This document shows positions 1 through 64,000 of a stretch of 64,000 nucleotides of DNA, piece by piece. Position numbers and translations under genes: made by a program. The notes beneath the pieces are model-generated. The model did not search any database, had not been told where the DNA came from, and was given only the letters and a program-made list of their open reading frames with translations. How positions within the stretch are numbered: the first letter of the stretch is position 1; each line of letters begins with the position of its first letter. The stretch lies in NCBI RefSeq assembly GCF_053078305.1, contig NZ_CP166879.1; one strand, 5' to 3'.

Positions 1-834
1 GAACCGGTGGTGGTGCCTCTTTCAGTCCGTGGCAGCAGTACGGTACAACCCGGGGCACCGGTATCCGGGATCCGGTCTGAAGTACCGGAGTGTCAACCGG
101 ATACGGATACAGAGGCGATGCCGGAAAGCACAGTCTCCATATTCCCCGGTACTGAGCGCGAGCAACATGGTATTACCCGGCCACTGAAAGCCGTGTCTGA
201 TACTGACACAGAGCGCACTGAAAAATGCAGTCGACCTTCTCAGGAAGAGAGCGCAGGCAGGGGGGACAGTGGGGCGTCTTCTGCTGAAAATGCCCTGCGT
301 CCTGAGATACAGCCGGATATGTACGGTGGTAAGCCAGTCTTCAGTGGTGATGTTATGGAAGATGGTGCTGCCGGAGCAGTACTGGCATCAGTTATGACAG
401 GAGATACTGCTCCGGGAACCACTGATGCTCTTCCCGCGTCGGTGACGCACTTTGCTGTGGGGCGGGATGATATCGAACATCTGCAGAATGAAGCGTTCCG
501 TCTGGCCTGGGAACTGGCTGAATCAGCCGGTTGTGCTGAAGAGATTGCCATGGACAGGGAAAGCGACCTGTCTGCCGGTTTCGGGGCAACAGTGGAGAAA
601 TGTTCTCCTGTAGTGGCGTTTCTGGCGGGTCTGGCCGGTGATGCACCGCGGACAGTCCTCCCCGTGAGTCTGAAAGACCTGCTTACAGGGGGCAGTGCAC
701 CGGAAGCGTGGCCACTGCTGGATGACGACCATGCCGTGAAGCTGCTGCGTCTTCTGAGTGTGCTGCGCCGCCTGAGAGCCCTGCAGCGCAGTGTATTACC
801 CGACGACGATGAGGGGGATGAGAATGATGAGTGA
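1..834 (+). CDS. hypothetical protein, 5' end probably truncated by window edge
   Basis: Frame 1 is open from position 1 with no upstream stop; ORF track reports 7..834 from the first GTG. Acidic C-terminus. No recognisable motif. Confidence 0.45.
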   Translation, partial: EPVVVPLSVRGSSTVQPGAPVSGIRSEVPECQPDTDTEAMPESTVSIFPGTEREQHGITRPLKAVSDTDTERTEKCSRPSQEESAGRGDSGASSAENALRPEIQPDMYGGKPVFSGDVMEDGAAGAVLASVMTGDTAPGTTDALPASVTHFAVGRDDIEHLQNEAFRLAWELAESAGCAEEIAMDRESDLSAGFGATVEKCSPVVAFLAGLAGDAPRTVLPVSLKDLLTGGSAPEAWPLLDDDHAVKLLRLLSVLRRLRALQRSVLPDDDEGDENDE

Positions 835-1552
835 TATGTCGCATCAGGAACGTCTGATCAGGCGGGTCAGGAAACTGCTGGAGCTGAGCCGTAATAACAG
901 CAATGCCCATGAGGCCGGGCTGGCGCTTGCAAGGGCGCAACAGCTGATGGCGAAACACGGTATCACGGAGCAGGATGCCGGACTTTCTTCGGTGCAGACC
1001 TCTTCATCACAGGGGGCACCTTCTGATGCTGAAAAAGTTCCGGCGTGGATGTTTCGTCTGGTCATGGTGGTGACACAGACATTTGGCTGCCGGGCGTATT
1101 ACGACTGGCGGGCGGTGCCCGGAGGCCGGTATCGCCGGTGTGTGACGTTTTACGGTTTCAGTGAACGTCCTCAGGTGGCGGCTTATGCGTTTGATGTTCT
1201 GTGCCGTCAGCTAAGGGAAGCAACGGATGCGTATCTTCGTACACAGAGCCGGAGACTGAAACTGAGCACCCGTCGTGCCCGGGCGGCTCAGTTTCGTGAT
1301 GGCTGGGTTCAGGGGATTCGTCAGGTGGTGATGCCATTCAGTGTGACAGAAGAGGAAAGTCGGCTGATGCGTCTCTGGATGGAGCAGCAGGATATGGTGA
1401 CGGTGGACTCCCGTGAGATGAAAGCCTGTCGCGGCGGTGACCTGGCCCGCTGGCAGGGGTATGAGGCCGGGAAAAATGCCTCACTGCATCATGGTGTGGG
1501 GGAGAGTGCCCGACAGGTGGTGCCGGGTCTGATGATACGGGAGGCGTCATGA
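824..1552 (+). CDS. hypothetical protein with N-terminal helical domain resembling DUF2786
   Basis: ORF 791..1552; internal ATG at 824 follows a GAGGGGG RBS. N-terminal RKLLELS..NAHEAGLALARAQQLMAKHGI pattern typical of DUF2786-type proteins. Overlaps upstream gene, suggesting coupling. Confidence 0.5.
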   Translation: MMSDMSHQERLIRRVRKLLELSRNNSNAHEAGLALARAQQLMAKHGITEQDAGLSSVQTSSSQGAPSDAEKVPAWMFRLVMVVTQTFGCRAYYDWRAVPGGRYRRCVTFYGFSERPQVAAYAFDVLCRQLREATDAYLRTQSRRLKLSTRRARAAQFRDGWVQGIRQVVMPFSVTEEESRLMRLWMEQQDMVTVDSREMKACRGGDLARWQGYEAGKNASLHHGVGESARQVVPGLMIREAS

Positions 1553-2157
1553 ATAACAGCTTGTCTCAGGCAACCAACGGTCTGCTGATGCAACTGGTGA
1601 TGGACCTCAAGAGCGGCTACCTGCGTCGCTGCGAATCTCTGGGGCTGGCCCGGGAGGAAATGCAGATGCTGCAGGGACTGACCATTGAGGAAATTCATTA
1701 CCTGTCAAACTCTGAAGTGTCGGTTATCCGGCTGGACATTAATCATGAAAACCTGCTGCGTATGCTGCAGCAGGCCCGGACGGAGCAGAAACGTCTGCAG
1801 CGCATTGACCGGGCACTGGCGCTGGGAGGCTCCATTGAACTGATGGCGTTTTACTTTGGACTTTCCAGTGTGGATGTGGCAGCGCGCCGTCGCATTGCCG
1901 GTATTGATGTTCGCCCGGGACGTGGCATCACACTGAGTGATGAGGAAAGTGCAGAGCTGTGGCGTTTATGGCAGAAGAGCGGCATCACAGATGTGGAAAG
2001 TGCGGACGGACTGGATGTCATGATGCTGGCAGCTGAGCAAATGAATATCCCGCTGACGGCGGTATGGCATGCAGTGAGGGGATGGCATCAGGGAACTGCG
2101 GGGTTTAATGATGTATCGGCCAGTCGCCGGAAACTGAACCGGGAAAAAGCAGAATGA
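1549..2157 (+). CDS. hypothetical ICE replication-region protein (possibly STY4526/DUF2857-like)
   Basis: 202-aa ORF with 4-bp overlap to upstream gene, same strand as STY4528-like gene downstream. Family assignment from memory, unverified. Confidence 0.45.
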   Translation: MNNSLSQATNGLLMQLVMDLKSGYLRRCESLGLAREEMQMLQGLTIEEIHYLSNSEVSVIRLDINHENLLRMLQQARTEQKRLQRIDRALALGGSIELMAFYFGLSSVDVAARRRIAGIDVRPGRGITLSDEESAELWRLWQKSGITDVESADGLDVMMLAAEQMNIPLTAVWHAVRGWHQGTAGFNDVSASRRKLNREKAE

Positions 2158-2171
2158 CAAGGACAAATGAC

Positions 2172-2321
2172 ATGGCCGAAATTAACTTTCAGGTACTGCG
2201 GGAGGCTGAACAGGTGAAGCGAGAGAACCAGCCGGTTGAGGCTGGAGCGTGGAAAGATGCCGTTGAGTGGGTGCTCCAGGAGGATTGCCAGGCTGTAAAC
2301 ATTCGCATCAAAGGAGAGTGA
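2172..2321 (+). CDS. small ORF (49 aa) whose C-terminal half duplicates the C-terminus of the 2615..3013 protein
   Basis: ATG 2172 to TGA 2319-2321, translating MAEINFQVLREAEQVKRENQPVEAGAWKDAVEWVLQEDCQAVNIRIKGE. Below the ORF-track size cutoff. About 112 bp of its DNA is a direct repeat of 2900..3013. Confidence 0.3.
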   Translation: MAEINFQVLREAEQVKRENQPVEAGAWKDAVEWVLQEDCQAVNIRIKGE

Positions 2322-2323
2322 AC

Positions 2324-2611
2324 ATGGCTACTTTGCAGGAATTAATCGACCTGACGCCAGAACAGGAAAAAGCGTGGAAGCGCCTTGTGAAGGCTGTAAA
2401 GGATTTCAGGGCAGCCGGAGGAAAGTTTTATAGCGTCCTGGACACGCTGAGTGCATACAACGGCGAGCACGTTGCCAGCATTGATAACGATAAGGGCTAC
2501 CACACTGCAAGAGTCTATATGCCTGGCATTGATGCGCCAGGGCTAACCAGTTGGGCTGATGACTGGCACGGCATCACGCTGAAAGATGGCGTTGAAGTGG
2601 ATGATGACTAA
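2324..2611 (+). CDS. hypothetical protein
   Basis: ORF track 2267..2611; preferred start ATG 2324 (MATLQELIDL) directly after AAAGGAGAG RBS embedded in the upstream stop region. Confidence 0.5.
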   Translation: MATLQELIDLTPEQEKAWKRLVKAVKDFRAAGGKFYSVLDTLSAYNGEHVASIDNDKGYHTARVYMPGIDAPGLTSWADDWHGITLKDGVEVDDD

Positions 2612-2614
2612 CAC

Positions 2615-3013
2615 ATGACCACGATTACCAAAGAGCGACTGCAATGGCTGGCTAACATTTCTGGCCGCGATGACATTGACGATATAGACGGCGGTGAGAT
2701 TCGTGAGCTGGCGCTTATCGCGCTGGCATCGCTGGAAGCAGAGCCTGTGGCGTCATGCATTATTGAAGATGGGGGCATGTGTGTTGACGGGGTCGGTGAG
2801 TATGTAGGTCACTCGCTGCCTGGTGGAACGTACCAGCTATACACCGCTTCACCTGTGCCGGTAGTGCCTGAAGGACTGGTTAAAGCAGTGCGCTTTTATG
2901 AACAGGTAAAGCGTGAGAATCCACCAGTTGAAACTGGGGCATGGAAAGATGCCGTTGAGTGGGTGCTCAAAGAGGCTTGCCAGGCTGTAAATATTCGCAT
3001 CAAAGGAGAGTGA
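2615..3013 (+). CDS. hypothetical protein
   Basis: 132-aa ORF, tightly packed with neighbours; C-terminus ...AWKDAVEWVLKEACQAVNIRIKGE is duplicated at 2172..2321. Confidence 0.5.
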   Translation: MTTITKERLQWLANISGRDDIDDIDGGEIRELALIALASLEAEPVASCIIEDGGMCVDGVGEYVGHSLPGGTYQLYTASPVPVVPEGLVKAVRFYEQVKRENPPVETGAWKDAVEWVLKEACQAVNIRIKGE

Positions 3014-3015
3014 GC

Positions 3016-3507
3016 GTGCAGATTTCACCAGTCACTCTTCGTGTTGCGAAGGCGTTTATATCCAGACATCACCGACACAATAAACCTCCGGTGGTGCATA
3101 AATTCAGTATTGGTCTGAGAAATGATGCGGGTGAATTGACAGGTGTGGCGACAGCCGGCAGACCTGTTGCACGCCACTTTGACGATGGGCTGACACTGGA
3201 GGTCAATCGTACCTGTACTACTGGTGAACGTAACGCTAACAGCGCACTTTATGGCGCTGTCTGGAGGGCGGCAAAAGATATGGGCTATCGCCGTTGCATT
3301 ACATACACCAGGGCTGATGAATCCGGGGCCTCTCTTCGGGCAGATGGTTTTGTTCGTGTGAAAGAACTTCCTTCAGGAAAAAGCTGGGCAGAATCAAGTG
3401 TCGCCCTGAAGAGTACACGCGATCCGGTTGGAAGCGGTGGTGTTCCTCGTGTGCTCCGGGAAATCAGGAGAATGAGCACTACTGTCATTCACATCAAAGG
3501 GGAATGA
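3016..3507 (+). CDS. hypothetical protein
   Basis: ORF track 2959..3507; preferred GTG start at 3016 after AAAGGAGAG RBS. Ends with ...IHIKGE, the same junction motif as the two upstream genes. Confidence 0.5.
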   Translation: MQISPVTLRVAKAFISRHHRHNKPPVVHKFSIGLRNDAGELTGVATAGRPVARHFDDGLTLEVNRTCTTGERNANSALYGAVWRAAKDMGYRRCITYTRADESGASLRADGFVRVKELPSGKSWAESSVALKSTRDPVGSGGVPRVLREIRRMSTTVIHIKGE

Positions 3508-3510
3508 GAT

Positions 3511-3978
3511 ATGGCTATTGCAGAGAGAATGGGTATCTCCTCGCGCGGCGATACTTACGAAATCTGGTTGGGAGCAAACTGTTATCACTACCGCTCTGAT
3601 GGTTATGCAGTGCTTCTGAAAGAAGGCAGGAATCGTGCTTATCCATGTCGGGTGACGAGTGAAACGATTAAATCTGCGCTGGCAGCAATTGTTGAATTGC
3701 AACAGAAATTAACTGCGGCAGAGAAGAAAAAGGAGTGTGAGAACCACGGGGTTCTTTTGCCAGCTGAGATGTTAATTCGCTGTCTGGAAGATCAAACAGG
3801 GGGACGGTGGATCCGTGCACATGAACCAGTAATGCTGATGAAACGATTAATCAGTAACCTGAAAAAAGCCAGACCAGAATGTACCGTTCCTGATGAAGCG
3901 CTGGCATATCTCCGGCGTAACTGTCTGGTGAATATGGGCGATATACCCGTTACCAGCAGACGGATGTCTGACGTATAA
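3511..3978 (+). CDS. hypothetical protein
   Basis: 155-aa ORF starting 3 bp after upstream stop; RBS AAAGGGGAA upstream. Confidence 0.5.
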   Translation: MAIAERMGISSRGDTYEIWLGANCYHYRSDGYAVLLKEGRNRAYPCRVTSETIKSALAAIVELQQKLTAAEKKKECENHGVLLPAEMLIRCLEDQTGGRWIRAHEPVMLMKRLISNLKKARPECTVPDEALAYLRRNCLVNMGDIPVTSRRMSDV

Positions 3979-3995
3979 CAAAAAGGAAAAGTGTA

Positions 3996-4571
3996 ATGAC
4001 ATTACCCGTAGACAGCCTGATTGCGTACACGCTGGAAAAAATGCAAGAGCGGATAGTGCAGAAAGGCCGACAACAGGACGGAAAAATACAAAGCGGACTG
4101 CTGTTTACCGGAAATGTGCATGATGCCATTCCGCGTCGACTGCTTCTGGATACTCGACTTTCTCCGCTGGATAAGATGGCGTGGATGATGATTCGGCTGT
4201 ATGCACAGAATAATGAAGGTGCAGTTTTCCCCACATATGACGAACTGCAACTGCAGCTTGCTTCCCCGGGGAAAGGAAAAGCCTCCAGGGAGACTGTCAG
4301 CCGGGTGCTGCTGATGCTGCGGATCACGGGCTGGCTGAGTCTGTGCAAACGGGTGCGTGATGAGAAAGGGCGGGTACGGGGCAATATTTATGCCCAGCAC
4401 GATGAACCGGTGACGTGCCGGGATGCTGAAATACTGGATCCACGTTATCTGGATATGGTGGCAGATGCCTGTATGAGCCGGAACCGGACCATAAGTCAGA
4501 CGGCCCGGGATATTCTGTGCGAAATAAAAAATGATCCGGGGATGCGTCATTATCACAGCCATATCAGTTAA
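3996..4571 (+). CDS. STY4528-family pathogenicity-island replication protein-like (putative winged-helix DNA-binding)
   Basis: 191-aa ORF; recognised by similarity of sequence pattern and position to the SPI-7 STY4528 family. Followed immediately by a palindromic motif array. Confidence 0.5.
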   Translation: MTLPVDSLIAYTLEKMQERIVQKGRQQDGKIQSGLLFTGNVHDAIPRRLLLDTRLSPLDKMAWMMIRLYAQNNEGAVFPTYDELQLQLASPGKGKASRETVSRVLLMLRITGWLSLCKRVRDEKGRVRGNIYAQHDEPVTCRDAEILDPRYLDMVADACMSRNRTISQTARDILCEIKNDPGMRHYHSHIS

Positions 4572-4650
4572 CTGGAAGCCCGGATAGGGAGTGCCCAGAC
4601 ACCGGGACAGATGGCGGCCCGTCAGCGGGTGACTGAGGACCGAATGCAGC

Positions 4651-4862
4651 CGGGTTCGGAAACCGAACCGGGGGTAGAAACACAGAGTTCGGTATTGAAA
4701 ATGCTGAGTTCGGATTCCGAACTCAGTGAAAAACAGGGGCAAAAAATACTGAGTTCGGATTCCGAACCATCAGAAAAATCAGAAGGTTATCACAGAGTTC
4801 GGAAACCGAACCATTACGTACGTAATATCACACACAGTGTGATTAAAAACACGTACGTATTG
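4651..4862. promoter_or_regulatory. array of palindromic GTTCGGA(A/T)(A/T)CCGAAC motifs plus adjacent perfect palindromes; candidate operator/origin
   Basis: Palindromes at about 4654-4668, 4706-4724, 4751-4768, 4795-4812, a half-site near 4685-4692, then TTACGTACGTAA (4814-4825) and ATCACACACAGTGTGAT (4827-4843). Lies between the STY4528-like gene and the RBS-supported start at 4905. Confidence 0.45.
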
Positions 4863-4904
4863 CCTGAAGCGCTGACAGGGCAAATCAGGGAGGAGGAGGC
4901 CATT

Positions 4905-5240
4905 ATGCTGACCAGTCAGTTGCAGGCGCTGCCGGAAGAACTGGCGCAGGGGGTTCTGGAAAGTCTGTCAGGGATGCTGGGCAGCCACTCGCTGCAGAAT
5001 CCTGTGGGCTGGTTGCTTGCAGTGCTGAAGCGAGCCCGGGAGGGAAATTTTTATCCGCCGAAGCAGAAACAACGTGTTGTTGTGCCAGCCTCCGTACTGG
5101 CAGGAGAAAGGGGGCGAGCTACTGCGCAATCAGTTTCATCGGGGAAACGTACGGAACCGATTTCAGCAGAACGTCTGAGTGGCATTGTGGCTGGATTACG
5201 GGCCTCGCTGCGCAGATGTTCTGCGATGAGACCTGAGTGA
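4905..5240 (+). CDS. hypothetical protein
   Basis: ORF track 4611..5240; the internal ATG at 4905 follows a very strong GGGAGGAGGAGG RBS, and the upstream part of the ORF is filled with palindromic repeats, so I take that part as non-coding. Confidence 0.45.
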   Translation: MLTSQLQALPEELAQGVLESLSGMLGSHSLQNPVGWLLAVLKRAREGNFYPPKQKQRVVVPASVLAGERGRATAQSVSSGKRTEPISAERLSGIVAGLRASLRRCSAMRPE

Positions 5241-5339
5241 TTGCGATACGGGCTATGTTCGCGGGAATAAAAATCAACCAGTGCCGCCAGCGACTGGTTA
5301 AAAAGAAAACAGAATCGGGAACTGGTCAGGTGAAACAAG

Positions 5340-5582
5340 GTGGTAAATAGCATGCAGAAATACAAACAGGAAAGTCTGAGTGCAGCCATGAAAGAAAGTG
5401 GCCTGTTGATCGCTAAAATTTGTGCCTGCGTGATTGCCGGAGTGGTGGTTATCTGGGGACTGGTGACAGGCACAGAGACCCTGCTCACTGCGCTGAAAAC
5501 AATGCACGAACAGTACGATAACAGTATGTGTTATATCGTATGTGCCACAGGGTGGTTTTTCCTGGTGTTAAGTAACTGGCTG
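5340..5582 (+). pseudogene. N-terminal fragment of a membrane-protein gene interrupted by IS66-family insertion
   Basis: GTG 5340 ORF reads into the IS end at 5583. The same frame resumes exactly after the target-site duplication at 8104 and continues to 8352. Confidence 0.6.
5575..5582. repeat. left 8-bp target-site duplication (ACTGGCTG) of IS66-family element
   Basis: ACTGGCTG immediately left of the IS end matches ACTGGCTG at 8096-8103 immediately right of the other end. Confidence 0.8.
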
Positions 5583-5612
5583 GTAAGCGTCAACGGAGCA
5601 CCGTATTGACGC

Positions 5613-7205
5613 TTATTTATTGGTGAGTACTACGTTCCATGGCAAGAGTTCATCAACTCGGTTGGAAGGCCATTCCGGCAGTACGCTCAGGATATGGCGC
5701 AGATACGCTTCCGGATCGATACCGTTCAGACGGCAGGTGCCGATCAGCCCGTACAACAGTGCTCCACGCTCGCCGCCGTGATCGCTGCCAAAGAACATAA
5801 AGTTTTTCTTTCCGAGACAGACTGCACGAAGCGCTCTTTCCGCAGCATTATTATCCGCCTCCGCCAGACCGTCATCACTGTAATAACAGAGGGCATCCCA
5901 CTGATTCAGTACATAGCTGAACGCTTCGCCCAGTCTGGATTTTTTCGACAGCGTACCATTCTTCTCCACCATCCATTCATGCAGCGACGTCAGTAACACT
6001 TTGCTTCGCTGCTGCCTGACGGAAAGACGCTCTGACTCCGGTAATCCCCGTATTTCATCCTCGATGGCGTACAGTTCACTGATTCGCTTCAGGGCTTCTT
6101 CTGCCTTCGCACTTTTGCTGCTGATGTATACATCGTGGATTTTTCGCCGGGCATGGGCCCAGCACGCAACTTCTGTCAGTGCACCACCTTCACGTTCTGC
6201 ACTGAACAACCTGTCGTAACCTGTGAACGCATCCGCCTGCAGGATACCCCGGAAGGGGCGGAGGTGTTGCTCCGGGTGTTTCCCCTGCCGGTTCGGCGAG
6301 TACGCGAACCAGACCGCTGGAGGAGATGACGAACCCACATTGCGATCATCCCGGACATACGTCCAGATACGCCCTGTTTTCGCCTTTTTCTGACCCGGTG
6401 CCAGTACCTTTACCGGTGTGTCATCAGTGTGAACCTTGCGGGTGTTCATTACATAACGGTACAGGGCATCATTCACCGGTGTCATTAACTGGCAGCACGC
6501 GTCAACCCAGTTGGAGAGTAAGGCCCGGCTCAGTTCGACACCCTTGCGGGCAAAGATTTCACTCTGACGATACAGTGGCAGATGTTCGCAGTATTTTCCC
6601 GTTAACACGCGGGCAAGTAATCCGGGGCCCGCGATACCACGCTCTATCGGGCGGGACGGCGCCGGTGCTTCAACGATGCAGTCACATTTTGTACAGGCTT
6701 TTTTTACCCGTTCTGTGCGGATCACTTTCAGGGCGCTGCTCACCAGTTCCAGTTGTTCTGCACTGACTTCCCCCAGATAATCCAGCTCACCGCCACACTC
6801 CGGGCAACAGCTTTCTTCAGACTCCAGACGGTGTATTTCACGGGGAAGGTGTGCCGGTAACGGACGACGATGGCGCGACTGTCGCAACTGGCGGGGAACC
6901 TGTGGATCGTCTTCCCGCCCACTGTAACGATCGCTGTCCTGTTCGCGTTGTTTCAGCAGGGCCTCAGCCTGTTCAACTTCACGACGCAGTTTTTCAGAAC
7001 GGGTACCGAACAGCATCCGGCGCAGTTTTTCTATCTGAGCCCGCAGATGTTCTATTTCCCGTTCATCTTCTTCGATCTTTTCTTCGGCACGTGCCAGTGC
7101 AGAGCGCAGGAAGGCCTCCGTCTCTTCAACCAGACTCAGTTGCTGGTCTTTCTGACGGAGCTGGCTTTCCAGTTCTGCAATGCGAATGAGGTATTTCTGA
7201 CTCAT
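5613..7205 (-). CDS. tnpC: IS66-family transposase (TnpC / Orf3)
   Basis: 530-aa ORF with N-terminal leucine-zipper-like coiled coil, CPECGGE zinc-finger motif and the conserved IS66 transposase core. Confidence 0.9.
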   Translation of the reverse strand: MSQKYLIRIAELESQLRQKDQQLSLVEETEAFLRSALARAEEKIEEDEREIEHLRAQIEKLRRMLFGTRSEKLRREVEQAEALLKQREQDSDRYSGREDDPQVPRQLRQSRHRRPLPAHLPREIHRLESEESCCPECGGELDYLGEVSAEQLELVSSALKVIRTERVKKACTKCDCIVEAPAPSRPIERGIAGPGLLARVLTGKYCEHLPLYRQSEIFARKGVELSRALLSNWVDACCQLMTPVNDALYRYVMNTRKVHTDDTPVKVLAPGQKKAKTGRIWTYVRDDRNVGSSSPPAVWFAYSPNRQGKHPEQHLRPFRGILQADAFTGYDRLFSAEREGGALTEVACWAHARRKIHDVYISSKSAKAEEALKRISELYAIEDEIRGLPESERLSVRQQRSKVLLTSLHEWMVEKNGTLSKKSRLGEAFSYVLNQWDALCYYSDDGLAEADNNAAERALRAVCLGKKNFMFFGSDHGGERGALLYGLIGTCRLNGIDPEAYLRHILSVLPEWPSNRVDELLPWNVVLTNK

Positions 7206-7235
7206 GACCGTTTTTATAATGCGGTCAGGATTTTT

Positions 7236-7586
7236 TTACAACATTGTCAGTGAGTTACGGCGGGATGTTTTTGGCTGACGCCAGTCCAGCTTATCGAGGA
7301 GCATTGCCAGTTGCGAGCGGGTAATGGATACCTTGCCGTCACGTACCGCAGGCCAGATAAACTGGCCTTCCTCCAGGCGTTTAGTGAACAGGCACAGACC
7401 ATCAGCATCAGCCCAAAGAATTTTAACGGTGTCACCCCGTCGGCCACGGAAGATAAACAGGTGACCGGAGAAGGGATTATCATTCAGCACATGTTGTACC
7501 TGTTCTCCCAGTCCGTTGAAGGATTTACGCATATCGGTAACGCCGGCAACGAGCCAGATACGGGTACCTGATGGGAGTGAGATCAT
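7236..7586 (-). CDS. tnpB: IS66-family accessory protein TnpB (Orf2)
   Basis: 116-aa ORF typical of IS66 Orf2, 4-bp overlap with tnpA. Confidence 0.85.
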   Translation of the reverse strand: MISLPSGTRIWLVAGVTDMRKSFNGLGEQVQHVLNDNPFSGHLFIFRGRRGDTVKILWADADGLCLFTKRLEEGQFIWPAVRDGKVSITRSQLAMLLDKLDWRQPKTSRRNSLTML

Positions 7587-8008
7587 CTTCCCCTCCCGGT
7601 CAGTTCACGGATCAACACCGTGAGCAGCTCTGGCGATGGATTTTCCAGCGTCATGTTACCGTGACGGAATTCCACCTTGCAGGAGCTGGCACTGACTCTG
7701 GTCTGAGAGGTAGTGGATAAAGATGGCGCAATGGCCACCACAGGTTCTTTCTGCTCATCCGGCGTTATTTCTACAGGTAATAATTCAACGCCAGTGTCAG
7801 AAGAGGTCGTTACCGGAAGACGCCGCGAAACACGCCCTTCGTTCTGCCAGAGCCTGAGCCATTTGAACAGGAGGTTATCATTGATATCGTGTTCCCGGGC
7901 GATACGGGCAACAGAGGCTCCTGGTTGCAAAGCCAGTTTAACCATTTGAAGTTTAAAATTATTTGAAAATGATCTGCGGGGTTCTGCGGATAATGTTTTT
8001 TGCTCCAT
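7583..8008 (-). CDS. tnpA: IS66-family TnpA (Orf1), helix-turn-helix protein
   Basis: 141-aa ORF at the 5' end of the IS66 operon; N-terminal HTH-like region. Confidence 0.8.
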   Translation of the reverse strand: MEQKTLSAEPRRSFSNNFKLQMVKLALQPGASVARIAREHDINDNLLFKWLRLWQNEGRVSRRLPVTTSSDTGVELLPVEITPDEQKEPVVAIAPSLSTTSQTRVSASSCKVEFRHGNMTLENPSPELLTVLIRELTGRGR

Positions 8009-8095
8009 AACAGGCGTCCACTAGTTTGAAAAGGTGGGCACCTACGTTACCAATACTGGCTTAATGGCTACATACGGCAGTCGGTTTACGCTTAC

Positions 8096-8103
8096 ACTGG
8101 CTG
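8096..8103. repeat. right 8-bp target-site duplication (ACTGGCTG) of IS66-family element
   Basis: Identical to 5575-5582. Confidence 0.8.
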
Positions 8104-8352
8104 TGGATCACATACAGTCTTTATAAAGCGCGTACAGGCAGTACAGTCGGAGGGGGCCTGCAATTTATGCTCCTCCTGAGTCTGCTGGCAGAATGCTTTT
8201 CATTTTTTGTGATTTTCTGGTCATTGTCTCATCTGGATATAACCGACATTCAGTTGCTCGTGATGGGGATAACAACATTAATGCTGTTTTTGTCTCTGAA
8301 CGTTAAGGTAGTAGTCATCATTAACCATGTTGCCAGTGGCAACAGTGATTAA
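8104..8352 (+). pseudogene. C-terminal fragment of the IS66-interrupted membrane-protein gene
   Basis: In frame with 5340..5582 once the IS and one TSD copy are removed; hydrophobic sequence (ORF track 8167..8352 is its tail). Its 3' end runs into the first unit of the tandem palindrome array. Confidence 0.5.
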
Positions 8353-9120
8353 AAAGCGAGCGGTGTTGCCAGTGGCAACAGAGTACAGAAAATAGTCAAT
8401 GGTGCCAGTGGCACCAGAGTACAAAAAATACTCAATGGTGCCAGTGGCACCATAGTATAAAAAATAGCCAATGGTGCCAGTGGTACCAGAGTACAAAAAA
8501 TAGCCAATGGTGCCAGTGGCACCAGAGTACAAAAAATAGCCAATGGTGCCAGTGGCACCATAGTATAAAAAATAGCCAATGGTGCCAGTGGCACCAGAGT
8601 ACAAAAAATAGCCAATGGTGCCAGTGGCACCAGAGTACAAAAAATAGCCAATGGTGCCAGTGGCACCATAGTATAAAAAATAGCCAATGGTGCCAGTGGC
8701 ACCAGAGTACAAAAAATAGCCAATGGTGCCAGTGGCACCATAGTATAAAAAATAGCCAATGGTGCCAGTGGCACCAGAGTACAAAAAATAGCCAATGGTG
8801 CCAGTGGCACCATAGTATAAAAAATAGCCAATGGTGCCAGTGGCAACAGAGTACAGAAAATAGTCAATGGTGCCAGTGGCACCAGAGTACAAAAAATAGT
8901 CAATGGTGCCAGTGGCACCATAGTATAAAAAATAGCCAATGGTGCCAGTGGCAGCAGAGGTTAAAAAGCGAACAGTGCAGCCAGTGGCAGCAGAGGTTAA
9001 AAAGTGAACAGTGCTGCCAGTGGCAGCAGAGATTAAAAAATGAGCAGTGCTGCCAGTGGCAACAGAGGTTAAAAAGTGAGCGGTGTTGCCAGTGGCAACA
9101 GCGATTAAAAAATAAGCGGC
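8329..9120. repeat. tandem array of about 22 units of 36-37 bp, each with a 15-bp palindrome G(G/T/C)TGCCAGTGGCA(C/A/G)C; candidate centromere-like or iteron array
   Basis: Central about 16 units near-identical, alternating two variants (72-bp higher-order period). Flanking units diverged, with GTTGCCAGTGGCAAC and GCTGCCAGTGGCAGC cores. Confidence 0.85.
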
Positions 9121-9216
9121 GTTAAATGTATATTCTGCCTGATTTGTTTTTTTGTTGTCGGTAATACGCAACCTGCGGACTATCTTCTGGTCATGAAATC
9201 ATTCGGAGTAAACACA

Positions 9217-9921
9217 ATGCCCCAGGAGAAAACCGGAGAAGTCAGAAAATCAGAACAAGTTGGTGCTCTGCAGTCATCGCTGACTATTGCCCTTCATACC
9301 CGATATGCGATCCGTCTCTGGGAGGGACGCAGGAATAATCAGAAGGAAGAAAAACAGGAAAAGCGGCCTGACATCATCAGTATGCCCAGGGCTATTGCGT
9401 TTGCGGGTCAGGCAACCAGAGATTCAGCCAGGGATAATCCTTATGCAGATATGATGTTAGTCAGGCTGGAAAATGCCCTGACGAAGGCAACTGAAACAAT
9501 TGAAAAGCATCTTGCGTGGCTTGACGGGATCCTTAAAAACCTGCCGGGACAGATCTCCCTTTCTGATATTAAATCCTCTTCGCCGGTAAATATTGGCGTG
9601 TACAGTAGTTCTCCGGTCGGTTATCGATGTGTATGGCTTCTGATCGGATATGATCGACTGGTCATGAAGGTATTTCAGGTATTTCATTACGGACTTATTT
9701 CCCGCACAAAACGGGATGAGTTGCTGAATCAGGGAGGGTATGCGGTACGCAGGATTTACGGGATTATTCAAAATTATAAATCAGTCAGTGTTACACGTGC
9801 TGATATTTTGTCCGGCACAGCCCGTGGAAAGGAGGCGGTTAACCGCATGGGGGAGCCGGATCCTGACGTGATGAGCGGTAAGAAACGTTCTGTTTATTCA
9901 CCACCGGTTAAAGCGGGGTGA
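9217..9921 (+). CDS. hypothetical ICE backbone protein
   Basis: ORF track 9193..9921; ATG 9217 preceded by GGAG RBS. 4-bp overlap with topB. Confidence 0.5.
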   Translation: MPQEKTGEVRKSEQVGALQSSLTIALHTRYAIRLWEGRRNNQKEEKQEKRPDIISMPRAIAFAGQATRDSARDNPYADMMLVRLENALTKATETIEKHLAWLDGILKNLPGQISLSDIKSSSPVNIGVYSSSPVGYRCVWLLIGYDRLVMKVFQVFHYGLISRTKRDELLNQGGYAVRRIYGIIQNYKSVSVTRADILSGTARGKEAVNRMGEPDPDVMSGKKRSVYSPPVKAG

Positions 9922-9923
9922 GT

Positions 9924-11966
9924 ATGCAACTCTTTCTGTGTGAAAAACCTTCTCAGGCGAAAGATATCGCCCGTGAACTGGCGCTCAGTAAGCGGGGCGA
10001 CGGATACATCGGAGATGACAATATTGCTGTCACCTGGGCGATAGGACACCTGCTGGAACTGGCTGAGCCGGAAGCTTACGGTGAACAGTTCGGTTCCCCA
10101 TGGCGTTCTGATGTGTTGCCGCTGATACCGGAACAATGGCAGATGGTGGTGAAGCCGAAGGTGAAAAAACAACTTATTGTGATCCGGGGGCTGTTAAAAC
10201 GCGCTTCTGAAGTGGTTATTGCCACAGATGCCGATCGTGAAGGAGAAGTGATAGCCAGAGAGTTGCTGGAGTACTGTCAGTACAGAGGGCGTGTCAGGCG
10301 TCTGTGGTTATCTGCACTGGATGAGGCCAGTATCAGGAAGGCGCTGAATAATATTCTCCCGGGCGAACAGACTGCGCTTCTCAGTGAAGCCGGTAAGGGG
10401 CGTGCCCGGGCTGACTGGCTGACAGGGATGAATCTGACCCGGTTGTATACCCTGAAGGCACGGGAACGTGGAATTTCTGGGGTTTTGTCAGTGGGCCGGG
10501 TGCAGACACCCACGCTGGCAATGGTGGTCAGACGGGATCAGGAGATCGCCACATTTGTGCCGGTTTCCTGGTGGCAGGTGATTGTCTGGCTGGAAAAGGA
10601 GGGGCTCCGTTTCCGCAGTAACTGGGTGGCAGCTGAGCAGTACTGCGATGATGAGGGACGTTGTGTGAATGTGCAGGCGGCCGGTGCTGTTCTCGGTCTG
10701 TGCCGTCAGCAGTCCTCTGCTGTTGTACAGGATGTTGTACAGAAGAGGGAGAAAACACCGCCACCTTTGTGTTTTTCGCTGGGAACGTTGCAGGACGCCT
10801 GTTCCCGGAAGTTTGGCATGGGGGCTCAGACCGTTCTGGATATCGCACAGTCCCTTTATGAGACTCACAAAGCAACAACTTATCCCAGGACAGACTGTGG
10901 TTATCTGCCTGCCTCGATGCATGAGGAGAGTTCTGAAGTGCTTGAGGCTGTCGGGCGTTCAGATCCGTCCGTGCTTCCACAACTGGCTGAACTGGAATCA
11001 GGACGGGTATCCCGTATCTGGAATGATAAAAAAATTACGGCTCACCATGCCATTATTCCGACCCGGCAGTTTTTTGACCTCAGCTTACTGAACGGTGATG
11101 AACTGAAGGTATATCAACTGATTCGTCAGCACTATCTGGCACAGTTTCTGCCGGAGCAGGAAGCCGATGTTACTGAGGCAACATTTGTGATTGGGGGGCA
11201 GTTATTCCGTTCCCGCGGAAGAGTGAATGTGATTATCGGGTGGAAACAGTTATTTCCACCGGAAAATCATGCAGATGAAGAAAAGCCTGACAGTGATGAA
11301 AGTGGAAACATATTGCCCCCTTTGATAAAGGGAGAACTCTGTGCTCTGGATGGTGCTGAACAGAAGGAGCTGAAAACCGTACCTCCCCGTCCTTTTACTG
11401 AAGGCAGTCTTATTACTGCGATGAAGAATGCTTCGTCTGGTGTAACGGATCCGGTGCTGAAAAAGATCCTGAGGGATAATGCGGGACTGGGAACGGAAGC
11501 CACACGCGCGGGGATCCTGGAAACGTTATTTGCGCGCAACTATATTGAGAGAGCGGGAAAACATATCCGTTCCACGCAACTGGGAAGAGAACTGGTGGCG
11601 GCATTGCCGGACTCTCTGACAAATCCGGGTATGACGGCTTTATGGGAACAGGCGCTGGATGATGTTGCCCGGGGGAAAATCTCACTGGAGGCGTTTATGG
11701 AGAAACAGCATCAGTGGATCAGGCACCTGGTGTTATCCGGACGTAACCAGACGGTTAATCTGTCAGTGGAATCAGGTCCTTCATGTCCACTCTGTAACGG
11801 TCCGACGGTGAAACGGAAGGGAAAAAGCGGTTTTTTCTGGGGATGCTCCCGTTATCCCGACTGCAGGGGAATTGCTGGTGAGCAGGGAAACAGCAGGGGC
11901 AGGAAAAGAAAAATTAATTTTTCTCATAAACAAAAATCTGGTGATGTCGGAGACAAACTGAATTAA
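9924..11966 (+). CDS. topB: DNA topoisomerase III
   Basis: MQLFLCEKPSQA start typical of TopB, Toprim and topoisomerase IA core, C-terminal zinc ribbon CPLCNGP...CSRYPDC. Standard ICE backbone gene. Confidence 0.9.
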   Translation: MQLFLCEKPSQAKDIARELALSKRGDGYIGDDNIAVTWAIGHLLELAEPEAYGEQFGSPWRSDVLPLIPEQWQMVVKPKVKKQLIVIRGLLKRASEVVIATDADREGEVIARELLEYCQYRGRVRRLWLSALDEASIRKALNNILPGEQTALLSEAGKGRARADWLTGMNLTRLYTLKARERGISGVLSVGRVQTPTLAMVVRRDQEIATFVPVSWWQVIVWLEKEGLRFRSNWVAAEQYCDDEGRCVNVQAAGAVLGLCRQQSSAVVQDVVQKREKTPPPLCFSLGTLQDACSRKFGMGAQTVLDIAQSLYETHKATTYPRTDCGYLPASMHEESSEVLEAVGRSDPSVLPQLAELESGRVSRIWNDKKITAHHAIIPTRQFFDLSLLNGDELKVYQLIRQHYLAQFLPEQEADVTEATFVIGGQLFRSRGRVNVIIGWKQLFPPENHADEEKPDSDESGNILPPLIKGELCALDGAEQKELKTVPPRPFTEGSLITAMKNASSGVTDPVLKKILRDNAGLGTEATRAGILETLFARNYIERAGKHIRSTQLGRELVAALPDSLTNPGMTALWEQALDDVARGKISLEAFMEKQHQWIRHLVLSGRNQTVNLSVESGPSCPLCNGPTVKRKGKSGFFWGCSRYPDCRGIAGEQGNSRGRKRKINFSHKQKSGDVGDKLN

Positions 11967-12148
11967 AATTGCGGGCGAGTTCTGGTATCACCCTGTTGAC
12001 CACAGTGGGGCTGACAGCCCTGAGAGGTCCGGTAACCCGTTATGCACACGGCGGGGTTACAAGGCACATGCACTCCGTGAAAACCGTGCCGGGAGTCGCT
12101 CTCTCCGGAGAAGATGAGAATCAACACCGGGATTTGGTATCCCCCTGA

Positions 12149-12176
12149 AGCACCGGCTTGCCGGTGCTTTTTTGTT
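12149..12176 (+). terminator. rho-independent terminator downstream of topB
   Basis: GC-rich stem AGCACCGGC-TTG-GCCGGTGCT followed by T tract. Confidence 0.6.
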
Positions 12177-12232
12177 TTTGGTTAGCTGTTGACTTTTTCC
12201 ATCAGTGATTTCAGTCTGTCCGGGCACATAAC

Positions 12233-12528
12233 GTCGCTCCGGCGACCACCAATGCTCCACAAGTGGCCTGAGAGGAGCGCCTTCGGGTGGCTACATGTCG
12301 CTTCGGCGACCACCAATGCTCCATAAGTGGTCTGAGAGGAGCGCCTTCGGGTGACCACATCCCGCTTCGGTGGGCACCAATGTTCCGTTGATCTGAGAGG
12401 AACGCCTTCGGGTGATCAACACCCCCGTAACCTGAAAGGGGATGTGCAGCCAGGATGTTTCTGGTGGTGGTAAATCTGCCCACCTTTGAGAGCAGATATC
12501 GTCAGTCATGACGATGAAGGTTTTCTTT
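12233..12528 (+). repeat. structured repeat element, copy 1 (three about 60-nt sub-units plus tail); candidate ncRNA
   Basis: Repeated hairpins with CTTCGG tetraloop motifs (GTCGC-TTCG-GCGAC etc.) and recurring CTGAGAGGA motifs. Near-identical to copies at 56604-56840 and 58871-59105. Confidence 0.5.
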
Positions 12529-12644
12529 AACTGTTACTGAGTCAGCCGGAATAGTTCTGTTCCGGCTCCCTGACGGGAATATCACAACCCGTCAGGGATG
12601 ATGATGTTCTCTGTCTTTCCGATACTGAGAATGGAGATATCATT

Positions 12645-13112
12645 ATGACTGCAAATACTTCTTCTGCAAACGCTAAAACTGAGTACTTCAATCTGACACT
12701 GAAAGGCCTGGGGTATCTCAGCAACATTCGTCAGGTTAATCATCAGAACGGGACATTTCTCAGTTGTGTTGTGAATGCACTGAGTGGTCCGACGGACAGC
12801 CCGTCCTATGTGCGTTTTGATGTGACGGTTGCCGGTAAAGAGGCAACTTCCCTGATTGCCCGCTGCCAGAAAGCGGTGGATGAAGATCGCAAGGTGCTGA
12901 TTGGTTTTACCATGAGCAACCCCTCTACTGACATTTTTACCCTTAACCGGGGTGAACATGCCGGTGAGCAACGCGTCAGTCTGAAAGCCCGCCTGATCAA
13001 GGTGGAGTGGATCAAAATAGGCCAGGACATGGTTTATAAGACTGAAAAATCGGAATCCATACCGCCACAGAATGGCAATACCCCGCGGGAATACGCAGAA
13101 AATTCTTTCTGA
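12645..13112 (+). CDS. conserved hypothetical ICE protein
   Basis: 155-aa ORF with upstream AT-rich leader and hairpins; followed by a terminator. Confidence 0.55.
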   Translation: MTANTSSANAKTEYFNLTLKGLGYLSNIRQVNHQNGTFLSCVVNALSGPTDSPSYVRFDVTVAGKEATSLIARCQKAVDEDRKVLIGFTMSNPSTDIFTLNRGEHAGEQRVSLKARLIKVEWIKIGQDMVYKTEKSESIPPQNGNTPREYAENSF

Positions 13113-13130
13113 TCGTATTTTTCAACTCAA

Positions 13131-13176
13131 CCTCCCTGATGAAAACAGACCAACCATCAGGGAGGTCTGTTTTCTT
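13131..13176 (+). terminator. rho-independent terminator
   Basis: Stem CCTCCCTGATG...CATCAGGGAGG followed by T-rich tract. Confidence 0.55.
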
Positions 13177-13202
13177 ATCGTTTAACTTTAAGGAAACATG
13201 TT

Positions 13203-13406
13203 ATGAAACCGACAAGCGGAATTCTGGCCGCCAAAGCGGGCTATACCTTACCTCTGCAGATCCTCAGCAGTGCTCGTGGTTATTATATTGGTACTCAGTG
13301 CGACGAAGGGCCTGTGTCCCGGGAATCCGAAGAGTATTTCAGAAATTATGAGCAGGCAGTCCGGGCTCTGGAAAACGGCATCTGGACTCAGCGTGAATGT
13401 GTGTGA
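13203..13406 (+). CDS. small hypothetical protein
   Basis: 67-aa ORF directly upstream of ssb, with AAGGAAA RBS. Confidence 0.4.
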   Translation: MKPTSGILAAKAGYTLPLQILSSARGYYIGTQCDEGPVSRESEEYFRNYEQAVRALENGIWTQRECV

Positions 13407-13421
13407 GGATAAGGAGTTGTT

Positions 13422-13982
13422 ATGGCATCGCGTGGAGTGAATAAAGTCATACTGATTGGTCATCTGGGACAGGATCCGGAAATCCGTTATTTCCCCAACG
13501 GCGGAGGTGCAGTGGCAAATCTGACGCTGGCCACCACTGATACCTGGCGTGATAAACAGAGCGGTGAAATGAAGGAACACACTGAATGGCACCGTGTTGT
13601 GATTTACGGAAAACTGGCTGAGATTGCCGGTGAATACCTTCGTAAAGGTTCACAGGTGTATATTGAAGGTCAGTTAAGAACCCGGAAGTGGTTCGATCAG
13701 CAGAATGGTGTTGATCGTTATTCCACGGAAGTTGTTGTGAGTGTCAATGGTACCCTGCAGATGCTGGGGTCTCCGCGTCAGCAGCAGGGGGGTGGAAATG
13801 TTTCATCTGCTCCTGCTCAGGGAGGATGGGGACAACCACCACAAAATGCACAACAATCAACGGGAAAAAACGGTCAGGCTTCCTCAGGAAGCGGGGGAAT
13901 GCCGCCGATGGACTTTGACGATGATATCCCCTTTATGGGGCGTGGGTATGGCGTTGAACGACGGATTATCCATGTCATCTGA
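13422..13982 (+). CDS. ssb: single-stranded DNA-binding protein with C-terminal extension
   Basis: OB-fold N-terminus ([20 protein letters not shown]...), Gly/Gln-rich linker and acidic tip DFDDDIPF. Unusually, 15 further residues ([15 protein letters not shown]) follow the tip before the stop. Confidence 0.9.
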
Positions 13983-14030
13983 TGTTAACCACGGGGCTTA
14001 CCGCCCCACTTTTAATTCAAGGAGGCGGTT

Positions 14031-14951
14031 GTGAATGAAAACACACCCACTACCCCCACGCCACATGATGCGGCGTTCAGAGCGATGATGGAATGTCCCT
14101 CTGTTGCGAGGGATTTCCTGAAAGGCGCGTTGCCCCCGGAACAACTGAACCGGTGCGATATGAACACCCTGCAACTGGAGCCGACCACGTTTGTGGATCC
14201 GGATCTTCGCCAGTTTGCCTGTGATGTTCTGTGGAGTATGAAAACCACAGATGGCAGGGATGGATACATTTATACGCTGACAGAGCACCAGAGCAAGGCG
14301 GATAAGTATATGGCCCTGCGAATGATGCGCTATGTTCTGGCGGTGATACATCGCCACCTGAAAGCACATGCGTGTGCTCCCGTTGTGATACCGGTGCTTT
14401 TTTACCATGGTGTACCCAGTCCTTATCCATACAGCATGAACTGGCCTGACTGTCTGGATGATCCGGCGTTTGGTCGGGAGCTTTATGGAGAAGGCAGGCC
14501 ACCCAGGGTGATTGATGTCGGTCTTCTTGATGATGAGGGTATCCGTCGCTATAAGCAGATGGCTGCGCTGATGCTTATGATGAAGCTCCGGCAGAAGAAA
14601 GTGGATCTGATGGTTCATCTTGACTTTTTGTCACAGTTGATTCAGATACAGGAAACACACACTCAGGTGGTGACATTGTTTAACTATATGGTGAAAGAAT
14701 GTGATTCAGCTTCACCTGAATTTATACGGGCGATGGCAGAACGTCTGCCAAGACATGAGGATGATCTAATGACTATTGCTGAACGACTGGAACTGGCTGG
14801 TATCGAAAAGGGCCGCCAGGAGGAGAGAGAAAAGGCTCTTCAGGAGAATTACGCATCGGCCCGTCGCATGCAGCAGATGGGTATATCGTCAGAGAAAATC
14901 AAAGAAATACTGCAGTTCTCGGATGATGATTTGCGTAATGCTCTCCGGTAA
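14031..14951 (+). CDS. Rpn-family recombination-promoting nuclease / putative transposase (YhgA-like)
   Basis: N-terminal PHDAAFRAMM...ARDFL and YIYTLTEHQSKADKYMALRMMRY motifs typical of the YhgA/Rpn PD-(D/E)XK family; GTG start with AAGGAGG RBS. Confidence 0.75.
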   Translation: MNENTPTTPTPHDAAFRAMMECPSVARDFLKGALPPEQLNRCDMNTLQLEPTTFVDPDLRQFACDVLWSMKTTDGRDGYIYTLTEHQSKADKYMALRMMRYVLAVIHRHLKAHACAPVVIPVLFYHGVPSPYPYSMNWPDCLDDPAFGRELYGEGRPPRVIDVGLLDDEGIRRYKQMAALMLMMKLRQKKVDLMVHLDFLSQLIQIQETHTQVVTLFNYMVKECDSASPEFIRAMAERLPRHEDDLMTIAERLELAGIEKGRQEEREKALQENYASARRMQQMGISSEKIKEILQFSDDDLRNALR

Positions 14952-15016
14952 TCGGTAATTTATGTTAACCGCAGGATTGTGACATATTTGTTATGTTGCT
15001 TTCCTTCCTGTCAACA

Positions 15017-15047
15017 AAGCGCCTGCATGTCTGCAGGCGTTTTTTTT
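15017..15047 (+). terminator. rho-independent terminator
   Basis: GCGCCTGCA-TGTC-TGCAGGCG stem followed by eight T. Confidence 0.65.
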
Positions 15048-15136
15048 CGCCAGCGGGTAATGAGTTGTTCATTGAGCCAGCCCCGTCTTCTTCTGCACAT
15101 TGACCTCTGATTTATCACTGCAGAGGTAAATACCCG

Positions 15137-15736
15137 ATGAAAAAACGCTTTATCCTGTCCGGACTGACAGTCTGCCTCCTGATGGCGGGATGTCAGGGCA
15201 CTCAGAAACTACAGCAACGGGATGCGGCCATGCCGGTACCGTCGGTCACAGTAAACCGTAATGTACAGCCTGCCAGCCCGGATGTGTATTCACAGGCACC
15301 GGAGGTGGTGCGCTATGACCGTTACCTGCTGGTCAGCACAGAGCCGCAGGCTGTACAGCGTGATCCACTTTCTCAGGTGATCGACATTCGCATTCCCTCC
15401 TCCCTGAAACCCACGGTGGCCGATGCCATGCGTTATGCCCTGAAACAGTCCGGTTACACGCTCTGCGCCACCGGACCGGCCAACGGCGTGCTGTACCGTC
15501 AGCCTCTGCCGGCGGTGCAGTATCAGCCAGGACCACTGAGACTGCGTACTGCCCTGCAGTTAATGGCGGGGCCGGCATGGCAACTGGAAGTGGATGATGT
15601 GCAGAGGGTGGTCTGCCACAGTCTGCGTGACGGTTACCAGTTACCGGTCAGCCAGCTGGCTCCTGTTCCGGTCACCGTTCCTTTTGTGGGTCGTGAACCG
15701 GGTGTGAAGGCAACAGGAGGGTTTCTGAAAAAATGA
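15137..15736 (+). CDS. pilL: PilL-like conjugative lipoprotein
   Basis: Signal peptide with lipobox LMAGC; first gene of the T4SS cluster. Confidence 0.6.
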   Translation: MKKRFILSGLTVCLLMAGCQGTQKLQQRDAAMPVPSVTVNRNVQPASPDVYSQAPEVVRYDRYLLVSTEPQAVQRDPLSQVIDIRIPSSLKPTVADAMRYALKQSGYTLCATGPANGVLYRQPLPAVQYQPGPLRLRTALQLMAGPAWQLEVDDVQRVVCHSLRDGYQLPVSQLAPVPVTVPFVGREPGVKATGGFLKK

Positions 15737-16482
15737 GTGAGAAACAGCCGCAGATACCGGAGGGTGCGTCTGGTATGTCGCCGGAGCGAAGAAAAAGTCG
15801 TTTCCCCGGCGTGTTGATACTGTCTGTCACTGTGGGGCTGGTCATGGGGGCAGTGGTATATGGCGTACTGATGCTTATGACCGGTCTTGACAGCCGGATC
15901 ACGACCCTGGAAGGCCAGAGAAGAGAAATGCTTTCTGCGTCAGAACTCGCGCCCCTGAGAATGAAACTGACAGAGACGGAGAAGCAACTGAAGGATATGG
16001 AAAAGCGCCTGGCAGTCCTGGAGCAGCAGCCCGTGCTGACAGCATCCTGGAAGGAACAACTGGAGAATCTGCCGGAGATGCTGGAGCAGATTGAGTCTGC
16101 CCGGGAAAAGCTTTCCCTGAGACTGGATACACTCAGCGGTCTGGTGGAGAAAATGCAGAAAGTACCGGAGTCACCGTCACAGCCGGACAGCAGGAAAGCG
16201 GGGATGAAAAAAACGGAGGAGAAAAAGCCCGCTCCGGTGACGTCCTCCCGTAAATCCCGCGCAGTTCATACAGTTCGGCAGGCTCCTTTTGTGCTGACCG
16301 GGACAGAGCTGCGCGGTGGCAGTACCCGTGCAGCCGTGGCTCCCCGGGGGTATACCAGCCTCTCTCAGGTGGCTCTGCTGGGTGAAGGAGAGAGTGTGGC
16401 CGGGTGGACGCTTGTGTATGCCGGCCATGGTGAAGCAACGTTCCGGGTGAATGGTCGTCAGACGGTGCTCAGGGTGGAGTAG
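15733..16482 (+). CDS. ICE conjugation membrane protein (single TM plus coiled coil)
   Basis: 249-aa ORF, 4-bp overlap with pilL; hydrophobic segment followed by heptad-like region. Confidence 0.55.
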   Translation: MSEKQPQIPEGASGMSPERRKSRFPGVLILSVTVGLVMGAVVYGVLMLMTGLDSRITTLEGQRREMLSASELAPLRMKLTETEKQLKDMEKRLAVLEQQPVLTASWKEQLENLPEMLEQIESAREKLSLRLDTLSGLVEKMQKVPESPSQPDSRKAGMKKTEEKKPAPVTSSRKSRAVHTVRQAPFVLTGTELRGGSTRAAVAPRGYTSLSQVALLGEGESVAGWTLVYAGHGEATFRVNGRQTVLRVE

Positions 16483-17205
16483 ATGATGAAGCGAAAAATA
16501 CTGTATCTGCTGGCACTGTGCCCCGTTCTGGCTCAGTCTGCCGGGCAGACGAATATGTCGTCAGAGGCGCAACGGACGACCGGTACGGTGGTGACGCAGA
16601 GTACCACATCCGGACTTCAGCAGCAGGCCGGGCAGTGGGGGGTGAGTGAGGAGGATTACCGGCGTTATCAGTCACTGATGTCCGGCCCCCGGGGGATACA
16701 GTCTCCCGGACTTGATCCGCTGACGGTACTCGGTATAGAGGCCAGAACGCCGGCAGAGCGACGTGTCTGGGCCGAAAAGTGGGTCAGGGCTGAATATGAA
16801 CGAACAGAGAAGGAGCTGGCGTTTCAGCAGGAGGTGAATGCGGCCTGGAAGCGCCTGTATCCCGGTATGTTGCCTGTCAGTATGGGAAAAACAGGAGCAC
16901 TTACCGGAGATACGGGGGGACGGCTGGCGCTGTTTGTGAAGGCGAAGGAATGTGGCACCTGTGATGCCCGTCTTGCCTCCGTACTGGCCACGGGACGGCA
17001 GGTTGATATCTACCTTGTCGACAGTCAGGGAAAGGATGAGATTCTGCGTCAGTGGGCGCATGCGCACAGCATACCTGTGGAGAAAGTTCGCAGCCGTCAT
17101 ATCACCCTGAATCATGATGCCGGACGCTGGCTGCGTTTTGGTGAAGGAAAAATGCCGGTGGTACTGCAGCAGGGGGCTGACGGATGGCGCGTGGCGGCAT
17201 TCTGA
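16483..17205 (+). CDS. periplasmic thioredoxin-fold protein of the ICE transfer region
   Basis: Signal peptide; CGTC (Cys-X-X-Cys) motif in KECGTCDARL. Confidence 0.55.
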   Translation: MMKRKILYLLALCPVLAQSAGQTNMSSEAQRTTGTVVTQSTTSGLQQQAGQWGVSEEDYRRYQSLMSGPRGIQSPGLDPLTVLGIEARTPAERRVWAEKWVRAEYERTEKELAFQQEVNAAWKRLYPGMLPVSMGKTGALTGDTGGRLALFVKAKECGTCDARLASVLATGRQVDIYLVDSQGKDEILRQWAHAHSIPVEKVRSRHITLNHDAGRWLRFGEGKMPVVLQQGADGWRVAAF

Positions 17206-17864
17206 CGGTTCTGCTGATGGTGGCCTGCAGTGGTGTCTGTCGTGCTGCCGTTCAGAACGTACCGGACGGGTACGTGCGGGTGGCCCGTGCCCATGGTATT
17301 CCCGCAGAGCTTTTGTATGCCGTTTCCCTGACGGAAACGTCCATGTCTCCGGAAGCGATGTCCGGAGTACTGAAACAACGGCGTCGTGATTTTCGTCAGC
17401 CGGACGTGGCCCGCCCCTGGCCCTGGACAATAAATGTGGCAGGAAAAGGGTACCGTTATGCCACACGTCTGGAGGCCTGGCAGGCATTGCAGGTGTTTCT
17501 GAAACATTATCCGGCAAAACGTATTGATGTCGGGATAGCACAGGTCAATCTGGGCTGGAATGGACATCGTTTCCCGTCCACATGGGCGGCATTTGATCCT
17601 TACACCAGTCTGAATACGGCAGCGGTCATTCTGCAGGAATGCCGGCGTCGCCATCCGGTCAGCTGGCTGCAGGTGGCCGGGTGTTATCACCACCCGGCAG
17701 GTGGTGCGCCGGCCGCACGTTATACCGCCGTGGTCAGACGGCATCTTGCCCGGCTCCACCGGGATAATTTCCTGAATCCGTCTGATGTGCATGTGGCAGC
17801 GACCGCCATGCTGACACCATCCCCCCGTTATATCTGGACTGAACCACAGGAGGAGCTGAAATGA
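17184..17864 (+). CDS. lytic transglycosylase (SLT domain), conjugation-associated
   Basis: Signal peptide; SLT-domain-like core GIPAELLYAVSLTETS. Confidence 0.7.
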   Translation: MARGGILTVLLMVACSGVCRAAVQNVPDGYVRVARAHGIPAELLYAVSLTETSMSPEAMSGVLKQRRRDFRQPDVARPWPWTINVAGKGYRYATRLEAWQALQVFLKHYPAKRIDVGIAQVNLGWNGHRFPSTWAAFDPYTSLNTAAVILQECRRRHPVSWLQVAGCYHHPAGGAPAARYTAVVRRHLARLHRDNFLNPSDVHVAATAMLTPSPRYIWTEPQEELK

Positions 17865-18379
17865 AACGAGAAAGACTGTTTTATGTACTGAGTCTGCTGC
17901 TGTTCTGTACAACAGCTGGCGCAGAACTGAAAGTGATTGCAGACCTGGGCGGCAGGGATGCCAGCCCCTTTTTTGAGGCGATAAACCGGCAGCCACCGGT
18001 TCCCGCTTCAGTTGTGCCATCACCCTCTTTTCCGCAGGGAGAGGCGGCAATGTTACCGGTCAGTACGCCTGAAATGTCACCCGGAGAGGTTGTGGCGCGC
18101 CGGCTTCAGTTACCGGGCATCGGTGCACTTTTTCTTGTGGGCGATGATGCCCATTCCCGCACATGGCTGCAGATGAATGCAGCAGTACTCAGGGAGCGGA
18201 AGGCGGCGGGAATGGTAGTGAATGTGGCGGATGAGAGCAGTCTGCGCGTACTGCGTGAGCTGGCACCGGGGGTGGTGATGGTTCCGGCATCCGGTTCTGT
18301 ACTGGCCCGCAGGTTACAGATAAGTCATTACCCGGTGCTGATAACGGACAACGGCCTGTCACAGGTACCAGCACCATGA
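17861..18379 (+). CDS. periplasmic ICE transfer-region protein
   Basis: 172-aa ORF with signal peptide, 4-bp overlap with neighbours. Confidence 0.5.
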   Translation: MKRERLFYVLSLLLFCTTAGAELKVIADLGGRDASPFFEAINRQPPVPASVVPSPSFPQGEAAMLPVSTPEMSPGEVVARRLQLPGIGALFLVGDDAHSRTWLQMNAAVLRERKAAGMVVNVADESSLRVLRELAPGVVMVPASGSVLARRLQISHYPVLITDNGLSQVPAP

Positions 18380-18969
18380 TGCCGCTGTCTGCCACTTCTG
18401 CTGCGCTCTCTGCTTCTCCGGTACTGACAGCCTGCCTGGTTCTCAGCCTGCTGGCTGTTGTCCTGGGGCCGGCACTGTGGCGCAGCCGGCGAAAAAAAGC
18501 GTGTGTGAGAACACGCCGGCATCAGCGTTATCGTGCCACGGCCTCACGGGTAATGAAGCGGCTGAACGAATTGCAGGGCGATGCCCGGCGGCTGAAATAT
18601 CTGCGCAAAATCAGTCCGTATGTGTTTGAGGAACTGTTGCTGCTGGCTTTTGAGCAACAGGGGATGCCGGTTATCCGTAACCCCTCATACAGCGGCGATG
18701 GTGGTCTTGATGGTCAGGTGGTGATTAACGGTGAACGCTGGCTGATACAGGCTAAACGTTACGGAAGAACCATTCGTCCGGCACATATTGATGCTTTTGG
18801 CGAACTGCTGCGCCGGAAGGGATGCAGGGGCTTTTTTATCCATACGGGGCGTACGGGGAACATCAGCCGGGCACGGCTGACACTGTGGCCGGATATTGAG
18901 CTGATCAGTGGACAACGTCTGTTGCAACTGCTGAATGGCACCTTACTGAGTAATAAAGGAAGATCATGA
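18376..18969 (+). CDS. membrane-anchored restriction-endonuclease-like (Mrr-cat) domain protein
   Basis: N-terminal TM helix; C-terminal GDGGLDGQ...ERWLIQAKRY matches the PD-(D/E)XK Mrr catalytic-domain pattern. Confidence 0.55.
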   Translation: MMPLSATSAALSASPVLTACLVLSLLAVVLGPALWRSRRKKACVRTRRHQRYRATASRVMKRLNELQGDARRLKYLRKISPYVFEELLLLAFEQQGMPVIRNPSYSGDGGLDGQVVINGERWLIQAKRYGRTIRPAHIDAFGELLRRKGCRGFFIHTGRTGNISRARLTLWPDIELISGQRLLQLLNGTLLSNKGRS

Positions 18970-19448
18970 TTATGACACTGTACCGGTTTGTTATGCTGCT
19001 GCTCCGGCTTCTGATTGTCTGGCCGTCAATGCTGGCAGGATGTCTGGTAATGCTGTATGTCTGGAACAATCTGAGTGGTGGTGAGGCAGGCATGACACAG
19101 CGTTATGCGACGGAGTCATCCCGCTGGCGTGATGCGCCTGAAGGGCATGTGATGGTACAAAAATGTTCCTCCGTCATATCCGTCTCAGGTATGTATGTCG
19201 ATGAGCAGGAATGTCCGCGAACAGCGATTTCTTTCGGGGAGGCTGTTGCTGAAGATATTCGTGAACTGAAAATGCAGGCAGTGGTTCTGTTGCTGGGCGC
19301 TTTGTTTATGGAAGGTGTCTCGTCAGTCATTCTGTTTCGTGGTTGTGGTTCTGCAGCCGTATCCGGGGAAGGCAGGGGGGGCCCGGCTGTTATGCCGTGG
19401 CCTGACGGTATCGGTATCTCAAAAGTGCAGGAGAGAAGAGCTGAATGA
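18966..19448 (+). CDS. ICE membrane protein
   Basis: 160-aa ORF with N-terminal TM segments; overlapping stop/start with neighbours. Confidence 0.5.
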   Translation: MIMTLYRFVMLLLRLLIVWPSMLAGCLVMLYVWNNLSGGEAGMTQRYATESSRWRDAPEGHVMVQKCSSVISVSGMYVDEQECPRTAISFGEAVAEDIRELKMQAVVLLLGALFMEGVSSVILFRGCGSAAVSGEGRGGPAVMPWPDGIGISKVQERRAE

Positions 19449-20233
19449 AGGGGGCATTTACAGAGCGGATACAGGCGAATGCTCCGGCCTGGGCACATGA
19501 ACAACTGGTTGCATGGGATACCGCAGAGTTTGCGGCAATGTCGGATTTTATTACGGAACACTACTGGACGGGACAGGGCAGTATCAATGTGTACCGCATT
19601 GTGGGGACTGACCATCCACAGTATGCCGGAATGAGCTGGCTGGAGCTGCTGGAGCGTGGTGAACGCATGGACATCAATATCCCGTTACTTGAAAAGAATC
19701 CGGGATATTACACGCAGGCAGAGCAACAGCATGCCGGGATGGGTTTTGTCAGCACGGATGGCATTCACTGGTATGTCAGTGCTGACGGTAATCACCGCAG
19801 CTGTCTGGCCCGCTTTCTGTTCCACCTGCAGGGGGAGGGGCGCACACAGCTTCACAATGTGGCCCAGAGTATTTATCACACAGACCAGGCGTTCCGGTCT
19901 GCCTGTCGGGAAATTCACAACCTGGCAGAACCGTTGTCCCGGCATGATGTGTATCTTCGTCTGCAGATCCGGCGGCAGTGTGTTTCCCGCGAAGACCTGG
20001 CCTGCTGGAAAGTGGATCGTTTCAGAACAGAGGCGCAGTTGACAGTGGATGATGTGCATGCCGGCGGACATGACGGGCCACTGGTGTATAAGGCATTACT
20101 GCTGAATGCGGCAGACGCATGGCGGGAGGTGATGGTGTTACAGCGCAGGCTGGAGGCACTGTCAGCGTCACCGGAGAAAGCGTTGCCGCGCTCATGGTGG
20201 CGGCGTCTTTTACAGAGAGGTACCCGGTCATGA
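19445..20233 (+). CDS. hypothetical ICE protein
   Basis: 262-aa ORF; its stop overlaps the traD start (ATGA). Confidence 0.5.
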   Translation: MKGAFTERIQANAPAWAHEQLVAWDTAEFAAMSDFITEHYWTGQGSINVYRIVGTDHPQYAGMSWLELLERGERMDINIPLLEKNPGYYTQAEQQHAGMGFVSTDGIHWYVSADGNHRSCLARFLFHLQGEGRTQLHNVAQSIYHTDQAFRSACREIHNLAEPLSRHDVYLRLQIRRQCVSREDLACWKVDRFRTEAQLTVDDVHAGGHDGPLVYKALLLNAADAWREVMVLQRRLEALSASPEKALPRSWWRRLLQRGTRS

Positions 20234-22326
20234 GTAACCGTTATGTGATTGAGGCTCTGCTGCGTCCGGCTGTGGAACTGAATACCGCCGTGGTGGCAGC
20301 AACGGCGGCCGGTGTCTGTGTGACAGCGCCCTGGGCGGTGGCGCTCGCGCCTTCGGTCAGCTATGTCACAGCCGCCGGCTTTGGCGTTCTGGCAGTGGTC
20401 CGTTTCCGACAGGGGATGAAGATCATCCGTTACCGTCGCAATCTGCGCCGGCTGCCCCGTTATGTGATGAGTTCCCGGCAAATTCCGGTCAGCCGTCAGC
20501 GGCTGTTTCTGGGACGCGGCTTCCGCTGGACACAGAAGCACACCCAGCGCCTTCAGGACACGCTGCGACCGGAGGTTGCGCACTATCTTCAGCCGGGCAG
20601 TCTGTACCGGACAGCGCGCTGGCTTGAAATGAAAACGGAGCGCAGTCTTCCCTGGATTGGGCAGCTTCTTCGTCGTGACTCGCCGCTGAATCCCGTCCGT
20701 CCCCTGCCGCCGGTGGGAGGAAATCCTGCCCTGCATGGTATTGAGCCGGATGAGCAGGATGTGACGCTGGCACTGGGTGAACGTGTGGGGCACACCATTG
20801 TCTATGGCACCACCCGTGTCGGGAAAACCCGGCTGGCGGAGTTGCTGGTCACACAGGATATTCGTCGGGGAGATGTCACCATTGTCTTTGATCCCAAAGG
20901 GGATGCGGATCTGTTGCTGCGTGTCTGGGCTGAAGCACACCGTGCAGGCAGGGGCGATGAGCTTTATATCTTTCATCTGGGCTGGCCGGAAATCTCTGCG
21001 CGTTATAACGCCGTGGGGCGTTTTGGTCGTGTGTCGGAGGTGGCTTCCCGTGTGGCCGGTCAGTTATCCGGTGAAGGTAACAGTGCGGCCTTCCGTGAGT
21101 TTGCATGGCGGTTTGTCAACATTGTTGCCCGTGCACTGGTGGCACTGGGGGAGCGCCCAGATTACACGCTGATTATGCGTTATGTGAATAATATTGCCGA
21201 CCTTTATATCCGTTATGCTGGTAAGGTGATCAGCGAACAGATGCCGGAACTGGAAAACGCCATTCTGAATAACATGAATGTACTGGGGGAAGCGGATGTT
21301 CCCCGGACCATGCAGAACCAGCCGGATGCTGTGCGTATCTGGGCCATTGAGGTGGCTCTCAGCAGTGAAGCCGGAAAGAAACTCTATGATCCGATACTGG
21401 ATGGTCTGCGAAGCGCGGTACGTTATGATCGTACCTATTTTGACAAAATTGTGGCATCCCTGTTGCCGTTGCTGGAAAAACTGACCACAGGAAAGACGGC
21501 AGAACTGCTGGCACCTGACTACCTGGATATGAGCGATACCCGTCCCGTGTTTGACTGGGAGCAGGTGATACGTAAAAAGGCGGTGGTGTACATTGGTCTT
21601 GATGCGCTGAGTGACAGTGAGGTGGCCAGTGCCGTGGGTAACTCCATGTTTGCGGATCTGGTGAGTGTCGCCGGGCATATCTACAAACACGGAATGAATG
21701 CCGGTCTTCCGGGAGGGAATGGTACCAAAAATCCGGTTAACCTGCATTGTGATGAGTTTAATGAACTGATGGGTGATGAGTTCATTCCGTTAATCAACAA
21801 GGGAGGCGGTGCCGGTATGCAGGTGACGGCTTACACGCAGACCTCTTCTGATATTGAGGCCCGTACCGGTAGTGCTGCCAAAACGGCCCAGGTGCAGGGT
21901 AACTTTAATAACATGATTATGCTGCGGGTCAGGGAGAACCGGACGGCCGAGTTACTGACGACCCAGTTGTCCCAGGTGGAAATTTATACCAAAACGCTGG
22001 TTTCCGGCCATCAGGACACCGCAGATGTCACGACCGGCCAGGACTTCACATCCAGTACCCAGGATCGTGTTGGTACTGTGAAGGTGCCTTTGCTGGAGCC
22101 GGCAGATATCGTGACCCTGCCGAAAGGACAGGCCTTTGCTCTGCTGGAAGGGGGACAGTTGTGGAAAATCCGTATGCCCCTGCCTGCAACTGATGCAGAT
22201 GACGCGCTGATGCCGGAGAGTATTGCAAAAATTGCAGAGGCCATGCGGCGTAATTACCACACCGGAGAGGGATGGTGGAATGAGACTCCCTCCGTGAACA
22301 TGCCGGAAGGAGAGCAGAATGGCTGA
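20230..22326 (+). CDS. traD: type IV coupling protein TraD (ICE/PFGI-1 class)
   Basis: ORF track 20119..22326; preferred ATG 20230. Two N-terminal TM helices and Walker A GTTRVGKT. Confidence 0.85.
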   Translation: MSNRYVIEALLRPAVELNTAVVAATAAGVCVTAPWAVALAPSVSYVTAAGFGVLAVVRFRQGMKIIRYRRNLRRLPRYVMSSRQIPVSRQRLFLGRGFRWTQKHTQRLQDTLRPEVAHYLQPGSLYRTARWLEMKTERSLPWIGQLLRRDSPLNPVRPLPPVGGNPALHGIEPDEQDVTLALGERVGHTIVYGTTRVGKTRLAELLVTQDIRRGDVTIVFDPKGDADLLLRVWAEAHRAGRGDELYIFHLGWPEISARYNAVGRFGRVSEVASRVAGQLSGEGNSAAFREFAWRFVNIVARALVALGERPDYTLIMRYVNNIADLYIRYAGKVISEQMPELENAILNNMNVLGEADVPRTMQNQPDAVRIWAIEVALSSEAGKKLYDPILDGLRSAVRYDRTYFDKIVASLLPLLEKLTTGKTAELLAPDYLDMSDTRPVFDWEQVIRKKAVVYIGLDALSDSEVASAVGNSMFADLVSVAGHIYKHGMNAGLPGGNGTKNPVNLHCDEFNELMGDEFIPLINKGGGAGMQVTAYTQTSSDIEARTGSAAKTAQVQGNFNNMIMLRVRENRTAELLTTQLSQVEIYTKTLVSGHQDTADVTTGQDFTSSTQDRVGTVKVPLLEPADIVTLPKGQAFALLEGGQLWKIRMPLPATDADDALMPESIAKIAEAMRRNYHTGEGWWNETPSVNMPEGEQNG

Positions 22327-23080
22327 ACCCCGTCGTGAGGTGAACAGAGCAGCACAACCCTCTCCGCCACGTCAGCACGGACTGCTCTGGAATCTGTTGT
22401 GGGGCTGGCCGTGGATGCTGGTCGGGATCCTGTTTTCCTCCCTGCTGCTGAGCCTGCTGGTTGAGTATATCGGGATTGCTTTTTTCTGGCCGGAGCAGGG
22501 GGCAGCACACAGTGAGGCAGTGATGAAGACAGAACTGGGGTGGCTGTCTTCGGAATTCACCCGCAGTCTGCTGCTGTCGGCACCATCGGTAACGGTGACA
22601 GAATGGATAGCAACGGCGTATCAGTGGCTGTTTGTGGAAACAGGTTTTCTGTCGTGGCTGAAGCAGCAAAATGCCGGTGCCGTGGTGGGTAACAGTGTGT
22701 CACAGTACAGTGAGGATGTGGGGCGCTGGCTGAGCCATTATCTGTATGAGTACCTGATGGCCACAGTATATGTCACGGTGGTCACACTGATACGGGTGAC
22801 GATCCTGGTGTTGTCTGTTCCGCTGTTTGTGATGGTGATACTGATCGCGGTTGTGGAGGGACTGGGGCGTCGTGATCTGCGCCGGTATGGTGCTGCGTAT
22901 GAGTCCAGCTTTGTTTATCACCATGCAAAAAAGTCTATTAAACCGGCGATATATATTCCCTGCATTCTTTACCTGTCCTGGCCGACGTCGGTGTATCCGA
23001 ACCTGCTGATATGGCCGGCAGCCATGCTGCTGGGGGTGGCCATCACCGTGACCATGGCATCCTTCAAGAAATATTTATAA
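22319..23080 (+). CDS. ICE integral membrane protein
   Basis: 253-aa ORF with about four TM helices, overlapping traD stop. Confidence 0.6.
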   Translation: MAEPRREVNRAAQPSPPRQHGLLWNLLWGWPWMLVGILFSSLLLSLLVEYIGIAFFWPEQGAAHSEAVMKTELGWLSSEFTRSLLLSAPSVTVTEWIATAYQWLFVETGFLSWLKQQNAGAVVGNSVSQYSEDVGRWLSHYLYEYLMATVYVTVVTLIRVTILVLSVPLFVMVILIAVVEGLGRRDLRRYGAAYESSFVYHHAKKSIKPAIYIPCILYLSWPTSVYPNLLIWPAAMLLGVAITVTMASFKKYL

Positions 23081-23171
23081 TCCACAGAGGCCGGACACCC
23101 TGATGCAAAACTTGTTTTGTGGCAGGGTGTCGGCAGACAAGCCACGCCCTTACGGTCAGTGCGCGTCAGTG

Positions 23172-23357
23172 TCAGAGTAACGACAGCGCCGGAATGACAA
23201 CAATGTTGACGAAAATAATGAACAGAGTGATGGCCCTGATGACGTCATAGATCCACGGGGGGCAACGAGGTTCTTCATAAATGAAAAAATACACAACACA
23301 AACCCAGGTCAGAAGGAACAGGGCCCAGAACGGAAGGGCAGTACGGAGAAATTCCAT
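23172..23357 (-). CDS. small membrane protein in AT-rich insert
   Basis: 61-aa two-TM ORF on the opposite strand in a low-GC segment inside the T4SS cluster. Confidence 0.35.
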   Translation of the reverse strand: MEFLRTALPFWALFLLTWVCVVYFFIYEEPRCPPWIYDVIRAITLFIIFVNIVVIPALSLL

Positions 23358-23463
23358 GCTGATGTGTTTCCTCTTTAAATTGTTAATGCGGTGCCATTAA
23401 CGGGAAACAGTAGTGATGCCGTGTTTTAATAAACAGGAATAAATCATTCAGGCTGGAATAAAT

Positions 23464-24030
23464 TTATTTGAACAGAATCTGGAACAGCGAGATGCAGAAA
23501 CTGGCTATGCTGACAGCCCCCAGAACATAGTTTATTCTTCTGGCCAGCTTCTCTTTTTTCTGACAGGAATTATAAATGTCATGAAGTGACATGGCTAATA
23601 ACTGCACTTCTGACTCACTGACATCGGGTAAACTGATTATATTTTGTAACTGTTGTTTTATATCCTCAGGGAGTTCTGTGAATGGGGCATATTTCTCGTA
23701 CCATGTGATCAGTTCTCTGACCCGGGGGACGTGATGTGAAAAGTTGTTATCAGTCAGAAAATCATTGAAAACAGACAGCAGTGCGCTTTTGATATGTTCA
23801 TGACTGGCAGACCAGCGTTCGGCCAGTAAACAGATATCATTATTTTGTAAACTGCCATTTATTATCGCTTCTTTCAGTTTTTTCTCGTACTTTCTCTTTT
23901 TTGATGATCTGTCTATATCATTGATAGTCAGGATAATGAATATCAGGCCGATGAGATAGACTGTCAGGAGAATGATTATACTGATGATGTCGTTCATGCC
24001 AGGAGTTCCGGGTTGTTTGCCTTCATCCAC
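23464..24030 (-). CDS. membrane protein in AT-rich insert
   Basis: 188-aa ORF with N- and C-terminal TM helices, low GC, convergent to the T4SS genes. Confidence 0.45.
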   Translation of the reverse strand: MDEGKQPGTPGMNDIISIIILLTVYLIGLIFIILTINDIDRSSKKRKYEKKLKEAIINGSLQNNDICLLAERWSASHEHIKSALLSVFNDFLTDNNFSHHVPRVRELITWYEKYAPFTELPEDIKQQLQNIISLPDVSESEVQLLAMSLHDIYNSCQKKEKLARRINYVLGAVSIASFCISLFQILFK

Positions 24031-24136
24031 ACCAGTGTATTCTCCCGTAAAAATTTTCTGTTTTGCAAATAGAGTTTATCGCTGATCCAGTCCCCTGCCT
24101 TACGCATCCTGTACGCACTGTTTAACTCTGACGGAG

Positions 24137-24484
24137 GTGCGTATGTTTTCTTTTCCGGCATCATCCTGCCGTGCCGGCCGTCTGGCCGGTGCCGTGGGGA
24201 TGCTGTTTCTTTTGTCCTTTGCATTACCTGCGCAGGCTGCCGAAAAGGATGAACTGGCCACTGTAATGCGCCAGCTTGACCACGTGCAGGCAGCGCTGGA
24301 GCGGGCCAGAACGGCCTCTCTGCAGGCTTCTTCACAGGGGGAACGCTACTTTTTTGATTATCTGCGTGCCCGTGCAGATTTGCAGACCATTCGTGACGGT
24401 ATTGACCATTATCTGGCCCCTTCCCGGGCGCAACCCCGGTCTTCCGCAGCCGTGATCGGTGACTACCGGCGGGAGCGTCCCTGA
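24137..24484 (+). CDS. RAQPRD-family ICE protein
   Basis: Signal peptide; RAQPRS motif near the C-terminus. Confidence 0.65.
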   Translation: MRMFSFPASSCRAGRLAGAVGMLFLLSFALPAQAAEKDELATVMRQLDHVQAALERARTASLQASSQGERYFFDYLRARADLQTIRDGIDHYLAPSRAQPRSSAAVIGDYRRERP

Positions 24485-24726
24485 TGGCGATGACGGCCCT
24501 GCAGAATACGGCCTTCCGGGCTGCTTCAGGTGAAGTGGATCTCAGTGTGCTGCATCTCATCACGCTGGGATTTCTGCTGGCAGTCGTGTTCCTCTGGGCA
24601 GCGTGGAGTCTGACGGATGCCTGGGCAGGCTGGCGTAGCGGTGATGTCCGGGATGGTGTGTTCGGCTGGTTTATGTTCCGACTCGTCCTGCTGCTGATCT
24701 GCAGTATCTGGATGTTTGCGGGTTGA
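24484..24726 (+). CDS. small ICE membrane protein
   Basis: 80-aa two-TM ORF, start overlapping upstream stop. Confidence 0.55.
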   Translation: MAMTALQNTAFRAASGEVDLSVLHLITLGFLLAVVFLWAAWSLTDAWAGWRSGDVRDGVFGWFMFRLVLLLICSIWMFAG

Positions 24727-25117
24727 TTTCAGTGTCTTGTTTAAGTTTCAGGAGGAAATAATGCATAAAAAAATGCGCATCTGTCGCCAGGCCTGGTATG
24801 CCATGGCGGTGTTTCTGTGTACCGGGATCACACCTGCTCTGGCTGATTTGCCTCAGATAGAGCCGCCAACATCCGGTGGAGGTGGTGGACTTTTCGGACA
24901 GATCAAAGGCTATCTCCAGGATGGTGTTGTGCTGTTTGGTCTTGTACTCAGTGCAGTTGCTTTTGTGAAGGTGGCGGAAGCGGCGCTTTCCACCTTCTCA
25001 GAGGTTCGTGACGGGAAGGCCGGATGGGGGCAGTTTGGTGCCATCGTGGTGGTTGGTGTTGTTCTGCTGGTCGCCATTATCTGGCTGCTGGGCAAGTCGG
25101 CCTCCATCATTCTGTAA
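24716..25117 (+). CDS. ICE membrane protein (pilin-like)
   Basis: 133-aa ORF with signal/TM segments and Gly-rich hydrophobic core. Confidence 0.55.
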   Translation: MRVDFSVLFKFQEEIMHKKMRICRQAWYAMAVFLCTGITPALADLPQIEPPTSGGGGGLFGQIKGYLQDGVVLFGLVLSAVAFVKVAEAALSTFSEVRDGKAGWGQFGAIVVVGVVLLVAIIWLLGKSASIIL

Positions 25118-25129
25118 GGAGACATCCCC

Positions 25130-25492
25130 ATGCAGACCATTCGTTTTTTGCCCGATCGTCTGAACGTGGAGCCTGCGGTTTTTCGTGGTTTTACCACACC
25201 GGAACTGGGGCTGGCGGCCCTGACAGGCGCTGTGGCAGGGGGGATCTGGCCGTTACCGCTGATTCCGCTACTTGGCTGGGTGATTATCCCGACCGGGATG
25301 TTGCTGACTCCCCTGCTGCTGGTCTGGTTCGGTGGCGTCTGGATCAGCCGGCTGAAGCGGGGAAAACCTGACAACTGGCTCTGGCAGCATCTGGCGAAGA
25401 AAAGCAGTGCATGGGGTGGTGGCCGGAAAACATTTATCCGGGAGGCGCATGGCTGGTCCCTGCGCCGTACCCGTAGCAGGGGGAAAAAATGA
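25130..25492 (+). CDS. ICE membrane protein
   Basis: 120-aa ORF with two TM helices. Confidence 0.55.
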   Translation: MQTIRFLPDRLNVEPAVFRGFTTPELGLAALTGAVAGGIWPLPLIPLLGWVIIPTGMLLTPLLLVWFGGVWISRLKRGKPDNWLWQHLAKKSSAWGGGRKTFIREAHGWSLRRTRSRGKK

Positions 25493-26151
25493 GTCGTTTT
25501 CGTCATGCTCTGCGGGATCGCGACCAGCATATCCTGACACTGCGTATTTTCAGCGGTGTGCTGGCCGGAATTCTGATGCTGGTCTGTATCGGGTGGATGA
25601 CGGCACCGGACAGACTGACAATTCACAATCCGCCGGATCTGCGTTCCGGCAGTACCCGTCCCTGGTGGGAAGTCCCGCCGTCAACGGTTTATTCCTTTGC
25701 CTTTTATATCTTTCAGCAACTGAATGCCTGGCCGAAGAACGGAGAGGTGGACTACCCGGCGAAAATTCATGCGCTCTCCGCCTACCTGACGCCATCCTGT
25801 CGGGAGATTCTGGAGAGTGATGCCCGCCGTCGCAGTGATGCGGGGGAGCTGCTGGAGCGTGTGCGCGTGGTGTATGAAATTCCGGAACATGGCTACGGGG
25901 GCAGGTACAACAAAAATCCGGTGACGGTGGAAGGGCGGGATAACTGGCAGGTACAGCTGGATCTGGTGGCAGATGAGTATTTTCATGCTGAGCCGGTAAA
26001 ACGGGCACTTGTCCGTTATCCGATAAAGGTGGTGCGCATGGAGGGGGATCCTGAACGTAATCCGTTCGGACTGGCGCTGGACTGCTACAGCAGTACACCA
26101 CAGCGGCTGGAAGCAGCCTCCCCGGCAGCCGGGAAGGGGGATAATCAGTGA
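25489..26151 (+). CDS. ICE transfer-region protein with N-terminal TM anchor
   Basis: 220-aa ORF, 4-bp overlaps on both sides. Confidence 0.55.
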   Translation: MSRFRHALRDRDQHILTLRIFSGVLAGILMLVCIGWMTAPDRLTIHNPPDLRSGSTRPWWEVPPSTVYSFAFYIFQQLNAWPKNGEVDYPAKIHALSAYLTPSCREILESDARRRSDAGELLERVRVVYEIPEHGYGGRYNKNPVTVEGRDNWQVQLDLVADEYFHAEPVKRALVRYPIKVVRMEGDPERNPFGLALDCYSSTPQRLEAASPAAGKGDNQ

Positions 26152-27059
26152 TGAACGGAGCTGAACGTTGTTTATACCGTAGTATTGTGATGGTCCTGTC
26201 ACTGCTGGTTTTACCACTGAGCGCACGGGCTGATGAGCTGATGAAATGGGAGCGCATTCCCTTACCCGTTACCCTGATGGCAGGACAGGAGCGGGTTATT
26301 TTTGCAGATAAAAATGTGCGGGTGGGCTTCCCGCCAGCACTGAACGGAAAGTTGAGGGTACAGAGTACCGGTGGGGCAGTCTATCTGAAAGCAGAGAGTG
26401 TTTTTCCGCAGACGCGTCTGCAACTGCAGGATGTGGAGAGCGGAGAAATTATTCTGCTGGATGTGACAGCAGCAGAAAAAGGGCCCACAGAGCCCGTACG
26501 GATTGTGTATGAGGGAAGCGTCAGTACGGTCAGTCAGGCTGGCACAGCGGCGTCTGCACGCTCTGCAGAACACAAAAAGGTGGTACCCGGCGGGGATGAC
26601 GGCTCGCAGGCCCTCCGTCAGCCGGTGAAGTATGCAGAGCCTTTACCCGTTCTGTTGACCCGCTATGCGGCACAGTCGCTGTACGCACCGTTACGGACGC
26701 TGGAAGCGGTACCGGGTATCCGGCCGGTTAATACACATCTGCCCGGGAAAATCACCACACTCTATCCGTCAGAGCCACTGACAGTCACGCCACTGGCAGC
26801 CTGGGCTGCGGGTGGGCGTGCAGTTGTTGCACTGAAACTGACGAGTACGGTAAGCCGCAAAATTATCCTTGATCCGCGGGCACTTCAGGGAAAATTCATT
26901 GCCGCGACTTTCCAGCACCGCTGGCTGGGTGCAGCAGGTACCCCTGAGGATACCACCACGCTCTATGTGGTGACGGCAGAACGGCCGGAACAGGCGTTTA
27001 TCGCGGAGCCTGCCTCCCGTCGCATTCCTTCACGGGGGGAGGTGAAGCATGCAGATTAA
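26148..27059 (+). CDS. periplasmic ICE transfer protein (possibly VirB9-like)
   Basis: 303-aa ORF with signal peptide; position in the cluster. Confidence 0.5.
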   Translation: MMNGAERCLYRSIVMVLSLLVLPLSARADELMKWERIPLPVTLMAGQERVIFADKNVRVGFPPALNGKLRVQSTGGAVYLKAESVFPQTRLQLQDVESGEIILLDVTAAEKGPTEPVRIVYEGSVSTVSQAGTAASARSAEHKKVVPGGDDGSQALRQPVKYAEPLPVLLTRYAAQSLYAPLRTLEAVPGIRPVNTHLPGKITTLYPSEPLTVTPLAAWAAGGRAVVALKLTSTVSRKIILDPRALQGKFIAATFQHRWLGAAGTPEDTTTLYVVTAERPEQAFIAEPASRRIPSRGEVKHAD

Positions 27060-28536
27060 ATCCAATACGATCGTGAAGTATGTGGTGCCCTGTGTGGTGG
27101 TGGCGGGGATCCTGACGGGATTAAAAAGCTGTGGAGGAGATACCGGGGAGCCCTCGTCTGCGGAAAGCTCAGGAACGCTGGCCGGACTGTCACCGGATGA
27201 ACTGAAGGCCCTGGGCGTGGAAGGAGACACACCTGAAGATACCCTGCGCACACTGATTGGGCGTATGAATCAGGTGAGGGAGCGGCAACTGGTACTGGAC
27301 AAACAGAATGAAAAGTTGCTGAAAGAAAATGAAATGCTGCGCAAGCGGGGCACGGATGTTTCCGGTCAGGTCAGTGAGGCAGTGGCAGGATTGCAGAAAA
27401 ATTATGAGCAGTCGCAGCGCCAGTTCCGGAATGAACAGAACGCGTTAATGACACAGGTTCAGTCACTGACAGAGCAACTGAAGCGTCAGCAGGAGAGTGC
27501 TGATGCCGGCGCCGGAGGACAGGAGAGCGATATTCCAGCAGGTCTGGGCCTTGACGGACTGGGGAGCGTGACAGGATCGGCAGCCTCACCGGGAACGGAT
27601 GGTCTGATGTGGGTGACACCGGCCGATCAGGTGCAGGATGAAGCGTCGTCGGTGGGGGATAAGAGCGGACCGCGTTTTCCAGTCTCTTTTCTGGATGACA
27701 ATCCACTGACCCGTCAGAAAGCGGCTTATGAACAGCAGGTGAAGGGATACAGCAATGAACAGCAGAAGGCGAGCACCCGGGCAGTGTATACCCTGCCGGA
27801 GAACTCGACGCTGGCAGGCAGCCGGGCGATGACAGCGCTTCTGGGACGGGTTCCGGTGAACGGAACCGTGACGGATCCCTATCCGTTCAAGATCCTGGTG
27901 GGTAAGGATAACCTGACGGCAAACGGAATAGAGCTGCCGGATGTGGAAGGTGCAGTGGTGTCCGGTACTGCGAGTGGTGACTGGACGCTCTCCTGTGTCC
28001 GTGGGCAGGTGAACAGCATCACGTTTGTTTTTGCCGACGGGACAGTGCGTACGCTGCCGTCATCAGACGTGAACGGCAGCAGTAACGCACAGGCAAAAAA
28101 TAACAGCAGTACAGGAGGCATTGGCTGGATTTCGGATGATGACGGGATCCCGTGTATCAGCGGAACCCGTAAATCCAATGCCTCCACGTATCTGCCGACA
28201 ATATTTGCCCTGTCTGCAGCCGGCGCTGCGGGTGATGCACTGAGTGAGGGGCAGTACACCTCACAGAACAACGTCAATGGCATCACATCAACACTGACCG
28301 GCAGTGCCGGAGAGGCGGCACTTGGAAAAGCCCTGTCCGGCGGGATGAATGAAACCGCGGAATGGGTGAAACAGCGATACGGGCAGACGTTTGATGCCAT
28401 TTATGTTCCCCCGGGGCAGACGCTGGCGGTGCATATCACGCGTCAACTGGCCATTGATTATGAAGATCAGGGGCGCCGGGTACGTTACGACTTCACTCTG
28501 CCGGGGGAAGTCCACGGTACCGGTGGTCTGGACTGA
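27049..28536 (+). CDS. ICE transfer protein (possibly VirB10-like)
   Basis: 495-aa ORF with N-terminal TM, coiled coil and Gly/Ser-rich region. Confidence 0.55.
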   Translation: MQIKSNTIVKYVVPCVVVAGILTGLKSCGGDTGEPSSAESSGTLAGLSPDELKALGVEGDTPEDTLRTLIGRMNQVRERQLVLDKQNEKLLKENEMLRKRGTDVSGQVSEAVAGLQKNYEQSQRQFRNEQNALMTQVQSLTEQLKRQQESADAGAGGQESDIPAGLGLDGLGSVTGSAASPGTDGLMWVTPADQVQDEASSVGDKSGPRFPVSFLDDNPLTRQKAAYEQQVKGYSNEQQKASTRAVYTLPENSTLAGSRAMTALLGRVPVNGTVTDPYPFKILVGKDNLTANGIELPDVEGAVVSGTASGDWTLSCVRGQVNSITFVFADGTVRTLPSSDVNGSSNAQAKNNSSTGGIGWISDDDGIPCISGTRKSNASTYLPTIFALSAAGAAGDALSEGQYTSQNNVNGITSTLTGSAGEAALGKALSGGMNETAEWVKQRYGQTFDAIYVPPGQTLAVHITRQLAIDYEDQGRRVRYDFTLPGEVHGTGGLD

Positions 28537-28550
28537 TGTAAGGAGATCCC

Positions 28551-28964
28551 GTGAAACGACAGTTATCTGTAATGACCGTCATGGTGGCGGTATTTATTCT
28601 GTCCGGCTGCTCGACATCGAAAGAGGAGCTTCTGCCTCCGGGTGAACAGAGTATGCTGGAGATCTGGCAGGGGAAAGGAAGCGGAGGACATTCGCGGCAC
28701 ATGACAGCGGCCAGGGACACCCTGCGGCGTCCGCTGACAATGCCGGAGCAGCAGGCAGATGCGCACGGAGCCATAAGCTACAGCCGGACACAGGAAAGTG
28801 AGATCAGTCAGCAGTTTCCGCGGCTGCCCAATCCTGACATGGTGATGTATGTTTTTCCGCATCTGGCTTCCGGTACGTCACCGGTTCCGGGGTACAGCAC
28901 AGTATTTCCTTTTTACAGCCGGACGCAGTATGCCATGCCGGGTGAACGAACGGAGGCGTTGTGA
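28551..28964 (+). CDS. conjugative lipoprotein
   Basis: Signal peptide with lipobox LSGC. Confidence 0.55.
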   Translation: MKRQLSVMTVMVAVFILSGCSTSKEELLPPGEQSMLEIWQGKGSGGHSRHMTAARDTLRRPLTMPEQQADAHGAISYSRTQESEISQQFPRLPNPDMVMYVFPHLASGTSPVPGYSTVFPFYSRTQYAMPGERTEAL

Positions 28965-31798
28965 TGCGATTTTCCCTGTTTACAGACACAAAAAAACGGG
29001 TTTCTTCCCCGGTGTCGCAGCATGACGGAGAAGCGGTATCTCCGGATATGAAAGAAAGAGTGGACCCTCAGGTACGAAAGCCACTGTCAAGGCCGGGGAA
29101 GATGACCCGACAGGATGAGACGAAGGTTTACCATGCCTGTCCGTCGGTGATTGATTTTCTGCCATGGGTGGAATATCTGGACGAAGAGCAGTGCCTGCTG
29201 CTGGATGATGGGGTGTCGGTTGGTGCCGTGTATGAGGTGAGTCCGGCTGCTACGGAAGGGCGGACCGCAGAGCGTCTGGAGCAAATCCGGGATACGGTGG
29301 AGGATGCGCTGCAGGACAGTTTTGATGAATATGACTCACATCCCTGGGTGGTGCAGTTCTTCTGTCAGGATGAAAACGACGTGGACACGTATGTTGACCA
29401 GCTCAGGGGGTACGTGAAACCTCATGCAGAAGGCTCCTCATTTACGGAGGCCTGGCTGAGGGAGATGGAGCGCCATCTGAAGGGGATTGCCCGACCGGAA
29501 GGTCTGTTCAGGGATACGCTGGTCACAGGTCAGCCATGGCGTGGTCAGCAGCGGCGCACGAGGATGGTGATTTACCGGTGGATCGGGAAAAACAACCACG
29601 ATCCGATGCCGCCGGTGGCAATGCTGAACCAGGTCTGTTCGCGGGTCGTGGGGGCGCTGGGTGGCGCAGGCGTCCGCTGTACACGGATGAACGGGCAGCA
29701 GGTGCATGGCTGGCTGCTGAGGCTGTTCAATCCCCGGCCGGAATGGGTGGACAGGGATATTCTGTACCGTATGGCATCCCGTGCAGAACCGCAGGAGACA
29801 CCGGAGGGAATGATGCCGGTGATGACCGATTTTGCAGAAAGCCTCTGGTTCACCCCACCGGTATCTGATCCGGAAAACGGCGTGTGGTGGCTGGACGGGC
29901 TTCCGCATGCCGCTGTTGTGGTGGAGAAACTGCGCACACCACCGGAGCCGGGAACCATCACAGGGGAACAGGCCCGGGGCGAAAAGACAGTGAATGCCCT
30001 GATGGACACCTTTCCGGAGGGAACGGTGCTGTGTATGACAATTGTGGTCCAGCCACAGGACACACTGGAAGAGCGCTTCACGAGGTTGTCGAAAAATGCG
30101 GTCGGGGAGAACAGTGAATCCCTGCGTGCCCGGGAGGATGTGGCGACCGTGAAGAAATATCTGGGAAACCGGCACAAGCTCTACCGTGCCGGGATCACGT
30201 TTCTGCTGCGGGCAGAGGATATGGAGAGTCTGAAGCGCAGACGGGTTGAACTGACGACGGTGCTGCTGGGCGCGGGCTTACAGCCAGTGCGCCCGGAGTT
30301 TGATGTCGGACCGCTGAACAGCTGGCTGCGCGCGCTGCCCATGTGTTTTGATCCTGATACGGATAAAAAACAGTGGTACACGCGTCTGATGTGGGTACAG
30401 CATCTGGCAGGGCTCCTGCCGGTGACGGGAAGGGAAACCGGTACGGGGCATCCCGGATTCAGTTTCTTTAACCGTGGCGGGGATGTGCTGACCTTTGATC
30501 CGCTGAACAAGCTGGACCGGACCCAGAATGCACATCTGCTGCTTTTCGGGCCTACCGGAGCCGGTAAATCGGCCACGCTGTGTGGTTCGTTGTCGCAGAT
30601 AATGGCAGTTCATCGTCCCCGTCTGTTTATCGCTGAGGCCGGGAACTCGTTTGGTCTGCTGGCGGATTATTTTGAGAGTCTCGGGCTTTCGGTTAACAAA
30701 ATCAGTGTCAAACCGGGAACGGGGGTGTGTCTTCCTCCATTTGCGGATGCTCATCAACTGGTGGAGCAGGGAGAGACGCTGCAGAGTGTGGATGAGCATT
30801 CACTGCCCGATCTTGATGAAGATGAGGGGGATGAAGAGGCAGAGAAACGCGACATTCTGGGGGAGATGGAAATCTCTGCCCGCATGATGATCACCGGAGG
30901 GGATCCGAAAGAAGAAGCAGCGCTCAAACGTGCGGACAGGGCGATGATCCGTGAGGCACTGCTGATGGCCACGCACACCACGTACCGGGAGGGGCGTCAG
31001 ATGCTGCCGGTGGATCTGCAGAGTGCGTTGTGGGAAATTTCGCGGGACACTCAGCGTAATGATGTTCGCCGGGCTAAAGCCGCAGAGATGGCAGAGTCGC
31101 TGGGGATGTTCACCCAGCCGGGCAGTTTTGAAGCGGAGCTGTTTAACCGGGAAGGAAAACTGTGGCCGGAAGCGGATGTGACCCTGATTGATCTGGGGCA
31201 TCTTGCCCGTGAAGGTTATGAAGCCCAGATGGCACTGACCATGGTGTCAATGACCAATATGATTAACAACATTGCCGAGCGCGATCAGTATCTGGGACGG
31301 GATATTCTGTTTGTGGTGGATGAGGCGCATATCGTGACGGTAAACCCGCTTTTGTCCCCGTATATGACCAAAGTGGTGAAAATGTGGCGCAAGCTGGGGG
31401 CCTGGCTGTGGCTGGCCACGCAGAACCTGAAGGATTATCCGGATGTTTCAGAGAAGATGCTGAATATGGCAGAGTGGTGGGTGTGCCTGACCATGCCGCC
31501 GGAGGAAGTGAACAATATTGCCCGTTTTAAATCCCTGACGGAGGAGCAGAAGGCGGTACTGCTGTCAGCCAGTAAACTGTCCGGCTGCTATACGGAGGGG
31601 GTGGTACTGGCGAAGCGCACAGAAGCGTTGTTCCGGGTTGTGCCACCGAGTCTGTATCTGGCTCTGGGGATGACGGAGAAAGAAGAGAAGGCTGAACGCC
31701 GCGCCCTGATGAAGGTGCACCAGTGCAGCGAACTGGAAGCAGCGTTTCATGTGGCACGAAAGCTGGACGGGCTACGTGGTCTGGCTGGCAGGGAGTGA
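28961..31798 (+). CDS. traC: conjugative transfer ATPase (VirB4/TraC-like, ICE class)
   Basis: 945-aa ORF; Walker A LLLFGPTGAGKSAT and Walker B-like region FVVDEAH. Confidence 0.85.
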   Translation: MMRFSLFTDTKKRVSSPVSQHDGEAVSPDMKERVDPQVRKPLSRPGKMTRQDETKVYHACPSVIDFLPWVEYLDEEQCLLLDDGVSVGAVYEVSPAATEGRTAERLEQIRDTVEDALQDSFDEYDSHPWVVQFFCQDENDVDTYVDQLRGYVKPHAEGSSFTEAWLREMERHLKGIARPEGLFRDTLVTGQPWRGQQRRTRMVIYRWIGKNNHDPMPPVAMLNQVCSRVVGALGGAGVRCTRMNGQQVHGWLLRLFNPRPEWVDRDILYRMASRAEPQETPEGMMPVMTDFAESLWFTPPVSDPENGVWWLDGLPHAAVVVEKLRTPPEPGTITGEQARGEKTVNALMDTFPEGTVLCMTIVVQPQDTLEERFTRLSKNAVGENSESLRAREDVATVKKYLGNRHKLYRAGITFLLRAEDMESLKRRRVELTTVLLGAGLQPVRPEFDVGPLNSWLRALPMCFDPDTDKKQWYTRLMWVQHLAGLLPVTGRETGTGHPGFSFFNRGGDVLTFDPLNKLDRTQNAHLLLFGPTGAGKSATLCGSLSQIMAVHRPRLFIAEAGNSFGLLADYFESLGLSVNKISVKPGTGVCLPPFADAHQLVEQGETLQSVDEHSLPDLDEDEGDEEAEKRDILGEMEISARMMITGGDPKEEAALKRADRAMIREALLMATHTTYREGRQMLPVDLQSALWEISRDTQRNDVRRAKAAEMAESLGMFTQPGSFEAELFNREGKLWPEADVTLIDLGHLAREGYEAQMALTMVSMTNMINNIAERDQYLGRDILFVVDEAHIVTVNPLLSPYMTKVVKMWRKLGAWLWLATQNLKDYPDVSEKMLNMAEWWVCLTMPPEEVNNIARFKSLTEEQKAVLLSASKLSGCYTEGVVLAKRTEALFRVVPPSLYLALGMTEKEEKAERRALMKVHQCSELEAAFHVARKLDGLRGLAGRE

Positions 31799-31802
31799 GA
31801 CT

Positions 31803-32180
31803 ATGCTGTGTCTGAAGTATCCGGAACCGGAAGTGGTGTCTGCTGTTCACCCCGCCGGAAGTGTGTTTGTTCTGCCGCCACAGGGTGCGCCGGGGATAAG
31901 TTGCACCACACGGGATAATCTTGAACGTCTTCGCGGGCATCTGGCGGCGCAACTGGGGCGGGTGGAGTGTATCCGTTGCCAGCCACAGAGGGTGGGTCTG
32001 AACAGCAGTGTGGCGGTGATGCTGGAAGGTCAGCGGGGTCAGTATGTGCATATTCTGCTTACTGTGAGTGGGCATGAGAGCTGGCCGTCGGAGGAGGAGT
32101 ATATTCATCCCCGCTGGTATATATCAGTGACTGATGCGGCGGATTTGTTCTATCTGCTGTTGTGGCTGGGAGAGGGGTGA
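31803..32180 (+). CDS. hypothetical ICE protein
   Basis: ORF track 31749..32180; ATG 31803 follows GGGAG RBS just after the ATPase stop. Confidence 0.45.
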   Translation: MLCLKYPEPEVVSAVHPAGSVFVLPPQGAPGISCTTRDNLERLRGHLAAQLGRVECIRCQPQRVGLNSSVAVMLEGQRGQYVHILLTVSGHESWPSEEEYIHPRWYISVTDAADLFYLLLWLGEG

Positions 32181-32181
32181 T

Positions 32182-32397
32182 ATGAGGAGCGATATCGATT
32201 TTCCGGGACCACTGTATCCATCGCTGTCAGATCAAATTGCCAGTGAACCTGTGCTGTTTCTGGCGGGAGCTGTGGGTGTGGCTGTGTTTTCATGGGTGCT
32301 TGCGAATTTTTCATGGATGCTTACGAATGTACTGGCCCGGATGCTGTCAGGGTTGTACTCCCGTGTCAGGAGGAGGGTAAAGAACTCTGAAAAATAG
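32182..32397 (+). CDS. small membrane protein
   Basis: ORF track 32134..32397; ATG 32182 after GGGAGAGGGG RBS. Confidence 0.4.
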   Translation: MRSDIDFPGPLYPSLSDQIASEPVLFLAGAVGVAVFSWVLANFSWMLTNVLARMLSGLYSRVRRRVKNSEK

Positions 32398-32566
32398 CGG
32401 GAGAGAGGTGCTGCCCTGATGCCTTCGTTGTATTCTGCGACGCTGTTGGTGCCCGTATTTTGTGCGGGTACCGTACAGAATCACCGCATGAGCCATTGCT
32501 GAGACGCTCACTTTTTTTCGCATGCATTACCGGAGTGATGGCTCAGCCGGTGATTTTGGTGTTGAG

Positions 32567-32767
32567 ATGAGAGCCAGTATGGGAAAGCGATATAAAATAA
32601 CTGCGACAATAATCAAACCAGGCAATATGCCGGTTCAGTGGCTGCGTTACCAGGATGAAAAAATGACTCAGGATGAATGTGAAAAACTGTTTGCGCCCGC
32701 AAAAGAGCCGGGACGGTATATTGGCGTCAGGGTGGAGGACTTCCGGTGTGAAGTGGTGAAGGCCTGA
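32567..32767 (+). CDS. small hypothetical protein
   Basis: ORF track 32522..32767; start uncertain. Confidence 0.3.
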   Translation: MRASMGKRYKITATIIKPGNMPVQWLRYQDEKMTQDECEKLFAPAKEPGRYIGVRVEDFRCEVVKA

Positions 32768-33087
32768 GTATGAAAATAAAAACCTCCGGCGGAGTCGGAG
32801 GGGGCAAAAACAGATAGTCCCGGAGTGTATCTGTGTAAATGGTGTTATTGGTATAATAATGGTGGTAAAGACCACGGGAGAATTTATTCATTTTATTCGT
32901 CATGAAATCAACGGTAATAGTGTGTTTCTGTGACGGGAATAAAAAAATACAGCACCGCCGATGACCCGGTGCTGAAAACAGGTTAAATGTAGTGGGCACA
33001 TTTCCGGTAATATCAGGAACAGCATGTTATGGTTATAAAAGCATATACCGGGAGTGTGCCCTGGCACTGTGATGTTCTGGTTGTCTT

Positions 33088-33116
33088 TTGACCATTTTCC
33101 GGGGACGAAATATAAG
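33088..33116 (+). promoter_or_regulatory. candidate sigma70 promoter (TTGACC, 17-bp spacer, TATAAG)
   Basis: Near-consensus -35 and -10 hexamers with 17-bp spacing, about 35 bp upstream of the lipoprotein start. Confidence 0.4.
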
Positions 33117-33151
33117 CTGTTCTGCGTTAACACTTAATAATGAGAGATTGT

Positions 33152-33601
33152 ATGCTGAAAAAAACAATTCTGGCGTTATGTATTTCCGCACCATTTCTGG
33201 TTGCGGGCTGTGATGATGCGACAAAGGAGAATGTAAGTAAGAAGGCGGCAGATATAAAGGAAGCTGCGCAGACTCAACTCAGTGATGTGAAGGATGCCGC
33301 GGAGGAAGTGAAAATGCAGGCTGTCGGAAAGGTGGCAGAGGTTTCTGAAGCGGCTCAGTCCGGGCTCAGCGAGGTGAAGGATGCCGTGGAGGAAGTGAAA
33401 ACACAGGCAGCCGGAAAGGTGGCAGAGGTCTCTGAAGCGGCTCAGTCCGGGCTCAGCGAGGTGAAGGATGCCGTGGAGGAAGTAAAAACACAGGCAGCCA
33501 GAAAGGTGGCAGAGGTCTCTGAAGCGACTCAGTCCGGTCTCAGTGATGTGAAGGATACCGCTCCTGAAAAGGGGGCTGAAATATCCGTAACGGAGGAGTA
33601 A
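33152..33601 (+). CDS. lipoprotein with tandem internal repeats
   Basis: ORF track 33140..33601; ATG 33152 after GAGAG RBS; lipobox LVAGC. Three tandem copies of an about 20-aa (60-bp) unit AEVSEAAQSGLSEVKDAVEEVKTQAAGKV. Confidence 0.6.
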   Translation: MLKKTILALCISAPFLVAGCDDATKENVSKKAADIKEAAQTQLSDVKDAAEEVKMQAVGKVAEVSEAAQSGLSEVKDAVEEVKTQAAGKVAEVSEAAQSGLSEVKDAVEEVKTQAARKVAEVSEATQSGLSDVKDTAPEKGAEISVTEE

Positions 33602-33705
33602 AAGAGCGCCGTCGGTGCAGTTTTTTTCAGCACCCGGTGACACGGAATTTTATATACGGGGCATGTCTGTCTCTTTAATAAATCAGCATATTTACCGGAT
33701 ATCCG

Positions 33706-34425
33706 ATGCCCTGTACCTGCGCTGTCATTATGGCTCTCAAACAGACAATGCTTTGTCTGGAGCACAGGAACTCTGTCATACCTGCCGGCACAATGCTTCT
33801 GATTGCCGGGCATCTGCGCCCTGCTTTTCAGGCTCATACCGGACGTTTCCTTATCGCTGACCTCAGTGAGGAGGTGGTGAGGCGGTATCTGCGGTTCTGC
33901 ACGCCATTATCCGGTATGGCAGTCAGCCCGTCGTCTTTGCTTTTACAGATCCGGCCACAGATGTCCGTGCTGGCGGAATGTCTGATCAGACAACTTATTA
34001 CAGATGAACCATCGCCGGTGTACTTCAGGGATGCGGTGGCTTTTTCCAGTCTGGCGCTGTTTGAGGAACATCCGGATTTCCATGCCCTGCTCACGGGGTG
34101 TATCCGGAGCTGCACTGTCCGGGTGAAGAATATTATCAGTGCTGATTTGTCCCGTCCATGGATGCTGGGTGAAGTGGCCAGTCTGTTATATATAAGTGAG
34201 AGTTTACTGAAGAAAAAGCTTCAGGAAGAGCTGACGACCTTCAGTGAGCTTCTTCTGAAAGAGAGAATGCAGTATGCCGTTCAGCTTTTGTCTGCGGGAG
34301 AAAACCGTATTTCCCGGGTGGCAGAGTTGTGTGGCTATGCCAGTGCTTCTTATTTTATTTCTGTGTTCAGGCGTTATTATAGTATTACCCCGAATCAGTG
34401 GCTTCCTGTGATGCAACCGGATTAA
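33706..34425 (+). CDS. AraC-family transcriptional regulator
   Basis: C-terminal AraC-type HTH signature (...SRVAELCGYASASYFISVFRRYYSITPNQW); start position uncertain. Confidence 0.7.
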   Translation: MPCTCAVIMALKQTMLCLEHRNSVIPAGTMLLIAGHLRPAFQAHTGRFLIADLSEEVVRRYLRFCTPLSGMAVSPSSLLLQIRPQMSVLAECLIRQLITDEPSPVYFRDAVAFSSLALFEEHPDFHALLTGCIRSCTVRVKNIISADLSRPWMLGEVASLLYISESLLKKKLQEELTTFSELLLKERMQYAVQLLSAGENRISRVAELCGYASASYFISVFRRYYSITPNQWLPVMQPD

Positions 34426-34560
34426 TTTGATTCAGATGCAGAGTGTGCGTTATTCAGAGGAAGAGGCTTAATTTTTATCATCCGGTTTTGAATTTATTGC
34501 TGATTGTCCCTTTGCCTTTGCGCACGCTGTCAGATACCAGTTGTCTGACGGAGTCGCATC

Positions 34561-34956
34561 ATGTACCGACTGTTACTGTATTCCTTCCTGATACTACCGG
34601 TGGCAGCATCTGCCGGTACAACAATTTATACCGATTCGCACCAGCGCCCCATGAACCCGCCAGCAGGTGTTCGTGTTGTCCTGCTTGATGCTCCTGAGCA
34701 GACGCAGGATACATTTTTCGGGGTACTTCCCGCAGAGCCTGCAGAAGCATCTGCCCGTGTCATGGAACGGATGCAGTCGCCTGAATGGCAGTCGTTTCAG
34801 GCAGGGCTTGCTGAACACTACCGTGCATTAGCACATGCCTGGTCCCTTGGACTGAAAAAATATCCGGCTGTGGTTTTTGATGACAGTGAAGTGGTCTACG
34901 GAACCACAGACGTGGTGCTGGCAGAACAACTGCGTACAGGGGGAGGGCAGCCATGA
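34561..34956 (+). CDS. periplasmic ICE transfer-region protein
   Basis: 131-aa ORF with signal peptide, followed by overlapping genes. Confidence 0.55.
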   Translation: MYRLLLYSFLILPVAASAGTTIYTDSHQRPMNPPAGVRVVLLDAPEQTQDTFFGVLPAEPAEASARVMERMQSPEWQSFQAGLAEHYRALAHAWSLGLKKYPAVVFDDSEVVYGTTDVVLAEQLRTGGGQP

Positions 34957-35927
34957 TTTCCTGCACATCACGTCATCGCGCCGGTGTTCTGCTGTTAAGT
35001 ATGGCGGTATTGCCGGTGGCAGAGGCATCGCTGAACACCGCGCAGATAGTGGCCAGTGCAGCCTCACAGAGCTGTATCAGCTGGCGGGTCAGCGGGATTT
35101 GCTACTGGCTGTTCTGCACCAAATTCAGTTGCAAGGTCAGAACATCAGTGAAAGTTTCCCATTATATCCCGGAAGTGGTTGTTTCCACCTATACCGCACC
35201 TGGCGGAAATCCCTGGCGTGAAATGTCGGCGGTCAGCAGTACAGCCGGTGGTCCGGAGAATGCCATAAGCAAAGGTATTGCCGGTCTGTCAGCAGGAGGA
35301 GGGAACCCCGCAGACATGAAGGTACAGGGGGAACGTCGTTCGTCAATCCGTTTTAAATATGCCGATGCAACAGGGCACCCGGCCACCACGCTTATCGGAG
35401 GGATGGTGCCGGGATATTCCTGTGAGTCACCGGTGACACCTTTTGTTCCTTATTTTCTCAGTACGCTTGACAGTATTGCCTGGCGTACAGGACTGCCGGA
35501 GTCACTGTACCCGGAGGCCCTGATCCCCGGTAAACGCGAAATAGGCAGCCAGGAAGAAGAGAATATGTGGGGCAATGTGTATCCCCGCTCCGGGTTCGTG
35601 ACCCAGACAGATGATGATAAAGCTGCTGCGGTGGTGGCCCAGCGGGTGGCTGACATTATCACCCGCACCGGTGAGCCACATGTCTATCAGCCGGTGAAAG
35701 CAGGGAAGAAGGACGGTTACTGGCCACCGGATCCGGTGGAGGAAAATACGGGCACCCGGAACCATAAATGGCAGAGACTGACGCCTTCAGTCTCCACGTC
35801 CTGCGCAGTCTTCCCTGACGGAGAGCATGAAGCGGCTGAAACAGGTAATGCTGCCTTTGCCCTGTGGCAGCCCTACAGTTGCTGCAAGAAACGGGGACAG
35901 ACATTCCTGGGCAGTACGAATTTTTAA
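34953..35927 (+). CDS. periplasmic ICE transfer-region protein
   Basis: 324-aa ORF with signal peptide; 4-bp overlap upstream. Confidence 0.55.
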   Translation: MISCTSRHRAGVLLLSMAVLPVAEASLNTAQIVASAASQSCISWRVSGICYWLFCTKFSCKVRTSVKVSHYIPEVVVSTYTAPGGNPWREMSAVSSTAGGPENAISKGIAGLSAGGGNPADMKVQGERRSSIRFKYADATGHPATTLIGGMVPGYSCESPVTPFVPYFLSTLDSIAWRTGLPESLYPEALIPGKREIGSQEEENMWGNVYPRSGFVTQTDDDKAAAVVAQRVADIITRTGEPHVYQPVKAGKKDGYWPPDPVEENTGTRNHKWQRLTPSVSTSCAVFPDGEHEAAETGNAAFALWQPYSCCKKRGQTFLGSTNF

Positions 35928-35937
35928 GTAAGGGGAA

Positions 35938-37362
35938 GTGATGAAACAGAAAATGACGATACCTGTTCTGGCTGTGGTGCTTTGTGCGGGTACGGTACAG
36001 GCTGACGGAAACTTTTTGTCCCTGCCGAAAGTGAATGACAGTGCGTTTGGCTACGGTAAATCCGTGGACGGCGCAGTATCAGACAAACTGTTTTATACCC
36101 TGGGAGGGGGCTCGGTGATATCGCAGCCGGCAACGCGCAGCAATATGCAGAAACTTGGGGTGGATCTCGGGTGGAGCAGTGATCTGATGTGTGGCAATTT
36201 TGACCTGAAAACAACAGTGGGTAACCAGCTGAACGGGATCACTGATGGTTTCAAAAACCTGATGGGGGATGTGATTCAGGGGGCGAGCGGAGCCGTGGCG
36301 AGTCTGCCGGCAATGGTGATACAGCGGGCTAATCCGGGGCTGTATGACATGCTGACCAACGGTGTACTGCAGGCGAATGTGGCATTCGACAAAGCGCAGC
36401 TCAATTGTCAGAACATGGCGAAACGCATGATGGAGTTCACGGACAGCAATAAGTGGACGCAGGCGGCCATGCTCGAGGAGTACAAAAAAATTGTGAATAC
36501 GGGGGACGGTGATGCGATCAAAGGGGATGAAGCAGGTCGTCAGGTTACCGGGGAGGAGGGGCAACGCTGGATCGGAGGGCAGCAGCGTGGTGGAGCGGGA
36601 CAGTCTGCTATCCGGCCGACACATGATCTGACAGCTGCCGGTTTCAATATGATGAACAGTCTGCCTTCGACCAGTACATCCAGTGTCAGTCCCGGGAACT
36701 GTAACGGGAGTGCCTGCATGAAATACCGTAATGCAGAGGAAGCTGCCCGGGCGGTGGTGAAGGTTCTGGGGGATAAATCCATGCGGACCTGTGGTGATGC
36801 AAAGGCATGTACCAGCGGGGATGCTGATCAGCAGCCGGGGACCAGTATTGCCGGCACGGGGTTTGCGCCGATGCTTGAAGAAGCGACGCGGGTTAACACG
36901 GAACTGCTGGCAGGTATGGTCAATGGTCGTGACAAGCCGACAGCCGGGAATCTGGCAAAACTGAAAGCCGGGAGTCTGTCTGTGACAGCGGGAGTGATCC
37001 GTGCCCTGCAGCGTGATCCGGACAATGGTGCCCTGACGTCGCGTCTGGCGGGAGAACTGGCCATGGCGGATACCGTTGAAACGGCGCTGCTGATGCGCAG
37101 GATGCTGCTCACGGGGATGGCCGAGCCGTATGCTGCAGCTCAGCCTGCTGCACTGGAAGAGGGGGAACGCCGTATTGAGGCGCTGGATCGGGAAATTATG
37201 GCGCTGAAAAACGAGATGGAGCTGAAGCGGGATCTGGCGCGTAACAGTGTTCTGACCATCATTGAACGGGATAACGAGCGTGTGGGGAATAACCCGATGA
37301 TCCAGCAGGCTGACAATGCTGACAGCCGTATCCATTCTCTCGATGCCCCGGATAAGGAGTGA
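35938..37362 (+). CDS. periplasmic ICE transfer-region protein
   Basis: 474-aa ORF with signal peptide and C-terminal coiled coil. Confidence 0.55.
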   Translation: MMKQKMTIPVLAVVLCAGTVQADGNFLSLPKVNDSAFGYGKSVDGAVSDKLFYTLGGGSVISQPATRSNMQKLGVDLGWSSDLMCGNFDLKTTVGNQLNGITDGFKNLMGDVIQGASGAVASLPAMVIQRANPGLYDMLTNGVLQANVAFDKAQLNCQNMAKRMMEFTDSNKWTQAAMLEEYKKIVNTGDGDAIKGDEAGRQVTGEEGQRWIGGQQRGGAGQSAIRPTHDLTAAGFNMMNSLPSTSTSSVSPGNCNGSACMKYRNAEEAARAVVKVLGDKSMRTCGDAKACTSGDADQQPGTSIAGTGFAPMLEEATRVNTELLAGMVNGRDKPTAGNLAKLKAGSLSVTAGVIRALQRDPDNGALTSRLAGELAMADTVETALLMRRMLLTGMAEPYAAAQPAALEEGERRIEALDREIMALKNEMELKRDLARNSVLTIIERDNERVGNNPMIQQADNADSRIHSLDAPDKE

Positions 37363-37366
37363 GAGG

Positions 37367-37708
37367 ATGAGCAGAATTTATGGCCGGGTGAAAAAGAGGA
37401 TGAAGGTATTCGCCCTGTATACGCTGTTGCTGACAGGGATTACCGTGTTTTCCCTCTGGCTGGCCGATACCGGTATACGTCACGCAGAAGGATTTGCGGC
37501 CCTGCGGGAGTGGATGTATGAGACACGTTATGGCTGGCTGGGATGGCGTCTGTGTCTTTACAGTGCGATCGGATGGCTGGGGTGGAGGATCTGGCATGCG
37601 CCGGGGTTCAGGGCAGAATACCGGGCTTCTTTTCTGCGTATGGCCACAGTCAGTGTTCTGTTTATCCTGCTGTGTGAATACGCCATTTTTGCTGAGCCGG
37701 GGCGTTGA
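37367..37708 (+). CDS. ICE membrane protein
   Basis: ORF track 37316..37708; ATG 37367 after AAGGAGTGAGAGG RBS; three TM helices. Confidence 0.45.
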   Translation: MSRIYGRVKKRMKVFALYTLLLTGITVFSLWLADTGIRHAEGFAALREWMYETRYGWLGWRLCLYSAIGWLGWRIWHAPGFRAEYRASFLRMATVSVLFILLCEYAIFAEPGR

Positions 37709-37714
37709 GCAATC

Positions 37715-39233
37715 ATGACCACAAATAACTATCTGGAATATTTTCTGACTCTGCTGGGCTGGGTGGTGAATAACGGTCTGTGGAATGTGTTGATCAGCAC
37801 AGGACTGTTTGCCCTGCCACTGGCATTCAGGATCATCGGGATCTGGCTGAAAGTCAGGGAAGAAGGTGCGGATGAGGGAAACAAAGGGATGCTTTCCCTG
37901 CCGCGTATTGAGCATGTTCTCTATGGTGCTTTTTTTGTGATGATATCCTGCTGTGTTCCTCTGGTACAGGTGACGCTGGATACGCTGTCATTCGATAAAT
38001 CCAGGGCACAGACCTGTGGGGTATGGACACCTGAAGAGCCCGGAGAGACGGGGTACAGTGGGGTGATCAGCAGTATAGGGGATCAGACTGCTGCAGCCCC
38101 GGTATGGTGGGTGGTGGTTCATAAATTGTCGAAAGGTGTCACCCAGGCGGCAGTGGCTTCGATTCCGTGCCGGCCTGATTTGCGCCAGTTGCGTTTTGAG
38201 ATCCAGCGAACGTTTATAGAAAACAGGGCACTTGCTGATGAGCTGCAGGACTTTATGAACGACTGTTATTCACTGGCACTGTATGTGGAAACAGCGTGAT
38301 CAGGGGCAGAGTAAAGATAAAAAAGTGCTTGATGATATCTCCTGGATAGGGAGCGCCACATTCATGCAGGGGGATTACGGGACGCTGCAGTCAAAGATGC
38401 CGCGGGCTGCGTTCCCGTGGAATACAGCACGTGACAGCGGACGACCGGATACGGGGCGGGGAGGCTATCCGACATGCCGGGAGTGGTGGAGTGACAGTAG
38501 TGTGGGGCTGAAAAAACGGGTCATGGAGGAGGTCAGTGACCATTACTGGTTACGTCTGTCAGCTGCAATGAAGATGATTGGCAGTAGTCAGGTGGATTAT
38601 AAGGAGGAGGTGATCAAGCGTCTGGTGAGTCCGGCAAACCTGACGCTCTCTCAGGGGGGAGAGGTGTATCGTGGCTATGGTGGCAATGCAGATATGACGA
38701 CTATGAATGCGGTGGCCCGGATTGCGGGAACGGCGGGCAGTGCGGTAGCAGCACTGGGTGCGTTTCCGGCACTGGATGCAATGCGGCAGGCACTGCCGAT
38801 GGTACAGTCGATAATACTGATGGCGATTTACATCATGATACCGCTGATTCTGGCGTTTGCGGCATATGAACTGTCGACGTTAATCACACTGACGTTTGTG
38901 GTGTTTGCGGTACACTTTCTGACGTTCTGGTGGGAGCTTGCACGGTGGCTTGACAGCTGGATGCTGACGGCGCTGTACAGTTCGGATACACATACCCGGT
39001 TCAATATGATGGGATTCCAGAACACATCGGATGATCTGATAATGAATCTGGTGATGGGGACAATGTTTCTCGTCTTGCCGGCAGTGTGGCTGGGTGCGTT
39101 GTCCTGGGCTGGGGTGAATATGGGCTCTGTGGTTGGTGATACTTTTGGAAAAAGTACAAGTCATACCTTTCAAGCTGCATCAAAAAGTGGTGATCTTGCA
39201 TCTAGTGGAATTTCAAAAGGTATGAATAAATAA
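37715..39233 (+). pseudogene. traG: TraG-like conjugal transfer protein (TraG_N-type), apparently split by a frameshift near 38283-38299
   Basis: Two overlapping ORFs in different frames (37715..38299 and 38283..39233) together give about 510 aa with multiple TM helices typical of TraG_N. Could be a genuine frameshift or a sequencing error. Confidence 0.6.
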
Positions 39234-39235
39234 GA

Positions 39236-39267
39236 AAAAGTCCAGTATAATTTATACTGGACTTTTT
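39236..39267. terminator. bidirectional rho-independent terminator after traG
   Basis: Perfect inverted repeat AAAAAGTCCAGTATA-ATT-TATACTGGACTTTTT, with A/T tracts on both sides. Confidence 0.65.
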
Positions 39268-39671
39268 GAATAAGTATCATCATATGAAAGGCGTTTTTAT
39301 TTGTGTTGGTGAAATAAATGGAGATTCAATTTCTGATACAAATGGTGATTTATAAGATAGGTCTAAGGGCATGTCGTTATTATTTTTAATAACTGAAGCA
39401 GATTGTTTATTAGCCAAAAATGCACAAGTGACCTTTTTTACAAGGGAGTTGAAGGTCCATGGATTATCCATCGGCTTACAACGCCACATTGCTTTTTCAG
39501 ATTCGTTATTCATATCTATACCCTCGGCGCAGGATAAATAACACAGTGTTATCATACGTCTTGTATGATAAATGTGCAATCACATGTCTTCCATTTGATG
39601 AGAGGCTGTGACGCCACATTACCTTGGGACACGGGGATTCTGTTGAAATGATCCATCTGAGAATGTATCTT

Positions 39672-39692
39672 GTTGTTATGTTATAACATGGG
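39672..39692. promoter_or_regulatory. Zur-box-like palindrome upstream of ykgM
   Basis: Palindrome ATGTTATAACAT inside TGTTGTTATGTTATAACATGG, about 15 bp upstream of the ykgM start. ykgM-ykgO is the classic Zur-repressed operon. Confidence 0.4.
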
Positions 39693-39701
39693 TGAAGACA
39701 G

Positions 39702-39965
39702 ATGAAACCAAATATCCATCCTGAATACCGCACAGTAGTGTTCCATGACACGAGTGTGGATGAGTACTTTAAAATAGGTTCTACCATCAAAACAGAGCGC
39801 GAGATTGAACTGGACGGTGTGACGTATCCGTATGTGACGATTGACGTTTCCTCCAAATCGCATCCGTTCTATACCGGTAAACTTAGAACGGTGGCATCAG
39901 AAGGCAATGTTGCCCGCTTTACTCAGCGTTTTGGTCGTTTCGTTGGGACTCAGAAGGGGGAATGA
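39702..39965 (+). CDS. ykgM: 50S ribosomal protein L31 type B (zinc-independent paralog)
   Basis: 87-aa protein [31 protein letters not shown]... lacking the Cys zinc ribbon; followed by an L36 paralog. Confidence 0.9.
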
Positions 39966-40105
39966 TGAAAGTGCTTAATTCTCTGCGAACGGCCAAAGAG
40001 CGACCTCCTGACTGTCAGATAGTGAAGCGCAAAGGGCGATTGTATGTAATTTGTAAATCCAATCCTCGTTTTAAGGCTGTTCAGGGACGCAAAAAAAAGC
40101 GTTGA
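39965..40105 (+). CDS. ykgO: 50S ribosomal protein L36 paralog
   Basis: 46-aa [49 protein letters not shown], start overlapping ykgM stop. Below the ORF-track size cutoff. Confidence 0.85.
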
Positions 40106-40588
40106 TTCCGAAGCTTGTACATAGACTGTGAGCAGTGCTCAGACATGATTTATGTCGGTACATTAGCATTGATGTGTGTCGGCATTAATTAATTTTTGTG
40201 GATGCGTTCTATCATTCATATCTTCCTGTGCTTTGCTGCTTGATGGGAAATCCTCTTCCAATATCACGGCGATGTTCACTTTTTGCGTAAGTGGACATCG
40301 CTGCGTATTTTTTGTTAGTTGGGGTTTGAGGCTCAGTGGAACAATAACCGCCGTTAAGCGGTCATTTTAAATAGCCAAAAATCAACCCAAAAATCAACCA
40401 GCCAATTTACATCGTGAATCTGCGTTCTTGGCTATCTGTTTTGGGGGGGCCAAGTTGGCTTTAGTCATCCTGGCCGTTTGCGGAACAAAAGACGTTGTTG
40501 ATCTCAACAGATTGATTTACCTGTTATTGACCATTCAATTGAACCGCTTAACCGCCTTTTGAGTTCCACTACTCCCCAAACCCCTAGT

Positions 40589-41683
40589 TTAGTTTTTAGT
40601 TTCCAACGGTGGTAATTTTTCAAGTGTCAGTAGTTCCTGCCCCTTTACCCGACGGCATTGGGAAGCTGCATCCTGAAGTTTTTCGCGAACGTTATTATCA
40701 TAGTCGGGATCCAATAGTTGGTATTGAAGACTATCTTTGTATGATTGAATGATATTTAGTGGACAGATAAGGCGTATATCACCGAGTGAATAAAGTTTTA
40801 CTGCCTTAAGTAAATAGTATTTTTCATCTGAAGAGCGAGCACTCTGCCAGGCTGAGTTTCTGAAATATTCAGCAGGATATGAGGTGGTCGGTATTCCATA
40901 AACATGAGGAGTCAAGTCCATGATTCCTGATATTTTAAGGAAAATAGTTAGTATTAGAGCTGGAACCATATGCACAAACGTAAAAATGAAGGCTAATATT
41001 CCAGCCATGATTCCGCCAGTCACAATTACCTGATTTAGCAAGCTGGTGCGGGTTCTTAACCTGAGGAAAACAATACAGGGAATAAGTGAAAAAATAATCA
41101 GAAGAATTGATAATACTATAACACTCAACACCTGCCAGAACTCGTTTATTCCTTCCGGGAATTCCAACGTATGAAGAAATAACTCAAGAGGAATAATATA
41201 TATGCAGGCTGCGTGGGTGAATAGCGTTGACTGTACAATATGCATGGAAAGAAACTTTTTGATCTGCTTCCACTTACCCTCTGTGCTTATCTGTCTATAA
41301 GTAATAGAGCCATTGAGACACAGAGAAAGTATAAAACTGCAAATCCAGATAATGCTTAACTGAAGTAGCACATATTGTTCAATTTCTTTTCCTGCGTTGT
41401 ACATGAGGAAAAAATAACCAAAAAATATCAGTGTTGATAATAGCGAGGTCAGAAGAACGATTTTGATGTTGTTTTCCGTCAGTTCATTCCGGAAATCACT
41501 TTCCCCTGGATAATTGGAAATATAGAATCCTGCCACTAGTGAGGGCATAAATAACGCCATGCAAAATAGGAGTACGCTGATACAAGCAAAGACCATCAGA
41601 TAACTGAACAATGATGAAAAAGAAATACTGTCAAAAAAAAGTCCTGTTTGTCCAATACGCGCAAGATGTGACCATATAAACAA
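40589..41683 (-). CDS. polytopic membrane protein of unknown function (low GC)
   Basis: 364-aa ORF with about 8 predicted TM helices and a C-terminal soluble tail; AT-rich codon usage unlike surrounding DNA. Confidence 0.5.
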   Translation of the reverse strand: MFIWSHLARIGQTGLFFDSISFSSLFSYLMVFACISVLLFCMALFMPSLVAGFYISNYPGESDFRNELTENNIKIVLLTSLLSTLIFFGYFFLMYNAGKEIEQYVLLQLSIIWICSFILSLCLNGSITYRQISTEGKWKQIKKFLSMHIVQSTLFTHAACIYIIPLELFLHTLEFPEGINEFWQVLSVIVLSILLIIFSLIPCIVFLRLRTRTSLLNQVIVTGGIMAGILAFIFTFVHMVPALILTIFLKISGIMDLTPHVYGIPTTSYPAEYFRNSAWQSARSSDEKYYLLKAVKLYSLGDIRLICPLNIIQSYKDSLQYQLLDPDYDNNVREKLQDAASQCRRVKGQELLTLEKLPPLETKN

Positions 41684-42026
41684 TGCTACAATAGAAGTTG
41701 ACGCGATCGGTGTAAGGATTGTTAAAAACCAAGCACATAGTTTTATAAAATGTTTGTTTACTCTGTAATTTTCTATATTTTAGTGTCCATTCAAAGTTTG
41801 ACATATGATCTAGCTAATGACTCCATTTTTGGGCATTGCTTACCAACATACCTCTTATGTGTATTACTGTGAAGGAGAACGATGAATAGCGACTATTCAC
41901 GTGGATCTCCACAACAACCATCAATATTCCAGCCATTATCATTCCCGGTATCCTTACCGGCATTACCTGTAGAATCGGTTATTGTTGTTGCCCTATAACA
42001 CACTTTTGTGGCTATAACGTTTATAG

Positions 42027-42521
42027 CTATCGACAAAAAACCATATTAATTCTTTTGGAAAAAAGAAAATAAGGTATCCATATAACAACACCAAATATTC
42101 CACTCACTAATAATCTGATATTATCTGAATCCAGCTGTACGTCAAAAAGAATAGCCGGTAATAAAGTAAGATAGAGAGCAATAATCAGTCCTGTTGCATA
42201 ATAAGCGATCATGGCTTTTCGAGTTCCTTTTTTGCGTCTGAAAAACAACCACGTTGCATAAAGGGAAACAATGAATCCACATATCAGCAACACAAATGCC
42301 CCCATAGCGTAATAAGATAAAAAGCCAGTTTCATTGAAATAATTGAATGCAGTTATGGTAAAACTGTAAAGTTCAATAGTACTACCAATAACACCCAAGA
42401 TAAGTCCCAGAGCAGGAAGATATAATAGTCCATTAATTTTACTTAACTCTTCTCTTTCACAGGCATCACACAATCCCGACTCTTTGTTTGCTTCTGACAT
42501 TTTACATTTTATACATTCCAT
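42027..42521 (-). CDS. zinc-ribbon plus four-TM membrane protein of unknown function (low GC)
   Basis: N-terminal CxxC...CxxC (MECIKCK...CDACE) followed by four hydrophobic helices. Confidence 0.5.
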   Translation of the reverse strand: MECIKCKMSEANKESGLCDACEREELSKINGLLYLPALGLILGVIGSTIELYSFTITAFNYFNETGFLSYYAMGAFVLLICGFIVSLYATWLFFRRKKGTRKAMIAYYATGLIIALYLTLLPAILFDVQLDSDNIRLLVSGIFGVVIWIPYFLFSKRINMVFCR

Positions 42522-42606
42522 TTTTTATTCCATTATTCATTGCGTTACGATAATGTTTAGTTTTTTAAACATCCCCCACCACATGTATGGGGATTGTTGC
42601 AAATCT

Positions 42607-42862
42607 CACTTAGGATCTGATGGTGTTTTCTTACGGGAGTTAAATTTATCTATTAAATTAAATACTATTGTAGCTAATGTTATTGCTGTTCCTGCTATAC
42701 AACCAAAAACGATAGCTCTTTTAAACTGATTCACTGGAAAATAAAACCCATCACCTTTAAAAAATAAAAGATTGAAACCGCCCCTCCCAGAAATAGTAAC
42801 ATGACTATAGATGATAAACAGCTATAAAGGAACAATATCACATAACTATATAGTTGTTTCAT
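42607..42862 (-). pseudogene. degenerate orphan cdiI-like immunity gene (frameshifted paralog of 43100..43348)
   Basis: DNA is homologous to cdiI; translation from the ATG at 42862 stops after about 42 codons, and the conserved C-terminal part (...IVFGCIAGTAITLATIVFNLIDKFNSRKK) continues in another frame. Confidence 0.5.
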
Positions 42863-43103
42863 TTTTTCTTATCCTCTGACGAACCTTTCGGTTTATTGAG
42901 TTATTGGCTCCTTCAGGTAACTCACCTTTGGCAAGTTTATCCAGTCCTGCCTGCTTCTGTTCCGAGGTGAGATTATTGGCATCAGCATACTGATTCCATG
43001 AGGAAACCGCCTGACCATAACTCACCATTCCTGATGGAAGACTGAGCGAGTTATTCTCAACAACAATCCTAACCGCAAAGGTTGGGATTGTTGTTAATCT
43101 CAC
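42846..43103 (-). CDS. orphan CdiA C-terminal fragment (VENN-containing, truncated)
   Basis: 85-aa ORF containing VENNSLS and a segment (SWNQYADANNLTSEQKQAGLDKLAKG) paralogous to the start of the main CdiA-CT; lacks the Gly-rich toxin core. Confidence 0.5.
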   Translation of the reverse strand: MRLTTIPTFAVRIVVENNSLSLPSGMVSYGQAVSSWNQYADANNLTSEQKQAGLDKLAKGELPEGANNSINRKVRQRIRKNETTI

Positions 43104-43348
43104 TCAGGATCTGATGGAGGTTTTTTACGAGAATTAAACTTATCGATCAGATTAAAAACTATCGCTGCTAGTGTTATCGATGTACCTGCTATGCACCCAA
43201 ACACAATAACTCTTATCATTTGGTGGGTCGGGAAAAAAAAGAATCCTTTTGTTAGGTAAATAAATAAAGCTCCTCCCCCCATCAAAAGAAATCCACTGAT
43301 GATACAAAAGAGGCATGCATATATGAACAATACAATGTAAGCAATCAT
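43100..43348 (-). CDS. cdiI: CdiI immunity protein (small two-TM membrane protein)
   Basis: 82-aa ORF whose start overlaps the cdiA stop (ATGA); two hydrophobic helices. Confidence 0.65.
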   Translation of the reverse strand: MIAYIVLFIYACLFCIISGFLLMGGGALFIYLTKGFFFFPTHQMIRVIVFGCIAGTSITLAAIVFNLIDKFNSRKKPPSDPE

Positions 43349-46300
43349 TTCCCCTCCTCCTTCTTCGCGCTAGAAGAGAACTGATTATTACTACTTGCTT
43401 CTTTTATATATCCACCAAGAAATTCACTACCAAAAGATCCTGTCGCATCAAATATAAATCCCGGAAACTCTTTCCCAGTAACTGAGTTTACTATTCCGGG
43501 AGCATATACTCCAAATGCTCCACCCAATCCGGCCCCGGCAGCAGCCCCTCCAATAGAGCCTGTATTTGGACCATCGGTAAAGAATGCACCACCCATCGCA
43601 ATTCCGACGTTTTGTCCGACAGTTCTCCCCGGCGCAAGCATACCCGCAATGCCTGAACTGGCACTGCTTTTCCAGTCCCAGTTTTTGTTTTCATTACCTG
43701 GCTGGCTTAAATCAAACCACTGGTAACTTCCATTGGCTATCTCCGCGACGACTCCACCACTGACCATTTTACCGACCGAAGCAGCAGGCCCCAGATACCA
43801 TGCCCCGGCAATCATTACACCATCCTGATATCCATCCACGATCACTTTCGTGATATTGGTGCTGTCCGGCATATCACCTTTCGCTATCTTATCCAGTCCA
43901 GCCTGTGTTTGTTCCGGTGTCAGATTATTGTCCACCGCGTACTTGTTCCATGATGTAGCCGCAGCAGCATTGCTTTCAAAACCATCACCGAAGCTGAGCG
44001 CATTATTCTCAACCGTCGTCTTACCTGACTGTGCTCCGGCTACCGCTGAAGCTCCCGAATCTCCCACCAGACCACCGGCCAGGCCGGCAGCAACCGTTGC
44101 CAGTGTCGAGACCGTCTGCTTCTCTGTCCCGCTCAGTTCACTCACCGGCTTACCGTACATCTGTGTGGCTATCATTCCCACCACCTCGCCGGTGGCTGCG
44201 CCTGCGGCACCAGCCAGAGCATTCTTACCCTGTGCCAGAGACAGGGCTGCATTCACTACTGCATGAGCTGCCACACGTCCCGCACCGTCCGGGGTGGTCT
44301 GTTTGATAATTTCAGCAATATACGGTGCTGCACCACCTGCCAGGGCTGCACTCAGATTACCGCCGGCCAGCCCCTGTACTGCTGCCGTTGCGGCCTGTAT
44401 CGCCTGCTGGTATTTGCCTCCCGTTCCAAAACCTGAGGCCGCCATACCGTTATTGTAGGCCCGCTGCGCCACATCCTGTTCCGTGAACGGTTTTCCTGCT
44501 GCCTCAAGCTCCTCACGGGCCTGATTCAGTGCTGCCGGGTCCCGCTTCGCTTTCTCACCAGCTATCTGGCCTTCCGTTCTGGCAATATCTGCCACCTGGT
44601 TACCAATCTCACCAATGAGCTGCGCCTGCTGCAGTCGCTGCTGCTCTTTTTCCCTGTCAAAGATGGGGGACAGCGTCTGGTTTGCATGTGCTGCGTCACG
44701 GTTCAGGTCTGCCACATCCTGTTTCTGGCTCTGCGTATCCCGGATGGTGATATTCCCGGCAGACACAGCCGACTGAGTGGTGCTTTCTGCATGGCCTTCA
44801 TGATTTGCACCAACCAGCAGATTGTTGGCCATATTTCCCGCGAACTGGCCACCGATGCTGCCGCCAGTGCTGATACCCACGCTCTGGTGTTCAACTTTGT
44901 AATCAGCACGATTTTCGATATCACGGAAGCCCAGTGTACCGGTATCCAGCCGGTTTTTATCTGCCGTTGCCGTGGACGCAATCACCGCACCGTTCAGTTG
45001 CGTATGCTGTCCGGTGGTGACATCAAACCCGCCCCTGCCGGCAAAAATCCCCGTCTGCTCCTGCACACTGTCATAGTTACTGTGCATTTTATCCCGGCTG
45101 AGGCTCACACTCGCCGAACCGCTCATGGACCCGAAAGTGAAGCTGCCTCCGGCACTGGCATTCTGCTGCTTACTGTCATAACGGTCACTGTCCTGCTCAC
45201 TGGTCAGTGTCAGATGACGACCGGCATCCACTTTCACCGTTTCACCGCCGGCCTGCACGCCGGTAAGCGTGGTGTCCCGCCCGCTGATAATGGTCAGGCG
45301 GTTTCCCGCATCCACCGTGGTTTCTGTATGGGTGGTACCGTTGCCTTTTTCACTGCCCTTACCCTGGTTTGCGCTGGCTGAAACACTGATACCCCAGCCT
45401 CCGGCCCCCACACCGATACCGACACCCACACTGCCGCCACTGGATGAGTTCTTTCCTTCCAGCTTTGACGTGTTTTCTGCTGATACCAGATTCACGTCAC
45501 GGTTTGCCTGCAGCAGAACGTTGTTCCCTGCCTTTATCTGACTGCCCTGTATCGTCAGGTCACCATCCACGTCCTTCACGCCGGAGCCGGTGGCCTGAAT
45601 ACTGAGGTTATTACCTGCGGTCAGGGCGCTGTTCTTCGCCACCGTCTGCTCTGACTGCTGTTCTGATTTCGAAGACTGGCTGCCGTAAGAGAGGCTGATA
45701 CCCACGGCATTGTTATTCTCTTTCTGGTTGCCCTGTGCTTCTGCCAGTCGTCCGGCCTGCACGGCCTGAGCCCCCGAGAGCGCGGCCTTCACCCCCTGCA
45801 GGGCTTCAAGCCGGCTGTTTCCGGCAGATTTCGCCGCCTGCACGGTCTCCACCGTCGTGTTCAGGGCGCTGCCCACTGTGCCGGACAGGGCAAGCGTCAG
45901 ACCGGAGGTTTTCTGCTCCACCGAATGCGTCTGCACATGCCGGTCTGTGACGGCGCTAATGCTGACCTCCTTACCACTGAGTGCCATGTCCCTGCCGGCA
46001 ATCAGGTCAGCACTGTTGGCGCTCAGCCGGTTACCTGCCTGAAGGGAAACATCACCGTGAACACTCCCCACCGTGCTGCCTTTCTGTGTGCTGTCTGTTG
46101 CGGTGTCCGTGACTTTCAGACTCTGGCTGCCCACACTGAATCCCACACCTCCGGAGCTCATCAGCCCGGATTTTTTCTCCTGTTTCAGGTGTGTTTCACG
46201 GTTGCTTTCTGTCAGCGTGCCGATACTCAGGTCATTTCCGGCAGCCAGGGAGACACGGTTATCCCCGGCCACACTGCTGCCCGTGACGTTCAGATTATGT

Positions 46301-49300
46301 CCGGCACTGATACTGACCGTATCCCCGTTCAGTTCACTGCCCGTCATGGTCCGGCGGTCAGTGACATCATGCGTGGTTGTGGTGGTTTTCGATAACATCC
46401 CGCTGCTGCCGGTCACTTTATGGTATTCATCCAGCGAGCGGGTATTCTGTGCACCGGTCAGCGTCACGTCATGACCTGCCATCAGGGCCAGGCCTTTCTG
46501 AGCTGACAGCGATGCCGCCTGTGACGTCATATCCCGTCCGGCGGTCAGCGTGACATCACCGTTACCGGCAAGCGTGCTGCCCGTACTCTGTGTGACGCCC
46601 TGCGACAGACGATTATTTTTATCCCAGATAATATTGTCCTGCGCGGAAGTGGTCACTGTGGAAAGCGTCATATCCCTGCCCGCACTGAGTTGCGTCAGGC
46701 TGTCCTTACCCTGATTCACCACCGTTGCAGCCGTCAGATTCATATCCCGTCCGGCCTGCAGCACCAGTCTTCCCTGGTCGTTCTGCACATACACGCCGGC
46801 CACACTGTCGATACTGGTACGTTCAAAATGGTTCTGTCCGGCGTCGCGCTGTGCCGTACGGGTGGTGGTGGTCAGACTGATATCCCGTCCGGCCATCGCC
46901 AGCAGGCTGTCCGTGGCCTGCAGCAGCCCGCCGGTACTGTTAATATCCGTCCGGGCCGTCAGGCTGACATTTGCTCCCTGAATGGAGCCGGCCTGGTTGT
47001 GAATGTTTTCTGCACTGAGCTGCACGGTCTGCTTCCCGGCCAGTTTACCGCTGTTAAACAGGTCACCATCCAGCTTCATCACCATGTCCCTGCCGGCAAT
47101 CAGCGCACCGGCACTGTTCACATCACCGGGTTTTACACGGGCATACACCTGAGGTACCTGAACTGTCTGCGTGCTGCCGTCCGGCAGTGTCACCGTGGTG
47201 TTAACCAGCCAGACAATATCCCCGGTCAGTAACGCCATCTGCTCAGCCGTCAGCGCCACACCCGGTTTCAGGTTGTATTGCTTACCAAATGCAATACCCG
47301 CATCCATTAATGCCTTAAACTGCTCTTCATCACTGCCGTATCTGTCCAGGTACCGTTGCCCGGTCAGAGCGACAACCTGCTCTCGAATCAGACGCTGCTC
47401 GTAAAAACCGTCTCCCAGACGTTTGAGCATGTTATCCCCGTTCTGAGAAAACGCCTTCTGCATGTAATCACTGCCCAGCCACATCTTCTGGTTCGTAAAA
47501 CGCGGGTCCGTTTCAACCAGATATGGCACATTCACTGCCGGATTTGTTTTAAACAGACTGCTGTCCGGCAGACGGGTATCCGGCCCGGCAACATGGATAC
47601 TGCCCTGAGGTGTGCTGACTTCAAACTGCTGCCCCGGCAACAGAATGACCGGTTCACCGGCAGACACCACCGGGCGAAGCGGTATCCGGTCAGTAGCGGC
47701 TACTGCCGCATCCACATTTCCGGCCTGTCCTGTCTGTACATCCGTTCCCTGTGGCTTCAGAGGAGAAAGCGTGACCTGGCTGCCCTGAATCTGTCCGTGG
47801 CTGGTGAGCTCTCCCGGCTTCAGCGTAATGCTCTGAATTACAGTGGGCGGAGTGTACTGAGAGGTTTTCTCCCCCTGCTTATCCTTTCCTTTTTTCCTGA
47901 TACGGTAATAATACGTGGATGTTCCTGAGTCCGTAACATGCCGCTCGCCACTGACACTGACATTTTCCACGCTTCCTGACGGAATGGTCAGCAGGCCGCC
48001 TGCAACAACCTGACTCTTATCATTAAGCAGTTTGTCTGCCACAATCGTCATGCCGGCACCGGACAGAATTTTTCCCGGGTCGGAGTCTTTTACCCGGGTT
48101 TCTTCCACGGTACGGGTGTAATCATACTGCGTGAATTTATCTCTGGCGCCTTCCGGTGTATGCAGTTTTTTCAGTGAGTTACTGGAATCGTTATCCACAT
48201 AAACGCCCGGTTCACCGGCGCTCCAGCGTTTATCTGAGCCGCTGAGCTGATACTCAGTCACCTTTTCCGTGGAAACCACCACGCGCTCCGTGGTGAAATG
48301 GTCATTGACGTTATTGATTTGTCCGGCACTCAGTACCAGATATCCGGCGGCTTCAATAGTGGCACTGTGATTATTCAGTACACCGGCTTTCCCCGTGGCG
48401 GCACCATTCGCATCCAGCATGCCACCAGTATGCATATCACCTGCACTGTAAATCAGGCTGTGCGTCCGGTTATTCAGGGTCTGTACCCCTAAGTCCACAC
48501 GCTCACGCCCGGCCAGCGTCGCCGCCACGCCATTTTCTTCCAGATTATTAAATGTGGCAGCGCTGACACCAACAGCATCGCCGTAGATTCGCCCGGTACC
48601 GGAATTCGTCAGGGTGTTCGCCTGAAGATGCGTATATTTCCCGTCAATCAGCCCACGGTTCAGCAGTGTGTCCGTCACGTTAAGCCAGGTCTGCCCGGCA
48701 CTGATTTCACCTTTCTCTGTGTTTTCAAGGCGGATGCTGTTCAGGTCAAGCCGGCTGCCTGCCAGCAGGCTGCCGGTATTAGAGACATCGCCATTAACGG
48801 AAAGCGTAAGGTTTCCGTTCGCAATAGTCTGACCACTGTTGCTGAACGTTGTGTTACTTTTCAGCGTCATATCGCCCAGCGAAAGCAGTTTCCCGTCACC
48901 ACCGAGCTGACCGGCATCCACAGATACTGACTGCCCGGCCTTAACCACGCCGTCACGGTTCGAAAACGCCAGCTGACGGCCACTGACAGACAATGTCGCG
49001 CCGGAAGAGAGGACGCCGTCATTATTACTGAGCGTCCTGTCTGCCATAACCGTAAGCGCCCTGTCTGCCAGAATACTGCCCTCCTGGTTATCAAGGTCCT
49101 GCGTCGTGATGTGTATTGTCTGCGCTTCCAGCCCCTGACCGGTATTCTGCGTGTGGCGATTGATAAACTGCAGGGCGTTCAGCGTAATGGCGGAACCACT
49201 GCGAATCAGACCAGAGACGTTGTCCACAACGCCCCGTACACTGTTGAGCAACATGTCGCCCACAGACTGTATTTGTCCGTGGCTGTTCTGCAGACCTCCC

Positions 49301-52290
49301 GTATGCAGACGGAGTTCACCTTCACTGACCAGCCGGCCCCCCTCACGGTTATCCAGCGAGGTGGTGCTCAGGTCAGCTGTCGTTTTCGCCCCCACGGTCC
49401 CGCCCCGGTTATCCATTGCTCCGGTACTGACAGTCAGTTCCTGCAGGCTGTTCAGCGTACCGCGTCTGTTATCCAGCGTCTGGCCTGCGGTATTAATGCT
49501 GATACCCCTCCCCTGAATAAGACCGGACTGATTGTTCAGCGCCTGGCTGTTCCAGCCGAGCAGACCGTTTGCCACCATCTGACCGGATGTATTGTTAACC
49601 ACGCCTGCAGTCAGGGACAGAGCATCTCCCGACAAAAGCACACCGGCAGTGCTGTCCAGTGTGCCGGCATTCAGCGTCATCGGACCCTGACTGATAACCC
49701 CGCCCCGGTCACCACTATTACGGTTACTCAGTGTGTCAGCACGGAGATTCAGCGATGCACCGCTCTGTATCAGGCCGCCGGCATCGTTGATGATATCCGT
49801 CGAGGAAAGTGTCAGTGACTGCTGTGCCACCAGTCTGCCGCCCTGATTATCAAACCGTGTGACATCCAGCCTGCTGTTACCGTTGCTGACCACCGTCCCC
49901 TGCTGATTTTCCAGCACACTCAGGTGCGTATTCAGGTCCCCGCCGGCGGCAAGCGCCCCTTCCTGATTACTGACATCACCACCACTCAGCAACATATCCG
50001 TCCCGGCCTTCAGTGCGCCTTTCTGGTTCATCAGCGTACCTGACGATATCTGTAATGACGTCTGACTCCCCAGCACGCCCTGACGGTTATCGAGCGTTCC
50101 GGCGTTCAGGGTCATATCCTTCTGACCCGCCATAAATCCCTGCTGGTTATTCAGCATACCGGCCCGCACTGTCAGGGTACCGGCGCTGCTGATACCACCC
50201 CGTGTTTTCGTGTTCCGGTTACTGAGTACCCCGTCCTGTACATCCAGCGTCATGTCACTGCCGGACTGAATCAGACCATCATCAGAGACCAGTTCGCTGC
50301 CTGACACAGACAGCGTTTTCTGTGAAAGCAGTCTGCCGGACGTATTATCCAGCGCACCATCCAGCGTCACAGACAGCCCGTCAGCCACCACCGTACCCTG
50401 GTGGTTATTCAGATTCCCTGCCGAAATATCCAGCCTGCCGGCGGACTCCATTCGTCCCTCAGTATTGCTGACAGCCTGCTGTGTTTTTATCCTGCCCGTT
50501 CCGGCAGCAGCTGAAATCAGTCCGTTGTCGTTATTCAGCGCCTGTGTATTAATCAGGATGTCACGGCTGGCAAGCAGACGTCCCTGCTGGTTATCCACGG
50601 CGCCGGTTGTCCTCACCTGCAGACTGCCTGACTGCGCCGCCTGCACTTTCCCCCTGCGATTATCAAGGCTCAGTGCATCCAGACGCACCGCGCCATTTGC
50701 CGCAAACAGCCCTTCCCGGTTATCCACGCTTCCCGGCAGACTCAGCGAAAAATCCCCTGTTCCCGTCTGAGTCAGACTGCCTTTACGATTTGACAGGCTT
50801 TGTGCCGATATCTGCAGTGTGTCGGCATTTATCGTGCCACCATTATTGCTGAAGTGCCCGACAGTCCGGGCGGAAAGCGTACCGGCACTCAGTTGCGCAT
50901 TCTGTGTGGACAGATTTCCACTGGTTGCATCCAGCTCAGTATGTTGTCCCTGTATCCGGCTGTTGCTTAAATCCAGCCCCTGCCCCTTCAGTTGCATGTC
51001 CCCACCGGACAGAACCTGTCCGTGTGCCGCCAGTTCGCCGGTGGTACTGACAGTCAGGTTGCCCGCTGCCGCCAGACGTCCGTCATCTTTCACCCCGGCG
51101 GCCAGCAGACTCCGCTCACCGCCGGTCAGACGCGCTGTCTGAATCCGGGTGTTGCGACGTGATGCCACAGAGCCTGTATGGGTGAAGACACCATCACTCT
51201 GTATCTGCGTATCCTGCCCCGCATAAACAGAACCACTGTTATGCAGCTCCCGGGTTGTCGCCAGATGCACATCCGTTTTCGCACTGATACTGCCACTGTT
51301 TTCAATACGTCCGTCAGCCGTCAGGGTAACCGCCCCTGCCTGTGCACCAATATGACCGGCGTTACGAACACCCACCCCCGTTTCCGTACCGACAAGGCGA
51401 ATTTTTCCGGCATACATTCCGCCAAGACTGGCCACATCCAGTGCCATCTGAGGCTGTGAAGAGACATCACCGGTCTTTTTCTCAATCTGCCCGTGCGCGA
51501 TATCCACATTGTTACGTCCTGTGGTCACTTTCAGATCCTGCGCCCAGATACCCGCATTAATCTTCACAGACCGGGCAATGATATCGGTATAATCCGTGCG
51601 CGAGGCATCCATCCCTTTGCCCGTAACCTGAATCTCACCACGTTCAACACTGAATCCGGTCAGACTGCCGTTTTTCATCTGCGGCTGCCCCGTGGTCAGC
51701 GTGGCCCGGTTCGCATTAATAAAACCGCACCCGTCGCAACTGATGCCGGCCGGGTTCGCAATCACCACCTGCGCCTTTTTACCGGCAACCTCAACAAAAC
51801 CGTTCAACTGGCTGGGATTGCGACTGTTCACTTCATTAAGAATGATTCTGGCCTCTCCCTTAGCCAGCCACGGGTTCCCGGCCACCATGCCACCCAGTTG
51901 AGTCTGCACATTGTTATGGGCATTATTCAGAATGACGCCCTGGTTACCGACGTCGAACTGGCTGTATGCGTTATGTGAAACCCCGCCGGCAGAAGGCGTC
52001 TGAATATTCACCTGCGGAATGCCGCTGGCCGTCTGCGTAATCGTGGGCTGCTGATACCCTGGTGCGCCATGGTCTGCGACAATGCCTGCAGCACTGACAG
52101 AATGCACCATCCCCGAAGCCAGCCACAAAGAGAATGCAAGCGGCGTGACACGGCAGATACGTTGCCTGTGTGGATATCCTGTGCGGGAGGACAGTGATGT
52201 ACCGGCGCGACCGGAACGGGCAATATCTGCCACCACCATCAGCATTCCCCGGGCTTTGTTAAAAATAATGCGGTAACAATTTCTGTTCAT
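43345..52290 (-). CDS. cdiA: CdiA, contact-dependent growth inhibition exoprotein (TpsA/filamentous-haemagglutinin family)
   Basis: 2981-aa ORF; extended TPS signal peptide MNRNCYRIIFNKARGMLMVV, TPS domain with NPAGISCDGCGFIN, long haemagglutinin-type repeats, VENN motif at 44002-44013, then a 218-aa Gly-rich hydrophobic C-terminal domain (43348-44001). Confidence 0.9.
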   Translation of the reverse strand: MNRNCYRIIFNKARGMLMVVADIARSGRAGTSLSSRTGYPHRQRICRVTPLAFSLWLASGMVHSVSAAGIVADHGAPGYQQPTITQTASGIPQVNIQTPSAGGVSHNAYSQFDVGNQGVILNNAHNNVQTQLGGMVAGNPWLAKGEARIILNEVNSRNPSQLNGFVEVAGKKAQVVIANPAGISCDGCGFINANRATLTTGQPQMKNGSLTGFSVERGEIQVTGKGMDASRTDYTDIIARSVKINAGIWAQDLKVTTGRNNVDIAHGQIEKKTGDVSSQPQMALDVASLGGMYAGKIRLVGTETGVGVRNAGHIGAQAGAVTLTADGRIENSGSISAKTDVHLATTRELHNSGSVYAGQDTQIQSDGVFTHTGSVASRRNTRIQTARLTGGERSLLAAGVKDDGRLAAAGNLTVSTTGELAAHGQVLSGGDMQLKGQGLDLSNSRIQGQHTELDATSGNLSTQNAQLSAGTLSARTVGHFSNNGGTINADTLQISAQSLSNRKGSLTQTGTGDFSLSLPGSVDNREGLFAANGAVRLDALSLDNRRGKVQAAQSGSLQVRTTGAVDNQQGRLLASRDILINTQALNNDNGLISAAAGTGRIKTQQAVSNTEGRMESAGRLDISAGNLNNHQGTVVADGLSVTLDGALDNTSGRLLSQKTLSVSGSELVSDDGLIQSGSDMTLDVQDGVLSNRNTKTRGGISSAGTLTVRAGMLNNQQGFMAGQKDMTLNAGTLDNRQGVLGSQTSLQISSGTLMNQKGALKAGTDMLLSGGDVSNQEGALAAGGDLNTHLSVLENQQGTVVSNGNSRLDVTRFDNQGGRLVAQQSLTLSSTDIINDAGGLIQSGASLNLRADTLSNRNSGDRGGVISQGPMTLNAGTLDSTAGVLLSGDALSLTAGVVNNTSGQMVANGLLGWNSQALNNQSGLIQGRGISINTAGQTLDNRRGTLNSLQELTVSTGAMDNRGGTVGAKTTADLSTTSLDNREGGRLVSEGELRLHTGGLQNSHGQIQSVGDMLLNSVRGVVDNVSGLIRSGSAITLNALQFINRHTQNTGQGLEAQTIHITTQDLDNQEGSILADRALTVMADRTLSNNDGVLSSGATLSVSGRQLAFSNRDGVVKAGQSVSVDAGQLGGDGKLLSLGDMTLKSNTTFSNSGQTIANGNLTLSVNGDVSNTGSLLAGSRLDLNSIRLENTEKGEISAGQTWLNVTDTLLNRGLIDGKYTHLQANTLTNSGTGRIYGDAVGVSAATFNNLEENGVAATLAGRERVDLGVQTLNNRTHSLIYSAGDMHTGGMLDANGAATGKAGVLNNHSATIEAAGYLVLSAGQINNVNDHFTTERVVVSTEKVTEYQLSGSDKRWSAGEPGVYVDNDSSNSLKKLHTPEGARDKFTQYDYTRTVEETRVKDSDPGKILSGAGMTIVADKLLNDKSQVVAGGLLTIPSGSVENVSVSGERHVTDSGTSTYYYRIRKKGKDKQGEKTSQYTPPTVIQSITLKPGELTSHGQIQGSQVTLSPLKPQGTDVQTGQAGNVDAAVAATDRIPLRPVVSAGEPVILLPGQQFEVSTPQGSIHVAGPDTRLPDSSLFKTNPAVNVPYLVETDPRFTNQKMWLGSDYMQKAFSQNGDNMLKRLGDGFYEQRLIREQVVALTGQRYLDRYGSDEEQFKALMDAGIAFGKQYNLKPGVALTAEQMALLTGDIVWLVNTTVTLPDGSTQTVQVPQVYARVKPGDVNSAGALIAGRDMVMKLDGDLFNSGKLAGKQTVQLSAENIHNQAGSIQGANVSLTARTDINSTGGLLQATDSLLAMAGRDISLTTTTRTAQRDAGQNHFERTSIDSVAGVYVQNDQGRLVLQAGRDMNLTAATVVNQGKDSLTQLSAGRDMTLSTVTTSAQDNIIWDKNNRLSQGVTQSTGSTLAGNGDVTLTAGRDMTSQAASLSAQKGLALMAGHDVTLTGAQNTRSLDEYHKVTGSSGMLSKTTTTTHDVTDRRTMTGSELNGDTVSISAGHNLNVTGSSVAGDNRVSLAAGNDLSIGTLTESNRETHLKQEKKSGLMSSGGVGFSVGSQSLKVTDTATDSTQKGSTVGSVHGDVSLQAGNRLSANSADLIAGRDMALSGKEVSISAVTDRHVQTHSVEQKTSGLTLALSGTVGSALNTTVETVQAAKSAGNSRLEALQGVKAALSGAQAVQAGRLAEAQGNQKENNNAVGISLSYGSQSSKSEQQSEQTVAKNSALTAGNNLSIQATGSGVKDVDGDLTIQGSQIKAGNNVLLQANRDVNLVSAENTSKLEGKNSSSGGSVGVGIGVGAGGWGISVSASANQGKGSEKGNGTTHTETTVDAGNRLTIISGRDTTLTGVQAGGETVKVDAGRHLTLTSEQDSDRYDSKQQNASAGGSFTFGSMSGSASVSLSRDKMHSNYDSVQEQTGIFAGRGGFDVTTGQHTQLNGAVIASTATADKNRLDTGTLGFRDIENRADYKVEHQSVGISTGGSIGGQFAGNMANNLLVGANHEGHAESTTQSAVSAGNITIRDTQSQKQDVADLNRDAAHANQTLSPIFDREKEQQRLQQAQLIGEIGNQVADIARTEGQIAGEKAKRDPAALNQAREELEAAGKPFTEQDVAQRAYNNGMAASGFGTGGKYQQAIQAATAAVQGLAGGNLSAALAGGAAPYIAEIIKQTTPDGAGRVAAHAVVNAALSLAQGKNALAGAAGAATGEVVGMIATQMYGKPVSELSGTEKQTVSTLATVAAGLAGGLVGDSGASAVAGAQSGKTTVENNALSFGDGFESNAAAATSWNKYAVDNNLTPEQTQAGLDKIAKGDMPDSTNITKVIVDGYQDGVMIAGAWYLGPAASVGKMVSGGVVAEIANGSYQWFDLSQPGNENKNWDWKSSASSGIAGMLAPGRTVGQNVGIAMGGAFFTDGPNTGSIGGAAAGAGLGGAFGVYAPGIVNSVTGKEFPGFIFDATGSFGSEFLGGYIKEASSNNQFSSSAKKEEGK

Positions 52291-52842
52291 TCTGATAAAC
52301 CTGACTTATCTCTCCGGCACATCCACAGCAAGCGGGTGCTGCACACGCCACTGGCGCGCCTCTTCACGACTGACCTGTGCACCCCGGAAATTCATCACCC
52401 GTAACCCGGTCTGCTGCCCACGGTGGTACAGCGAACGCCAGCACAGACGGGGAAAAATATCCTGCCGGACAAGACGACTCATATCCGGAGTGTGTCCAAA
52501 AGGGGCAACCCAGTCACAGACCCACATCCGGTCGCCGCTGTTCCAGTCCGACTGAGGCATGAGAATTGCCGGCTGCGTAAGATAACGCGCCTCTGCCTCC
52601 GGGCTGAGCCAGGCCTGGCTCATGAAGAAAACCGGTCGCCCCTGCTCTGTTGCCACCACATACTGTCGGTGCTTAATCACCGGCAGCTGCAGGTCCGGCA
52701 GGGTATGCAGTGGCGCATCACGATGCAGGGGGGAGTGCATCCACAACCAGACGGCCGCCCCCAGGACTTCCGCCTCATTGACCGGCTCACCGGAATACAG
52801 GGGACTCAGAACGTCATATTTCCCGTTACGCATGAAACTTTC

Positions 52843-54582
52843 TCAGAAATCCCGGAACAGATTAAAACCGGCTGTCACATCACTCGTCATAAAACCCGCC
52901 GGCTTTGAAAACGGACGACCGATGAAAACGTCATAATCCGTACTGAACAGTTGCCCCCTCAGCCCCACAACACCACCGGCCAGATGACGTCCCACCAGAT
53001 ATTCACTGCCGGCTCCCCCCACCTCGCCGTAATCCATTCCCAGATATAACGCCTGCTCCGGCAGTGGCGTACGCCAGGCCAGGTCGTTGCGGATATACCA
53101 GCCGTTACTGGCATTCAGCGTTCGCTCCCCGTCAAAACCACGAACCGTCCAGCGGTTACCGATGGCAAACTGTTCCTGTGGGGTCAGCGGGGTATTGCTC
53201 AGCTGGCGCTGATACCGGAAGGAATAACTGAAGGGCTGCTCTGCCAGTGTAAAGGGCAGATTAAAGGATGCATTCATCTGCAGGATCTTACTGAGCGCCG
53301 TTGCCTCACCGAAGATTTCCTCCGGTGCCGGCTGTGCACCAAACCAGCGGGTTCCCCGTTGCCAGCTGACACCAGCATCCAGTGTGGCCTGAGAAATATA
53401 ATGACGGTGCTGCAGCCCAAGTCGCCAGGCCGCTGTCTGCCGGCGCTGCACCTGGATTTCCGTATCATTAATGTAGTTACGCGACCTGCGGGCCTGAACA
53501 TCGTAAGTCAGCACCGTTTTCTGCGTCCCGTTACGATGCAGTACCCGGCTCAGCTGCATGCCCAGATTCTGACTCTCGCCACTGTACTGGTAATCCTCAA
53601 CCGCACCAGCTACCGTCTGATGGTAATCGTAATCACTGGCGGTGACGGAAAACTGCCAGTAACCGAAAGGCACAGAGTAATGGGCCGTGTAGTTTTTACT
53701 GCCCTTACCCCCGTAATGTGGAAAATTATGGGTGGCAGAAACATACAGCAGGTCACTCAGGGAAAAAGGATTATCCAGAGAAAATGTTATACCACCGAGA
53801 TAACGCCCTGTGCTGCGGGTACCTGAATCATCAAGCGAAAACCCCAGTCGCCAGTATTTATCCTGTTTACGGGTAATAAGAATATCACTTTCCCCTGGCT
53901 GCTCACCGGGCACAATTTCCATATCAGCCTGCACACCCGGCAGTCGTTGCATATTCTCCAGCCCCTGCTCAATGTCCCGTAAATCCAGCAGAGAACCTTC
54001 GTGTGCCGGGAATGAGGAATACAACTGAATATAGTCATCACTGTCCGGTGTCAGACGCACATGTCGCACAACACCGGGAATAACAACCAGCCGGAGGATA
54101 CCGCTTTTTAAATCCTGCGAAGGTGCCAGAACACGGGTGGTGACATAACCATGATCGACAAGACGGTTCTGCAATGTACTCATCAGCAGATTAATTCCTT
54201 TCGCCCCCAGGCAATGCCCGACCGCCCCGTTGGCGATTTTTTGTAAAGGCAGCCAGTGTGGTAACGCATCAGCCCCCTTCAGTTCCGTCTGTTTAATCTG
54301 AAAACAGGGCGTTTCAACAGGAAAATTAATCTTATGGGCAAAAGAGCCAGGTGCAGAAAGGCGAACATCAGGGGCTGAAGGCGTCAGTTGTTGCTCAAGG
54401 GCTTCCTGACGCTGCTGCTGAATGATAAATGTATCCTCTCCACTACGCCGGATATCCGCGGCCTGAAGAGATAAAGGCGATAATAAAACAGACATCAGTG
54501 TCAGTGATAAAATGAACGGACAGCGCCGGAATAAGCTTTGTTCCTCAGCCCTCTCGTTCCTGCAACATAATTTTCCAGCCAA
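52843..54582 (-). CDS. cdiB: CdiB, TpsB-family outer-membrane transporter
   Basis: 579-aa ORF directly upstream of cdiA on the same strand; signal peptide, POTRA-like region and C-terminal beta-barrel ending ...FNLFRDF. Start may instead be at an internal Met (about 54495). Confidence 0.85.
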
Positions 54583-55203
54583 ACGAAAAACCTTTTATGC
54601 ATGCTGTGTCAACAATCACCAGCCTCCTGACGATGTCTGCCGCCATTTTGGCAATAACACACTACCGCCCTTCCGGAATTCCCCGTATCAACCGGTACCA
54701 GAATGCTGAGTAACCAGTCAGCCAAATCAGGCTGGTTTAATTTTGCTCATTATAGAATAATGATCTGAAAAATATCAATATAACAGGTGTATCGATCGTA
54801 ATTGCAGATGCTTGCAGATCTTTATTCCAGTATATGTTGTCAAGCTGGAATATTTAGAAATATATATCCATGACTAATGTGGAAATACAGAAAATTATTC
54901 CAGTGAATGCTTTTTATACGGTCTCCTGGCACAGAAAATGGTGATTTTTGATTTGAATCATTGAAATCAGTTCTGCTAATAAGAAGACATGCTGAAAAGC
55001 CGATTTTCAGGGGGTGATTGAAGGGATTGTGAGTTTTTCCTTCGGCTTTTAACGTAACTTCCTGTTTTCCTGATATTCCACGGCAAGATTAATTTTTAGC
55101 GGAGCAGAATGAATAAAATCTTCATCTGGTGTTTTTGCTGCGCGTAAATGCAGGTGTAACTGTGGATGTTATCCACTGAAGAGCTGCTGATGAGGATGAA
55201 GAC

Positions 55204-55776
55204 ATGCTGACTAAAAAAATGTTACTCGTTTGTGCTTCGTGTGTTGCGCTGAGTGCCTGTTCTGCACAGGAAATTGCAGAGCTGAACAGGCAGATAAGTG
55301 ACGGTGCATTTGCTGTGACAAAAGTACTGAACGTAGGTGTAAACCAGGCAGATGATGATCTCAAATATCTGTCTCAGGCACCCCGGGCAAAAAGAGAGAA
55401 ACGTGATCATGTCATAGAAGTCCCTGTTGATGTGGATACAGCTGCGGGAAGACTGAAACGGTACTATAAGTTTTATTCAAATGAAGAAGTCGATGCGATT
55501 CGTAATAACGGACATGCGAACGGGAAGTGGGCCGCAGCAGCAATAAGTCAGAACGGACATATGTGGGATGCCATGCCCGGTAGTTATTATAAAATGGGCA
55601 GTGACTGGGATGGTGGCGAATTTGATGATCATCTGACGCTTGAACTTGAAAAAAATGGCAAAGGAAGTCGGATATATATAACGTATGCATCTCCGGCACC
55701 GGGGCATCTGAAAGATAAATTTATTGAGCCATTAGTTAAACGTGTGAAGGATGTGGCTGAAGGCCGGGTCAGGTAA
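55204..55776 (+). CDS. hypothetical lipoprotein
   Basis: Signal peptide with lipobox LSAC; divergent from cdiB. Confidence 0.55.
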   Translation: MLTKKMLLVCASCVALSACSAQEIAELNRQISDGAFAVTKVLNVGVNQADDDLKYLSQAPRAKREKRDHVIEVPVDVDTAAGRLKRYYKFYSNEEVDAIRNNGHANGKWAAAAISQNGHMWDAMPGSYYKMGSDWDGGEFDDHLTLELEKNGKGSRIYITYASPAPGHLKDKFIEPLVKRVKDVAEGRVR

Positions 55777-55795
55777 CGTGTACTATATAATATAT

Positions 55796-55828
55796 CCCCT
55801 GGCATACTGCCAGGGGATGTTGTTTTTC
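55796..55828 (+). terminator. rho-independent terminator
   Basis: CCCCTGGCA-TACT-GCCAGGGG stem followed by T tract. Confidence 0.6.
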
Positions 55829-56159
55829 TGTATGTCATTTTATGATGATACCTTTGATATTCTTATAGATGTTTAGGTGAACTGTTAATGATAAATATTG
55901 TCCGATATTATACTTTCTTGTAAGTATATTTTGGGGAGGTTATTTTTATTAAGGTTTTAAATGTTTTATTTTGTTCGCTTTTTCTTTCTCTGTTTGTTGT
56001 TTCTTGCTATTACAACTATCTTGTGATTGTTTATATGCTAAACATAATTCTGATGTTTTAGTACATGTAACATATTGACACATTCTTTATCTGTTTGTAT
56101 TTTACGTGTTAGCAGTGTTTTTATTTTGACATTGCTGTTAACAACCGATTGCTGGAGAG

Positions 56160-56444
56160 GTGAAAATGAATAAAATGTTCAGTCAGTGGATTGATTTTGA
56201 TGAGATGATTACTCCGAAGATCATCAAGGTAATATACTGGTTTTTTCTTTTTATTACAGTGGCCGGTGGTGTTATAGGTATGATAGCCAATCCGTTTGTC
56301 GGACTGCTTGGTCTTATTATGGGTATTATTGGTCTGAGGATTGGGTGTGAAATGATAATTCTTCTTTTTAATATTTATAAGCAGGTTAAAAAGATTGCTG
56401 ATGCGGTACCGGATAAAATAAACGAACAGGCTGAGGATAGTTAA
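56160..56444 (+). CDS. small membrane protein
   Basis: 94-aa ORF with two Gly-rich TM helices, preceded by GGAGAGG RBS; low-GC region. Confidence 0.5.
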   Translation: MKMNKMFSQWIDFDEMITPKIIKVIYWFFLFITVAGGVIGMIANPFVGLLGLIMGIIGLRIGCEMIILLFNIYKQVKKIADAVPDKINEQAEDS

Positions 56445-56603
56445 TTATCTCAGAATAAACATTGATGAATGGTAATAACAGGGACTGTTAATACTGTCCC
56501 TGTTATTTTTTCTGCAGACTGTTTTCTGTTCTTCCTGGTTATGTTCTGAGTGATGATGATTGACGCCTTTTATACGCTCTGATATGCTCAGAATGCATTA
56601 TCT

Positions 56604-56840
56604 GTCGCTTCGGCGACCACCAATGCTCCATAAGTGGTCTGAGAGGAGCGCCTTCGGGTGGCCACATCCCGCTTCGGTGGGCACCAATGTTCCGTTGATC
56701 TGAGAGGAACGCCTTCGGGTGATCAACACCCCCGTAACCTGAAAGGGGATGTGCAGCCAGGATGTTTCTGGTGGTGGTAAATCTGCCCACCTTTGAGAGC
56801 AGATATCGTCAGTCATGATGATGAAGGTTTCTTTTAACCG
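56604..56840 (+). repeat. structured repeat element, copy 2; left direct repeat flanking the recombinase module
   Basis: Near-identical to 58871-59105 and to the last two sub-units plus tail of 12233-12528; the similarity continues about 20 bp past the element. Confidence 0.55.
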
Positions 56841-57467
56841 CGCCCTTTATTACGGGCAATACACAGCAGTGGTTGTGTGATCCTTATCTATCCGGTGATG
56901 CCGGAATGTTTTTACTGCGTAATGGCGGTATTGACTTCTTTTATTCTTTTCATTTGTTTGCCAGCACTTCCTGCGACTGTGCGCGCTGTATAAGACCATT
57001 TGAAATTTGGTCGCTTACGCGTGTACCTGGCGTCTGAAGCTGCGCGGCGTCACTTTCGTCAGCGTGTCACGATGACAAAGTGACGCACGCGCGTCTGCTT
57101 AACGAACCCGCACGAACTGCCGTTTCACGTGATGTTTTTTAACATTTGAAGAAGTGACCCGGCGTGAGAGTGTTTTTTCAACCTCTTCTGCAAATTTACG
57201 GACGATTTTGTGAATAACGTCCATAAATGGTTTTTTGCAGAATTAATTGTTTTTTAAGGAGTTTTATGTAGTGAGATGCCGAATCGGCGATACCACTTAT
57301 TAGAGGTGGTGTCGGGGGCGACCTGGAGACAGGTACAGCAAATGCTGCAGTCGGTGTGCAACACCGATTTGTTACCCCTCAATACCTAAACAATCTGCGC
57401 TACCCTGGCGCACAGGCAGTCACTACCCGAAGGATCGCAACGTTTAACCGTGTCGTCAGGGAGAAAT

Positions 57468-57518
57468 GCAGATGAGTTTTTCTGTTGTGTTCACGGCACA
57501 ACAGAAAAACTCATCTGC
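57468..57518. other. perfect 22-bp inverted repeat with 7-bp spacer; candidate recombinase target site
   Basis: GCAGATGAGTTTTTCTGTTGTG-TTCACGG-CACAACAGAAAAACTCATCTGC, about 50 bp upstream of the recombinase start; no T tract after it, so not a typical terminator. Confidence 0.6.
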
Positions 57519-57567
57519 CGAACGTACAGCTGTTTAAGGTAAAAATTATTATGTGCAGGAGAAGTTG

Positions 57568-58470
57568 ATGTCCAGACGTGAAAAATTACTGAAACAGGAT
57601 CTGGTTGCTCACATTCGAAAAGACAAAGGCAGCTTCAAGAAGCTGAGTGATTACACCAGGATCATGCACCGCTTTGCTGAAAGTCTGGCAAAAATGAATG
57701 TACAGATCAGTTCTGCCGCGCAGGTAAAAGTCCGGCATATTGAGCTATATATGAGAAGCCGGAGTAATGTTTCTGGGCGAACAAGGGAAAATGAAATGTC
57801 TGCAATACGGGTTATGTTACGTCAGGCAGGTAAATATAAGATGGCTGATCCCGAACATCCTCGTCTCAGCAATAAAGCGTTAGGCATTTCCGGCTCCAGT
57901 CGTAAGGGAACAAAAAAATTAATCACGGATGAGCGTTTTCGGGAGATTCTTCAGCGTGTGGAAGCAAAAGATAAAGGGGTGGCTGCTGTTGTTAAACTGT
58001 CACGTTACCTCGGTCTGAGAAATGAAGAAGCTATCCAGTCGGCCAAATCATTACGAACCTGGAAAAAAGCGTTACAACGGGGAGATGAAAAAATAAGAGT
58101 GATTTTTGGTACGAAAGGGGGACGGGAAAGAATGACAACGGTTGTTGACCGGGATAACGTTCTTGATGCTGTTAATTATGCACTCAAATATGCCAGTGAA
58201 CATAATGGACGTCTTATAGACAGAGATAATCTTAAGTCGGCAATGGATTATTATCTTAATACATTACGTCGTTATGGAGAACTGAAAGGCGGAGATGAGA
58301 CTGCACACAGTTTTCGGTACAGTTACGCTGCAAGTGCCATGAAATATCATATTATGAACGGTTACAGTTATAAGGAGGCACTTGCACTGACATCAATTGA
58401 TCTTGGTCATGGTGATGGCAGAGGACGATATATTGAACAGGTTTATTGTCAGTTGTTAGGCTATGAGTAA
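57568..58470 (+). CDS. tyrosine recombinase / phage-integrase-family protein
   Basis: ORF track 57553..58470 (GTG); ATG 57568 after AGGAGAAG RBS. Catalytic-domain-like motifs: LGLRNEE (Arg I), HSFRYSYA (H-x-x-R) and a C-terminal RGRY region. Confidence 0.6.
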   Translation: MSRREKLLKQDLVAHIRKDKGSFKKLSDYTRIMHRFAESLAKMNVQISSAAQVKVRHIELYMRSRSNVSGRTRENEMSAIRVMLRQAGKYKMADPEHPRLSNKALGISGSSRKGTKKLITDERFREILQRVEAKDKGVAAVVKLSRYLGLRNEEAIQSAKSLRTWKKALQRGDEKIRVIFGTKGGRERMTTVVDRDNVLDAVNYALKYASEHNGRLIDRDNLKSAMDYYLNTLRRYGELKGGDETAHSFRYSYAASAMKYHIMNGYSYKEALALTSIDLGHGDGRGRYIEQVYCQLLGYE

Positions 58471-58502
58471 TAACTCATGGCGATTTCGTACGGGTAAATA
58501 TT

Positions 58503-58826
58503 ATGGATTGTACTATTTTGCTGAAAATAATCTCTGTAAAAGAGATTACAAAAAATTCGCCTTTGTGGTCACACTATCTGGCGCGATATGTTGATTCCGG
58601 ATATCAGGCCGAGTTTGAATGTGAAGGAACAGCAGATAAATGGGATATCTATGATGAATGGGACATCTATGAATCCATTGCGGATTATTTTGATGTGGTA
58701 GGAGATTTTAACTGTGATGTCAGATGGTCGGGAAGAAAAATACTGATTAAAGGGACCTGTGTTTTTCCTCTGGGAGAACCCGTTAAGGGAATACATAATA
58801 TTCCTCTTTGGATTGATGTTGAATAA
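58503..58826 (+). CDS. hypothetical protein
   Basis: 107-aa ORF, AT-rich, downstream of the recombinase. Confidence 0.35.
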   Translation: MDCTILLKIISVKEITKNSPLWSHYLARYVDSGYQAEFECEGTADKWDIYDEWDIYESIADYFDVVGDFNCDVRWSGRKILIKGTCVFPLGEPVKGIHNIPLWIDVE

Positions 58827-58870
58827 CTTGACATTCATCTTTTGTGATTTAAAAATATACAGGCTTATAT

Positions 58871-59105
58871 GTCGCTTCGGCGACCACCAATGCTCCATAA
58901 GTGGTCTGAGAGGAGCGCCTTCGGGTGACCACATCCCGCTTCGGTGGGCACCAATGTTCCGTTGATCTGAGAGGAACGCCTTCGGGTGATCAACACCCCC
59001 GTAACCTGAAAGGGGATGTGCAGCCAGGATGTTTCTGGTGGTGGTAAATCTGCCCACCTTTGAGAGCAGATATCGTCAGTCATGACGATGAAGGTTTCTT
59101 TATAA
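58871..59105 (+). repeat. structured repeat element, copy 3; right direct repeat flanking the recombinase module
   Basis: Near-identical to 56604-56840. Confidence 0.55.
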
Positions 59106-59227
59106 CTGCGCCCTTTATTAACGGGCTTTTTCTGACAGCAACACCATGCTGTACTGGTGGTGTTTTAACCCTGACGGGAGTTTTTGTCCGTCGGGGCGAA
59201 GGCTCCCGTTTTTTTACAGGAGTCTTT

Positions 59228-59620
59228 ATGTCAACGTTTATTTTGTGCCCTGAACCGGGCATCTCTTCTTTTTTCCGGCGAATGACGGCTCAGTTGCGGG
59301 TGTTTTTTTCCCGCAATAACCTGTCATATTACAGTCGCTGGTACACTAATCCGGCCGGCAATCTGAGCGTGCGGGTCTGTATGTTCCGTCGTGGCGGTGT
59401 CTGGACACCCTGCCTGTATTACCGGCAGGGAATGTATCGCAACGAGTACACAGGATGGTATCAGCCGTTACCGCGTGAGGTCATTTATCTGAACCGGTTT
59501 ACCGGACGGATATCCCGTCGCAGGACATGGCATGCTGCCTGCCGTATGGCGGAGCAACTGACCACCCTGCGTTACCGGTTTGGTCTGCAGGGTGATGGAA
59601 TCGTCGCACAGCCCTGCTGA
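59228..59620 (+). CDS. hypothetical protein
   Basis: ATG 59228 after AGGAG RBS; preceded by a CCCTGACGG...CCGTC(A/G)GGG hairpin leader. The ORF-track entry 59060..59620 begins inside the repeat. Confidence 0.4.
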   Translation: MSTFILCPEPGISSFFRRMTAQLRVFFSRNNLSYYSRWYTNPAGNLSVRVCMFRRGGVWTPCLYYRQGMYRNEYTGWYQPLPREVIYLNRFTGRISRRRTWHAACRMAEQLTTLRYRFGLQGDGIVAQPC

Positions 59621-59702
59621 TTTATCATTTATTACCCTGTCGGGAACACGCTTCCCGCAGGGCAGGTGTGTTCCCGTTATTTTTTGTATCTGAGGTGAAC
59701 AC

Positions 59703-60182
59703 ATGCATAGTCTGTTAATACTCCTTTACGTTGTTGTATGGCGTGCCTGCACCATTCTTCGGGTAATCGCACCAGTGTCGGCTGTCCGTGCGTGGTGTGA
59801 GTATCAACTGGAAGGTATGACGATACTTCGTGATGCGTACAGCTCGCTGGCTAAGGCGGCTGGAATGCAGAATGATGCATTTGAATATACTGAAAGTATT
59901 GCACGTCATCTGGGCTACAAAAGCGGTGGTGACCAACTGAAATCAGGACTTTTCCGGCCGTTTCTGTGGCATATACGTGTGAAAGGCCACAGGCTGGGGG
60001 CTGTCATGGAGATGGAGGCATGGAAGACATGGAAGAATGGCTGTAACGATGTCTGCAATCCATGGGAGGATGTCTGTAATCCATGGGAGCGTGGATGGAA
60101 CGATGGCTGGACGGAATGTCTGAATCAACGTATAGCCGGGCTCCTGAAGCAGGCCTGTATTGAATTTTCCGACGCAGACTGA
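59703..60182 (+). CDS. hypothetical protein
   Basis: 159-aa ORF with GAGGTG RBS. Confidence 0.45.
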   Translation: MHSLLILLYVVVWRACTILRVIAPVSAVRAWCEYQLEGMTILRDAYSSLAKAAGMQNDAFEYTESIARHLGYKSGGDQLKSGLFRPFLWHIRVKGHRLGAVMEMEAWKTWKNGCNDVCNPWEDVCNPWERGWNDGWTECLNQRIAGLLKQACIEFSDAD

Positions 60183-60377
60183 CGGGCAGGATGCCAGTCA
60201 GTCACAGGAAGGATGTCAAATCGTGAGCGATGCAACTGCCATTTTGCAATGATGGCTGTTTTGCTCCCGTAACGGTTTTTCTTTTACTTACTGCACCGTG
60301 TTTTTGCGCCGGTGTTTTCCCTGACGGGAGTTTTGTTCCGTCAGGGACAGGACTTCCTTTAAGAGACGGAGGTCATC

Positions 60378-60755
60378 ATGTATTCACCTTTAATTGCTCA
60401 TTATTCAGCGCTTCAGACGCAGTCTGCTCTGCTGGCTCATATCAGTCAGATGGAAGGCGAGCTGATGCGGTTACGTGCCTGGCAACGGCTGGGTATTACC
60501 CCGGAGCCGGATGATGAGACGGAGCCTTCACTGGTATACGTGTATCTGTGGGATACCGGCGAGGCGCTGGGCTGGCTGTTGTATGACCTGGAGCAGGAGG
60601 AGATTTCCGCACCGGGAATTCAGGCCCGTCAGGCACTCGACAGTCTGATGGCTCTGGGGCGTGAAATTAATCATGAAATCTGGGCTGACAGTATCAGTAC
60701 CGGAAAGATGGTGGCCGGAGCGGATGAATATTTTGCCCGGCACGACATGATGTAA
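60378..60755 (+). CDS. hypothetical protein
   Basis: 125-aa acidic ORF with GGAGG RBS; same hairpin leader as 59228. Confidence 0.45.
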   Translation: MYSPLIAHYSALQTQSALLAHISQMEGELMRLRAWQRLGITPEPDDETEPSLVYVYLWDTGEALGWLLYDLEQEEISAPGIQARQALDSLMALGREINHEIWADSISTGKMVAGADEYFARHDMM

Positions 60756-60836
60756 TTCATGACCTGACTCTGACGGGGGAGTTCTCCGTCCGGGAGACAT
60801 TCCCCGTTGTTTAGTTTTAACCATGAGGAATGTTCC

Positions 60837-61466
60837 ATGTCTGAGTTATCTTCACGTCCGGTCCGTGAGCCGGTGGTATATACCCTTGAGCAGGTTTCCA
60901 CAATACCGGAAAAGCAGTGGCATGCTTTTGTTCTGGCTGTCACTGAAACCTTCTGGCAGTTGCCGGAGGCGTTACGGCCGCAGAATGCGTATTTCGGCTC
61001 CCTGACCCGGGCGTCAGAGTTGTTTCCGGTAACGGACACGCTGGCGTTTTACTGCCGGTCTGCCGACGGGCTGTGGTCGGTGAATGTCACTATTGAGCGG
61101 GAGCACAGCCGGAATATCCTGGCTCTTAATGAGCTGAATTTCGGACGTCAGCCGGGAGATTTCTTTGCCCGTACAGTCTTTGTGCTGTTGCACAATCTGT
61201 GTCCGGACTGTTTTCGTATTCATTCCACTGTCGGTGGTGCCAGCTGGTCGCTGCCGCTGAAATGGATAAAACGGTACCTGGGGCATGAGAATTTTTCTGC
61301 TCCGGAGTCTGTATTAACCACCCCGGTAAGGGGAGATGCGTTTGACAGCTTACTGCTGCAGTTTTTGTCCGGTCAGGGGCGACAGTTATCCCCGGATGAC
61401 TGGGCAGCACTGGAAGAGGCCGAATATCAGCTTTACTGGCTGCGGGCTCTTGCCGGTGGGCGGTAA
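60837..61466 (+). CDS. hypothetical protein
   Basis: ORF track 60807..61466; ATG 60837 after GAGGA RBS. Confidence 0.45.
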   Translation: MSELSSRPVREPVVYTLEQVSTIPEKQWHAFVLAVTETFWQLPEALRPQNAYFGSLTRASELFPVTDTLAFYCRSADGLWSVNVTIEREHSRNILALNELNFGRQPGDFFARTVFVLLHNLCPDCFRIHSTVGGASWSLPLKWIKRYLGHENFSAPESVLTTPVRGDAFDSLLLQFLSGQGRQLSPDDWAALEEAEYQLYWLRALAGGR

Positions 61467-61581
61467 CAGAACGCCGTAGTTTCTTTATCCGGAATAACGT
61501 CATCACGTATTCCGTCATTATATCACCCGGCAGGGACATATCCCTGTGGGGAGAGTCCCGGCTTTATTCAGGAGAATTGTT

Positions 61582-61965
61582 ATGGGACTCGATATTTACT
61601 TTCTGGCTCGTGATAACCATCACAGTGGTGCCGTTGTGGGAACACAGGAACATCAGGAGGTGGGGGCTTTCCGTAAGGTGAAACCGCTTCTGACATGGTT
61701 TCGTGAACATACCGGTGCTTCAGATGAGCAGCATGCTTTCCCTGTAACCCGCAGTTCACTGGCTGCATTATTGCGCGACCTCAGTATGCTGACACCGGGG
61801 AACTGCCACAGGCTGTTTCCTTATGTCACAGGCTCGTGTTTACGGGGGGAAGATTATGCCGGTGATTACTGGTATGACGTGGATGACGTAAAAGCGTGGG
61901 TCAGCAATACGCTGAAGACGTTTGATTTTGAGCGTCGTTCACTGGTGATGCTGGCGTTGTGGTAA
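61582..61965 (+). CDS. hypothetical protein
   Basis: ORF track 61546..61965; ATG 61582 after AGGAG RBS. Confidence 0.45.
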   Translation: MGLDIYFLARDNHHSGAVVGTQEHQEVGAFRKVKPLLTWFREHTGASDEQHAFPVTRSSLAALLRDLSMLTPGNCHRLFPYVTGSCLRGEDYAGDYWYDVDDVKAWVSNTLKTFDFERRSLVMLALW

Positions 61966-62057
61966 TTCTGGCCAGTCTGATTTTCGTTATTAATTTAACT
62001 GTACGGTGCACTCTCACCGTACAGGGAGCGTGCATCTTTTTCAGGGGGCATGCTCTT

Positions 62058-63035
62058 ATGAAAACGAAAAAACATACTTCACGTACCGCGATTAAAACTC
62101 CGGAACGTGACCTGTATCAGCTTGTGACCGACAGGGTTGTTACGGCCATTGAAAATGGTGTGCCACCCTGGAAACGTCCCTGGCGCTCTGCGCGTAATGG
62201 CGTGGGGCTTCCGGAGATGATGCCGGCAAATGCCCTGACCGGGAAGCCTTATACAGGGGTGAACGTCCTGTTGCTGTGGCTGGCCGCGGATGAAGCCGGG
62301 TATGTCAGCAATGACTGGCTGACGTACCGTCAGGCGCAACAACTGGGTGGCCACGTCCGTAAAGGGGAGGTGGCCACGCTGGCGGTGATTTACAAAGACT
62401 GGAAAAAACAGGCTGTGGATGAACACGGTAACCGGCTGACGGACAGTGAGGGGGAGCCTCTCATGGAAATCGTACCGGTACTGAAATCGAATCCTCTGTT
62501 TAATGTGGGGCAGTGTGACGGTTTACCTGAACATCTGATGGTGAAGGCGGAAGGCAGCGCGGATGCACTGCCGGCAGATACCTTCAGTGAGCGGGTGCTG
62601 CAGGTACTGAATGGCAGCGGCGTCAGCGTCTCGTCACTTCCACAGGACAGGGCATTCTACCGGCCTGATCTTGACCGTATCGTGATGCCACTGTCGTCGC
62701 AGTTTGACCAGGTGGCTGATTACTGGACCACCCTGCTGCATGAGCTGGTACACAGTACCGGTCATGAAAAGCGCCTGCGGCGGGTGGGGATAAGTACCTT
62801 TACCGGTCGCAAAAGCCCGGAATATGCGTTTGAAGAGCTGATTGCCGAGATGGGCAGTGCTTTTCTGTGTGCACATCTCGGGATTGCCGGTGACGTACAG
62901 CACGAAAGTTATATTGACGGATGGCTTAAGGTTCTGAAGTCTGACAAAAAAGCGCTGTTTCGCGCCTGCCGGCAGGCACGTGAAGCATCAGAGTATTTAC
63001 TGACGCGGCGAACTTCGCAGGAGTGCGCAGCATAA
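62058..63035 (+). CDS. ardC: ArdC-like antirestriction protein (N-terminal ssDNA-binding domain plus zincin-like metallopeptidase domain)
   Basis: ORF track 61959..63035; ATG 62058 after AGGGGG RBS. HELVHSTGH (HExxH) motif in the C-terminal domain; N-terminal ...ENGVPPWKRPW... pattern typical of ArdC. Confidence 0.7.
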   Translation: MKTKKHTSRTAIKTPERDLYQLVTDRVVTAIENGVPPWKRPWRSARNGVGLPEMMPANALTGKPYTGVNVLLLWLAADEAGYVSNDWLTYRQAQQLGGHVRKGEVATLAVIYKDWKKQAVDEHGNRLTDSEGEPLMEIVPVLKSNPLFNVGQCDGLPEHLMVKAEGSADALPADTFSERVLQVLNGSGVSVSSLPQDRAFYRPDLDRIVMPLSSQFDQVADYWTTLLHELVHSTGHEKRLRRVGISTFTGRKSPEYAFEELIAEMGSAFLCAHLGIAGDVQHESYIDGWLKVLKSDKKALFRACRQAREASEYLLTRRTSQECAA

Positions 63036-63148
63036 TTTTTACTACCGGTGGCGGTTATAACCTGACCGCCATTTATCCCGTGAGGGCATTGTACCTCACG
63101 GGACAATGCCCTCTTTTTACATCTGTATAAAAAAGAGGAGCGTAAACA

Positions 63149-64000
63149 ATGTCTGAATGGTGCAAAAACCGTTTTGAAATTACCGGTAAATCAGTCTGTC
63201 TTGATGTACTTACACAGTGGATTGAAGGGCGTGAGACCCCGCGCTACCGTCATGCCATACAGCAGAGTATACAGCTGTTTCTGGCCGGTTGTGCAGGGCT
63301 GGTAAAACCCACACGGACGACGCAGTATCCGCCATATCCGGCGCTGGTTCGTCAAGGAACGGGGTTGTCATCTCCGGCTAACCAGGCGTTTGAGCAGTGG
63401 CTGGGGTTGCTGGTAAAAAATGCCGTTCTGGATGGTGAAACGATAAAGACCATTGAGCGTCTTTATCACCAGTCATGTATCGGCGCTGTTCGCTGGGGTA
63501 ATCTGCCGGATAATGCCAGGGAGATCATCACCACGCTGATGAGCCGTCAGTATTCTGACTGGTTTGGTCTGGCCGGGCTGAGTGAACACATTGATGCAGA
63601 AGCCTGCTGGAGCTGGTTGTCGGATTACCCGGAACAGGCGCAGCCCTGTGACATGCTGATGGTCATACCCTCCCGTCTGGCTACAGAGCTGAATGGTTCA
63701 GGTGGACTGCTGCAGGGTATTTCCACAACGACCAGCCTTTACAGCCGGATATACGGTGTGGAGTGGCCGTCAGGAAATAATGTTCGCCATGCGCGTGATG
63801 AGATGAGCAGTCTGGTGCTGCTGATCGACACGCCCTGGTATCCGCCTTCAGGCGAACTGGTTGGTGAGATCTCGAAGGTGTTTGACTGCGAGGTCCGACA
63901 CTGGTACAGCGAGCCGGTACACGGTATACAGGGTTACAACTGTTACGATGGCGGAGAGCATACGGACAGTGATCTGCAGGCCGAATGGCCGGGCAGGGAA
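63149..64000 (+). CDS. hypothetical protein, 3' end truncated by window edge
   Basis: ATG 63149 after AAGAGGAG RBS; frame open through position 64000 (284 codons, no stop), so absent from the ORF track. Confidence 0.5.
   Translation, partial: MSEWCKNRFEITGKSVCLDVLTQWIEGRETPRYRHAIQQSIQLFLAGCAGLVKPTRTTQYPPYPALVRQGTGLSSPANQAFEQWLGLLVKNAVLDGETIKTIERLYHQSCIGAVRWGNLPDNAREIITTLMSRQYSDWFGLAGLSEHIDAEACWSWLSDYPEQAQPCDMLMVIPSRLATELNGSGGLLQGISTTTSLYSRIYGVEWPSGNNVRHARDEMSSLVLLIDTPWYPPSGELVGEISKVFDCEVRHWYSEPVHGIQGYNCYDGGEHTDSDLQAEWPGRE

Follow-up and report, generated by a model that had tools for sequence, protein, structure and literature searches.

A recurrent stop/Shine–Dalgarno junction as the probable linker of lambdoid-type accessory genes in the variable slot of a conjugative island

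The window analysed here, a stretch of 64,000 nt, belongs to a conjugative island (ICE) of the SPI-7/pKLC102 type, as identified by Pfam and NCBIfam matches in the window and by the RefSeq annotation of near-identical loci. Specifically, the ICE genes present include those for the dnaB-PI helicase, ParB, DUF2786, DUF2857, an STY4528-family replication protein, topoisomerase III, PFL_4669/TIGR0375x and TraD. The variable slot of the island, between the DUF2857 and STY4528-family replication genes, is occupied by a block of four genes, and in a sister ICE the same slot holds other phage-type genes, including an Ea22-like gene. The features of the slot and its flanks are as follows.

1549..2157, + strand: DUF2857 gene, ICE backbone and left flank of the variable slot (Pfam PF11198, E = 1.6e-66; RefSeq annotation in strain 154)
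2172..2321, + strand: 49-aa ORF, probably an internally deleted ead/Ea22-like gene (5′ 35 nt match Ea22-like starts; 3′ part matches phrog_26213 and phrog_660)
2207..2326, + strand: copy A of a direct repeat, comprising a C-terminal module (Cmod) and junction J1a (repeat search)
2300..2326, + strand: junction J1a, CATTCGCATCAAAGGAGAGTGA-AC-ATG, with SD AAGGAG at 2311-2316, stop at 2319-2321 and the start of the 95-aa gene at 2324
2324..2611, + strand: 95-aa gene, a widespread Stx/lambdoid prophage ORFan (phrog_2821, E = 2e-63)
2596..2625, + strand: second conserved junction, J2, GATGATGACTAACACATGACCACGATTACC (...DD-stop, 3 nt, ATG), seen in gene-end listings
2615..3013, + strand: 132-aa gene, a probable chimera of a DUF551-type N-terminal module (MTTITKER...ALASLEAEP) and an Ea22-type C-terminal module (phrog_660 match)
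2899..3018, + strand: copy B of the direct repeat, comprising Cmod and J1b (repeat search)
2992..3018, + strand: junction J1b, TATTCGCATCAAAGGAGAGTGA-GC-GTG, with SD AAGGAG at 3003-3008, stop at 3011-3013 and the GTG start of the XF1762 gene at 3016
2994..3050, + strand: predicted mRNA hairpin pairing J1b (SD, stop and start) with XF1762 codons ~6-12
3016..3507, + strand: XF1762-family (Mom-like) gene with the J1-encoded tail ...MSTTVIHIKGE (NCBIfam NF045478; phrog_1384)
3486..3513, + strand: junction J1c, a diverged copy, CATTCACATCAAAGGGGAATGA-GAT-ATG, with SD AAGGGG at 3497-3502, stop at 3505-3507 and start at 3511
3511..3978, + strand: 155-aa gene, right flank, retained in all ICE variants (C-terminus weakly matches phrog_660)

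The direct repeat comprises two 120-nt copies (2207-2326 and 2899-3018, spacing 692 nt) that are 87% identical, with differences at 15 of 120 positions. An earlier note had placed a 112-bp repeat at 2209-2321 and at the end of gene 2615-3013, and this is borne out with ends displaced by 2-5 nt; the 49-aa ORF listed there at 2172-2321 is likewise real and has the RefSeq accession WP_001562667.1. Both repeat copies end in the junction that we term J1. A short motif, ATCAAAGGRGARTGA, occurs in exactly three copies in the 64-kb window (at 2307, 2999 and 3493), compared with 0 matches over 100 dinucleotide shuffles and 0 expected by chance, and a longer 22-nt motif, CATTCGCATCAAAGGAGAGTGA, is common to the copies at 86-100% identity. 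The same note spoke of three consecutive genes with a shared end. These ends are real, but the block holds four genes, and the 95-aa gene at 2324-2611, which ends ...VEVDDD-stop in a differing junction, GATGACTAACACATGACC, intervenes.

The form of J1 is (GCTGGCATTCG)CATCAAAGGAGAGTGA-N-ATG, an extended SD with the in-frame reading K-G-E-stop, and its consensus is (cgcgcc)GCTGGCATTCGCATCAAAGGAGAGTGA-N-ATG, ~23-33 nt in length. The junction lies inside the upstream gene, stop codon included, where it reads ...(A)GIRIKGE-stop, while its 3′ half, AAAGGAGAGTGAT, is an extended SD complementary to the 3′ tail of 16S rRNA. The motif had been suspected of serving as the Shine–Dalgarno (SD) sequence of the following gene as well, and AAGGAG or AAGGGG is indeed found 7-8 nt before three starts (7 nt for ATG 2324, 7 nt for GTG 3016 and 8 nt for ATG 3511). 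The predicted duplex with the 16S 3′ tail amounts to -13.9 kcal/mol for both J1a and J1b and -8.1 kcal/mol for J1c. A repeat search gave no inverted repeat or attC-like hairpin within J1, and an Rfam scan of 1500-5300 (E <= 1) returned chance-level eukaryotic/archaeal matches only and no known RNA family. No promoter-like site was found on the + strand within 1-5600, J1 included, and terminator-like matches numbered 8, as opposed to 4.1 ± 2.1 in shuffles, a weak excess with none at J1.

With respect to expression, the location of the SD within the upstream ORF, with stop and start only a few nucleotides apart, is the geometry of a coupled operon. Stop and start are separated by 2-3 nt in the window and by 1 nt in 100 of 120 viral J1 occurrences. 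The hairpin predicted to span J1b and the XF1762 start, and thereby to sequester SD and start codon, has a minimum free energy of -24.4 kcal/mol with a modest z of -2.36 (9 of 200 shuffles fold equally well), is followed by no proper T-run, and is predicted with the same fold at three further loci (L002, L105 and L118); we regard it as a candidate device for obligatory translational coupling. In addition, three independent natural ICE deletions (448, 916 and 922 nt) are all in-frame fusions that keep the downstream junction, for which the chance is 1/27, an argument built on three or four events only. Translation may thus actually be coupled across J1, and the coupling put forward in the earlier note has support confined to the sequence level (extended SD, stop-start gap of 1-3 nt, hairpin and three in-frame deletions). 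Our literature search found no paper linking exo-xis with translational coupling.

Phage homology in BLAST is confined to 2207-3523, stopping at the right end at ~3515-3523, and none was found left of ~2172; the 35 nt at 2172-2206 additionally match Ea22-like gene starts. By homology, the block at ~2172-3523 is in all probability lambdoid-prophage accessory DNA, a patchwork of exo-xis/ea/nin-type cassettes. The 5′ 35 nt of the 49-aa ORF are identical, in register, to Ea22-like starts at 29 of 35 positions (background 14.9 ± 1.7), and annotated Ea22-like 3′ ends match the last 115 nt of this ORF, as well as the final ~155 nt of the 132-aa gene, at 80-90% identity. The 49-aa ORF most likely combines an Ea22-type start (MAEINFQVLRE, 5′ ~35 nt) with the final 36 codons of an Ea22-type C-terminal module (3′ 115 nt), the two being joined in frame. 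We also considered its N-terminus as a diverged repeat extension (helix 1 of Cmod) and rejected this, the Ea22-start match being far stronger. An alternative ATG of the ORF, at 2154, overlaps the DUF2857 stop.

The 132-aa gene is composite at the DNA level, with 2614-2742 being 92% identical to locus L036 and 2857-3013 being 88-90% identical to Ea22-like gene ends, and alignment places Cmod behind at least six unrelated N-terminal parts. The ead/Ea22-like family models of NCBIfam and Pfam gave no match for the 49-aa or the 132-aa protein, both of which are without a coiled coil; NCBIfam as a whole gave none for the 49-aa ORF, which is too short for assignment to the family. Both proteins are most probably fragments or chimeras of the ead/Ea22-like family, and not full members. 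Their AlphaFold2 models are of low confidence (pLDDT 52 for the 132-aa and 62 for the 49-aa protein), too poor for fold searching, and the secondary structure predicted in them is helix-loop-helix with an unstructured IRIKGE tail. For annotation, short ORFs like the 49-aa one would count as remnants kept in frame, not as new genes.

The gene at 3016-3507 belongs to the XF1762 family, scoring 191 bits with model NF045478 over residues 3-130 (cut-off 50). Its product matches phrog_1384, 'Mom-like DNA modification protein', at E = 1.3e-38, the Pfam Mom match being weak (19 bits versus 27.1), and a PDB sequence search gave nothing meaningful. The 95-aa gene is 94-97% identical to its counterparts in Stx2 phages, VT2-Sakai and prophages. 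The J2 junction at its end recurs as GAGGACTAACACATGACCAC 5′ of 'MTT(I/F)T...' genes, and homology of the window to phage loci stops at 2629, near J2. To judge from these relationships, the 95-aa gene is swapped as a cassette delimited by J1 and J2.

The distribution of J1 extends well beyond this locus. Scanning viral contigs with the 16-mer core of J1 gave 120 genuine occurrences, in which 63 different pairings connect 12 unrelated upstream gene ends with 23 downstream starts; the downstream classes partly share an N-terminal motif (MTTITKER...), so that truly unrelated partners number somewhat fewer than 23. The downstream partners include ClpX-zinc-finger, DUF551, HNH and Mom-like proteins as well as ORFans. 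The 16-nt core is set by the search itself, and the bias-free evidence consists only of the ~8-17 nt upstream and of an independent sample anchored on Ea22. In this sample of 76 Ea22-like genes, found by their N-terminus, about 50 end in GGCATTCGCATCAAAGGAGAGTGA behind at least 10 unrelated C-terminal domains, and the synonymous positions of GGCATTCGCATCAAAGGAGAGTGA are essentially invariant across these ends. The ea22 gene of lambda itself ends in J1. Of 5426 complete E. coli genomes, 1664 carry the junction, with a maximum of 6 copies in one genome, and it is also found in P7, HK620, P22-like phages and P1-like plasmids. One short sequence borders non-homologous modules in many genomes. In the literature, the J1 sequence AAAGGAGAGTGA gave only unrelated primer matches, the primary HK97/HK022 and HK620 papers lying outside the search.

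Comparison of related loci provides evidence of reshuffling at J1, as the earlier note had surmised for this region: identical modules occur in other orders on a plasmid and on a lambdoid prophage. The plasmid (L002) has the order [N-domain+Cmod]-J1-XF1762-J1-95aa, and the prophage (L003) has the order Ea22-like(Cmod)-J1-95aa-DUF551. The two are 95% identical except for a precise 494-nt indel of XF1762+J1, which ends inside the junction in the common sequence GCATCAAAGGAGAGTGA. Identity between the window and L003 also changes in steps, from 80.6% before J1a (2207-2299) to 97.2% over the 95-aa gene and 83% past J2, and both the indel and the identity steps map to the linker. Where the flanks of two J1 occurrences are unrelated, the median length of exact identity is 26 nt, and 73% of pairs reach at least 23 nt; for Red-beta, the minimal pairing segment is quoted as 23-27 bp (PMC3945230). 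Recombination may initiate within J1, whose 23-33 nt are at the lower limit for efficient homologous recombination.

Taken together, we consider it likely that lambdoid accessory cassettes, joined by the J1 linker, were recombined into the slot between the DUF2857 and STY4528-family genes. By placing the next start 1-3 nt past the stop, J1 would pass ribosomes from cistron to cistron. Since the same ~23-33 nt end many unrelated genes, J1 would also offer a homology patch for homologous recombination, whether by phage Red/RecET-type or host functions, and exchange at this patch would reassort whole genes and Ea22-like C-terminal domains with reading frames and expression signals intact. Four outcomes may be visible in the block: (i) an Ea22-like gene cut by in-frame internal deletion to a 49-aa remnant consisting of the start, the last 36 codons and J1; (ii) a cassette, the 95-aa Stx-phage ORFan, bounded by J1 and J2; (iii) a 132-aa chimera with a second, anciently diverged Cmod allele and J1; and (iv) an XF1762/Mom-like gene with J1 on either side.

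Other origins have to be weighed against linker-mediated assembly. Two direct-orientation copies lying 692 nt apart might suggest that the 112-120-bp repeat arose recently by tandem duplication in place or is an artefact of assembly, but this is extremely improbable and is refuted by the divergence of the copies and by their arrangement elsewhere. The coding differences comprise 10 synonymous and 4 non-synonymous changes (dS 0.64, dN/dS 0.07), and each copy is closer to different phage loci than to the other copy. Moreover, 10 complete, independently assembled E. coli genomes share this arrangement at 99.4-99.7% identity, which excludes the artefact that the earlier note had named as a refutation. 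Because of these dS and dN/dS values, we regard the two modules as, in all likelihood, old diverged alleles acquired by recombination and not by local duplication. It is also quite unlikely that the ...(A)GIRIKGE tail is kept for a peptide function, such as a degradation or interaction tag, with DNA identity and the SD as by-products. The tail is retained on many proteins, J1c preserves K-G-E despite two synonymous changes (GGA>GGG and GAG>GAA), and Dydecka et al. 2020 reported the +GE tripeptide on all Ea22 proteins, leaving its significance open (PMC7093339). Nonetheless, the synonymous invariance of the tail codons over so many unrelated domains points to DNA-level identity by descent, and natural variants alter the peptide with the SD kept or improved (IKRGE-stop from AAAAGAGGTGAGTAATG, IKGGE-stop from AAAGGAGGTGAGTAATG). 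Moreover, the tail is predicted to be unstructured, albeit in low-confidence models, occurs on proteins of unrelated fold and function, and is missing from XF1762 homologues of other genera.

A convergent junction, in which the SD-stop overlap evolved gene by gene and the joints arose by illegitimate recombination and selection without targeting, is likewise unlikely, although several observations speak for it. Short-core versions exist in which AAAGGAGAGTGAT follows ...LRTKGE, ...RSNKGE or ...AAGKGE without the 5′ half of J1, and other gene ends of the region encode different SDs, such as CAGGAGGTTAA and GAGGACTAA. Illegitimate recombination with functional selection is seen as one of the main ways in which phage genomes are built (PMC3974807), and the three deletions in the ICE lineage used microhomologies of 0-3 nt and not J1, so that this process clearly also acts at the locus. 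What convergence fails to account for are the 12-17 further identical nucleotides (GCTGGCATTCGCATC) 5′ of the SD on unrelated genes and the 494-nt indel that ends in the repeat, together with identity steps exactly at J1. A dedicated site-specific cassette system, integron-like or driven by a homing endonuclease, with J1 as its attachment site, would fit single genes flanked by J1 copies, as in the case of XF1762, and the HNH endonuclease gene among the downstream partners. We consider this very unlikely given that J1 has neither the inverted repeat nor the attC-like hairpin of such sites, nor any Rfam match, and that it lacks any consistent association with an integrase or recombinase, its neighbouring genes being variable. 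In particular, the cassettes have no integrase next to them, whether on ICE, prophage or plasmid.

J1 is a further instance of the known "linker" type of phage mosaics, a concept summarised in PMC2839356, PMC3974807 and PMC9836094. Like the lambdoid module linkers, which are proposed to direct homologous recombination in such a way that whole functional units change places undamaged, it is a short conserved sequence exactly at the border of interchangeable non-homologous modules. Unlike them, however, J1 is not intergenic but consists of the last ~9 upstream codons and the stop, doubling as the downstream SD; it acts on single small accessory genes and C-terminal domains instead of large functional modules, and it is also found outside phages, in an ICE and in plasmids. 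A second parallel is provided by the PeSL (promoter-early stem-loop) of T4-type phages, a mobile regulatory cassette described by Arbiol et al. 2010 (PMC2839356). In both cases repeated expression signals flank ORFans in hyperplastic regions; for PeSLs, single genes are gained, lost or replaced through recombination of the copies on either side, and an inserted gene brings its expression signal. The PeSL is ~100 bp long and intergenic, with a sigma-70 promoter and a terminator stem-loop, whereas J1, at ~25-33 nt, carries translational signals and neither of these elements was found within it. Mini-circles have been shown for PeSLs, while J1 is known here from sequence alone.

The '+GE' tripeptide of Ea22 (Dydecka et al. 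2020, PMC7093339) is the same feature as the end of J1, with unrelated C-terminal domains all ending in K/R-G-E. That study treats it as an Ea22-restricted protein motif; here it is part of a longer DNA junction, ...GGCATTCGCATCAAAGGAGAGTGA, that is also found on non-Ea22 genes (XF1762 and other ORFans). J1 plausibly explains the published tail as the SD of the next gene read in frame, which would be a testable answer to a small lambda question, namely why all Ea22 proteins end in K/R-G-E. With respect to recombination, De Paepe et al. 2014 proposed that relaxed homologous recombination by Rad52-like phage recombinases drives the mosaicism of temperate phages (PMC3945230). As in those mosaics, co-resident prophages and other elements would exchange at short or diverged homologies, and the length of J1 fits the 23-27 bp quoted there; the published mosaics, however, are flanked by longer diverged homology, and no specific repeated linker is defined in that work.

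A bolder extension, which we hold to be unlikely, is that J1 and J2 constitute the attachment sequence of an integrase-free cassette exchange across element types. J1-bounded genes would then loop out as small circles via Red/RecET-type recombination and re-insert at any J1 of lambdoid, P22-like or P1-like phages, plasmids and ICEs, where they would be expressed at once, the linker itself being the translational coupling signal. If true, T4 PeSL mini-circles or integron cassettes would have a counterpart at the level of translation, and Botstein's 'linker' idea would be revived for the accessory regions that temperate phages of enterobacteria carry. As for linker-mediated assembly itself, about one in three complete E. 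coli genomes carries a defined linker, at which Stx phages, other temperate phages, P1-like plasmids and a conjugative island appear to have their accessory genes reassorted with expression kept. This may bear on the speed at which accessory or 'dark-matter' genes move among the mobile elements of pathogenic E. coli.

Finally, we considered whether a longer phrog_660-type gene had been split by insertion of XF1762, the C-terminus of the 155-aa protein now being the tail of that gene. This was rejected, as there is no similarity to the 166-aa protein of locus L125. The L125 protein itself reads through a J1 copy that has lost its stop codon.

The block of small phage-type genes between the DUF2857 and STY4528 genes of the conjugative island (~2172-3523) contains a 120-nt direct repeat (2207-2326 and 2899-3018; 87% identity, spacing 692 nt), in agreement with the earlier note. 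The motif ATCAAAGGRGARTGA, which that note had placed at three gene ends as a shared stop/Shine-Dalgarno (SD) element, is likewise present at 2307, 2999 and 3493, and none of 100 shuffled sequences contains it; its 22-nt form is CATTCGCATCAAAGGAGAGTGA, with 86-100% identity among the copies. We refer to this gene-end linker as J1 (J1a, 2300-2326; J1b, 2992-3018; J1c, 3486-3513). The ORFs had been described as three consecutive genes; all three exist, but they belong to a row of four, the additional member being a 95-aa gene that terminates in another junction, J2 (GATGACTAACACATGACC, 2596-2625):

2172-2321, 49-aa ORF
2324-2611, 95-aa gene
2615-3013, 132-aa gene
3016-3507, 163-aa gene (XF1762), GTG start

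The SD geometry is near ideal, with AAGGAG or AAGGGG located 7-8 nt upstream of each start and stop-start gaps of 2-3 nt. The arrangement of the block is present in 10 complete E. coli genomes at 99.4-99.7% identity, which excludes an assembly artefact as the source of the repeat. J2, which reads GAGGACTAACACATGACCAC (...ED and stop, 3 nt, then ATG-ACC-AC), lies upstream of genes starting MTT(I/F)T... and forms the right boundary of the 95-aa cassette; it recurs in a plasmid (L002), a lambdoid prophage (L003), a further locus (L004) and many viral loci.

Homology to phage DNA by BLAST spans 2207-3523, with none beyond those limits. The 95-aa gene, assigned to phrog_2821, shares 94-97% identity with a gene found in Stx2 phages (VT2-Sakai among them) and many prophages, and the 163-aa protein is a Mom-like member of the XF1762 family. 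Proteins of this family match the PHROG 'Mom-like DNA modification protein', the Pfam Mom match being weak, and the XF1762 gene of phages, plasmids and the integrative conjugative element (ICE) may have a DNA-modifying or anti-restriction role. AlphaFold models of the gene products were of low confidence only.

The repeated module, Cmod, comprises approximately the final 47 codons (PEGLVKAVRFYEQVKRENPPVETGAWKDAVEWVLKEACQAVNIRIKGE) and is the C-terminal portion of one ead/Ea22-like protein class; in phages, six or more different N-terminal parts, unrelated to one another, precede it. The 132-aa gene is chimeric: a DUF551-type module at its N-terminus (2614-2742, 92% identical to another locus, L036) is combined with Cmod. 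The 5' 35 nt of the 49-aa ORF, with starts aligned, match the 5' ends of Ea22-like genes at 29 of 35 positions (background 14.9 +/- 1.7) and its 3' 115 nt consist of Cmod and J1; judged by this composition, the ORF is an Ea22-like gene after an in-frame internal deletion. The two Cmod copies differ at 10 synonymous and 4 non-synonymous positions, and the resulting dS of 0.64 and dN/dS of 0.07 rule out local duplication as their source and mark them as ancient alleles maintained by purifying selection in full-length genes.

With respect to gene exchange, the plasmid p07_3337-3 (L002) has the order [N-domain+Cmod]-J1-XF1762-J1-95aa, and prophage L003 has Ea22-like(Cmod)-J1-95aa. Plasmid and prophage, at 95% identity, differ by a precise 494-nt indel, both ends of which lie inside the common GCATCAAAGGAGAGTGA. 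Identity between the window and L003 changes in steps, from 80.6% in Cmod (2207-2299) to 97.2% in the 95-aa gene and 83% past J2, and in several loci a 96% match starts at exactly 2300, the first base of J1. XF1762 homologues of other genera retain the conserved domain up to ...RVLWEIR(R) and then carry short unrelated tails; because the ...MSTTGIRIKGE tail is restricted to E. coli-type XF1762 genes, J1 on XF1762 is a linker appended to the enzyme rather than a piece of it. The shortest segment quoted as pairing efficiently is 23-27 bp for Red-beta and 31-34 bp for RecA (PMC3945230), and the length of J1 matches the former. Substrates for exchange co-reside, since genomes with the ICE also harbour prophages that carry the same modules; in strain 154 there are four matching places. 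The J1-bounded indel, the identity steps and the varied gene combinations at J1 bear out the proposal of module shuffling in the earlier note.

J1 is also a widespread gene boundary. Scanning viral contigs for exact CATCAAAGGAGAGTGA gave at least 120 genuine loci, with about 8 further chance occurrences in unrelated contexts set aside. Among the matches listed, these join 12 upstream to 23 downstream DNA classes without common sequence in at least 63 combinations, 23 being an upper estimate of unrelated downstream partners because some classes share an MTTITKER-type N-terminal motif. Upstream partners in the same matches are mainly Ea22-like proteins with unrelated C-terminal domains, together with XF1762, and downstream partners include XF1762, a ClpX-zinc-finger protein, DUF551 proteins, an HNH endonuclease and several ORFans. 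The conserved block in these matches is (cgcgcc)GCTGGCATTCGCATCAAAGGAGAGTGA-t-ATG(gc); occurrence pairs with both flanks unrelated share a median exact identity of 26 nt (at least 23 nt in 73%), 16 nt of which is set by the search string itself. In a second sample free of this bias, 76 Ea22-like genes picked via their N-terminal coiled-coil region, about 50 terminate in GGCATTCGCATCAAAGGAGAGTGA (...GIRIKGE and stop), behind at least 10 unrelated C-terminal domains and with hardly any synonymous variation. Taken together with the non-Ea22 partners, this suggests that the Ea22 +GE motif is a portion of a longer recombination linker common to non-Ea22 genes.

Of 5426 complete E. coli genomes, 1664 match a 39-nt J1 probe, at 2703 places in total and at most 6 per genome; the probe also matches P7, HK620 (hkaG/hkaF), P22-like Salmonella phages, phiV10 and P1-like plasmids. 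The ea22 gene of lambda terminates in a perfect copy (L208, ~29,820-29,875), which looks like a relic because no start codon follows: lambda has GATCGGTTTTGTAAAAG... after J1, and related phages have there ATGAGCAGGAATACGGGTTTGTAA, a 7-codon mini-ORF. In the ICE of E. coli GPEC1031 (L125, 5973-6473), J1 lacks its stop and ...AGIRIKGE continues as CFDKERLSSVRLTSKQQEATSE to a later stop, yielding a 166-aa read-through protein with an internal J1. The ea22-J1 pair also occurs in records labelled Campylobacter phage CJLB-4 (48,361 bp), Xanthomonas phage NR08 and a Stenotrophomonas maltophilia plasmid (48,499 bp); sizes of ~48.5 kb suggest lambda DNA, possibly control-DNA contamination.

For the translational coupling proposed in the earlier note, the evidence is indirect. 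An extended SD makes up the 3' half of J1 (AAAGGAGAGTGAT versus the perfect 16S-tail complement TAAGGAGGTGATC), and the predicted duplexes of the three window copies with the 16S 3' tail have energies of -13.9, -13.9 and -8.1 kcal/mol. The variants AAAGGAGGTGAGTAATG and AAAAGAGGTGAGTAATG alter the peptide to KGGE or KRGE and leave the 16S match equal or better. These features suggest that the Ea22 +GE motif is the SD of the next cistron read in frame. At J1b, a predicted hairpin (2994-3050; -24.4 kcal/mol, z = -2.36, equalled by 9 of 200 shuffles) places the SD, the stop codon and the GTG start in base pairs with XF1762 codons 6-12. The fold is likewise predicted in three other loci, and XF1762 is preceded by Cmod in every case among the viral matches listed. 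Compared with the ATTGG variant seen in most phage copies, the ATTCG variant of J1 in the window gives a stronger hairpin.

The ICE slot also exists as natural deletion alleles:

Variant B (1 genome): 2147-2594 deleted, 448 nt; DUF2857 fused to the final five codons of the 95-aa gene, with J2 preserved
Variant C1 (2 genomes): 2212-3133 deleted, 922 nt; 49-aa ORF fused to XF1762 interior
Variant C2 (5 genomes): 2204-3119 deleted, 916 nt; 49-aa ORF fused to XF1762 interior

The endpoints differ, microhomology is just 0-3 nt, and the frame is kept in all three, for which the chance is 1/27 (1/81 with the internal deletion of the Ea22-like gene included). Judging from these junctions, illegitimate recombination operates at the slot beside any J1-mediated exchange, and the in-frame outcome, a further hint of coupling, fits selection for ribosomes reaching the next junction. 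Two alleles have lost ~40 residues at the N-terminus of the conserved XF1762 domain, so the ICE can do without XF1762. Representatives of the 922-, 916- and 448-nt alleles are E. coli NCCP 13963 (L205), JNEC-KY202 (L207) and OkiPb01677 (L206), respectively.

The repeat and junction are real, and J1 is a well-defined mosaic-boundary linker, a known type of feature; the idea of linkers at module borders is traced to Susskind and Botstein (summarized in PMC2839356, PMC3974807 and PMC9836094). Among worked examples, the PeSL cassette of T4-type phages (PMC2839356) comes closest. J1 differs from it in its size (~25-33 nt versus ~100 bp), in its location within the upstream coding sequence, in having no promoter or terminator (a scan found neither at J1) and in supplying translational rather than transcriptional signals. 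We found no paper giving the SD reading of the Ea22 +GE motif (the motif noted by Dydecka et al.) or a shared linker, the HK97/HK022 and HK620 genome papers lying outside our search. What is new is a modest insight on the Ea22 +GE tail and the extension of the linker to an ICE and to plasmids.

The block is flanked by genes for DUF2786, DUF2857 and a STY4528-family replication protein, which in near-identical RefSeq loci sit between dnaB-PI/ParB and topoisomerase III, PFL_4669 and TraD; by this gene content, the host element is an ICE of the SPI-7/pKLC102 type. The DUF2857-STY4528 slot is a variable region, since a sister ICE holds ParE-like, DUF7446 and Ea22-like genes there instead. The STY4528-family gene (3996-5240; an intact 414-aa gene in strain 154) is broken by a CAA>TAA nonsense mutation at 4569 (Q192*) into ORFs 3996-4571 and 4611-5240, and this ICE copy may therefore be replication-defective. 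Directly downstream lies a complete IS66-family element (5613-8008, minus strand; tnpC 530 aa, tnpB 116 aa, tnpA 141 aa) that strain 154 lacks at the same position.

Follow-up and report, generated by a model that had tools for sequence, protein, structure and literature searches.

A palindrome array inside STY4528-family genes of integrative conjugative elements: selection on coding DNA at a putative replication origin

In the 64,000-nucleotide stretch of DNA analysed here (contig NZ_CP166879.1 of assembly GCF_053078305.1; hereafter the window), an array of GTTCGG-N3-CCGAAC palindromes lies inside a gene of the STY4528 family of 'pathogenicity island replication proteins', with selection acting on it at the DNA level. 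Throughout the family this layout is retained and shows co-variation. On balance, we infer that the palindromes form a cis-acting double-stranded DNA array in the centre of the gene, likely bound by the N-terminal domain of the protein that the gene itself encodes, and serving as a putative origin of replication. The palindrome as such is already known, having been published in 2009 as part of the putative oriV of PFGI-1 (PMC2647930). Our analysis narrows what was a loosely defined "1.1-kb oriV region" to a specific hypothesis as to which protein, which sites and which specificity residue are involved, because the palindromes were found within the STY4528-family gene, their synonymous sites are under selection, and they co-vary with a residue of the recognition helix.

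The host gene and its protein

An earlier note on this DNA had placed the array between an STY4528-family gene and a small gene with a ribosome-binding-site-supported start at 4905, and had taken the part encoding the repetitive LSSDSE... peptide as probably non-coding. Neither view holds. In E. coli SI-NP020, which is 99.7% identical, PGAP annotates a single, intact 1245-nt STY4528-family CDS that corresponds to window positions 3996..5240. The window ORFs 3996..4571 and 4611..5240 share one frame, and their sole separator is the TAA at 4569-4571, the one internal stop in the translation of 3996..5240. This codon, which parts the N-terminal winged-helix domain from the remainder of the protein, is among the three substitutions that distinguish the window from SI-NP020 over 4540-4900. 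The TAA allele was not recovered from other E. coli, none of the 33 matching complete genomes being identical to the window over 4500-4680 (best, 98.3%), and an exact look-up of both truncated products in a collection of 15 billion proteins found neither. Judging from the sequences compared, the TAA at 4569 appears private to the window, and this one nonsense codon makes the window copy a pseudogene or split gene. The features of the gene and its array are as follows.

3996..5240, plus strand: STY4528-family 'pathogenicity island replication protein' gene, 414 codons; intact CDS of the same length in E. coli SI-NP020
4569..4571, plus strand: TAA nonsense codon, codon 192; CAA (Gln) in relatives, from the SI-NP020 alignment
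4653..4669: palindrome 1, iteron-like; GGTTCGGAAACCGAACC is the extended copy; peptide G-S-E-T-E-P
~4685..4700: degenerate fifth unit; left arm AGAGTTCGG only, then TATTGAA
4704..4726: palindrome 2, iteron-like; CTGAGTTCGGATTCCGAACTCAG, with 11-bp arms; peptide L-S-S-D-S-E-L-S
4753..4767: palindrome 3, iteron-like; GTTCGGATTCCGAAC; peptide S-S-D-S-E-P
4797..4811: palindrome 4, iteron-like; GTTCGGAAACCGAAC; other codon phase, peptide V-R-K-P-N
4812..4862: compound imperfect palindrome, 51 bp; ATTACGTACGTAAT, ATCACACACAGTGTGAT, an A-run and ACGTACGTA

Of 84 homologous loci drawn from many genera, 81 have an open frame across the array (the best 80 loci of our scan of genome contigs were from Enterobacterales only; the distant members were fetched singly and form a small sample). 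Repeat-number variants in E. coli are all in frame, with products of 414, 396 and 381 aa. The ATG at 4905 is codon 304, and Met304 is invariant and internal among relatives; the Shine-Dalgarno-like AGGGAGGAGGAGG that precedes it is not preserved in L003 and L004, two E. coli genes of 76-78% identity, and a conserved internal start at this position was therefore rejected. One gene had been mistaken for two with a repeat-rich spacer because of a nonsense mutation. There is a lesson here for annotation: a nonsense mutation can split one gene, and a repetitive peptide need not mean non-coding DNA.

The intact allele matches NCBIfam family NF040582 with 414.3 bits (E = 6e-124; family cutoff, 130 bits) over residues 33-353, running straight through the palindrome-coded linker; the full-length intact frame of a family member is broken in the window by the TAA at codon 192. 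Pfam returned no family for the intact protein even at E <= 10, nor did the RepA_N domain (PF06970) match its N-terminus at that threshold, so that by sequence the protein belongs to neither RepA_N nor Rep_3. A sequence-profile search of the PDB gave spurious matches only (ribosomal protein S17 and a low-complexity Ser-run), and Foldseek found nothing in the PDB below E 0.39; the structures nearest to it are those of initiators and primosome proteins rather than of partition adaptors. Matches to replication initiation families in PHROG are weak (E 1e-3 to 0.05), among them 'replication initiation protein' (E 0.0011) and 'replication initiation O-like' (E 0.046). The AF2 model has a confident winged helix in the N-domain (pLDDT >90), a helical C-domain and, between residues 219 and 284, a disordered stretch (pLDDT < 50) that coincides with the array. 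The palindromes are accordingly placed, in this model, in a predicted disordered linker between the two domains.

Selection on the array and co-variation with the protein

The four to five palindrome copies first reported are borne out by our count: GTTCGGWWWCCGAAC occurs exactly four times, with starts at 4654, 4708, 4753 and 4797 (54, 45 and 44 bp apart), and an extra half-site lies at 4688. The 64-kb window has no exact matches to GTTCGGNNNCCGAAC other than these four (4654-4668, AAA centre; 4708-4722, ATT; 4753-4767, ATT; 4797-4811, AAA), and 100 dinucleotide-preserving shuffles of the window gave 0 matches. The two further palindromes claimed nearby are likewise present, ATTACGTACGTAAT at 4813-4826 and ATCACACACAGTGTGAT at 4827-4843; with ACGTACGT at 4851-4858 they complete the 51-bp unit, the product of which is the conserved peptide HYVRNITHSVIKNTYV. 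G+C at 4730-4880, the compound palindrome included, goes down to 0.38-0.43. Solitary conserved arms are present in the E. coli gene L004 too. DnaA boxes (TTATNCACA) number 4 in the window, a count not above chance; none lies within 7 kb of the array, and the lack of a DnaA box near it is a point against an origin.

Several measures indicate that the nucleotides of this block are constrained beyond the protein. At conserved residues, normalised codon entropy is 0.27 for aa 238-288, below that of the N-domain (0.79) and the C-domain (0.77; Mann-Whitney test, p = 2e-12), and third-position identity reaches 0.79 in the array block as against 0.51-0.58 elsewhere. Six-fold-degenerate Ser and Arg codons in the block are 92-100% fixed; Val275 is GTA and Arg276 is CGT in 100% of 79 genes. 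The segment 4812..4862 is almost invariant in nucleotides across Enterobacterales, third positions too. A single DNA motif is translated in two frames in the window and in all three phases in pKLC102. The 82 relatives analysed hold 124 copies in phase 1 (SSxxE) and 47 in phase 0 (VRxxN), the phase-0 copy being the last one in 47 of 47 cases. All 171 matches to GTTCG-N5-CGAAC in 82 genes fall at 0.50-0.675 of gene length, and 458 kb of sequence flanking those genes contains none.

The earlier note had set conservation by codon position against conservation of the palindromes independent of frame. Homologues are coding throughout, yet conservation is not by codon position, since the third positions are the conserved ones, and the palindromes are indeed kept irrespective of frame (two phases in relatives, three in pKLC102). 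The block is thus coding sequence and a cis-acting DNA element at once, and the repetitive LSSDSE... peptide is a by-product of selection on the DNA, not a sign of non-coding DNA.

Distant relatives carry lineage-specific palindromes at the matching position of the gene: AGTTCCAATATGGAACT (L086, ICEHin1056), AGTTCCGAATTGGAACT in L085, and CTTCGGAWTCCGAAG in the ICEclc-like L094 and L095. Each of these variants is followed by an alternating purine-pyrimidine palindrome, which is (CG)7 in L095 and AGTACTAGTACT in other lineages. The property conserved after the iterons thus appears, from these sequences, to be alternating purine-pyrimidine symmetry and not A+T content; a simple 'DNA unwinding element' reading fails because the region is (CG)7 in G+C-rich relatives. 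Residue 99 of the protein, in the recognition helix (ASR-E-TV), varies with the inner bases of the palindrome, being E in the G-class, K in the A-class and G, A or S in the C-class, where class was deduced from the encoded peptides and where the co-variation of helix and site is confounded by phylogeny, since gene and sites are always co-inherited.

Candidate functions of the array

Under the origin-in-gene explanation, dimers of the N-terminal winged-helix domain would bind the GTTCGG-N3-CCGAAC dyads of their own gene. Dyads are spaced ~33, 44-45 or 54 bp apart, that is, by roughly whole turns at ~11 bp per turn. The array and the adjacent alternating purine-pyrimidine palindromes would together be the start site for plasmid-type (vegetative) replication of the excised element, to which the C-terminal helical domain may bring host factors or the DnaB-type helicase that the element encodes. 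The array-encoded peptide would be a flexible linker and nothing more; because it is only that, the DNA could be selected for binding while the frame is kept open.

The element that hosts the gene is an integrative conjugative element (ICE) of the PFGI-1/SPI-7/pKLC102 class. A ParB-family gene and a DUF2857 (BisC-like) gene always lie directly upstream of the STY4528-family gene in the loci examined, and the latter also occurs on circular plasmids of Pantoea, Salmonella and Stutzerimonas. Further downstream, the window holds a second array and the gene that follows it.

8367..9114, no strand assigned: tandem array, 36-bp x 20.8 copies; each unit a TGGTGCCAGTGGCACCA palindrome plus an A-run
9193..9921: PFL_4669-family gene (TIGR03761, 255 bits); the array 8367..9114 lies upstream

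An IS66 insertion parts the replication gene from the 36-bp array in the window; the two are contiguous in SI-NP020, and 31 of 80 relatives have an array of 36-bp period that begins directly behind the stop codon. The replication module of the window copy is probably defective or degenerate, because a nonsense codon lies upstream of the first array and IS66 just downstream, and this bears on the self-maintenance of this ICE copy after excision. The second conserved palindrome array could itself be the real iteron set, which counts against an origin within the gene. It is likewise a point against it that, in transfer-competent cells, oriT and the relaxase have been held responsible for the replication of ICEclc.

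That second array is central to the alternative that survives best, although we regard it as unlikely: the STY4528-family protein would bind the dyads with no firing there, the sites acting in autoregulation (as a transcript roadblock), in copy-number control or incompatibility by 'handcuffing', or as a centromere-like anchor for ParA/Soj, and true initiation would take place at the downstream 36-bp array or at oriT. The evidence for a cognate protein-site pair fits this equally well, and in many relatives the gene is followed by another palindrome array, larger than the first, which belonged to the oriV as postulated. Typical iterons are 22 bp, and sopC-type centromere repeats are more widely spaced; the 44-54 bp spacing found here is nearer the latter. 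Autoregulation is disfavoured by the lack of any promoter-like site in or near the array, and the layout of N-domain, site-encoded linker and C-domain is that of documented initiators with an origin in their gene. A partition role also fits poorly with top structural neighbours that are initiators and primosome proteins. The earlier suggestion of an operator array or replication origin thus stands in part: a cis-acting protein-binding array is upheld, with an origin as its best reading, and the idea of an operator over a promoter was dropped because our scan found no sigma-70-like promoter in 3900-5400.

The 15-bp dyads are parS-like in size, and with a ParB-family gene and DUF2857 constantly just upstream, they might be taken as parS-like sites at which the large ParB-family protein of the element (a BisD homologue) is loaded. 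We give this very little credence. The ICEclc equivalent, 'bisS-3' (CTTCGGAtTCCGAAG) in orf96323, nucleated no mCherry-BisD foci, but unrelated GAGCTATCCCCnGGGGATAGCTC sites did (PMC12409273); ICEclc-like STY4528-family genes bear exactly CTTCGGAtTCCGAAG, the presumed equivalence with orf96323 resting on synteny (bisC/DUF2857, then orf96323).

There is a similarly slight chance that the element acts as RNA, hairpins in the rep mRNA setting translation, pausing or decay, or a minus-strand hairpin plus U-run ending antisense transcripts. RNA folding of 4640-4870 is much more stable than that of shuffles (z = -7.8, a value that is uninformative because any palindrome array trivially gives a low z-score), and two terminator-like matches lie on the minus strand at palindromes 2 and 3. 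Against this, it is the sequence of the arms that is conserved and not their pairing alone, GTTCGG being kept from E. coli to Pseudomonas; solitary half-sites persist without a partner arm, many copies have a 1-nt centre that allows no RNA loop, and the spacing is near multiples of ~11 bp.

Least credible of all is the picture of two genes, a short STY4528-like one and another starting at 4905, with a non-coding intergenic stretch between them that serves as operator or origin, or its variant in which the repeats matter only as a repetitive peptide. In the window, translation from the upstream start would indeed end at the 4569 stop without reaching the region, and a strong Shine-Dalgarno-like run does precede the ATG, but that stop is private to the window in an ORF continuous in 81 of 84 relatives, Met304 is an invariant internal residue whose Shine-Dalgarno-like run is not preserved in L003 and L004, and the peptide-only variant fails because it leaves fixed synonymous codons and one DNA motif read in 2-3 frames unexplained.

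Comparison with known systems

The closest precedent comes from the same element family. In PFGI-1 of Pseudomonas protegens/fluorescens Pf-5, Mavrodi et al. 2009 describe a putative oriV with the palindrome CTGAGTTCGGAATCCGAACTCAGT in four copies, likewise upstream of the PFL_4669 gene (PMC2647930). Palindrome 2 of the window (CTGAGTTCGGATTCCGAACTCAGT, 4704..4726) is alike to the PFGI-1 sequence given there at 23 of 24 bases. Palindromes of this type are present upstream of the PFL_4669-family gene of the window as four full copies and a half-site, and so is the second block of longer direct repeats, each containing an inverted repeat, that lies after the rep-like gene and before PFL_4669 (8367-9114); the 36-bp array is the counterpart of the 'second half' of that putative oriV. 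The sections of the PFGI-1 paper available to us make no mention of palindromes inside a translated ORF (PMC2647930). In pKLC102 of P. aeruginosa, four GTTCGG(C/A)(A/T)(T/G)CCGAAC copies lie in the STY4528-family gene and are followed by a 57-bp x 15 array, which shares the core TGGTGCCAnTGGCACCA with the 36-bp array of the window. Up to 30 extrachromosomal copies are reported for pKLC102 (PMC7685784), and in the parts of the literature available to us the oriV of PFGI-1/pKLC102-type elements is 'postulated' or 'putative' throughout (PMC2647930, PMC7685784). In ICEclc, the 7-bp inverted repeat of 'bisS-3' (CTTCGGAtTCCGAAG) lies in orf96323 after bisC (DUF2857), the syntenic position of the STY4528-family gene; it was treated only as a candidate ParB/BisD site, which was not bound, and one copy is listed, without an array of 4-5 (PMC12409273). 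Our full-text search of the literature for the palindrome string returned unrelated primer sequences only, and searches on iterons in ICEclc or on coding-embedded origins in ICEs returned nothing relevant.

Outside this family, the lambda ori comprises four dyad-symmetric iterons inside gene O, between the parts for N-terminal DNA binding and C-terminal interaction with the helicase loader; the iterons are ~19 bp, closely packed, with a distinct A+T-rich melting region next to them. By analogy, the present array may be likened to it, with iterons in the linker-coding part of a presumed initiator and then a palindromic region. It differs in that the follow-on region is an alternating purine-pyrimidine palindrome, (CG)7 in G+C-rich relatives, and the sequence similarity to O is not significant (PHROG O-like, E 0.046).

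The pSK41 Rep protein binds four Rep boxes central in its own gene, and its origin-encoded central domain is a dispensable linker (PMC5703833); the iterons of RepA_N replicons are semi-palindromes converging on an A-tract (PMC7145576). The likeness is that of a three-part initiator with an N-terminal winged helix, an origin-encoded central linker and a C-terminal domain that contacts the host or the replisome. The window array has the pSK41-type placement, central in the rep ORF (0.50-0.675 of its length) and encoding the linker (residues 219-284, pLDDT < 50). Unlike the pSK41 and RepA_N replicons, the present system resides in Proteobacteria and belongs to an ICE that encodes a DnaB helicase of its own; in the window its repeats are perfect dyads 44-54 bp apart, and a second tandem array follows the gene.

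The superfamily of these ICEs takes in SPI-7 of Salmonella Typhi, PAPI-1 and pKLC102 of P. aeruginosa, the Haemophilus resistance ICEs and the clc element, and its members are known as multicopy circles. One might speculate, more tentatively than for the window array itself, that throughout the SPI-7/PAPI-1/pKLC102/ICEclc/ICEHin1056 superfamily the vegetative origin consists of dyads in the disordered linker of the initiator, as a co-evolving specificity module. If so, dyads read in 2-3 frames would have diversified (GTTCGG, CTTCGG, GTTCCA, GTTCnC) along with one helix residue (E, K, G/A), and such a self-contained module would set the incompatibility groups of these ICEs. It would then be the Gram-negative counterpart of the RepA_N replicons, hidden from sequence comparison.

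Palindromes within a single replication gene

The cluster of palindromes described in the earlier note is real and highly non-random. Four exact copies of GTTCGGNNNCCGAAC are present (starts at 4654, 4708, 4753 and 4797), with none in the rest of the 64-kb window and no match in 100 dinucleotide-preserving shuffles. Two of the copies form longer dyads, GGTTCGGAAACCGAACC and, with arms of 11 bp, CTGAGTTCGGATTCCGAACTCAG; a fifth unit, near 4688, has retained a single arm. Further palindromes follow:

4813-4826, ATTACGTACGTAAT, 3' of the last dyad
4827-4843, ATCACACACAGTGTGAT, 3' of ATTACGTACGTAAT
4851-4858, ACGTACGT, 3' of ATCACACACAGTGTGAT

Combined, these three make up a 51-bp imperfect compound palindrome (4812-4862). 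Read on the minus strand, palindrome 2 (4704-4726) and palindrome 3 (4752-4768) both lead into a T-run and have intrinsic-terminator-like scores; they might halt antisense transcription into the replication (rep) gene, or the T-runs may alternatively be incidental to GAAAAA (Glu-Lys) codons.

A megablast search of the window DNA against complete E. coli genomes identified related DNA in 97 of them, with at least 99% identity in 15. In the best match, strain SI-NP020 (99.7%), PGAP gives one 1245-nt CDS, "STY4528 family pathogenicity island replication protein", which corresponds exactly to 3996..5240 of the window. The alignment reveals CAA>TAA in the window at 4569-4571; the ORFs 3996..4571 and 4611..5240 have a common frame, and the ATG at 4905 is an invariant internal Met, codon 304. 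The TAA allele was found in no complete E. coli genome searched, and neither truncated product is present in a collection of 15 billion proteins. As the stop allele is private to the window and the CDS is intact in SI-NP020, the palindromes lie mid-gene, in a gene that is broken here, and not between the STY4528-family gene and a separate small gene starting at 4905, as had been proposed. The stop falls just beyond the winged-helix domain; a 191-aa product, the DNA-binding domain alone, could still be produced, and might sit on the sites without initiating.

For comparison we gathered the best 80 additional Enterobacterales loci (protein identity 44-66%), another three E. coli variants and eleven distant loci (metagenomes and plasmids, pKLC102 and ICEHin1056 among them). 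In 81 of 84 loci an open frame runs across the palindromes, and the E. coli proteins, with lengths of 414, 396 and 381 aa, vary through the loss of 18 or 33 residues without a change of frame (54 or 99 bp, equal to one or two units of the repeat). The palindrome region is thus translated, and the N-terminal LSSDSE... part of the second ORF, thought earlier to be probably non-coding, belongs to the protein.

Constraint on the DNA beneath the reading frame

Normalised codon entropy, calculated for residues shared by at least 60% of 79 distinct genes, is 0.27 in the palindrome block (aa 238-288), compared with 0.79 for the N-domain and 0.77 for the C-domain (Mann-Whitney test, p = 2e-12). Among sequences retaining the residue, the codon is TCG for Ser254 in 97% and TCC for Ser256 in 92%; Val275 is GTA and Arg276 CGT in 100%. 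Third-position identity is 0.79 in 4791-4862 versus 0.58 and 0.51 in the domains on either side. The DNA motif is read in phase 1 as S-S-x-x-E (124 copies) and in phase 0 as V-R-x-x-N (47 copies, always the last), and pKLC102 uses all three phases (AEFGIRT, SSDAEL, SSDAEP, VRMPN). All 171 motif matches in 82 genes are located at 0.50-0.675 of gene length, with none in 458 kb of DNA flanking the genes, and of 411 palindromes whose arms reach 6 bp or more, 252 fall in gene deciles 5-6. Site spacings concentrate at 33, 44-45 and 54 bp, near multiples of ~11 bp, a periodicity that would place them all on the same helical face. Conservation independent of the frame, the check proposed in the earlier note, is thus seen in the fixed third positions and the use of several frames, but the frame itself has been kept open in nearly all homologues. 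We are highly confident that the cluster is a cis element that works at the DNA level and lies inside the coding part of a single gene.

Distant members of the family (26-33% identity, G+C 34 to 67%) have their own lineage palindromes in the same position:

Locus L086: AGTTCCAATATGGAACT, read SSNMEL, with a close variant in ICEHin1056
Locus L085: AGTTCCGAATTGGAACT, read SSELEL
ICEclc-like loci L094 and L095: CTTCGGAWTCCGAAG, read SSDSE(D/E) and LRNPK
Loci L087 and L090: GTTCGGAATCCGAAC

The peptide repeats of the 50%-identity cluster representatives (PSSNLELG, LSSNMELS, SSIRELS, PSSQSEPG, etc.) are translated dyads. In most of these distant members a phase-shifted last copy precedes an alternating purine-pyrimidine palindrome, for example TTACGTACGTAA, AGTACTAGTACT, TGTATATATACA, GTATTTATATAAATAC or CCGCGCGCGCGCGCGG. 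Such a palindrome always forms the post-dyad element (window 4812-4862; L085, L086, L090, L093 and L095). Since its composition shifts by lineage (TACGTACGTA, AGTACTAGTACT, TGTATATATACA, GTATTTATATAAATAC, (CG)7), the conserved property is alternation and symmetry, not A+T-richness, and one might ask whether the element is prone to Z-DNA or cruciform formation.

The replication module and a second array

The surroundings of the rep gene are the replication and regulation module of a PFGI-1/SPI-7-class integrative conjugative element (ICE), with dnaB-PI, ParB-family, DUF2786, DUF2857, STY4528-family and PFL_4669-family genes, topoisomerase III, a STY4534-family gene, SSB, pilL2, TraD and TraC. 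The window's copy looks degenerate, with the nonsense codon and an IS66-family insertion:

5613..8008, minus strand, IS66-family element (tnpC 5613..7205, tnpB 7236..7586, tnpA 7583..8008)
8367-9114, 36-bp tandem repeat, 20.8 copies, carrying TGGTGCCAGTGGCACCA

The insertion lands in a small hypothetical gene 3' of the rep gene, an intact 159-aa CDS in SI-NP020 (locus L001, 9453-9932) whose 5' part starts here at 5353, inside the listed ORF 5340..5609, and it stands between the rep gene and the 36-bp repeats. Their array extends to ~8219-9166 (~21-26 copies), directly upstream of the PFL_4669-family gene; every unit (consensus TGCCAGTGGCACCAGAGTATAAAAAATAGCCAATGG) includes a perfect palindrome of 17 bp, TGGTGCCAGTGGCACCA, together with an A-run. 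Two ORFs on the minus strand, 8278..9171 and 8349..8939, cross the repeats and are probably spurious. SI-NP020 has only ~10 copies, and in pKLC102 a 57-bp x 15 array shares the TGGTGCCAGTGGCACCA core. Among the best 80 relatives, 31 have 36-bp-period arrays, with lineage-specific palindromes, starting directly after the rep stop codon. Conserved and just 3' of the rep gene, the downstream array weakens the origin reading given below for the intragenic palindromes: the true iterons may lie there, or it may serve copy control or act as a centromere.

Directly upstream of the STY4528-family gene lie ParB-family and DUF2857 genes (7..2157), likewise in the distant loci L085-L095; these are counterparts of the transfer-competence activators BisD and BisC of ICEclc and no classical partition pair. 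The order ParB-like, DUF2857, STY4528-family is constant throughout the superfamily; on contigs that reach far enough, an AcaB/PFL_4669-family gene (Pfam AcaB domain in distant loci) and usually SSB come next. Elsewhere in the window, 43345-52290 (minus strand) encodes a 2981-aa filamentous-haemagglutinin-type beta-helical repeat protein (TIGR01731, TIGR01901 N-terminal domain), presumably a two-partner-secretion cargo of the ICE; the 579-aa ORF 52843..54582 upstream of it may encode its transporter.

The protein, the origin reading and known systems

The intact protein matches NCBIfam NF040582 (414 bits) and had no match in a Pfam search. An AlphaFold2 model built from 39 diverse sequences predicts a confident N-terminal winged helix (pLDDT >90; helices 57-72, 81-87 and 98-110, wing 114-135), an unstructured stretch at 219-284 (pLDDT <50), the same as the palindrome-coded part, and a helical C-domain (291-348); this fold evidence is generic. 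A candidate determinant of specificity is residue 99 (4290-4292), the first to be exposed on the putative recognition helix (ASR-E-TV). With dyad classes (inner bases) inferred from the encoded peptides, it is E in 9/11 G-class lineages (GTTCGG), K in 6/10 A-class lineages (GTTCCA) and G, A or S in 7/8 C-class lineages (GTTCnC). Such tracking would be the pattern expected of a cognate protein-site pair, confounded by shared ancestry.

On balance, with moderate confidence, we favour the array as putative binding sites of its own gene product and as the place where plasmid-type replication of the ICE would initiate. There is no DnaA box within 7 kb of the array, and the post-dyad palindrome is not A+T-rich in general, which counts against an origin. 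That the palindromes are ParB (BisD) sites is very improbable, as in ICEclc CTTCGGAtTCCGAAG is bisS-3, a candidate ParB-like site "located in a gene annotated as orf96323", and mCherry-BisD foci were seen on bisS-1 and bisS-2 but none on bisS-3 (Antar et al. 2025, PMC12409273), direct evidence against such a role if orf96323, as its synteny suggests, is orthologous to the STY4528 family. Its location after bisC (DUF2857) is syntenic with that of the STY4528-family gene, and in ICEclc-like loci the genes of the STY4528 family contain the bisS-3 palindrome.

The earlier suggestion of an operator array or replication origin was reasonable as to the origin, an idea published before for a relative from Pseudomonas, but its gene model was wrong. 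In a passage of Mavrodi et al. 2009 (PMC2647930), the putative oriV of PFGI-1 is placed "immediately upstream of PFL_4669", its first half being the perfect palindrome CTGAGTTCGGAATCCGAACTCAGT x 4 and its second four 46-bp direct repeats. Papers on ICEHin1056 and clone C (PMC7685784) likewise term oriV putative or postulated. CTGAGTTCGGAATCCGAACTCAGT is identical to the window's best copy at 23/24 bases. What we add is the position of the palindromes inside the gene, the constrained synonymous sites, the motif in several frames and, as sequence comparison suggests, co-variation of array and protein across the family. The classical parallel is lambda, with its ori within gene O. The documented architectural precedent for an array inside its own rep gene is pSK41, whose Rep protein has four binding sites, the Rep boxes, located "centrally within the rep gene" (PMC5703833), and RepA_N iterons are semi-palindromes that converge on an A-tract (PMC7145576).

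Follow-up and report, generated by a model that had tools for sequence, protein, structure and literature searches.

Insertion sequences of the IS66 and IS679 archetypes are about 2.5 kb long, possess GTAA-type ends, and encode TnpA, TnpB, and TnpC, a DDE transposase that contains a zinc finger as well as a leucine zipper; the tnpA and tnpB reading frames overlap in an ATGA. In the transposition step of this family, TnpC makes staggered cuts 8 bp apart, and gap repair leads to direct repeats, which appear as an 8-bp duplication of the target. By the convention of ISfinder, an element with a nucleotide identity of at least 95% to a named element is an isoform of it. The literature on the family includes Machida (1984), Han et al. 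(2001), and Gourbeyre et al. (2010).

The 8-bp target duplication has been given as a rule of the IS66 family (PMC6778807), and such a duplication was found here on both sides of an element in a stretch of 64,000 nucleotides from contig NZ_CP166879.1 (“the window”). The layout of this element is that of the archetypes, with differences at the sequence level only. As judged from the comparisons below, the locus very probably originated from a recent and simple insertion of a transpositionally competent isoform of ISEc23 into a 159-codon gene of an integrative and conjugative element (ICE), which would have knocked out this gene.

Structure of the insertion

The element and its boundaries are composed of the following features:

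5583 to 8095, minus strand: complete IS66-family insertion sequence, ISEc23 isoform, 2,513 bp, junctions read directly
5575 to 5582, no strand: left copy of the target-site duplication, ACTGGCTG, present as a single copy in empty sites
8096 to 8103, no strand: right copy of the target-site duplication, ACTGGCTG, read directly
5583 to 5606, no strand: terminal inverted repeat at the tnpC-distal end (IRR), GTAAGCGTCAACGGAGCACCGTAT
8072 to 8095, no strand: terminal inverted repeat at the tnpA-proximal end (IRL)
5613 to 7205, minus strand: tnpC, DDE transposase, 530 aa, intact (PF03050, 3e-97; NF033517, 448.5 bits, cutoff 180)
7236 to 7586, minus strand: tnpB (IS66 Orf2), 116 aa, intact (PF05717, 1e-36; NF033819, 120.9 bits, cutoff 50)
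7583 to 8008, minus strand: tnpA, HTH accessory protein, 141 aa, intact (PF01527, 8e-15; NF047595, 86.1 bits, cutoff 74)

The original prediction was an IS66-family element with tnpA, tnpB, and tnpC, in this order, on the minus strand. Three minus-strand ORFs indeed matched the IS66 models, all three proteins exceeded the curated family cutoffs, and the profile search assigned zf-IS66, LZ_Tnp_IS66, and IS66_C domains to TnpC in addition. The start of tnpB and the stop of tnpA overlap in an ATGA at positions 7583 to 7586. The type of TnpC, the presence of TnpB and of an HTH-containing TnpA, the GTAAGCG ends, and the 8-bp duplication all agree with membership in this family.

The predicted GTAAGCG-type terminal inverted repeats were recovered as arms of 24 nt, which are imperfect with 19 of 24 positions complementary but identical in their first 8 bases. 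The left flank ends with ...AACTGGCTG at position 5582, followed by the first bases of the element, GTAAGCGTCAACGG..., from position 5583 onward, and its last bases, ...GGTTTACGCTTAC, extend to position 8095. This gives GTGTTAAGTAACTGGCTGGTAAGCGTCAACGG and GGTTTACGCTTACACTGGCTGTGGATCACA as the left and right junction k-mers, respectively. The exact left terminus occurred once in the window, compared to 0.00 expected occurrences.

The identical flanking repeats, which had also been predicted, are perfect and exactly 8 bp long with no extension in either direction. Evaluation of such a short repeat needs to consider that the octamer ACTGGCTG is over-represented in the window, with 19 occurrences instead of the 2.9 expected. 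Despite this, the chance of finding it at the single required position is only about 1.5e-4. The duplication is genuine because the natural empty sites hold the octamer once.

The interrupted gene and its empty sites

Two fragments of one gene flank the element:

5352 to 5582, plus strand: 5' fragment, codons 1 to 77 of 159, start as in the PGAP-annotated intact allele and the homologue alignment
8104 to 8352, plus strand: 3' fragment, codons 78 to 159 and the stop codon

In-silico excision joined positions 5340 to 5582 with positions 8104 to 8352 into 492 nt (163 codons and a stop codon) that are free of internal stops, where a continuous ORF of about 164 aa had been proposed, and the membrane-protein gene restored in this way matched the natural, uninterrupted gene. 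The intact gene is annotated by NCBI with 480 nt and 159 aa (WP_001562662.1) and starts at the ATG that corresponds to position 5352 of the window. An AAGGTGG Shine-Dalgarno sequence is located 8 nt upstream of this ATG, with the GTG at position 5340 falling inside it. Among five aligned family members, four start with MQ at this residue. Because of the Shine-Dalgarno spacing, the start used by PGAP, and the MQ starts in the family, the ATG at 5352 rather than the GTG at 5340 is almost certainly the true start, yielding 159 aa.

The sequence without the insertion, from which the element and one repeat copy had been removed, matched three other E. coli chromosomes in one piece with 100% identity over 940 bp, and 15 further ones with an identity of at least 98%. 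In the comparison with related ICEs lacking the element that had been suggested as a check, the site was continuous in all 18 chromosomes, and separate genes in different reading frames were not seen in any of them. The two chromosomes with an empty site in which the annotation was checked both carried a single 480-nt CDS.

The ATG at position 8167 inside the 3' fragment opens an ORF of 61 aa, and the protein family does not have a curated model, which could speak for two independent small genes with a coincidental in-frame joining. The empty sites, however, are continuous and annotated as one CDS in the two chromosomes checked for it, and the homologues, 156 to 162 aa in length, align across the junction with a conserved SNWLW motif spanning the insertion point. 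The empty sites and this alignment refute two independent genes, which are accordingly left with a very low probability.

In the preferred interpretation as a simple insertion, TnpC would have acted together with the accessory proteins TnpA and TnpB and cut the target in a staggered fashion, 8 bp apart, at codon 77/78 of the 159-codon ICE accessory gene, and gap repair would have generated the direct repeats by duplicating ACTGGCTG. The ORF of the 5' fragment now runs 8 codons (VSVNGAPY) into the element up to a stop codon at positions 5607 to 5609, and the 85-aa fused product is on record exactly as WP_447309356.1. The outcome should be a simple knock-out with, at most, this 85-aa fragment as product, which would include transmembrane helix 1, the larger part of helix 2, and 8 residues encoded by the element. 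Between the 3' half and its translation start and upstream region, there are now 2.5 kb of DNA in the opposite orientation.

Rarity and age of the occupied allele

The occupied site was absent from all 5,426 complete E. coli genomes searched, among which the genome of the window is evidently not included. It was present in one draft assembly, GCA_000736735.1, with the same junctions and a match of 100% to the window over 4,593 bp. The truncated product was found on 1 contig, while the intact protein identical to the restored one occurs on 649, so that the allele is known from no more than one or two assemblies. The contig with the truncated product has a size of 5.94 Mb and may or may not belong to the strain of GCA_000736735.1. 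In this draft assembly, a second identical copy of the element is located on the same contig as the occupied site and is a possible donor.

The genome holds at least one further identical copy of the element, and repeats are difficult to assemble; the element may therefore have been acquired by homologous recombination between such copies, or may be an assembly artefact. On the other hand, the octamer of the perfect 8-bp duplication is present as a single-copy target in empty sites, the window and the ICE of SI-NP020 are collinear at 99.0 to 99.7% identity with flanks that overlap by exactly the 8-bp target, and the junctions are those of GCA_000736735.1, with the truncated product also listed on the 5.94-Mb contig. 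Recombination or an artefact is extremely improbable when all this is considered.

The original prediction had deduced a recent insertion from the intact duplication. Recency was upheld, but the duplication is weak evidence for it, since 16 bp would stay unchanged over long periods. By sequence comparison, the insertion is recent instead because the element has 0 differences from copies elsewhere, the empty sites are 100% identical, and the allele is rare. This is a relative statement and does not provide a date.

Assignment to ISEc23 and probable activity of the variant

The element is 98.3% identical over the full length to copies on E. coli chromosomes and plasmids labelled “IS66-like element ISEc23 family” by PGAP and is, by this comparison with PGAP-labelled copies and not with the ISfinder reference entry, an isoform of ISEc23. 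Both have identical termini, the three-gene layout, an identical TnpB, and the 8-bp target duplication, while TnpA differs by 1 aa. The window copy deviates from ISEc23 by 24 substitutions and a 21-bp in-frame deletion, resulting in 2,513 bp instead of 2,534 bp and in a TnpC of 530 aa instead of 537 aa, with 7 residues missing from the N-terminal coiled coil.

ISEc23-type matches occurred in 4,842 of the 5,426 complete E. coli genomes, but a full-length copy of the 2,513-bp sub-variant in none of them. The exact 530-aa TnpC was encoded on 105 contigs of draft assemblies. Copies 100% identical to the window element are present at other loci. Besides the site in the window, six distinct sites hold 2,513-bp copies that show 0 or 1 differences, and each of these copies is flanked by a perfect 8-bp duplication of its own. 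Two ISEc23 copies that were examined also had their own 8-bp duplication, and a target consensus was not seen among ten duplications. From the near-identical copies and their duplications at six other sites, we infer that the deletion variant is transpositionally competent, with an 8-bp duplication as its rule.

Protein family of the interrupted gene

The restored protein contains four hydrophobic segments. AlphaFold2, run on an alignment of 5 sequences, predicted four helices with moderate-to-low confidence (pLDDT 65.7), and a Foldseek search of this model against the PDB gave nothing better than E = 0.8, with generic helical bundles only. The restored protein and four distant homologues had no hits in Pfam and NCBIfam. 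The homologues cover residues 1 to 145, or up to residue 149, of the restored 159 residues. By its hydrophobic segments and the model, the product is probably an inner-membrane protein with four helices, and its family is small and uncharacterised.

The gene for mating-pair stabilisation in transfer operons is traN, and the homologue genes were positioned directly after traN in six of six family contexts examined. The nearest known counterpart is an unnamed ORF after traN in F-type tra operons (e.g., WP_073519947.1 of the E. coli plasmid CP010207), which is near trbE or in the trbE position. It has the same size as the restored protein, shares 25 to 48% identity along most of the length, and is collinear except for short gaps. 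The settings differ, a tra operon in one case and the end of the ICE replication/partition module in the other, and the ICE protein, unlike the post-traN homologues, is extended at its C-terminus by a tail that the first unit of an adjacent palindrome array encodes. Homology to F-plasmid TrbE (PF11100), considered because of the location of the homologues in or beside the trbE position, was rejected due to an hhalign probability of 0.1%. In two plasmid types, the homologue is encoded beside a separate, genuine TrbE gene.

Because the other known members of the family are encoded immediately behind traN in F-type transfer operons, we infer a role linked to conjugation for the interrupted gene. 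The distribution across F-type operons and the ICE may even indicate an unstudied four-helix family that is common to F-type transfer operons and this ICE lineage and functions in conjugation, for instance, in exclusion or as a mating-pair function. In the same proposal, the repeated insertions of the identical variant into this ICE lineage could reflect preferential transposition into the ICE and a route by which the host immobilises it. This combined proposal is rather unlikely. If true, the window would represent a natural knock-out for probing the conjugation role and the preferential targeting of the ICE. The family of small, traN-adjacent membrane proteins is a minor lead for researchers interested in conjugation.

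The palindrome array and expression around the site

Two features are located next to the split gene:

8328 to 9114, no strand: tandem array of 36-bp units, each with a TGGTGCCAGTGGCACCA-type palindrome
3996 to 5240, plus strand: STY4528-family island replication gene upstream of the split gene, with a C>T nonsense mutation at position 4569 (Gln192 to TAA)

The split gene had been described as directly next to the palindrome array. This adjacency was confirmed, with the last 25 nt of the gene forming the first palindromic unit. The array has 20.8 copies in the window, compared to 8.4 in strain SI-NP020 and 20.5 in strain RM11911. The promoter and terminator assignments that follow come from consensus scans only. 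A terminator-like hairpin for the plus strand was located within the element at positions 7972 to 7991, between the upstream operon and the array. The scan did not flag an outward promoter-like site at the ends of the element, including the one facing the array. Promoter-like sites were present at positions 9086 to 9134, just upstream of the next gene, which therefore need not depend on read-through.

This arrangement bears on an adaptive or regulatory insertion, in which the element would alter transcription into the array and the downstream AcaB-like and topB genes, or uncouple the replication gene from the presumed binding array, and would have been retained for this reason. The overlap of the gene with the array, the position of the hairpin, and the recurrence of IS66-family insertions in this ICE region agree with such an explanation. 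It would have to operate, however, with no outward promoter-like site at the array-facing end, with promoter-like sites directly ahead of the next gene, and with an allele limited to one or two assemblies, and the inactivation of the neighboring replication gene is a better fit to decay than to tuning. A regulatory insertion is therefore improbable. The simple knock-out and the adjacent nonsense mutation look like an ordinary mutational erosion of this ICE copy and not like a regulatory innovation, and the second lesion suggests that the copy is decaying. Neither of the two truncated STY4528 fragments was present in the collection in which they were looked up.

The insertion is an ordinary event, and its allele is already in public assemblies. 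It is of little importance in itself, since E. coli genomes very commonly carry IS66-family insertions. Its value for annotation is that the two short ORFs flanking the element should be marked as one pseudogene with a start at position 5352. The ICE copy carries two adjacent inactivating lesions, which bears on its remaining ability to replicate and transfer.

The host element in comparison with related ICEs

Two pheV-borne ICEs of LEE-negative STEC are ICEEc7 and ICEEc8 (PMC6455142). The window does not contain a tRNA gene. By its gene content, the host element is an SPI-7/PFGI-1-type ICE of E. coli. The TIGR03761 model, for instance, scored 254.9 bits (cutoff 110.7) at positions 9193 to 9921, and the SI-NP020 element collinear with the window is annotated. 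The interrupted gene is absent from the RM11911-type ICE, a diverged relative. As it is missing there, it should not belong to the backbone functions, and losing it is probably tolerated. IS66-family elements have inserted repeatedly into this ICE region, and the identical variant was found independently in at least three places of this ICE lineage in different strains: the split gene, topB, and the pilL2 region. With SPI-7/PFGI-1/PAPI-1-type ICEs, the host element shares the backbone of dnaB-PI, parB, STY4528-family, PFL_4669, topB, STY4534-family, ssb, pilL2, traD, and TIGR037xx proteins. It differs from the other ICEs of this type in the accessory gene split by the insertion sequence and the nonsense mutation in the STY4528-family gene.

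Structure of the insertion and the empty site

The insertion sequence (IS) of 2,513 bp extends from position 5583 (GTAAGCGTCAACGG...) to position 8095 (...GGTTTACGCTTAC), as read directly in window positions 5200-8500 with indexing of the junctions. Its termini form a 24-nt inverted repeat, which is complementary at 19 of 24 positions and identical over the first 8 bases; the left terminus occurs only once in the window. The octamer ACTGGCTG abuts both ends at 5575-5582 and 8096-8103, and the repeat is exactly 8 bp long. This matches base for base the structure described in the original prediction, an IS flanked by an 8-bp target duplication inside a membrane-protein gene. Evaluation of the duplication needs to consider that ACTGGCTG is present 19 times in the whole window, 15 times on the plus strand, compared to 2.9 occurrences expected from dinucleotide shuffles, which is probably due to an oligonucleotide bias of the coding strand. 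This abundance does not threaten the case for a duplication because the natural empty site contains one copy, exactly at the predicted place.

The empty site was represented by a 940-bp query across the join after in silico deletion of 5583..8103. This query was matched by 100% in one piece in three E. coli chromosomes (SI-NP020, FHI_NMBU_10, and CH4811) and by 98.1 to 99.8% in 15 further E. coli chromosomes. In the two chromosomes opened, PGAP annotated a single 480-nt coding sequence (CDS) at this site, WP_001562662.1, “hypothetical protein,” which corresponds to window positions 5352..5582 plus 8104..8352. The whole window was collinear with the element of strain SI-NP020 at 99.0 to 99.7% identity, and the IS flanks overlapped on this reference by exactly the 8-bp target. 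Excision and comparison with IS-free relatives restored one continuous CDS, as had been expected; since the natural empty sites are continuous and the two opened carry this single CDS, the flanking ORFs are not two separate genes in different frames. The restored ORF had been read from a GTG at 5340, which indeed gives 163 codons, but the ATG at 5352, yielding 159 amino acids (aa), is the better start: AAGGTGG, which includes the GTG, is located 8 nt upstream of it, PGAP starts there, and MQ begins there in four of five aligned family members.

The IS as an isoform of ISEc23

Three minus-strand ORFs occupy the IS and matched the TnpA, TnpB, and TnpC models of IS66, which bears out the predicted family and gene content.

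Genes of the IS
8008..7583, minus strand, tnpA, 141 aa; HTH_Tnp_1 and IS66 TnpA model NF047595, above cutoff
7586..7236, minus strand, tnpB, 116 aa; TnpB_IS66/IS66_TnpB match
7205..5613, minus strand, tnpC, 530 aa; DDE_Tnp_IS66 (3e-97)

TnpC also contains zinc-finger, leucine-zipper, and C-terminal IS66 domains and scored 448 bits against NCBIfam transpos_IS66 (cutoff 180). The tnpA stop overlaps the tnpB start in the ATGA at 7583-7586, the usual arrangement in the IS66 family. Matches to the IS were present in 4,842 of 5,426 complete E. coli genomes; the best full-length matches were 98.3% identical and annotated as “IS66-like element ISEc23 family.” Alignment to one ISEc23 copy revealed 24 substitutions and, in tnpC at window positions 7160-7163, an in-frame deletion of 21 bp; TnpC thereby lacks 7 residues of the N-terminal coiled coil of the ISEc23 protein. 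There is no change in TnpB and a change of 1 residue in TnpA. Judged by this identity and alignment, the element is an ISEc23 isoform with every gene intact.

The exact 530-aa TnpC was found on 105 contigs, and no full-length copy of the deletion variant was among the 5,426 complete E. coli genomes. Ten places encoding this TnpC were retrieved; in all ten, the retrieved part of the IS was identical to the window copy or showed a single difference. Six distinct insertion sites besides that of the window each possessed their own perfect 8-bp duplication, likewise two ordinary ISEc23 copies; among the ten places, one IS copy had mismatched flanks and one was interrupted by a contig end. No target consensus was seen among the duplicated octamers. 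The deletion variant thus seems to move and to be still spreading, with the 8-bp duplication as its apparent rule, a length also given for IS66 in PMC6778807.

Age of the insertion

The insertion had been predicted to be recent because its duplication is intact. Recency holds, but not on this basis: an intact duplication is of little value as evidence, since at the approximately 0.3 to 1% divergence between copies of the integrative conjugative element (ICE), a stretch of 16 bp would in most cases show no change. It is instead supported by an IS without any difference from copies elsewhere, by excised flanks 100% identical to empty sites of other strains, and by the rarity of the allele. The occupied site was found in 0 of 5,426 complete E. 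coli genomes. The truncated product, composed of 77 native residues followed by VSVNGAPY, was recorded in its exact form on 1 contig; the intact protein was recorded in identical form on 649. The draft genome GCA_000736735.1 (JPQG01000001.1:21653-26245) is 100% identical to window positions 4113-8705 and belongs to the source strain itself or to one very closely related to it. Its contig contains another identical IS copy, flanked by a different duplication, which is a plausible donor. The records of the intact 159-aa protein and of the truncated 85-aa product give the same length, 5,941,328 bp, for their longest contig, which hints at a second island copy with an intact gene in the source genome.

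The neighboring palindrome array

The last 25 nt of the split gene are the first palindromic unit of an array with a 36-bp period.

Arrays of 36-bp units
Window 8328-9114, tandem array with TGGTGCCAGTGGCACCA-type palindrome, 20.8 units
Strain SI-NP020 (locus L001), 3902-4262, same type, 8.4 units
Strain RM11911 (locus L006), 2862-3598, same type, 20.5 units

The position of the array after the STY4528-family “island replication protein” gene is kept across diverged elements, even without the 159-aa gene, and this suggests that the array may be a cis site of a replication/partition module. Many units score as terminator-like hairpins on the minus strand, and PGAP calls spurious minus-strand ORFs across the array (“saposin” or “beta strand repeat-containing protein”). 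The IS places 2.5 kb between the STY4528-family gene and the array and is antisense to the upstream operon. The original prediction was that the insertion may alter expression around the array. Consensus scans, the results of which are pattern matches only, flagged a terminator-like hairpin on the plus strand within the IS (7972-7991) and promoter-like sites at 9086-9134 just upstream of the next gene; at the array-facing IS end, they flagged no outward promoter. From this pattern, a strong polar or activating effect of the IS is not predicted. That next gene, 9193..9921 on the plus strand, encodes a PFL_4669-family ICE protein whose orthologues carry a precomputed Pfam match to AcaB (PF08900), a family of conjugation activators, so it may be a regulator.

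Probable decay of the host ICE

The host is an SPI-7/PFGI-1-type ICE with dnaB-PI, parB, the STY4528-family gene, PFL_4669, topB, ssb, pilL2, traD, and TIGR037xx genes; ICEs located at pheV and carrying genes for conjugation and type IV pili are on record for LEE-negative STEC (PMC6455142). Directly upstream of the split gene, the STY4528-family gene (3996..5240, plus strand) has a C>T mutation at 4569, which converts CAA for Gln192 into a TAA stop and leaves two ORFs of 191 and 209 aa, so that two adjacent genes are inactivated. It is intact with 414 codons in SI-NP020 and hundreds of other contigs.

Other E. coli strains carry independent insertions of IS66-family elements in the same ICE lineage. 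The identical 2,513-bp variant was located inside topB of GCA_053506145.1 (L016, 611-3123; window equivalent ~10333) and in the pilL2 region of GCA_018428675.1 (L020; ~15538). Another IS66-family element interrupts the PFL_4669 gene in GCA_026134865.1 (L027; ~9786), and the SI-NP020 ICE contains a 3.4-kb nested IS66-family insertion at an intergenic site (L005, 29224-32645; window equivalent 23298), where the window has ~710 bp (23299-24007). Of the nine distinct sites sampled for the variant, three are in this ICE. A target preference is possible, but the sample is nonrandom; the simplest reading of these insertions is that IS elements erode a mobile element in the ordinary way.

The window also contains three STAXI motifs (Rfam, 76 to 94 bits; 12360-12525, 56603-56768, and 58870-59035, plus strand) and one EFASI motif (Rfam, 53 bits; 57268-57425, plus strand). 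Both are structured elements known to occur in conjugative DNA, and all four copies lie away from the IS insertion.

The split membrane protein and its relatives

In the restored protein, four segments are hydrophobic (residues ~17-40, 60-80, 97-118, and 124-150), and its AlphaFold2 model shows four long helices with modest confidence (pLDDT 65.7). The insertion point follows residue 77, inside the second segment. No Pfam or NCBIfam model matched, a Foldseek search of the PDB with the model was uninformative, and an index of 5.8 billion proteins gave only near-identical E. coli relatives. An exhaustive HMMER search revealed four distant full-length relatives of 156 to 162 aa with 25 to 48% identity, whose genes all follow traN directly in F-type tra operons; a gene with 44.7% identity occupies this position on E. 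coli IncFIB plasmids. The homologues are positioned in the traN-traF gap in some cases and between traN and a genuine trbE in others.

Loci of split-gene homologues
L007, L008, L009, L021, L022, and L023: after traN, beside or in place of trbE

Homology of the restored protein to F TrbE was tested and rejected. The diverged ICE relative in RM11911 lacks the 159-aa gene, and its array directly follows the STY4528-family gene. This absence and the position of the homologues after traN lead us to infer an accessory inner-membrane protein that is associated with conjugative elements and not needed for the ICE backbone.

The analysis confirms the observation and supports its interpretation, which is refined in two points: the start codon and the grounds for recency. 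Such an IS insertion is a thoroughly known kind of event, and public data already include the allele. The one lead that is mildly new is the small membrane-protein family, uncharacterized and with no curated model, that F-type tra operons and this ICE have in common.
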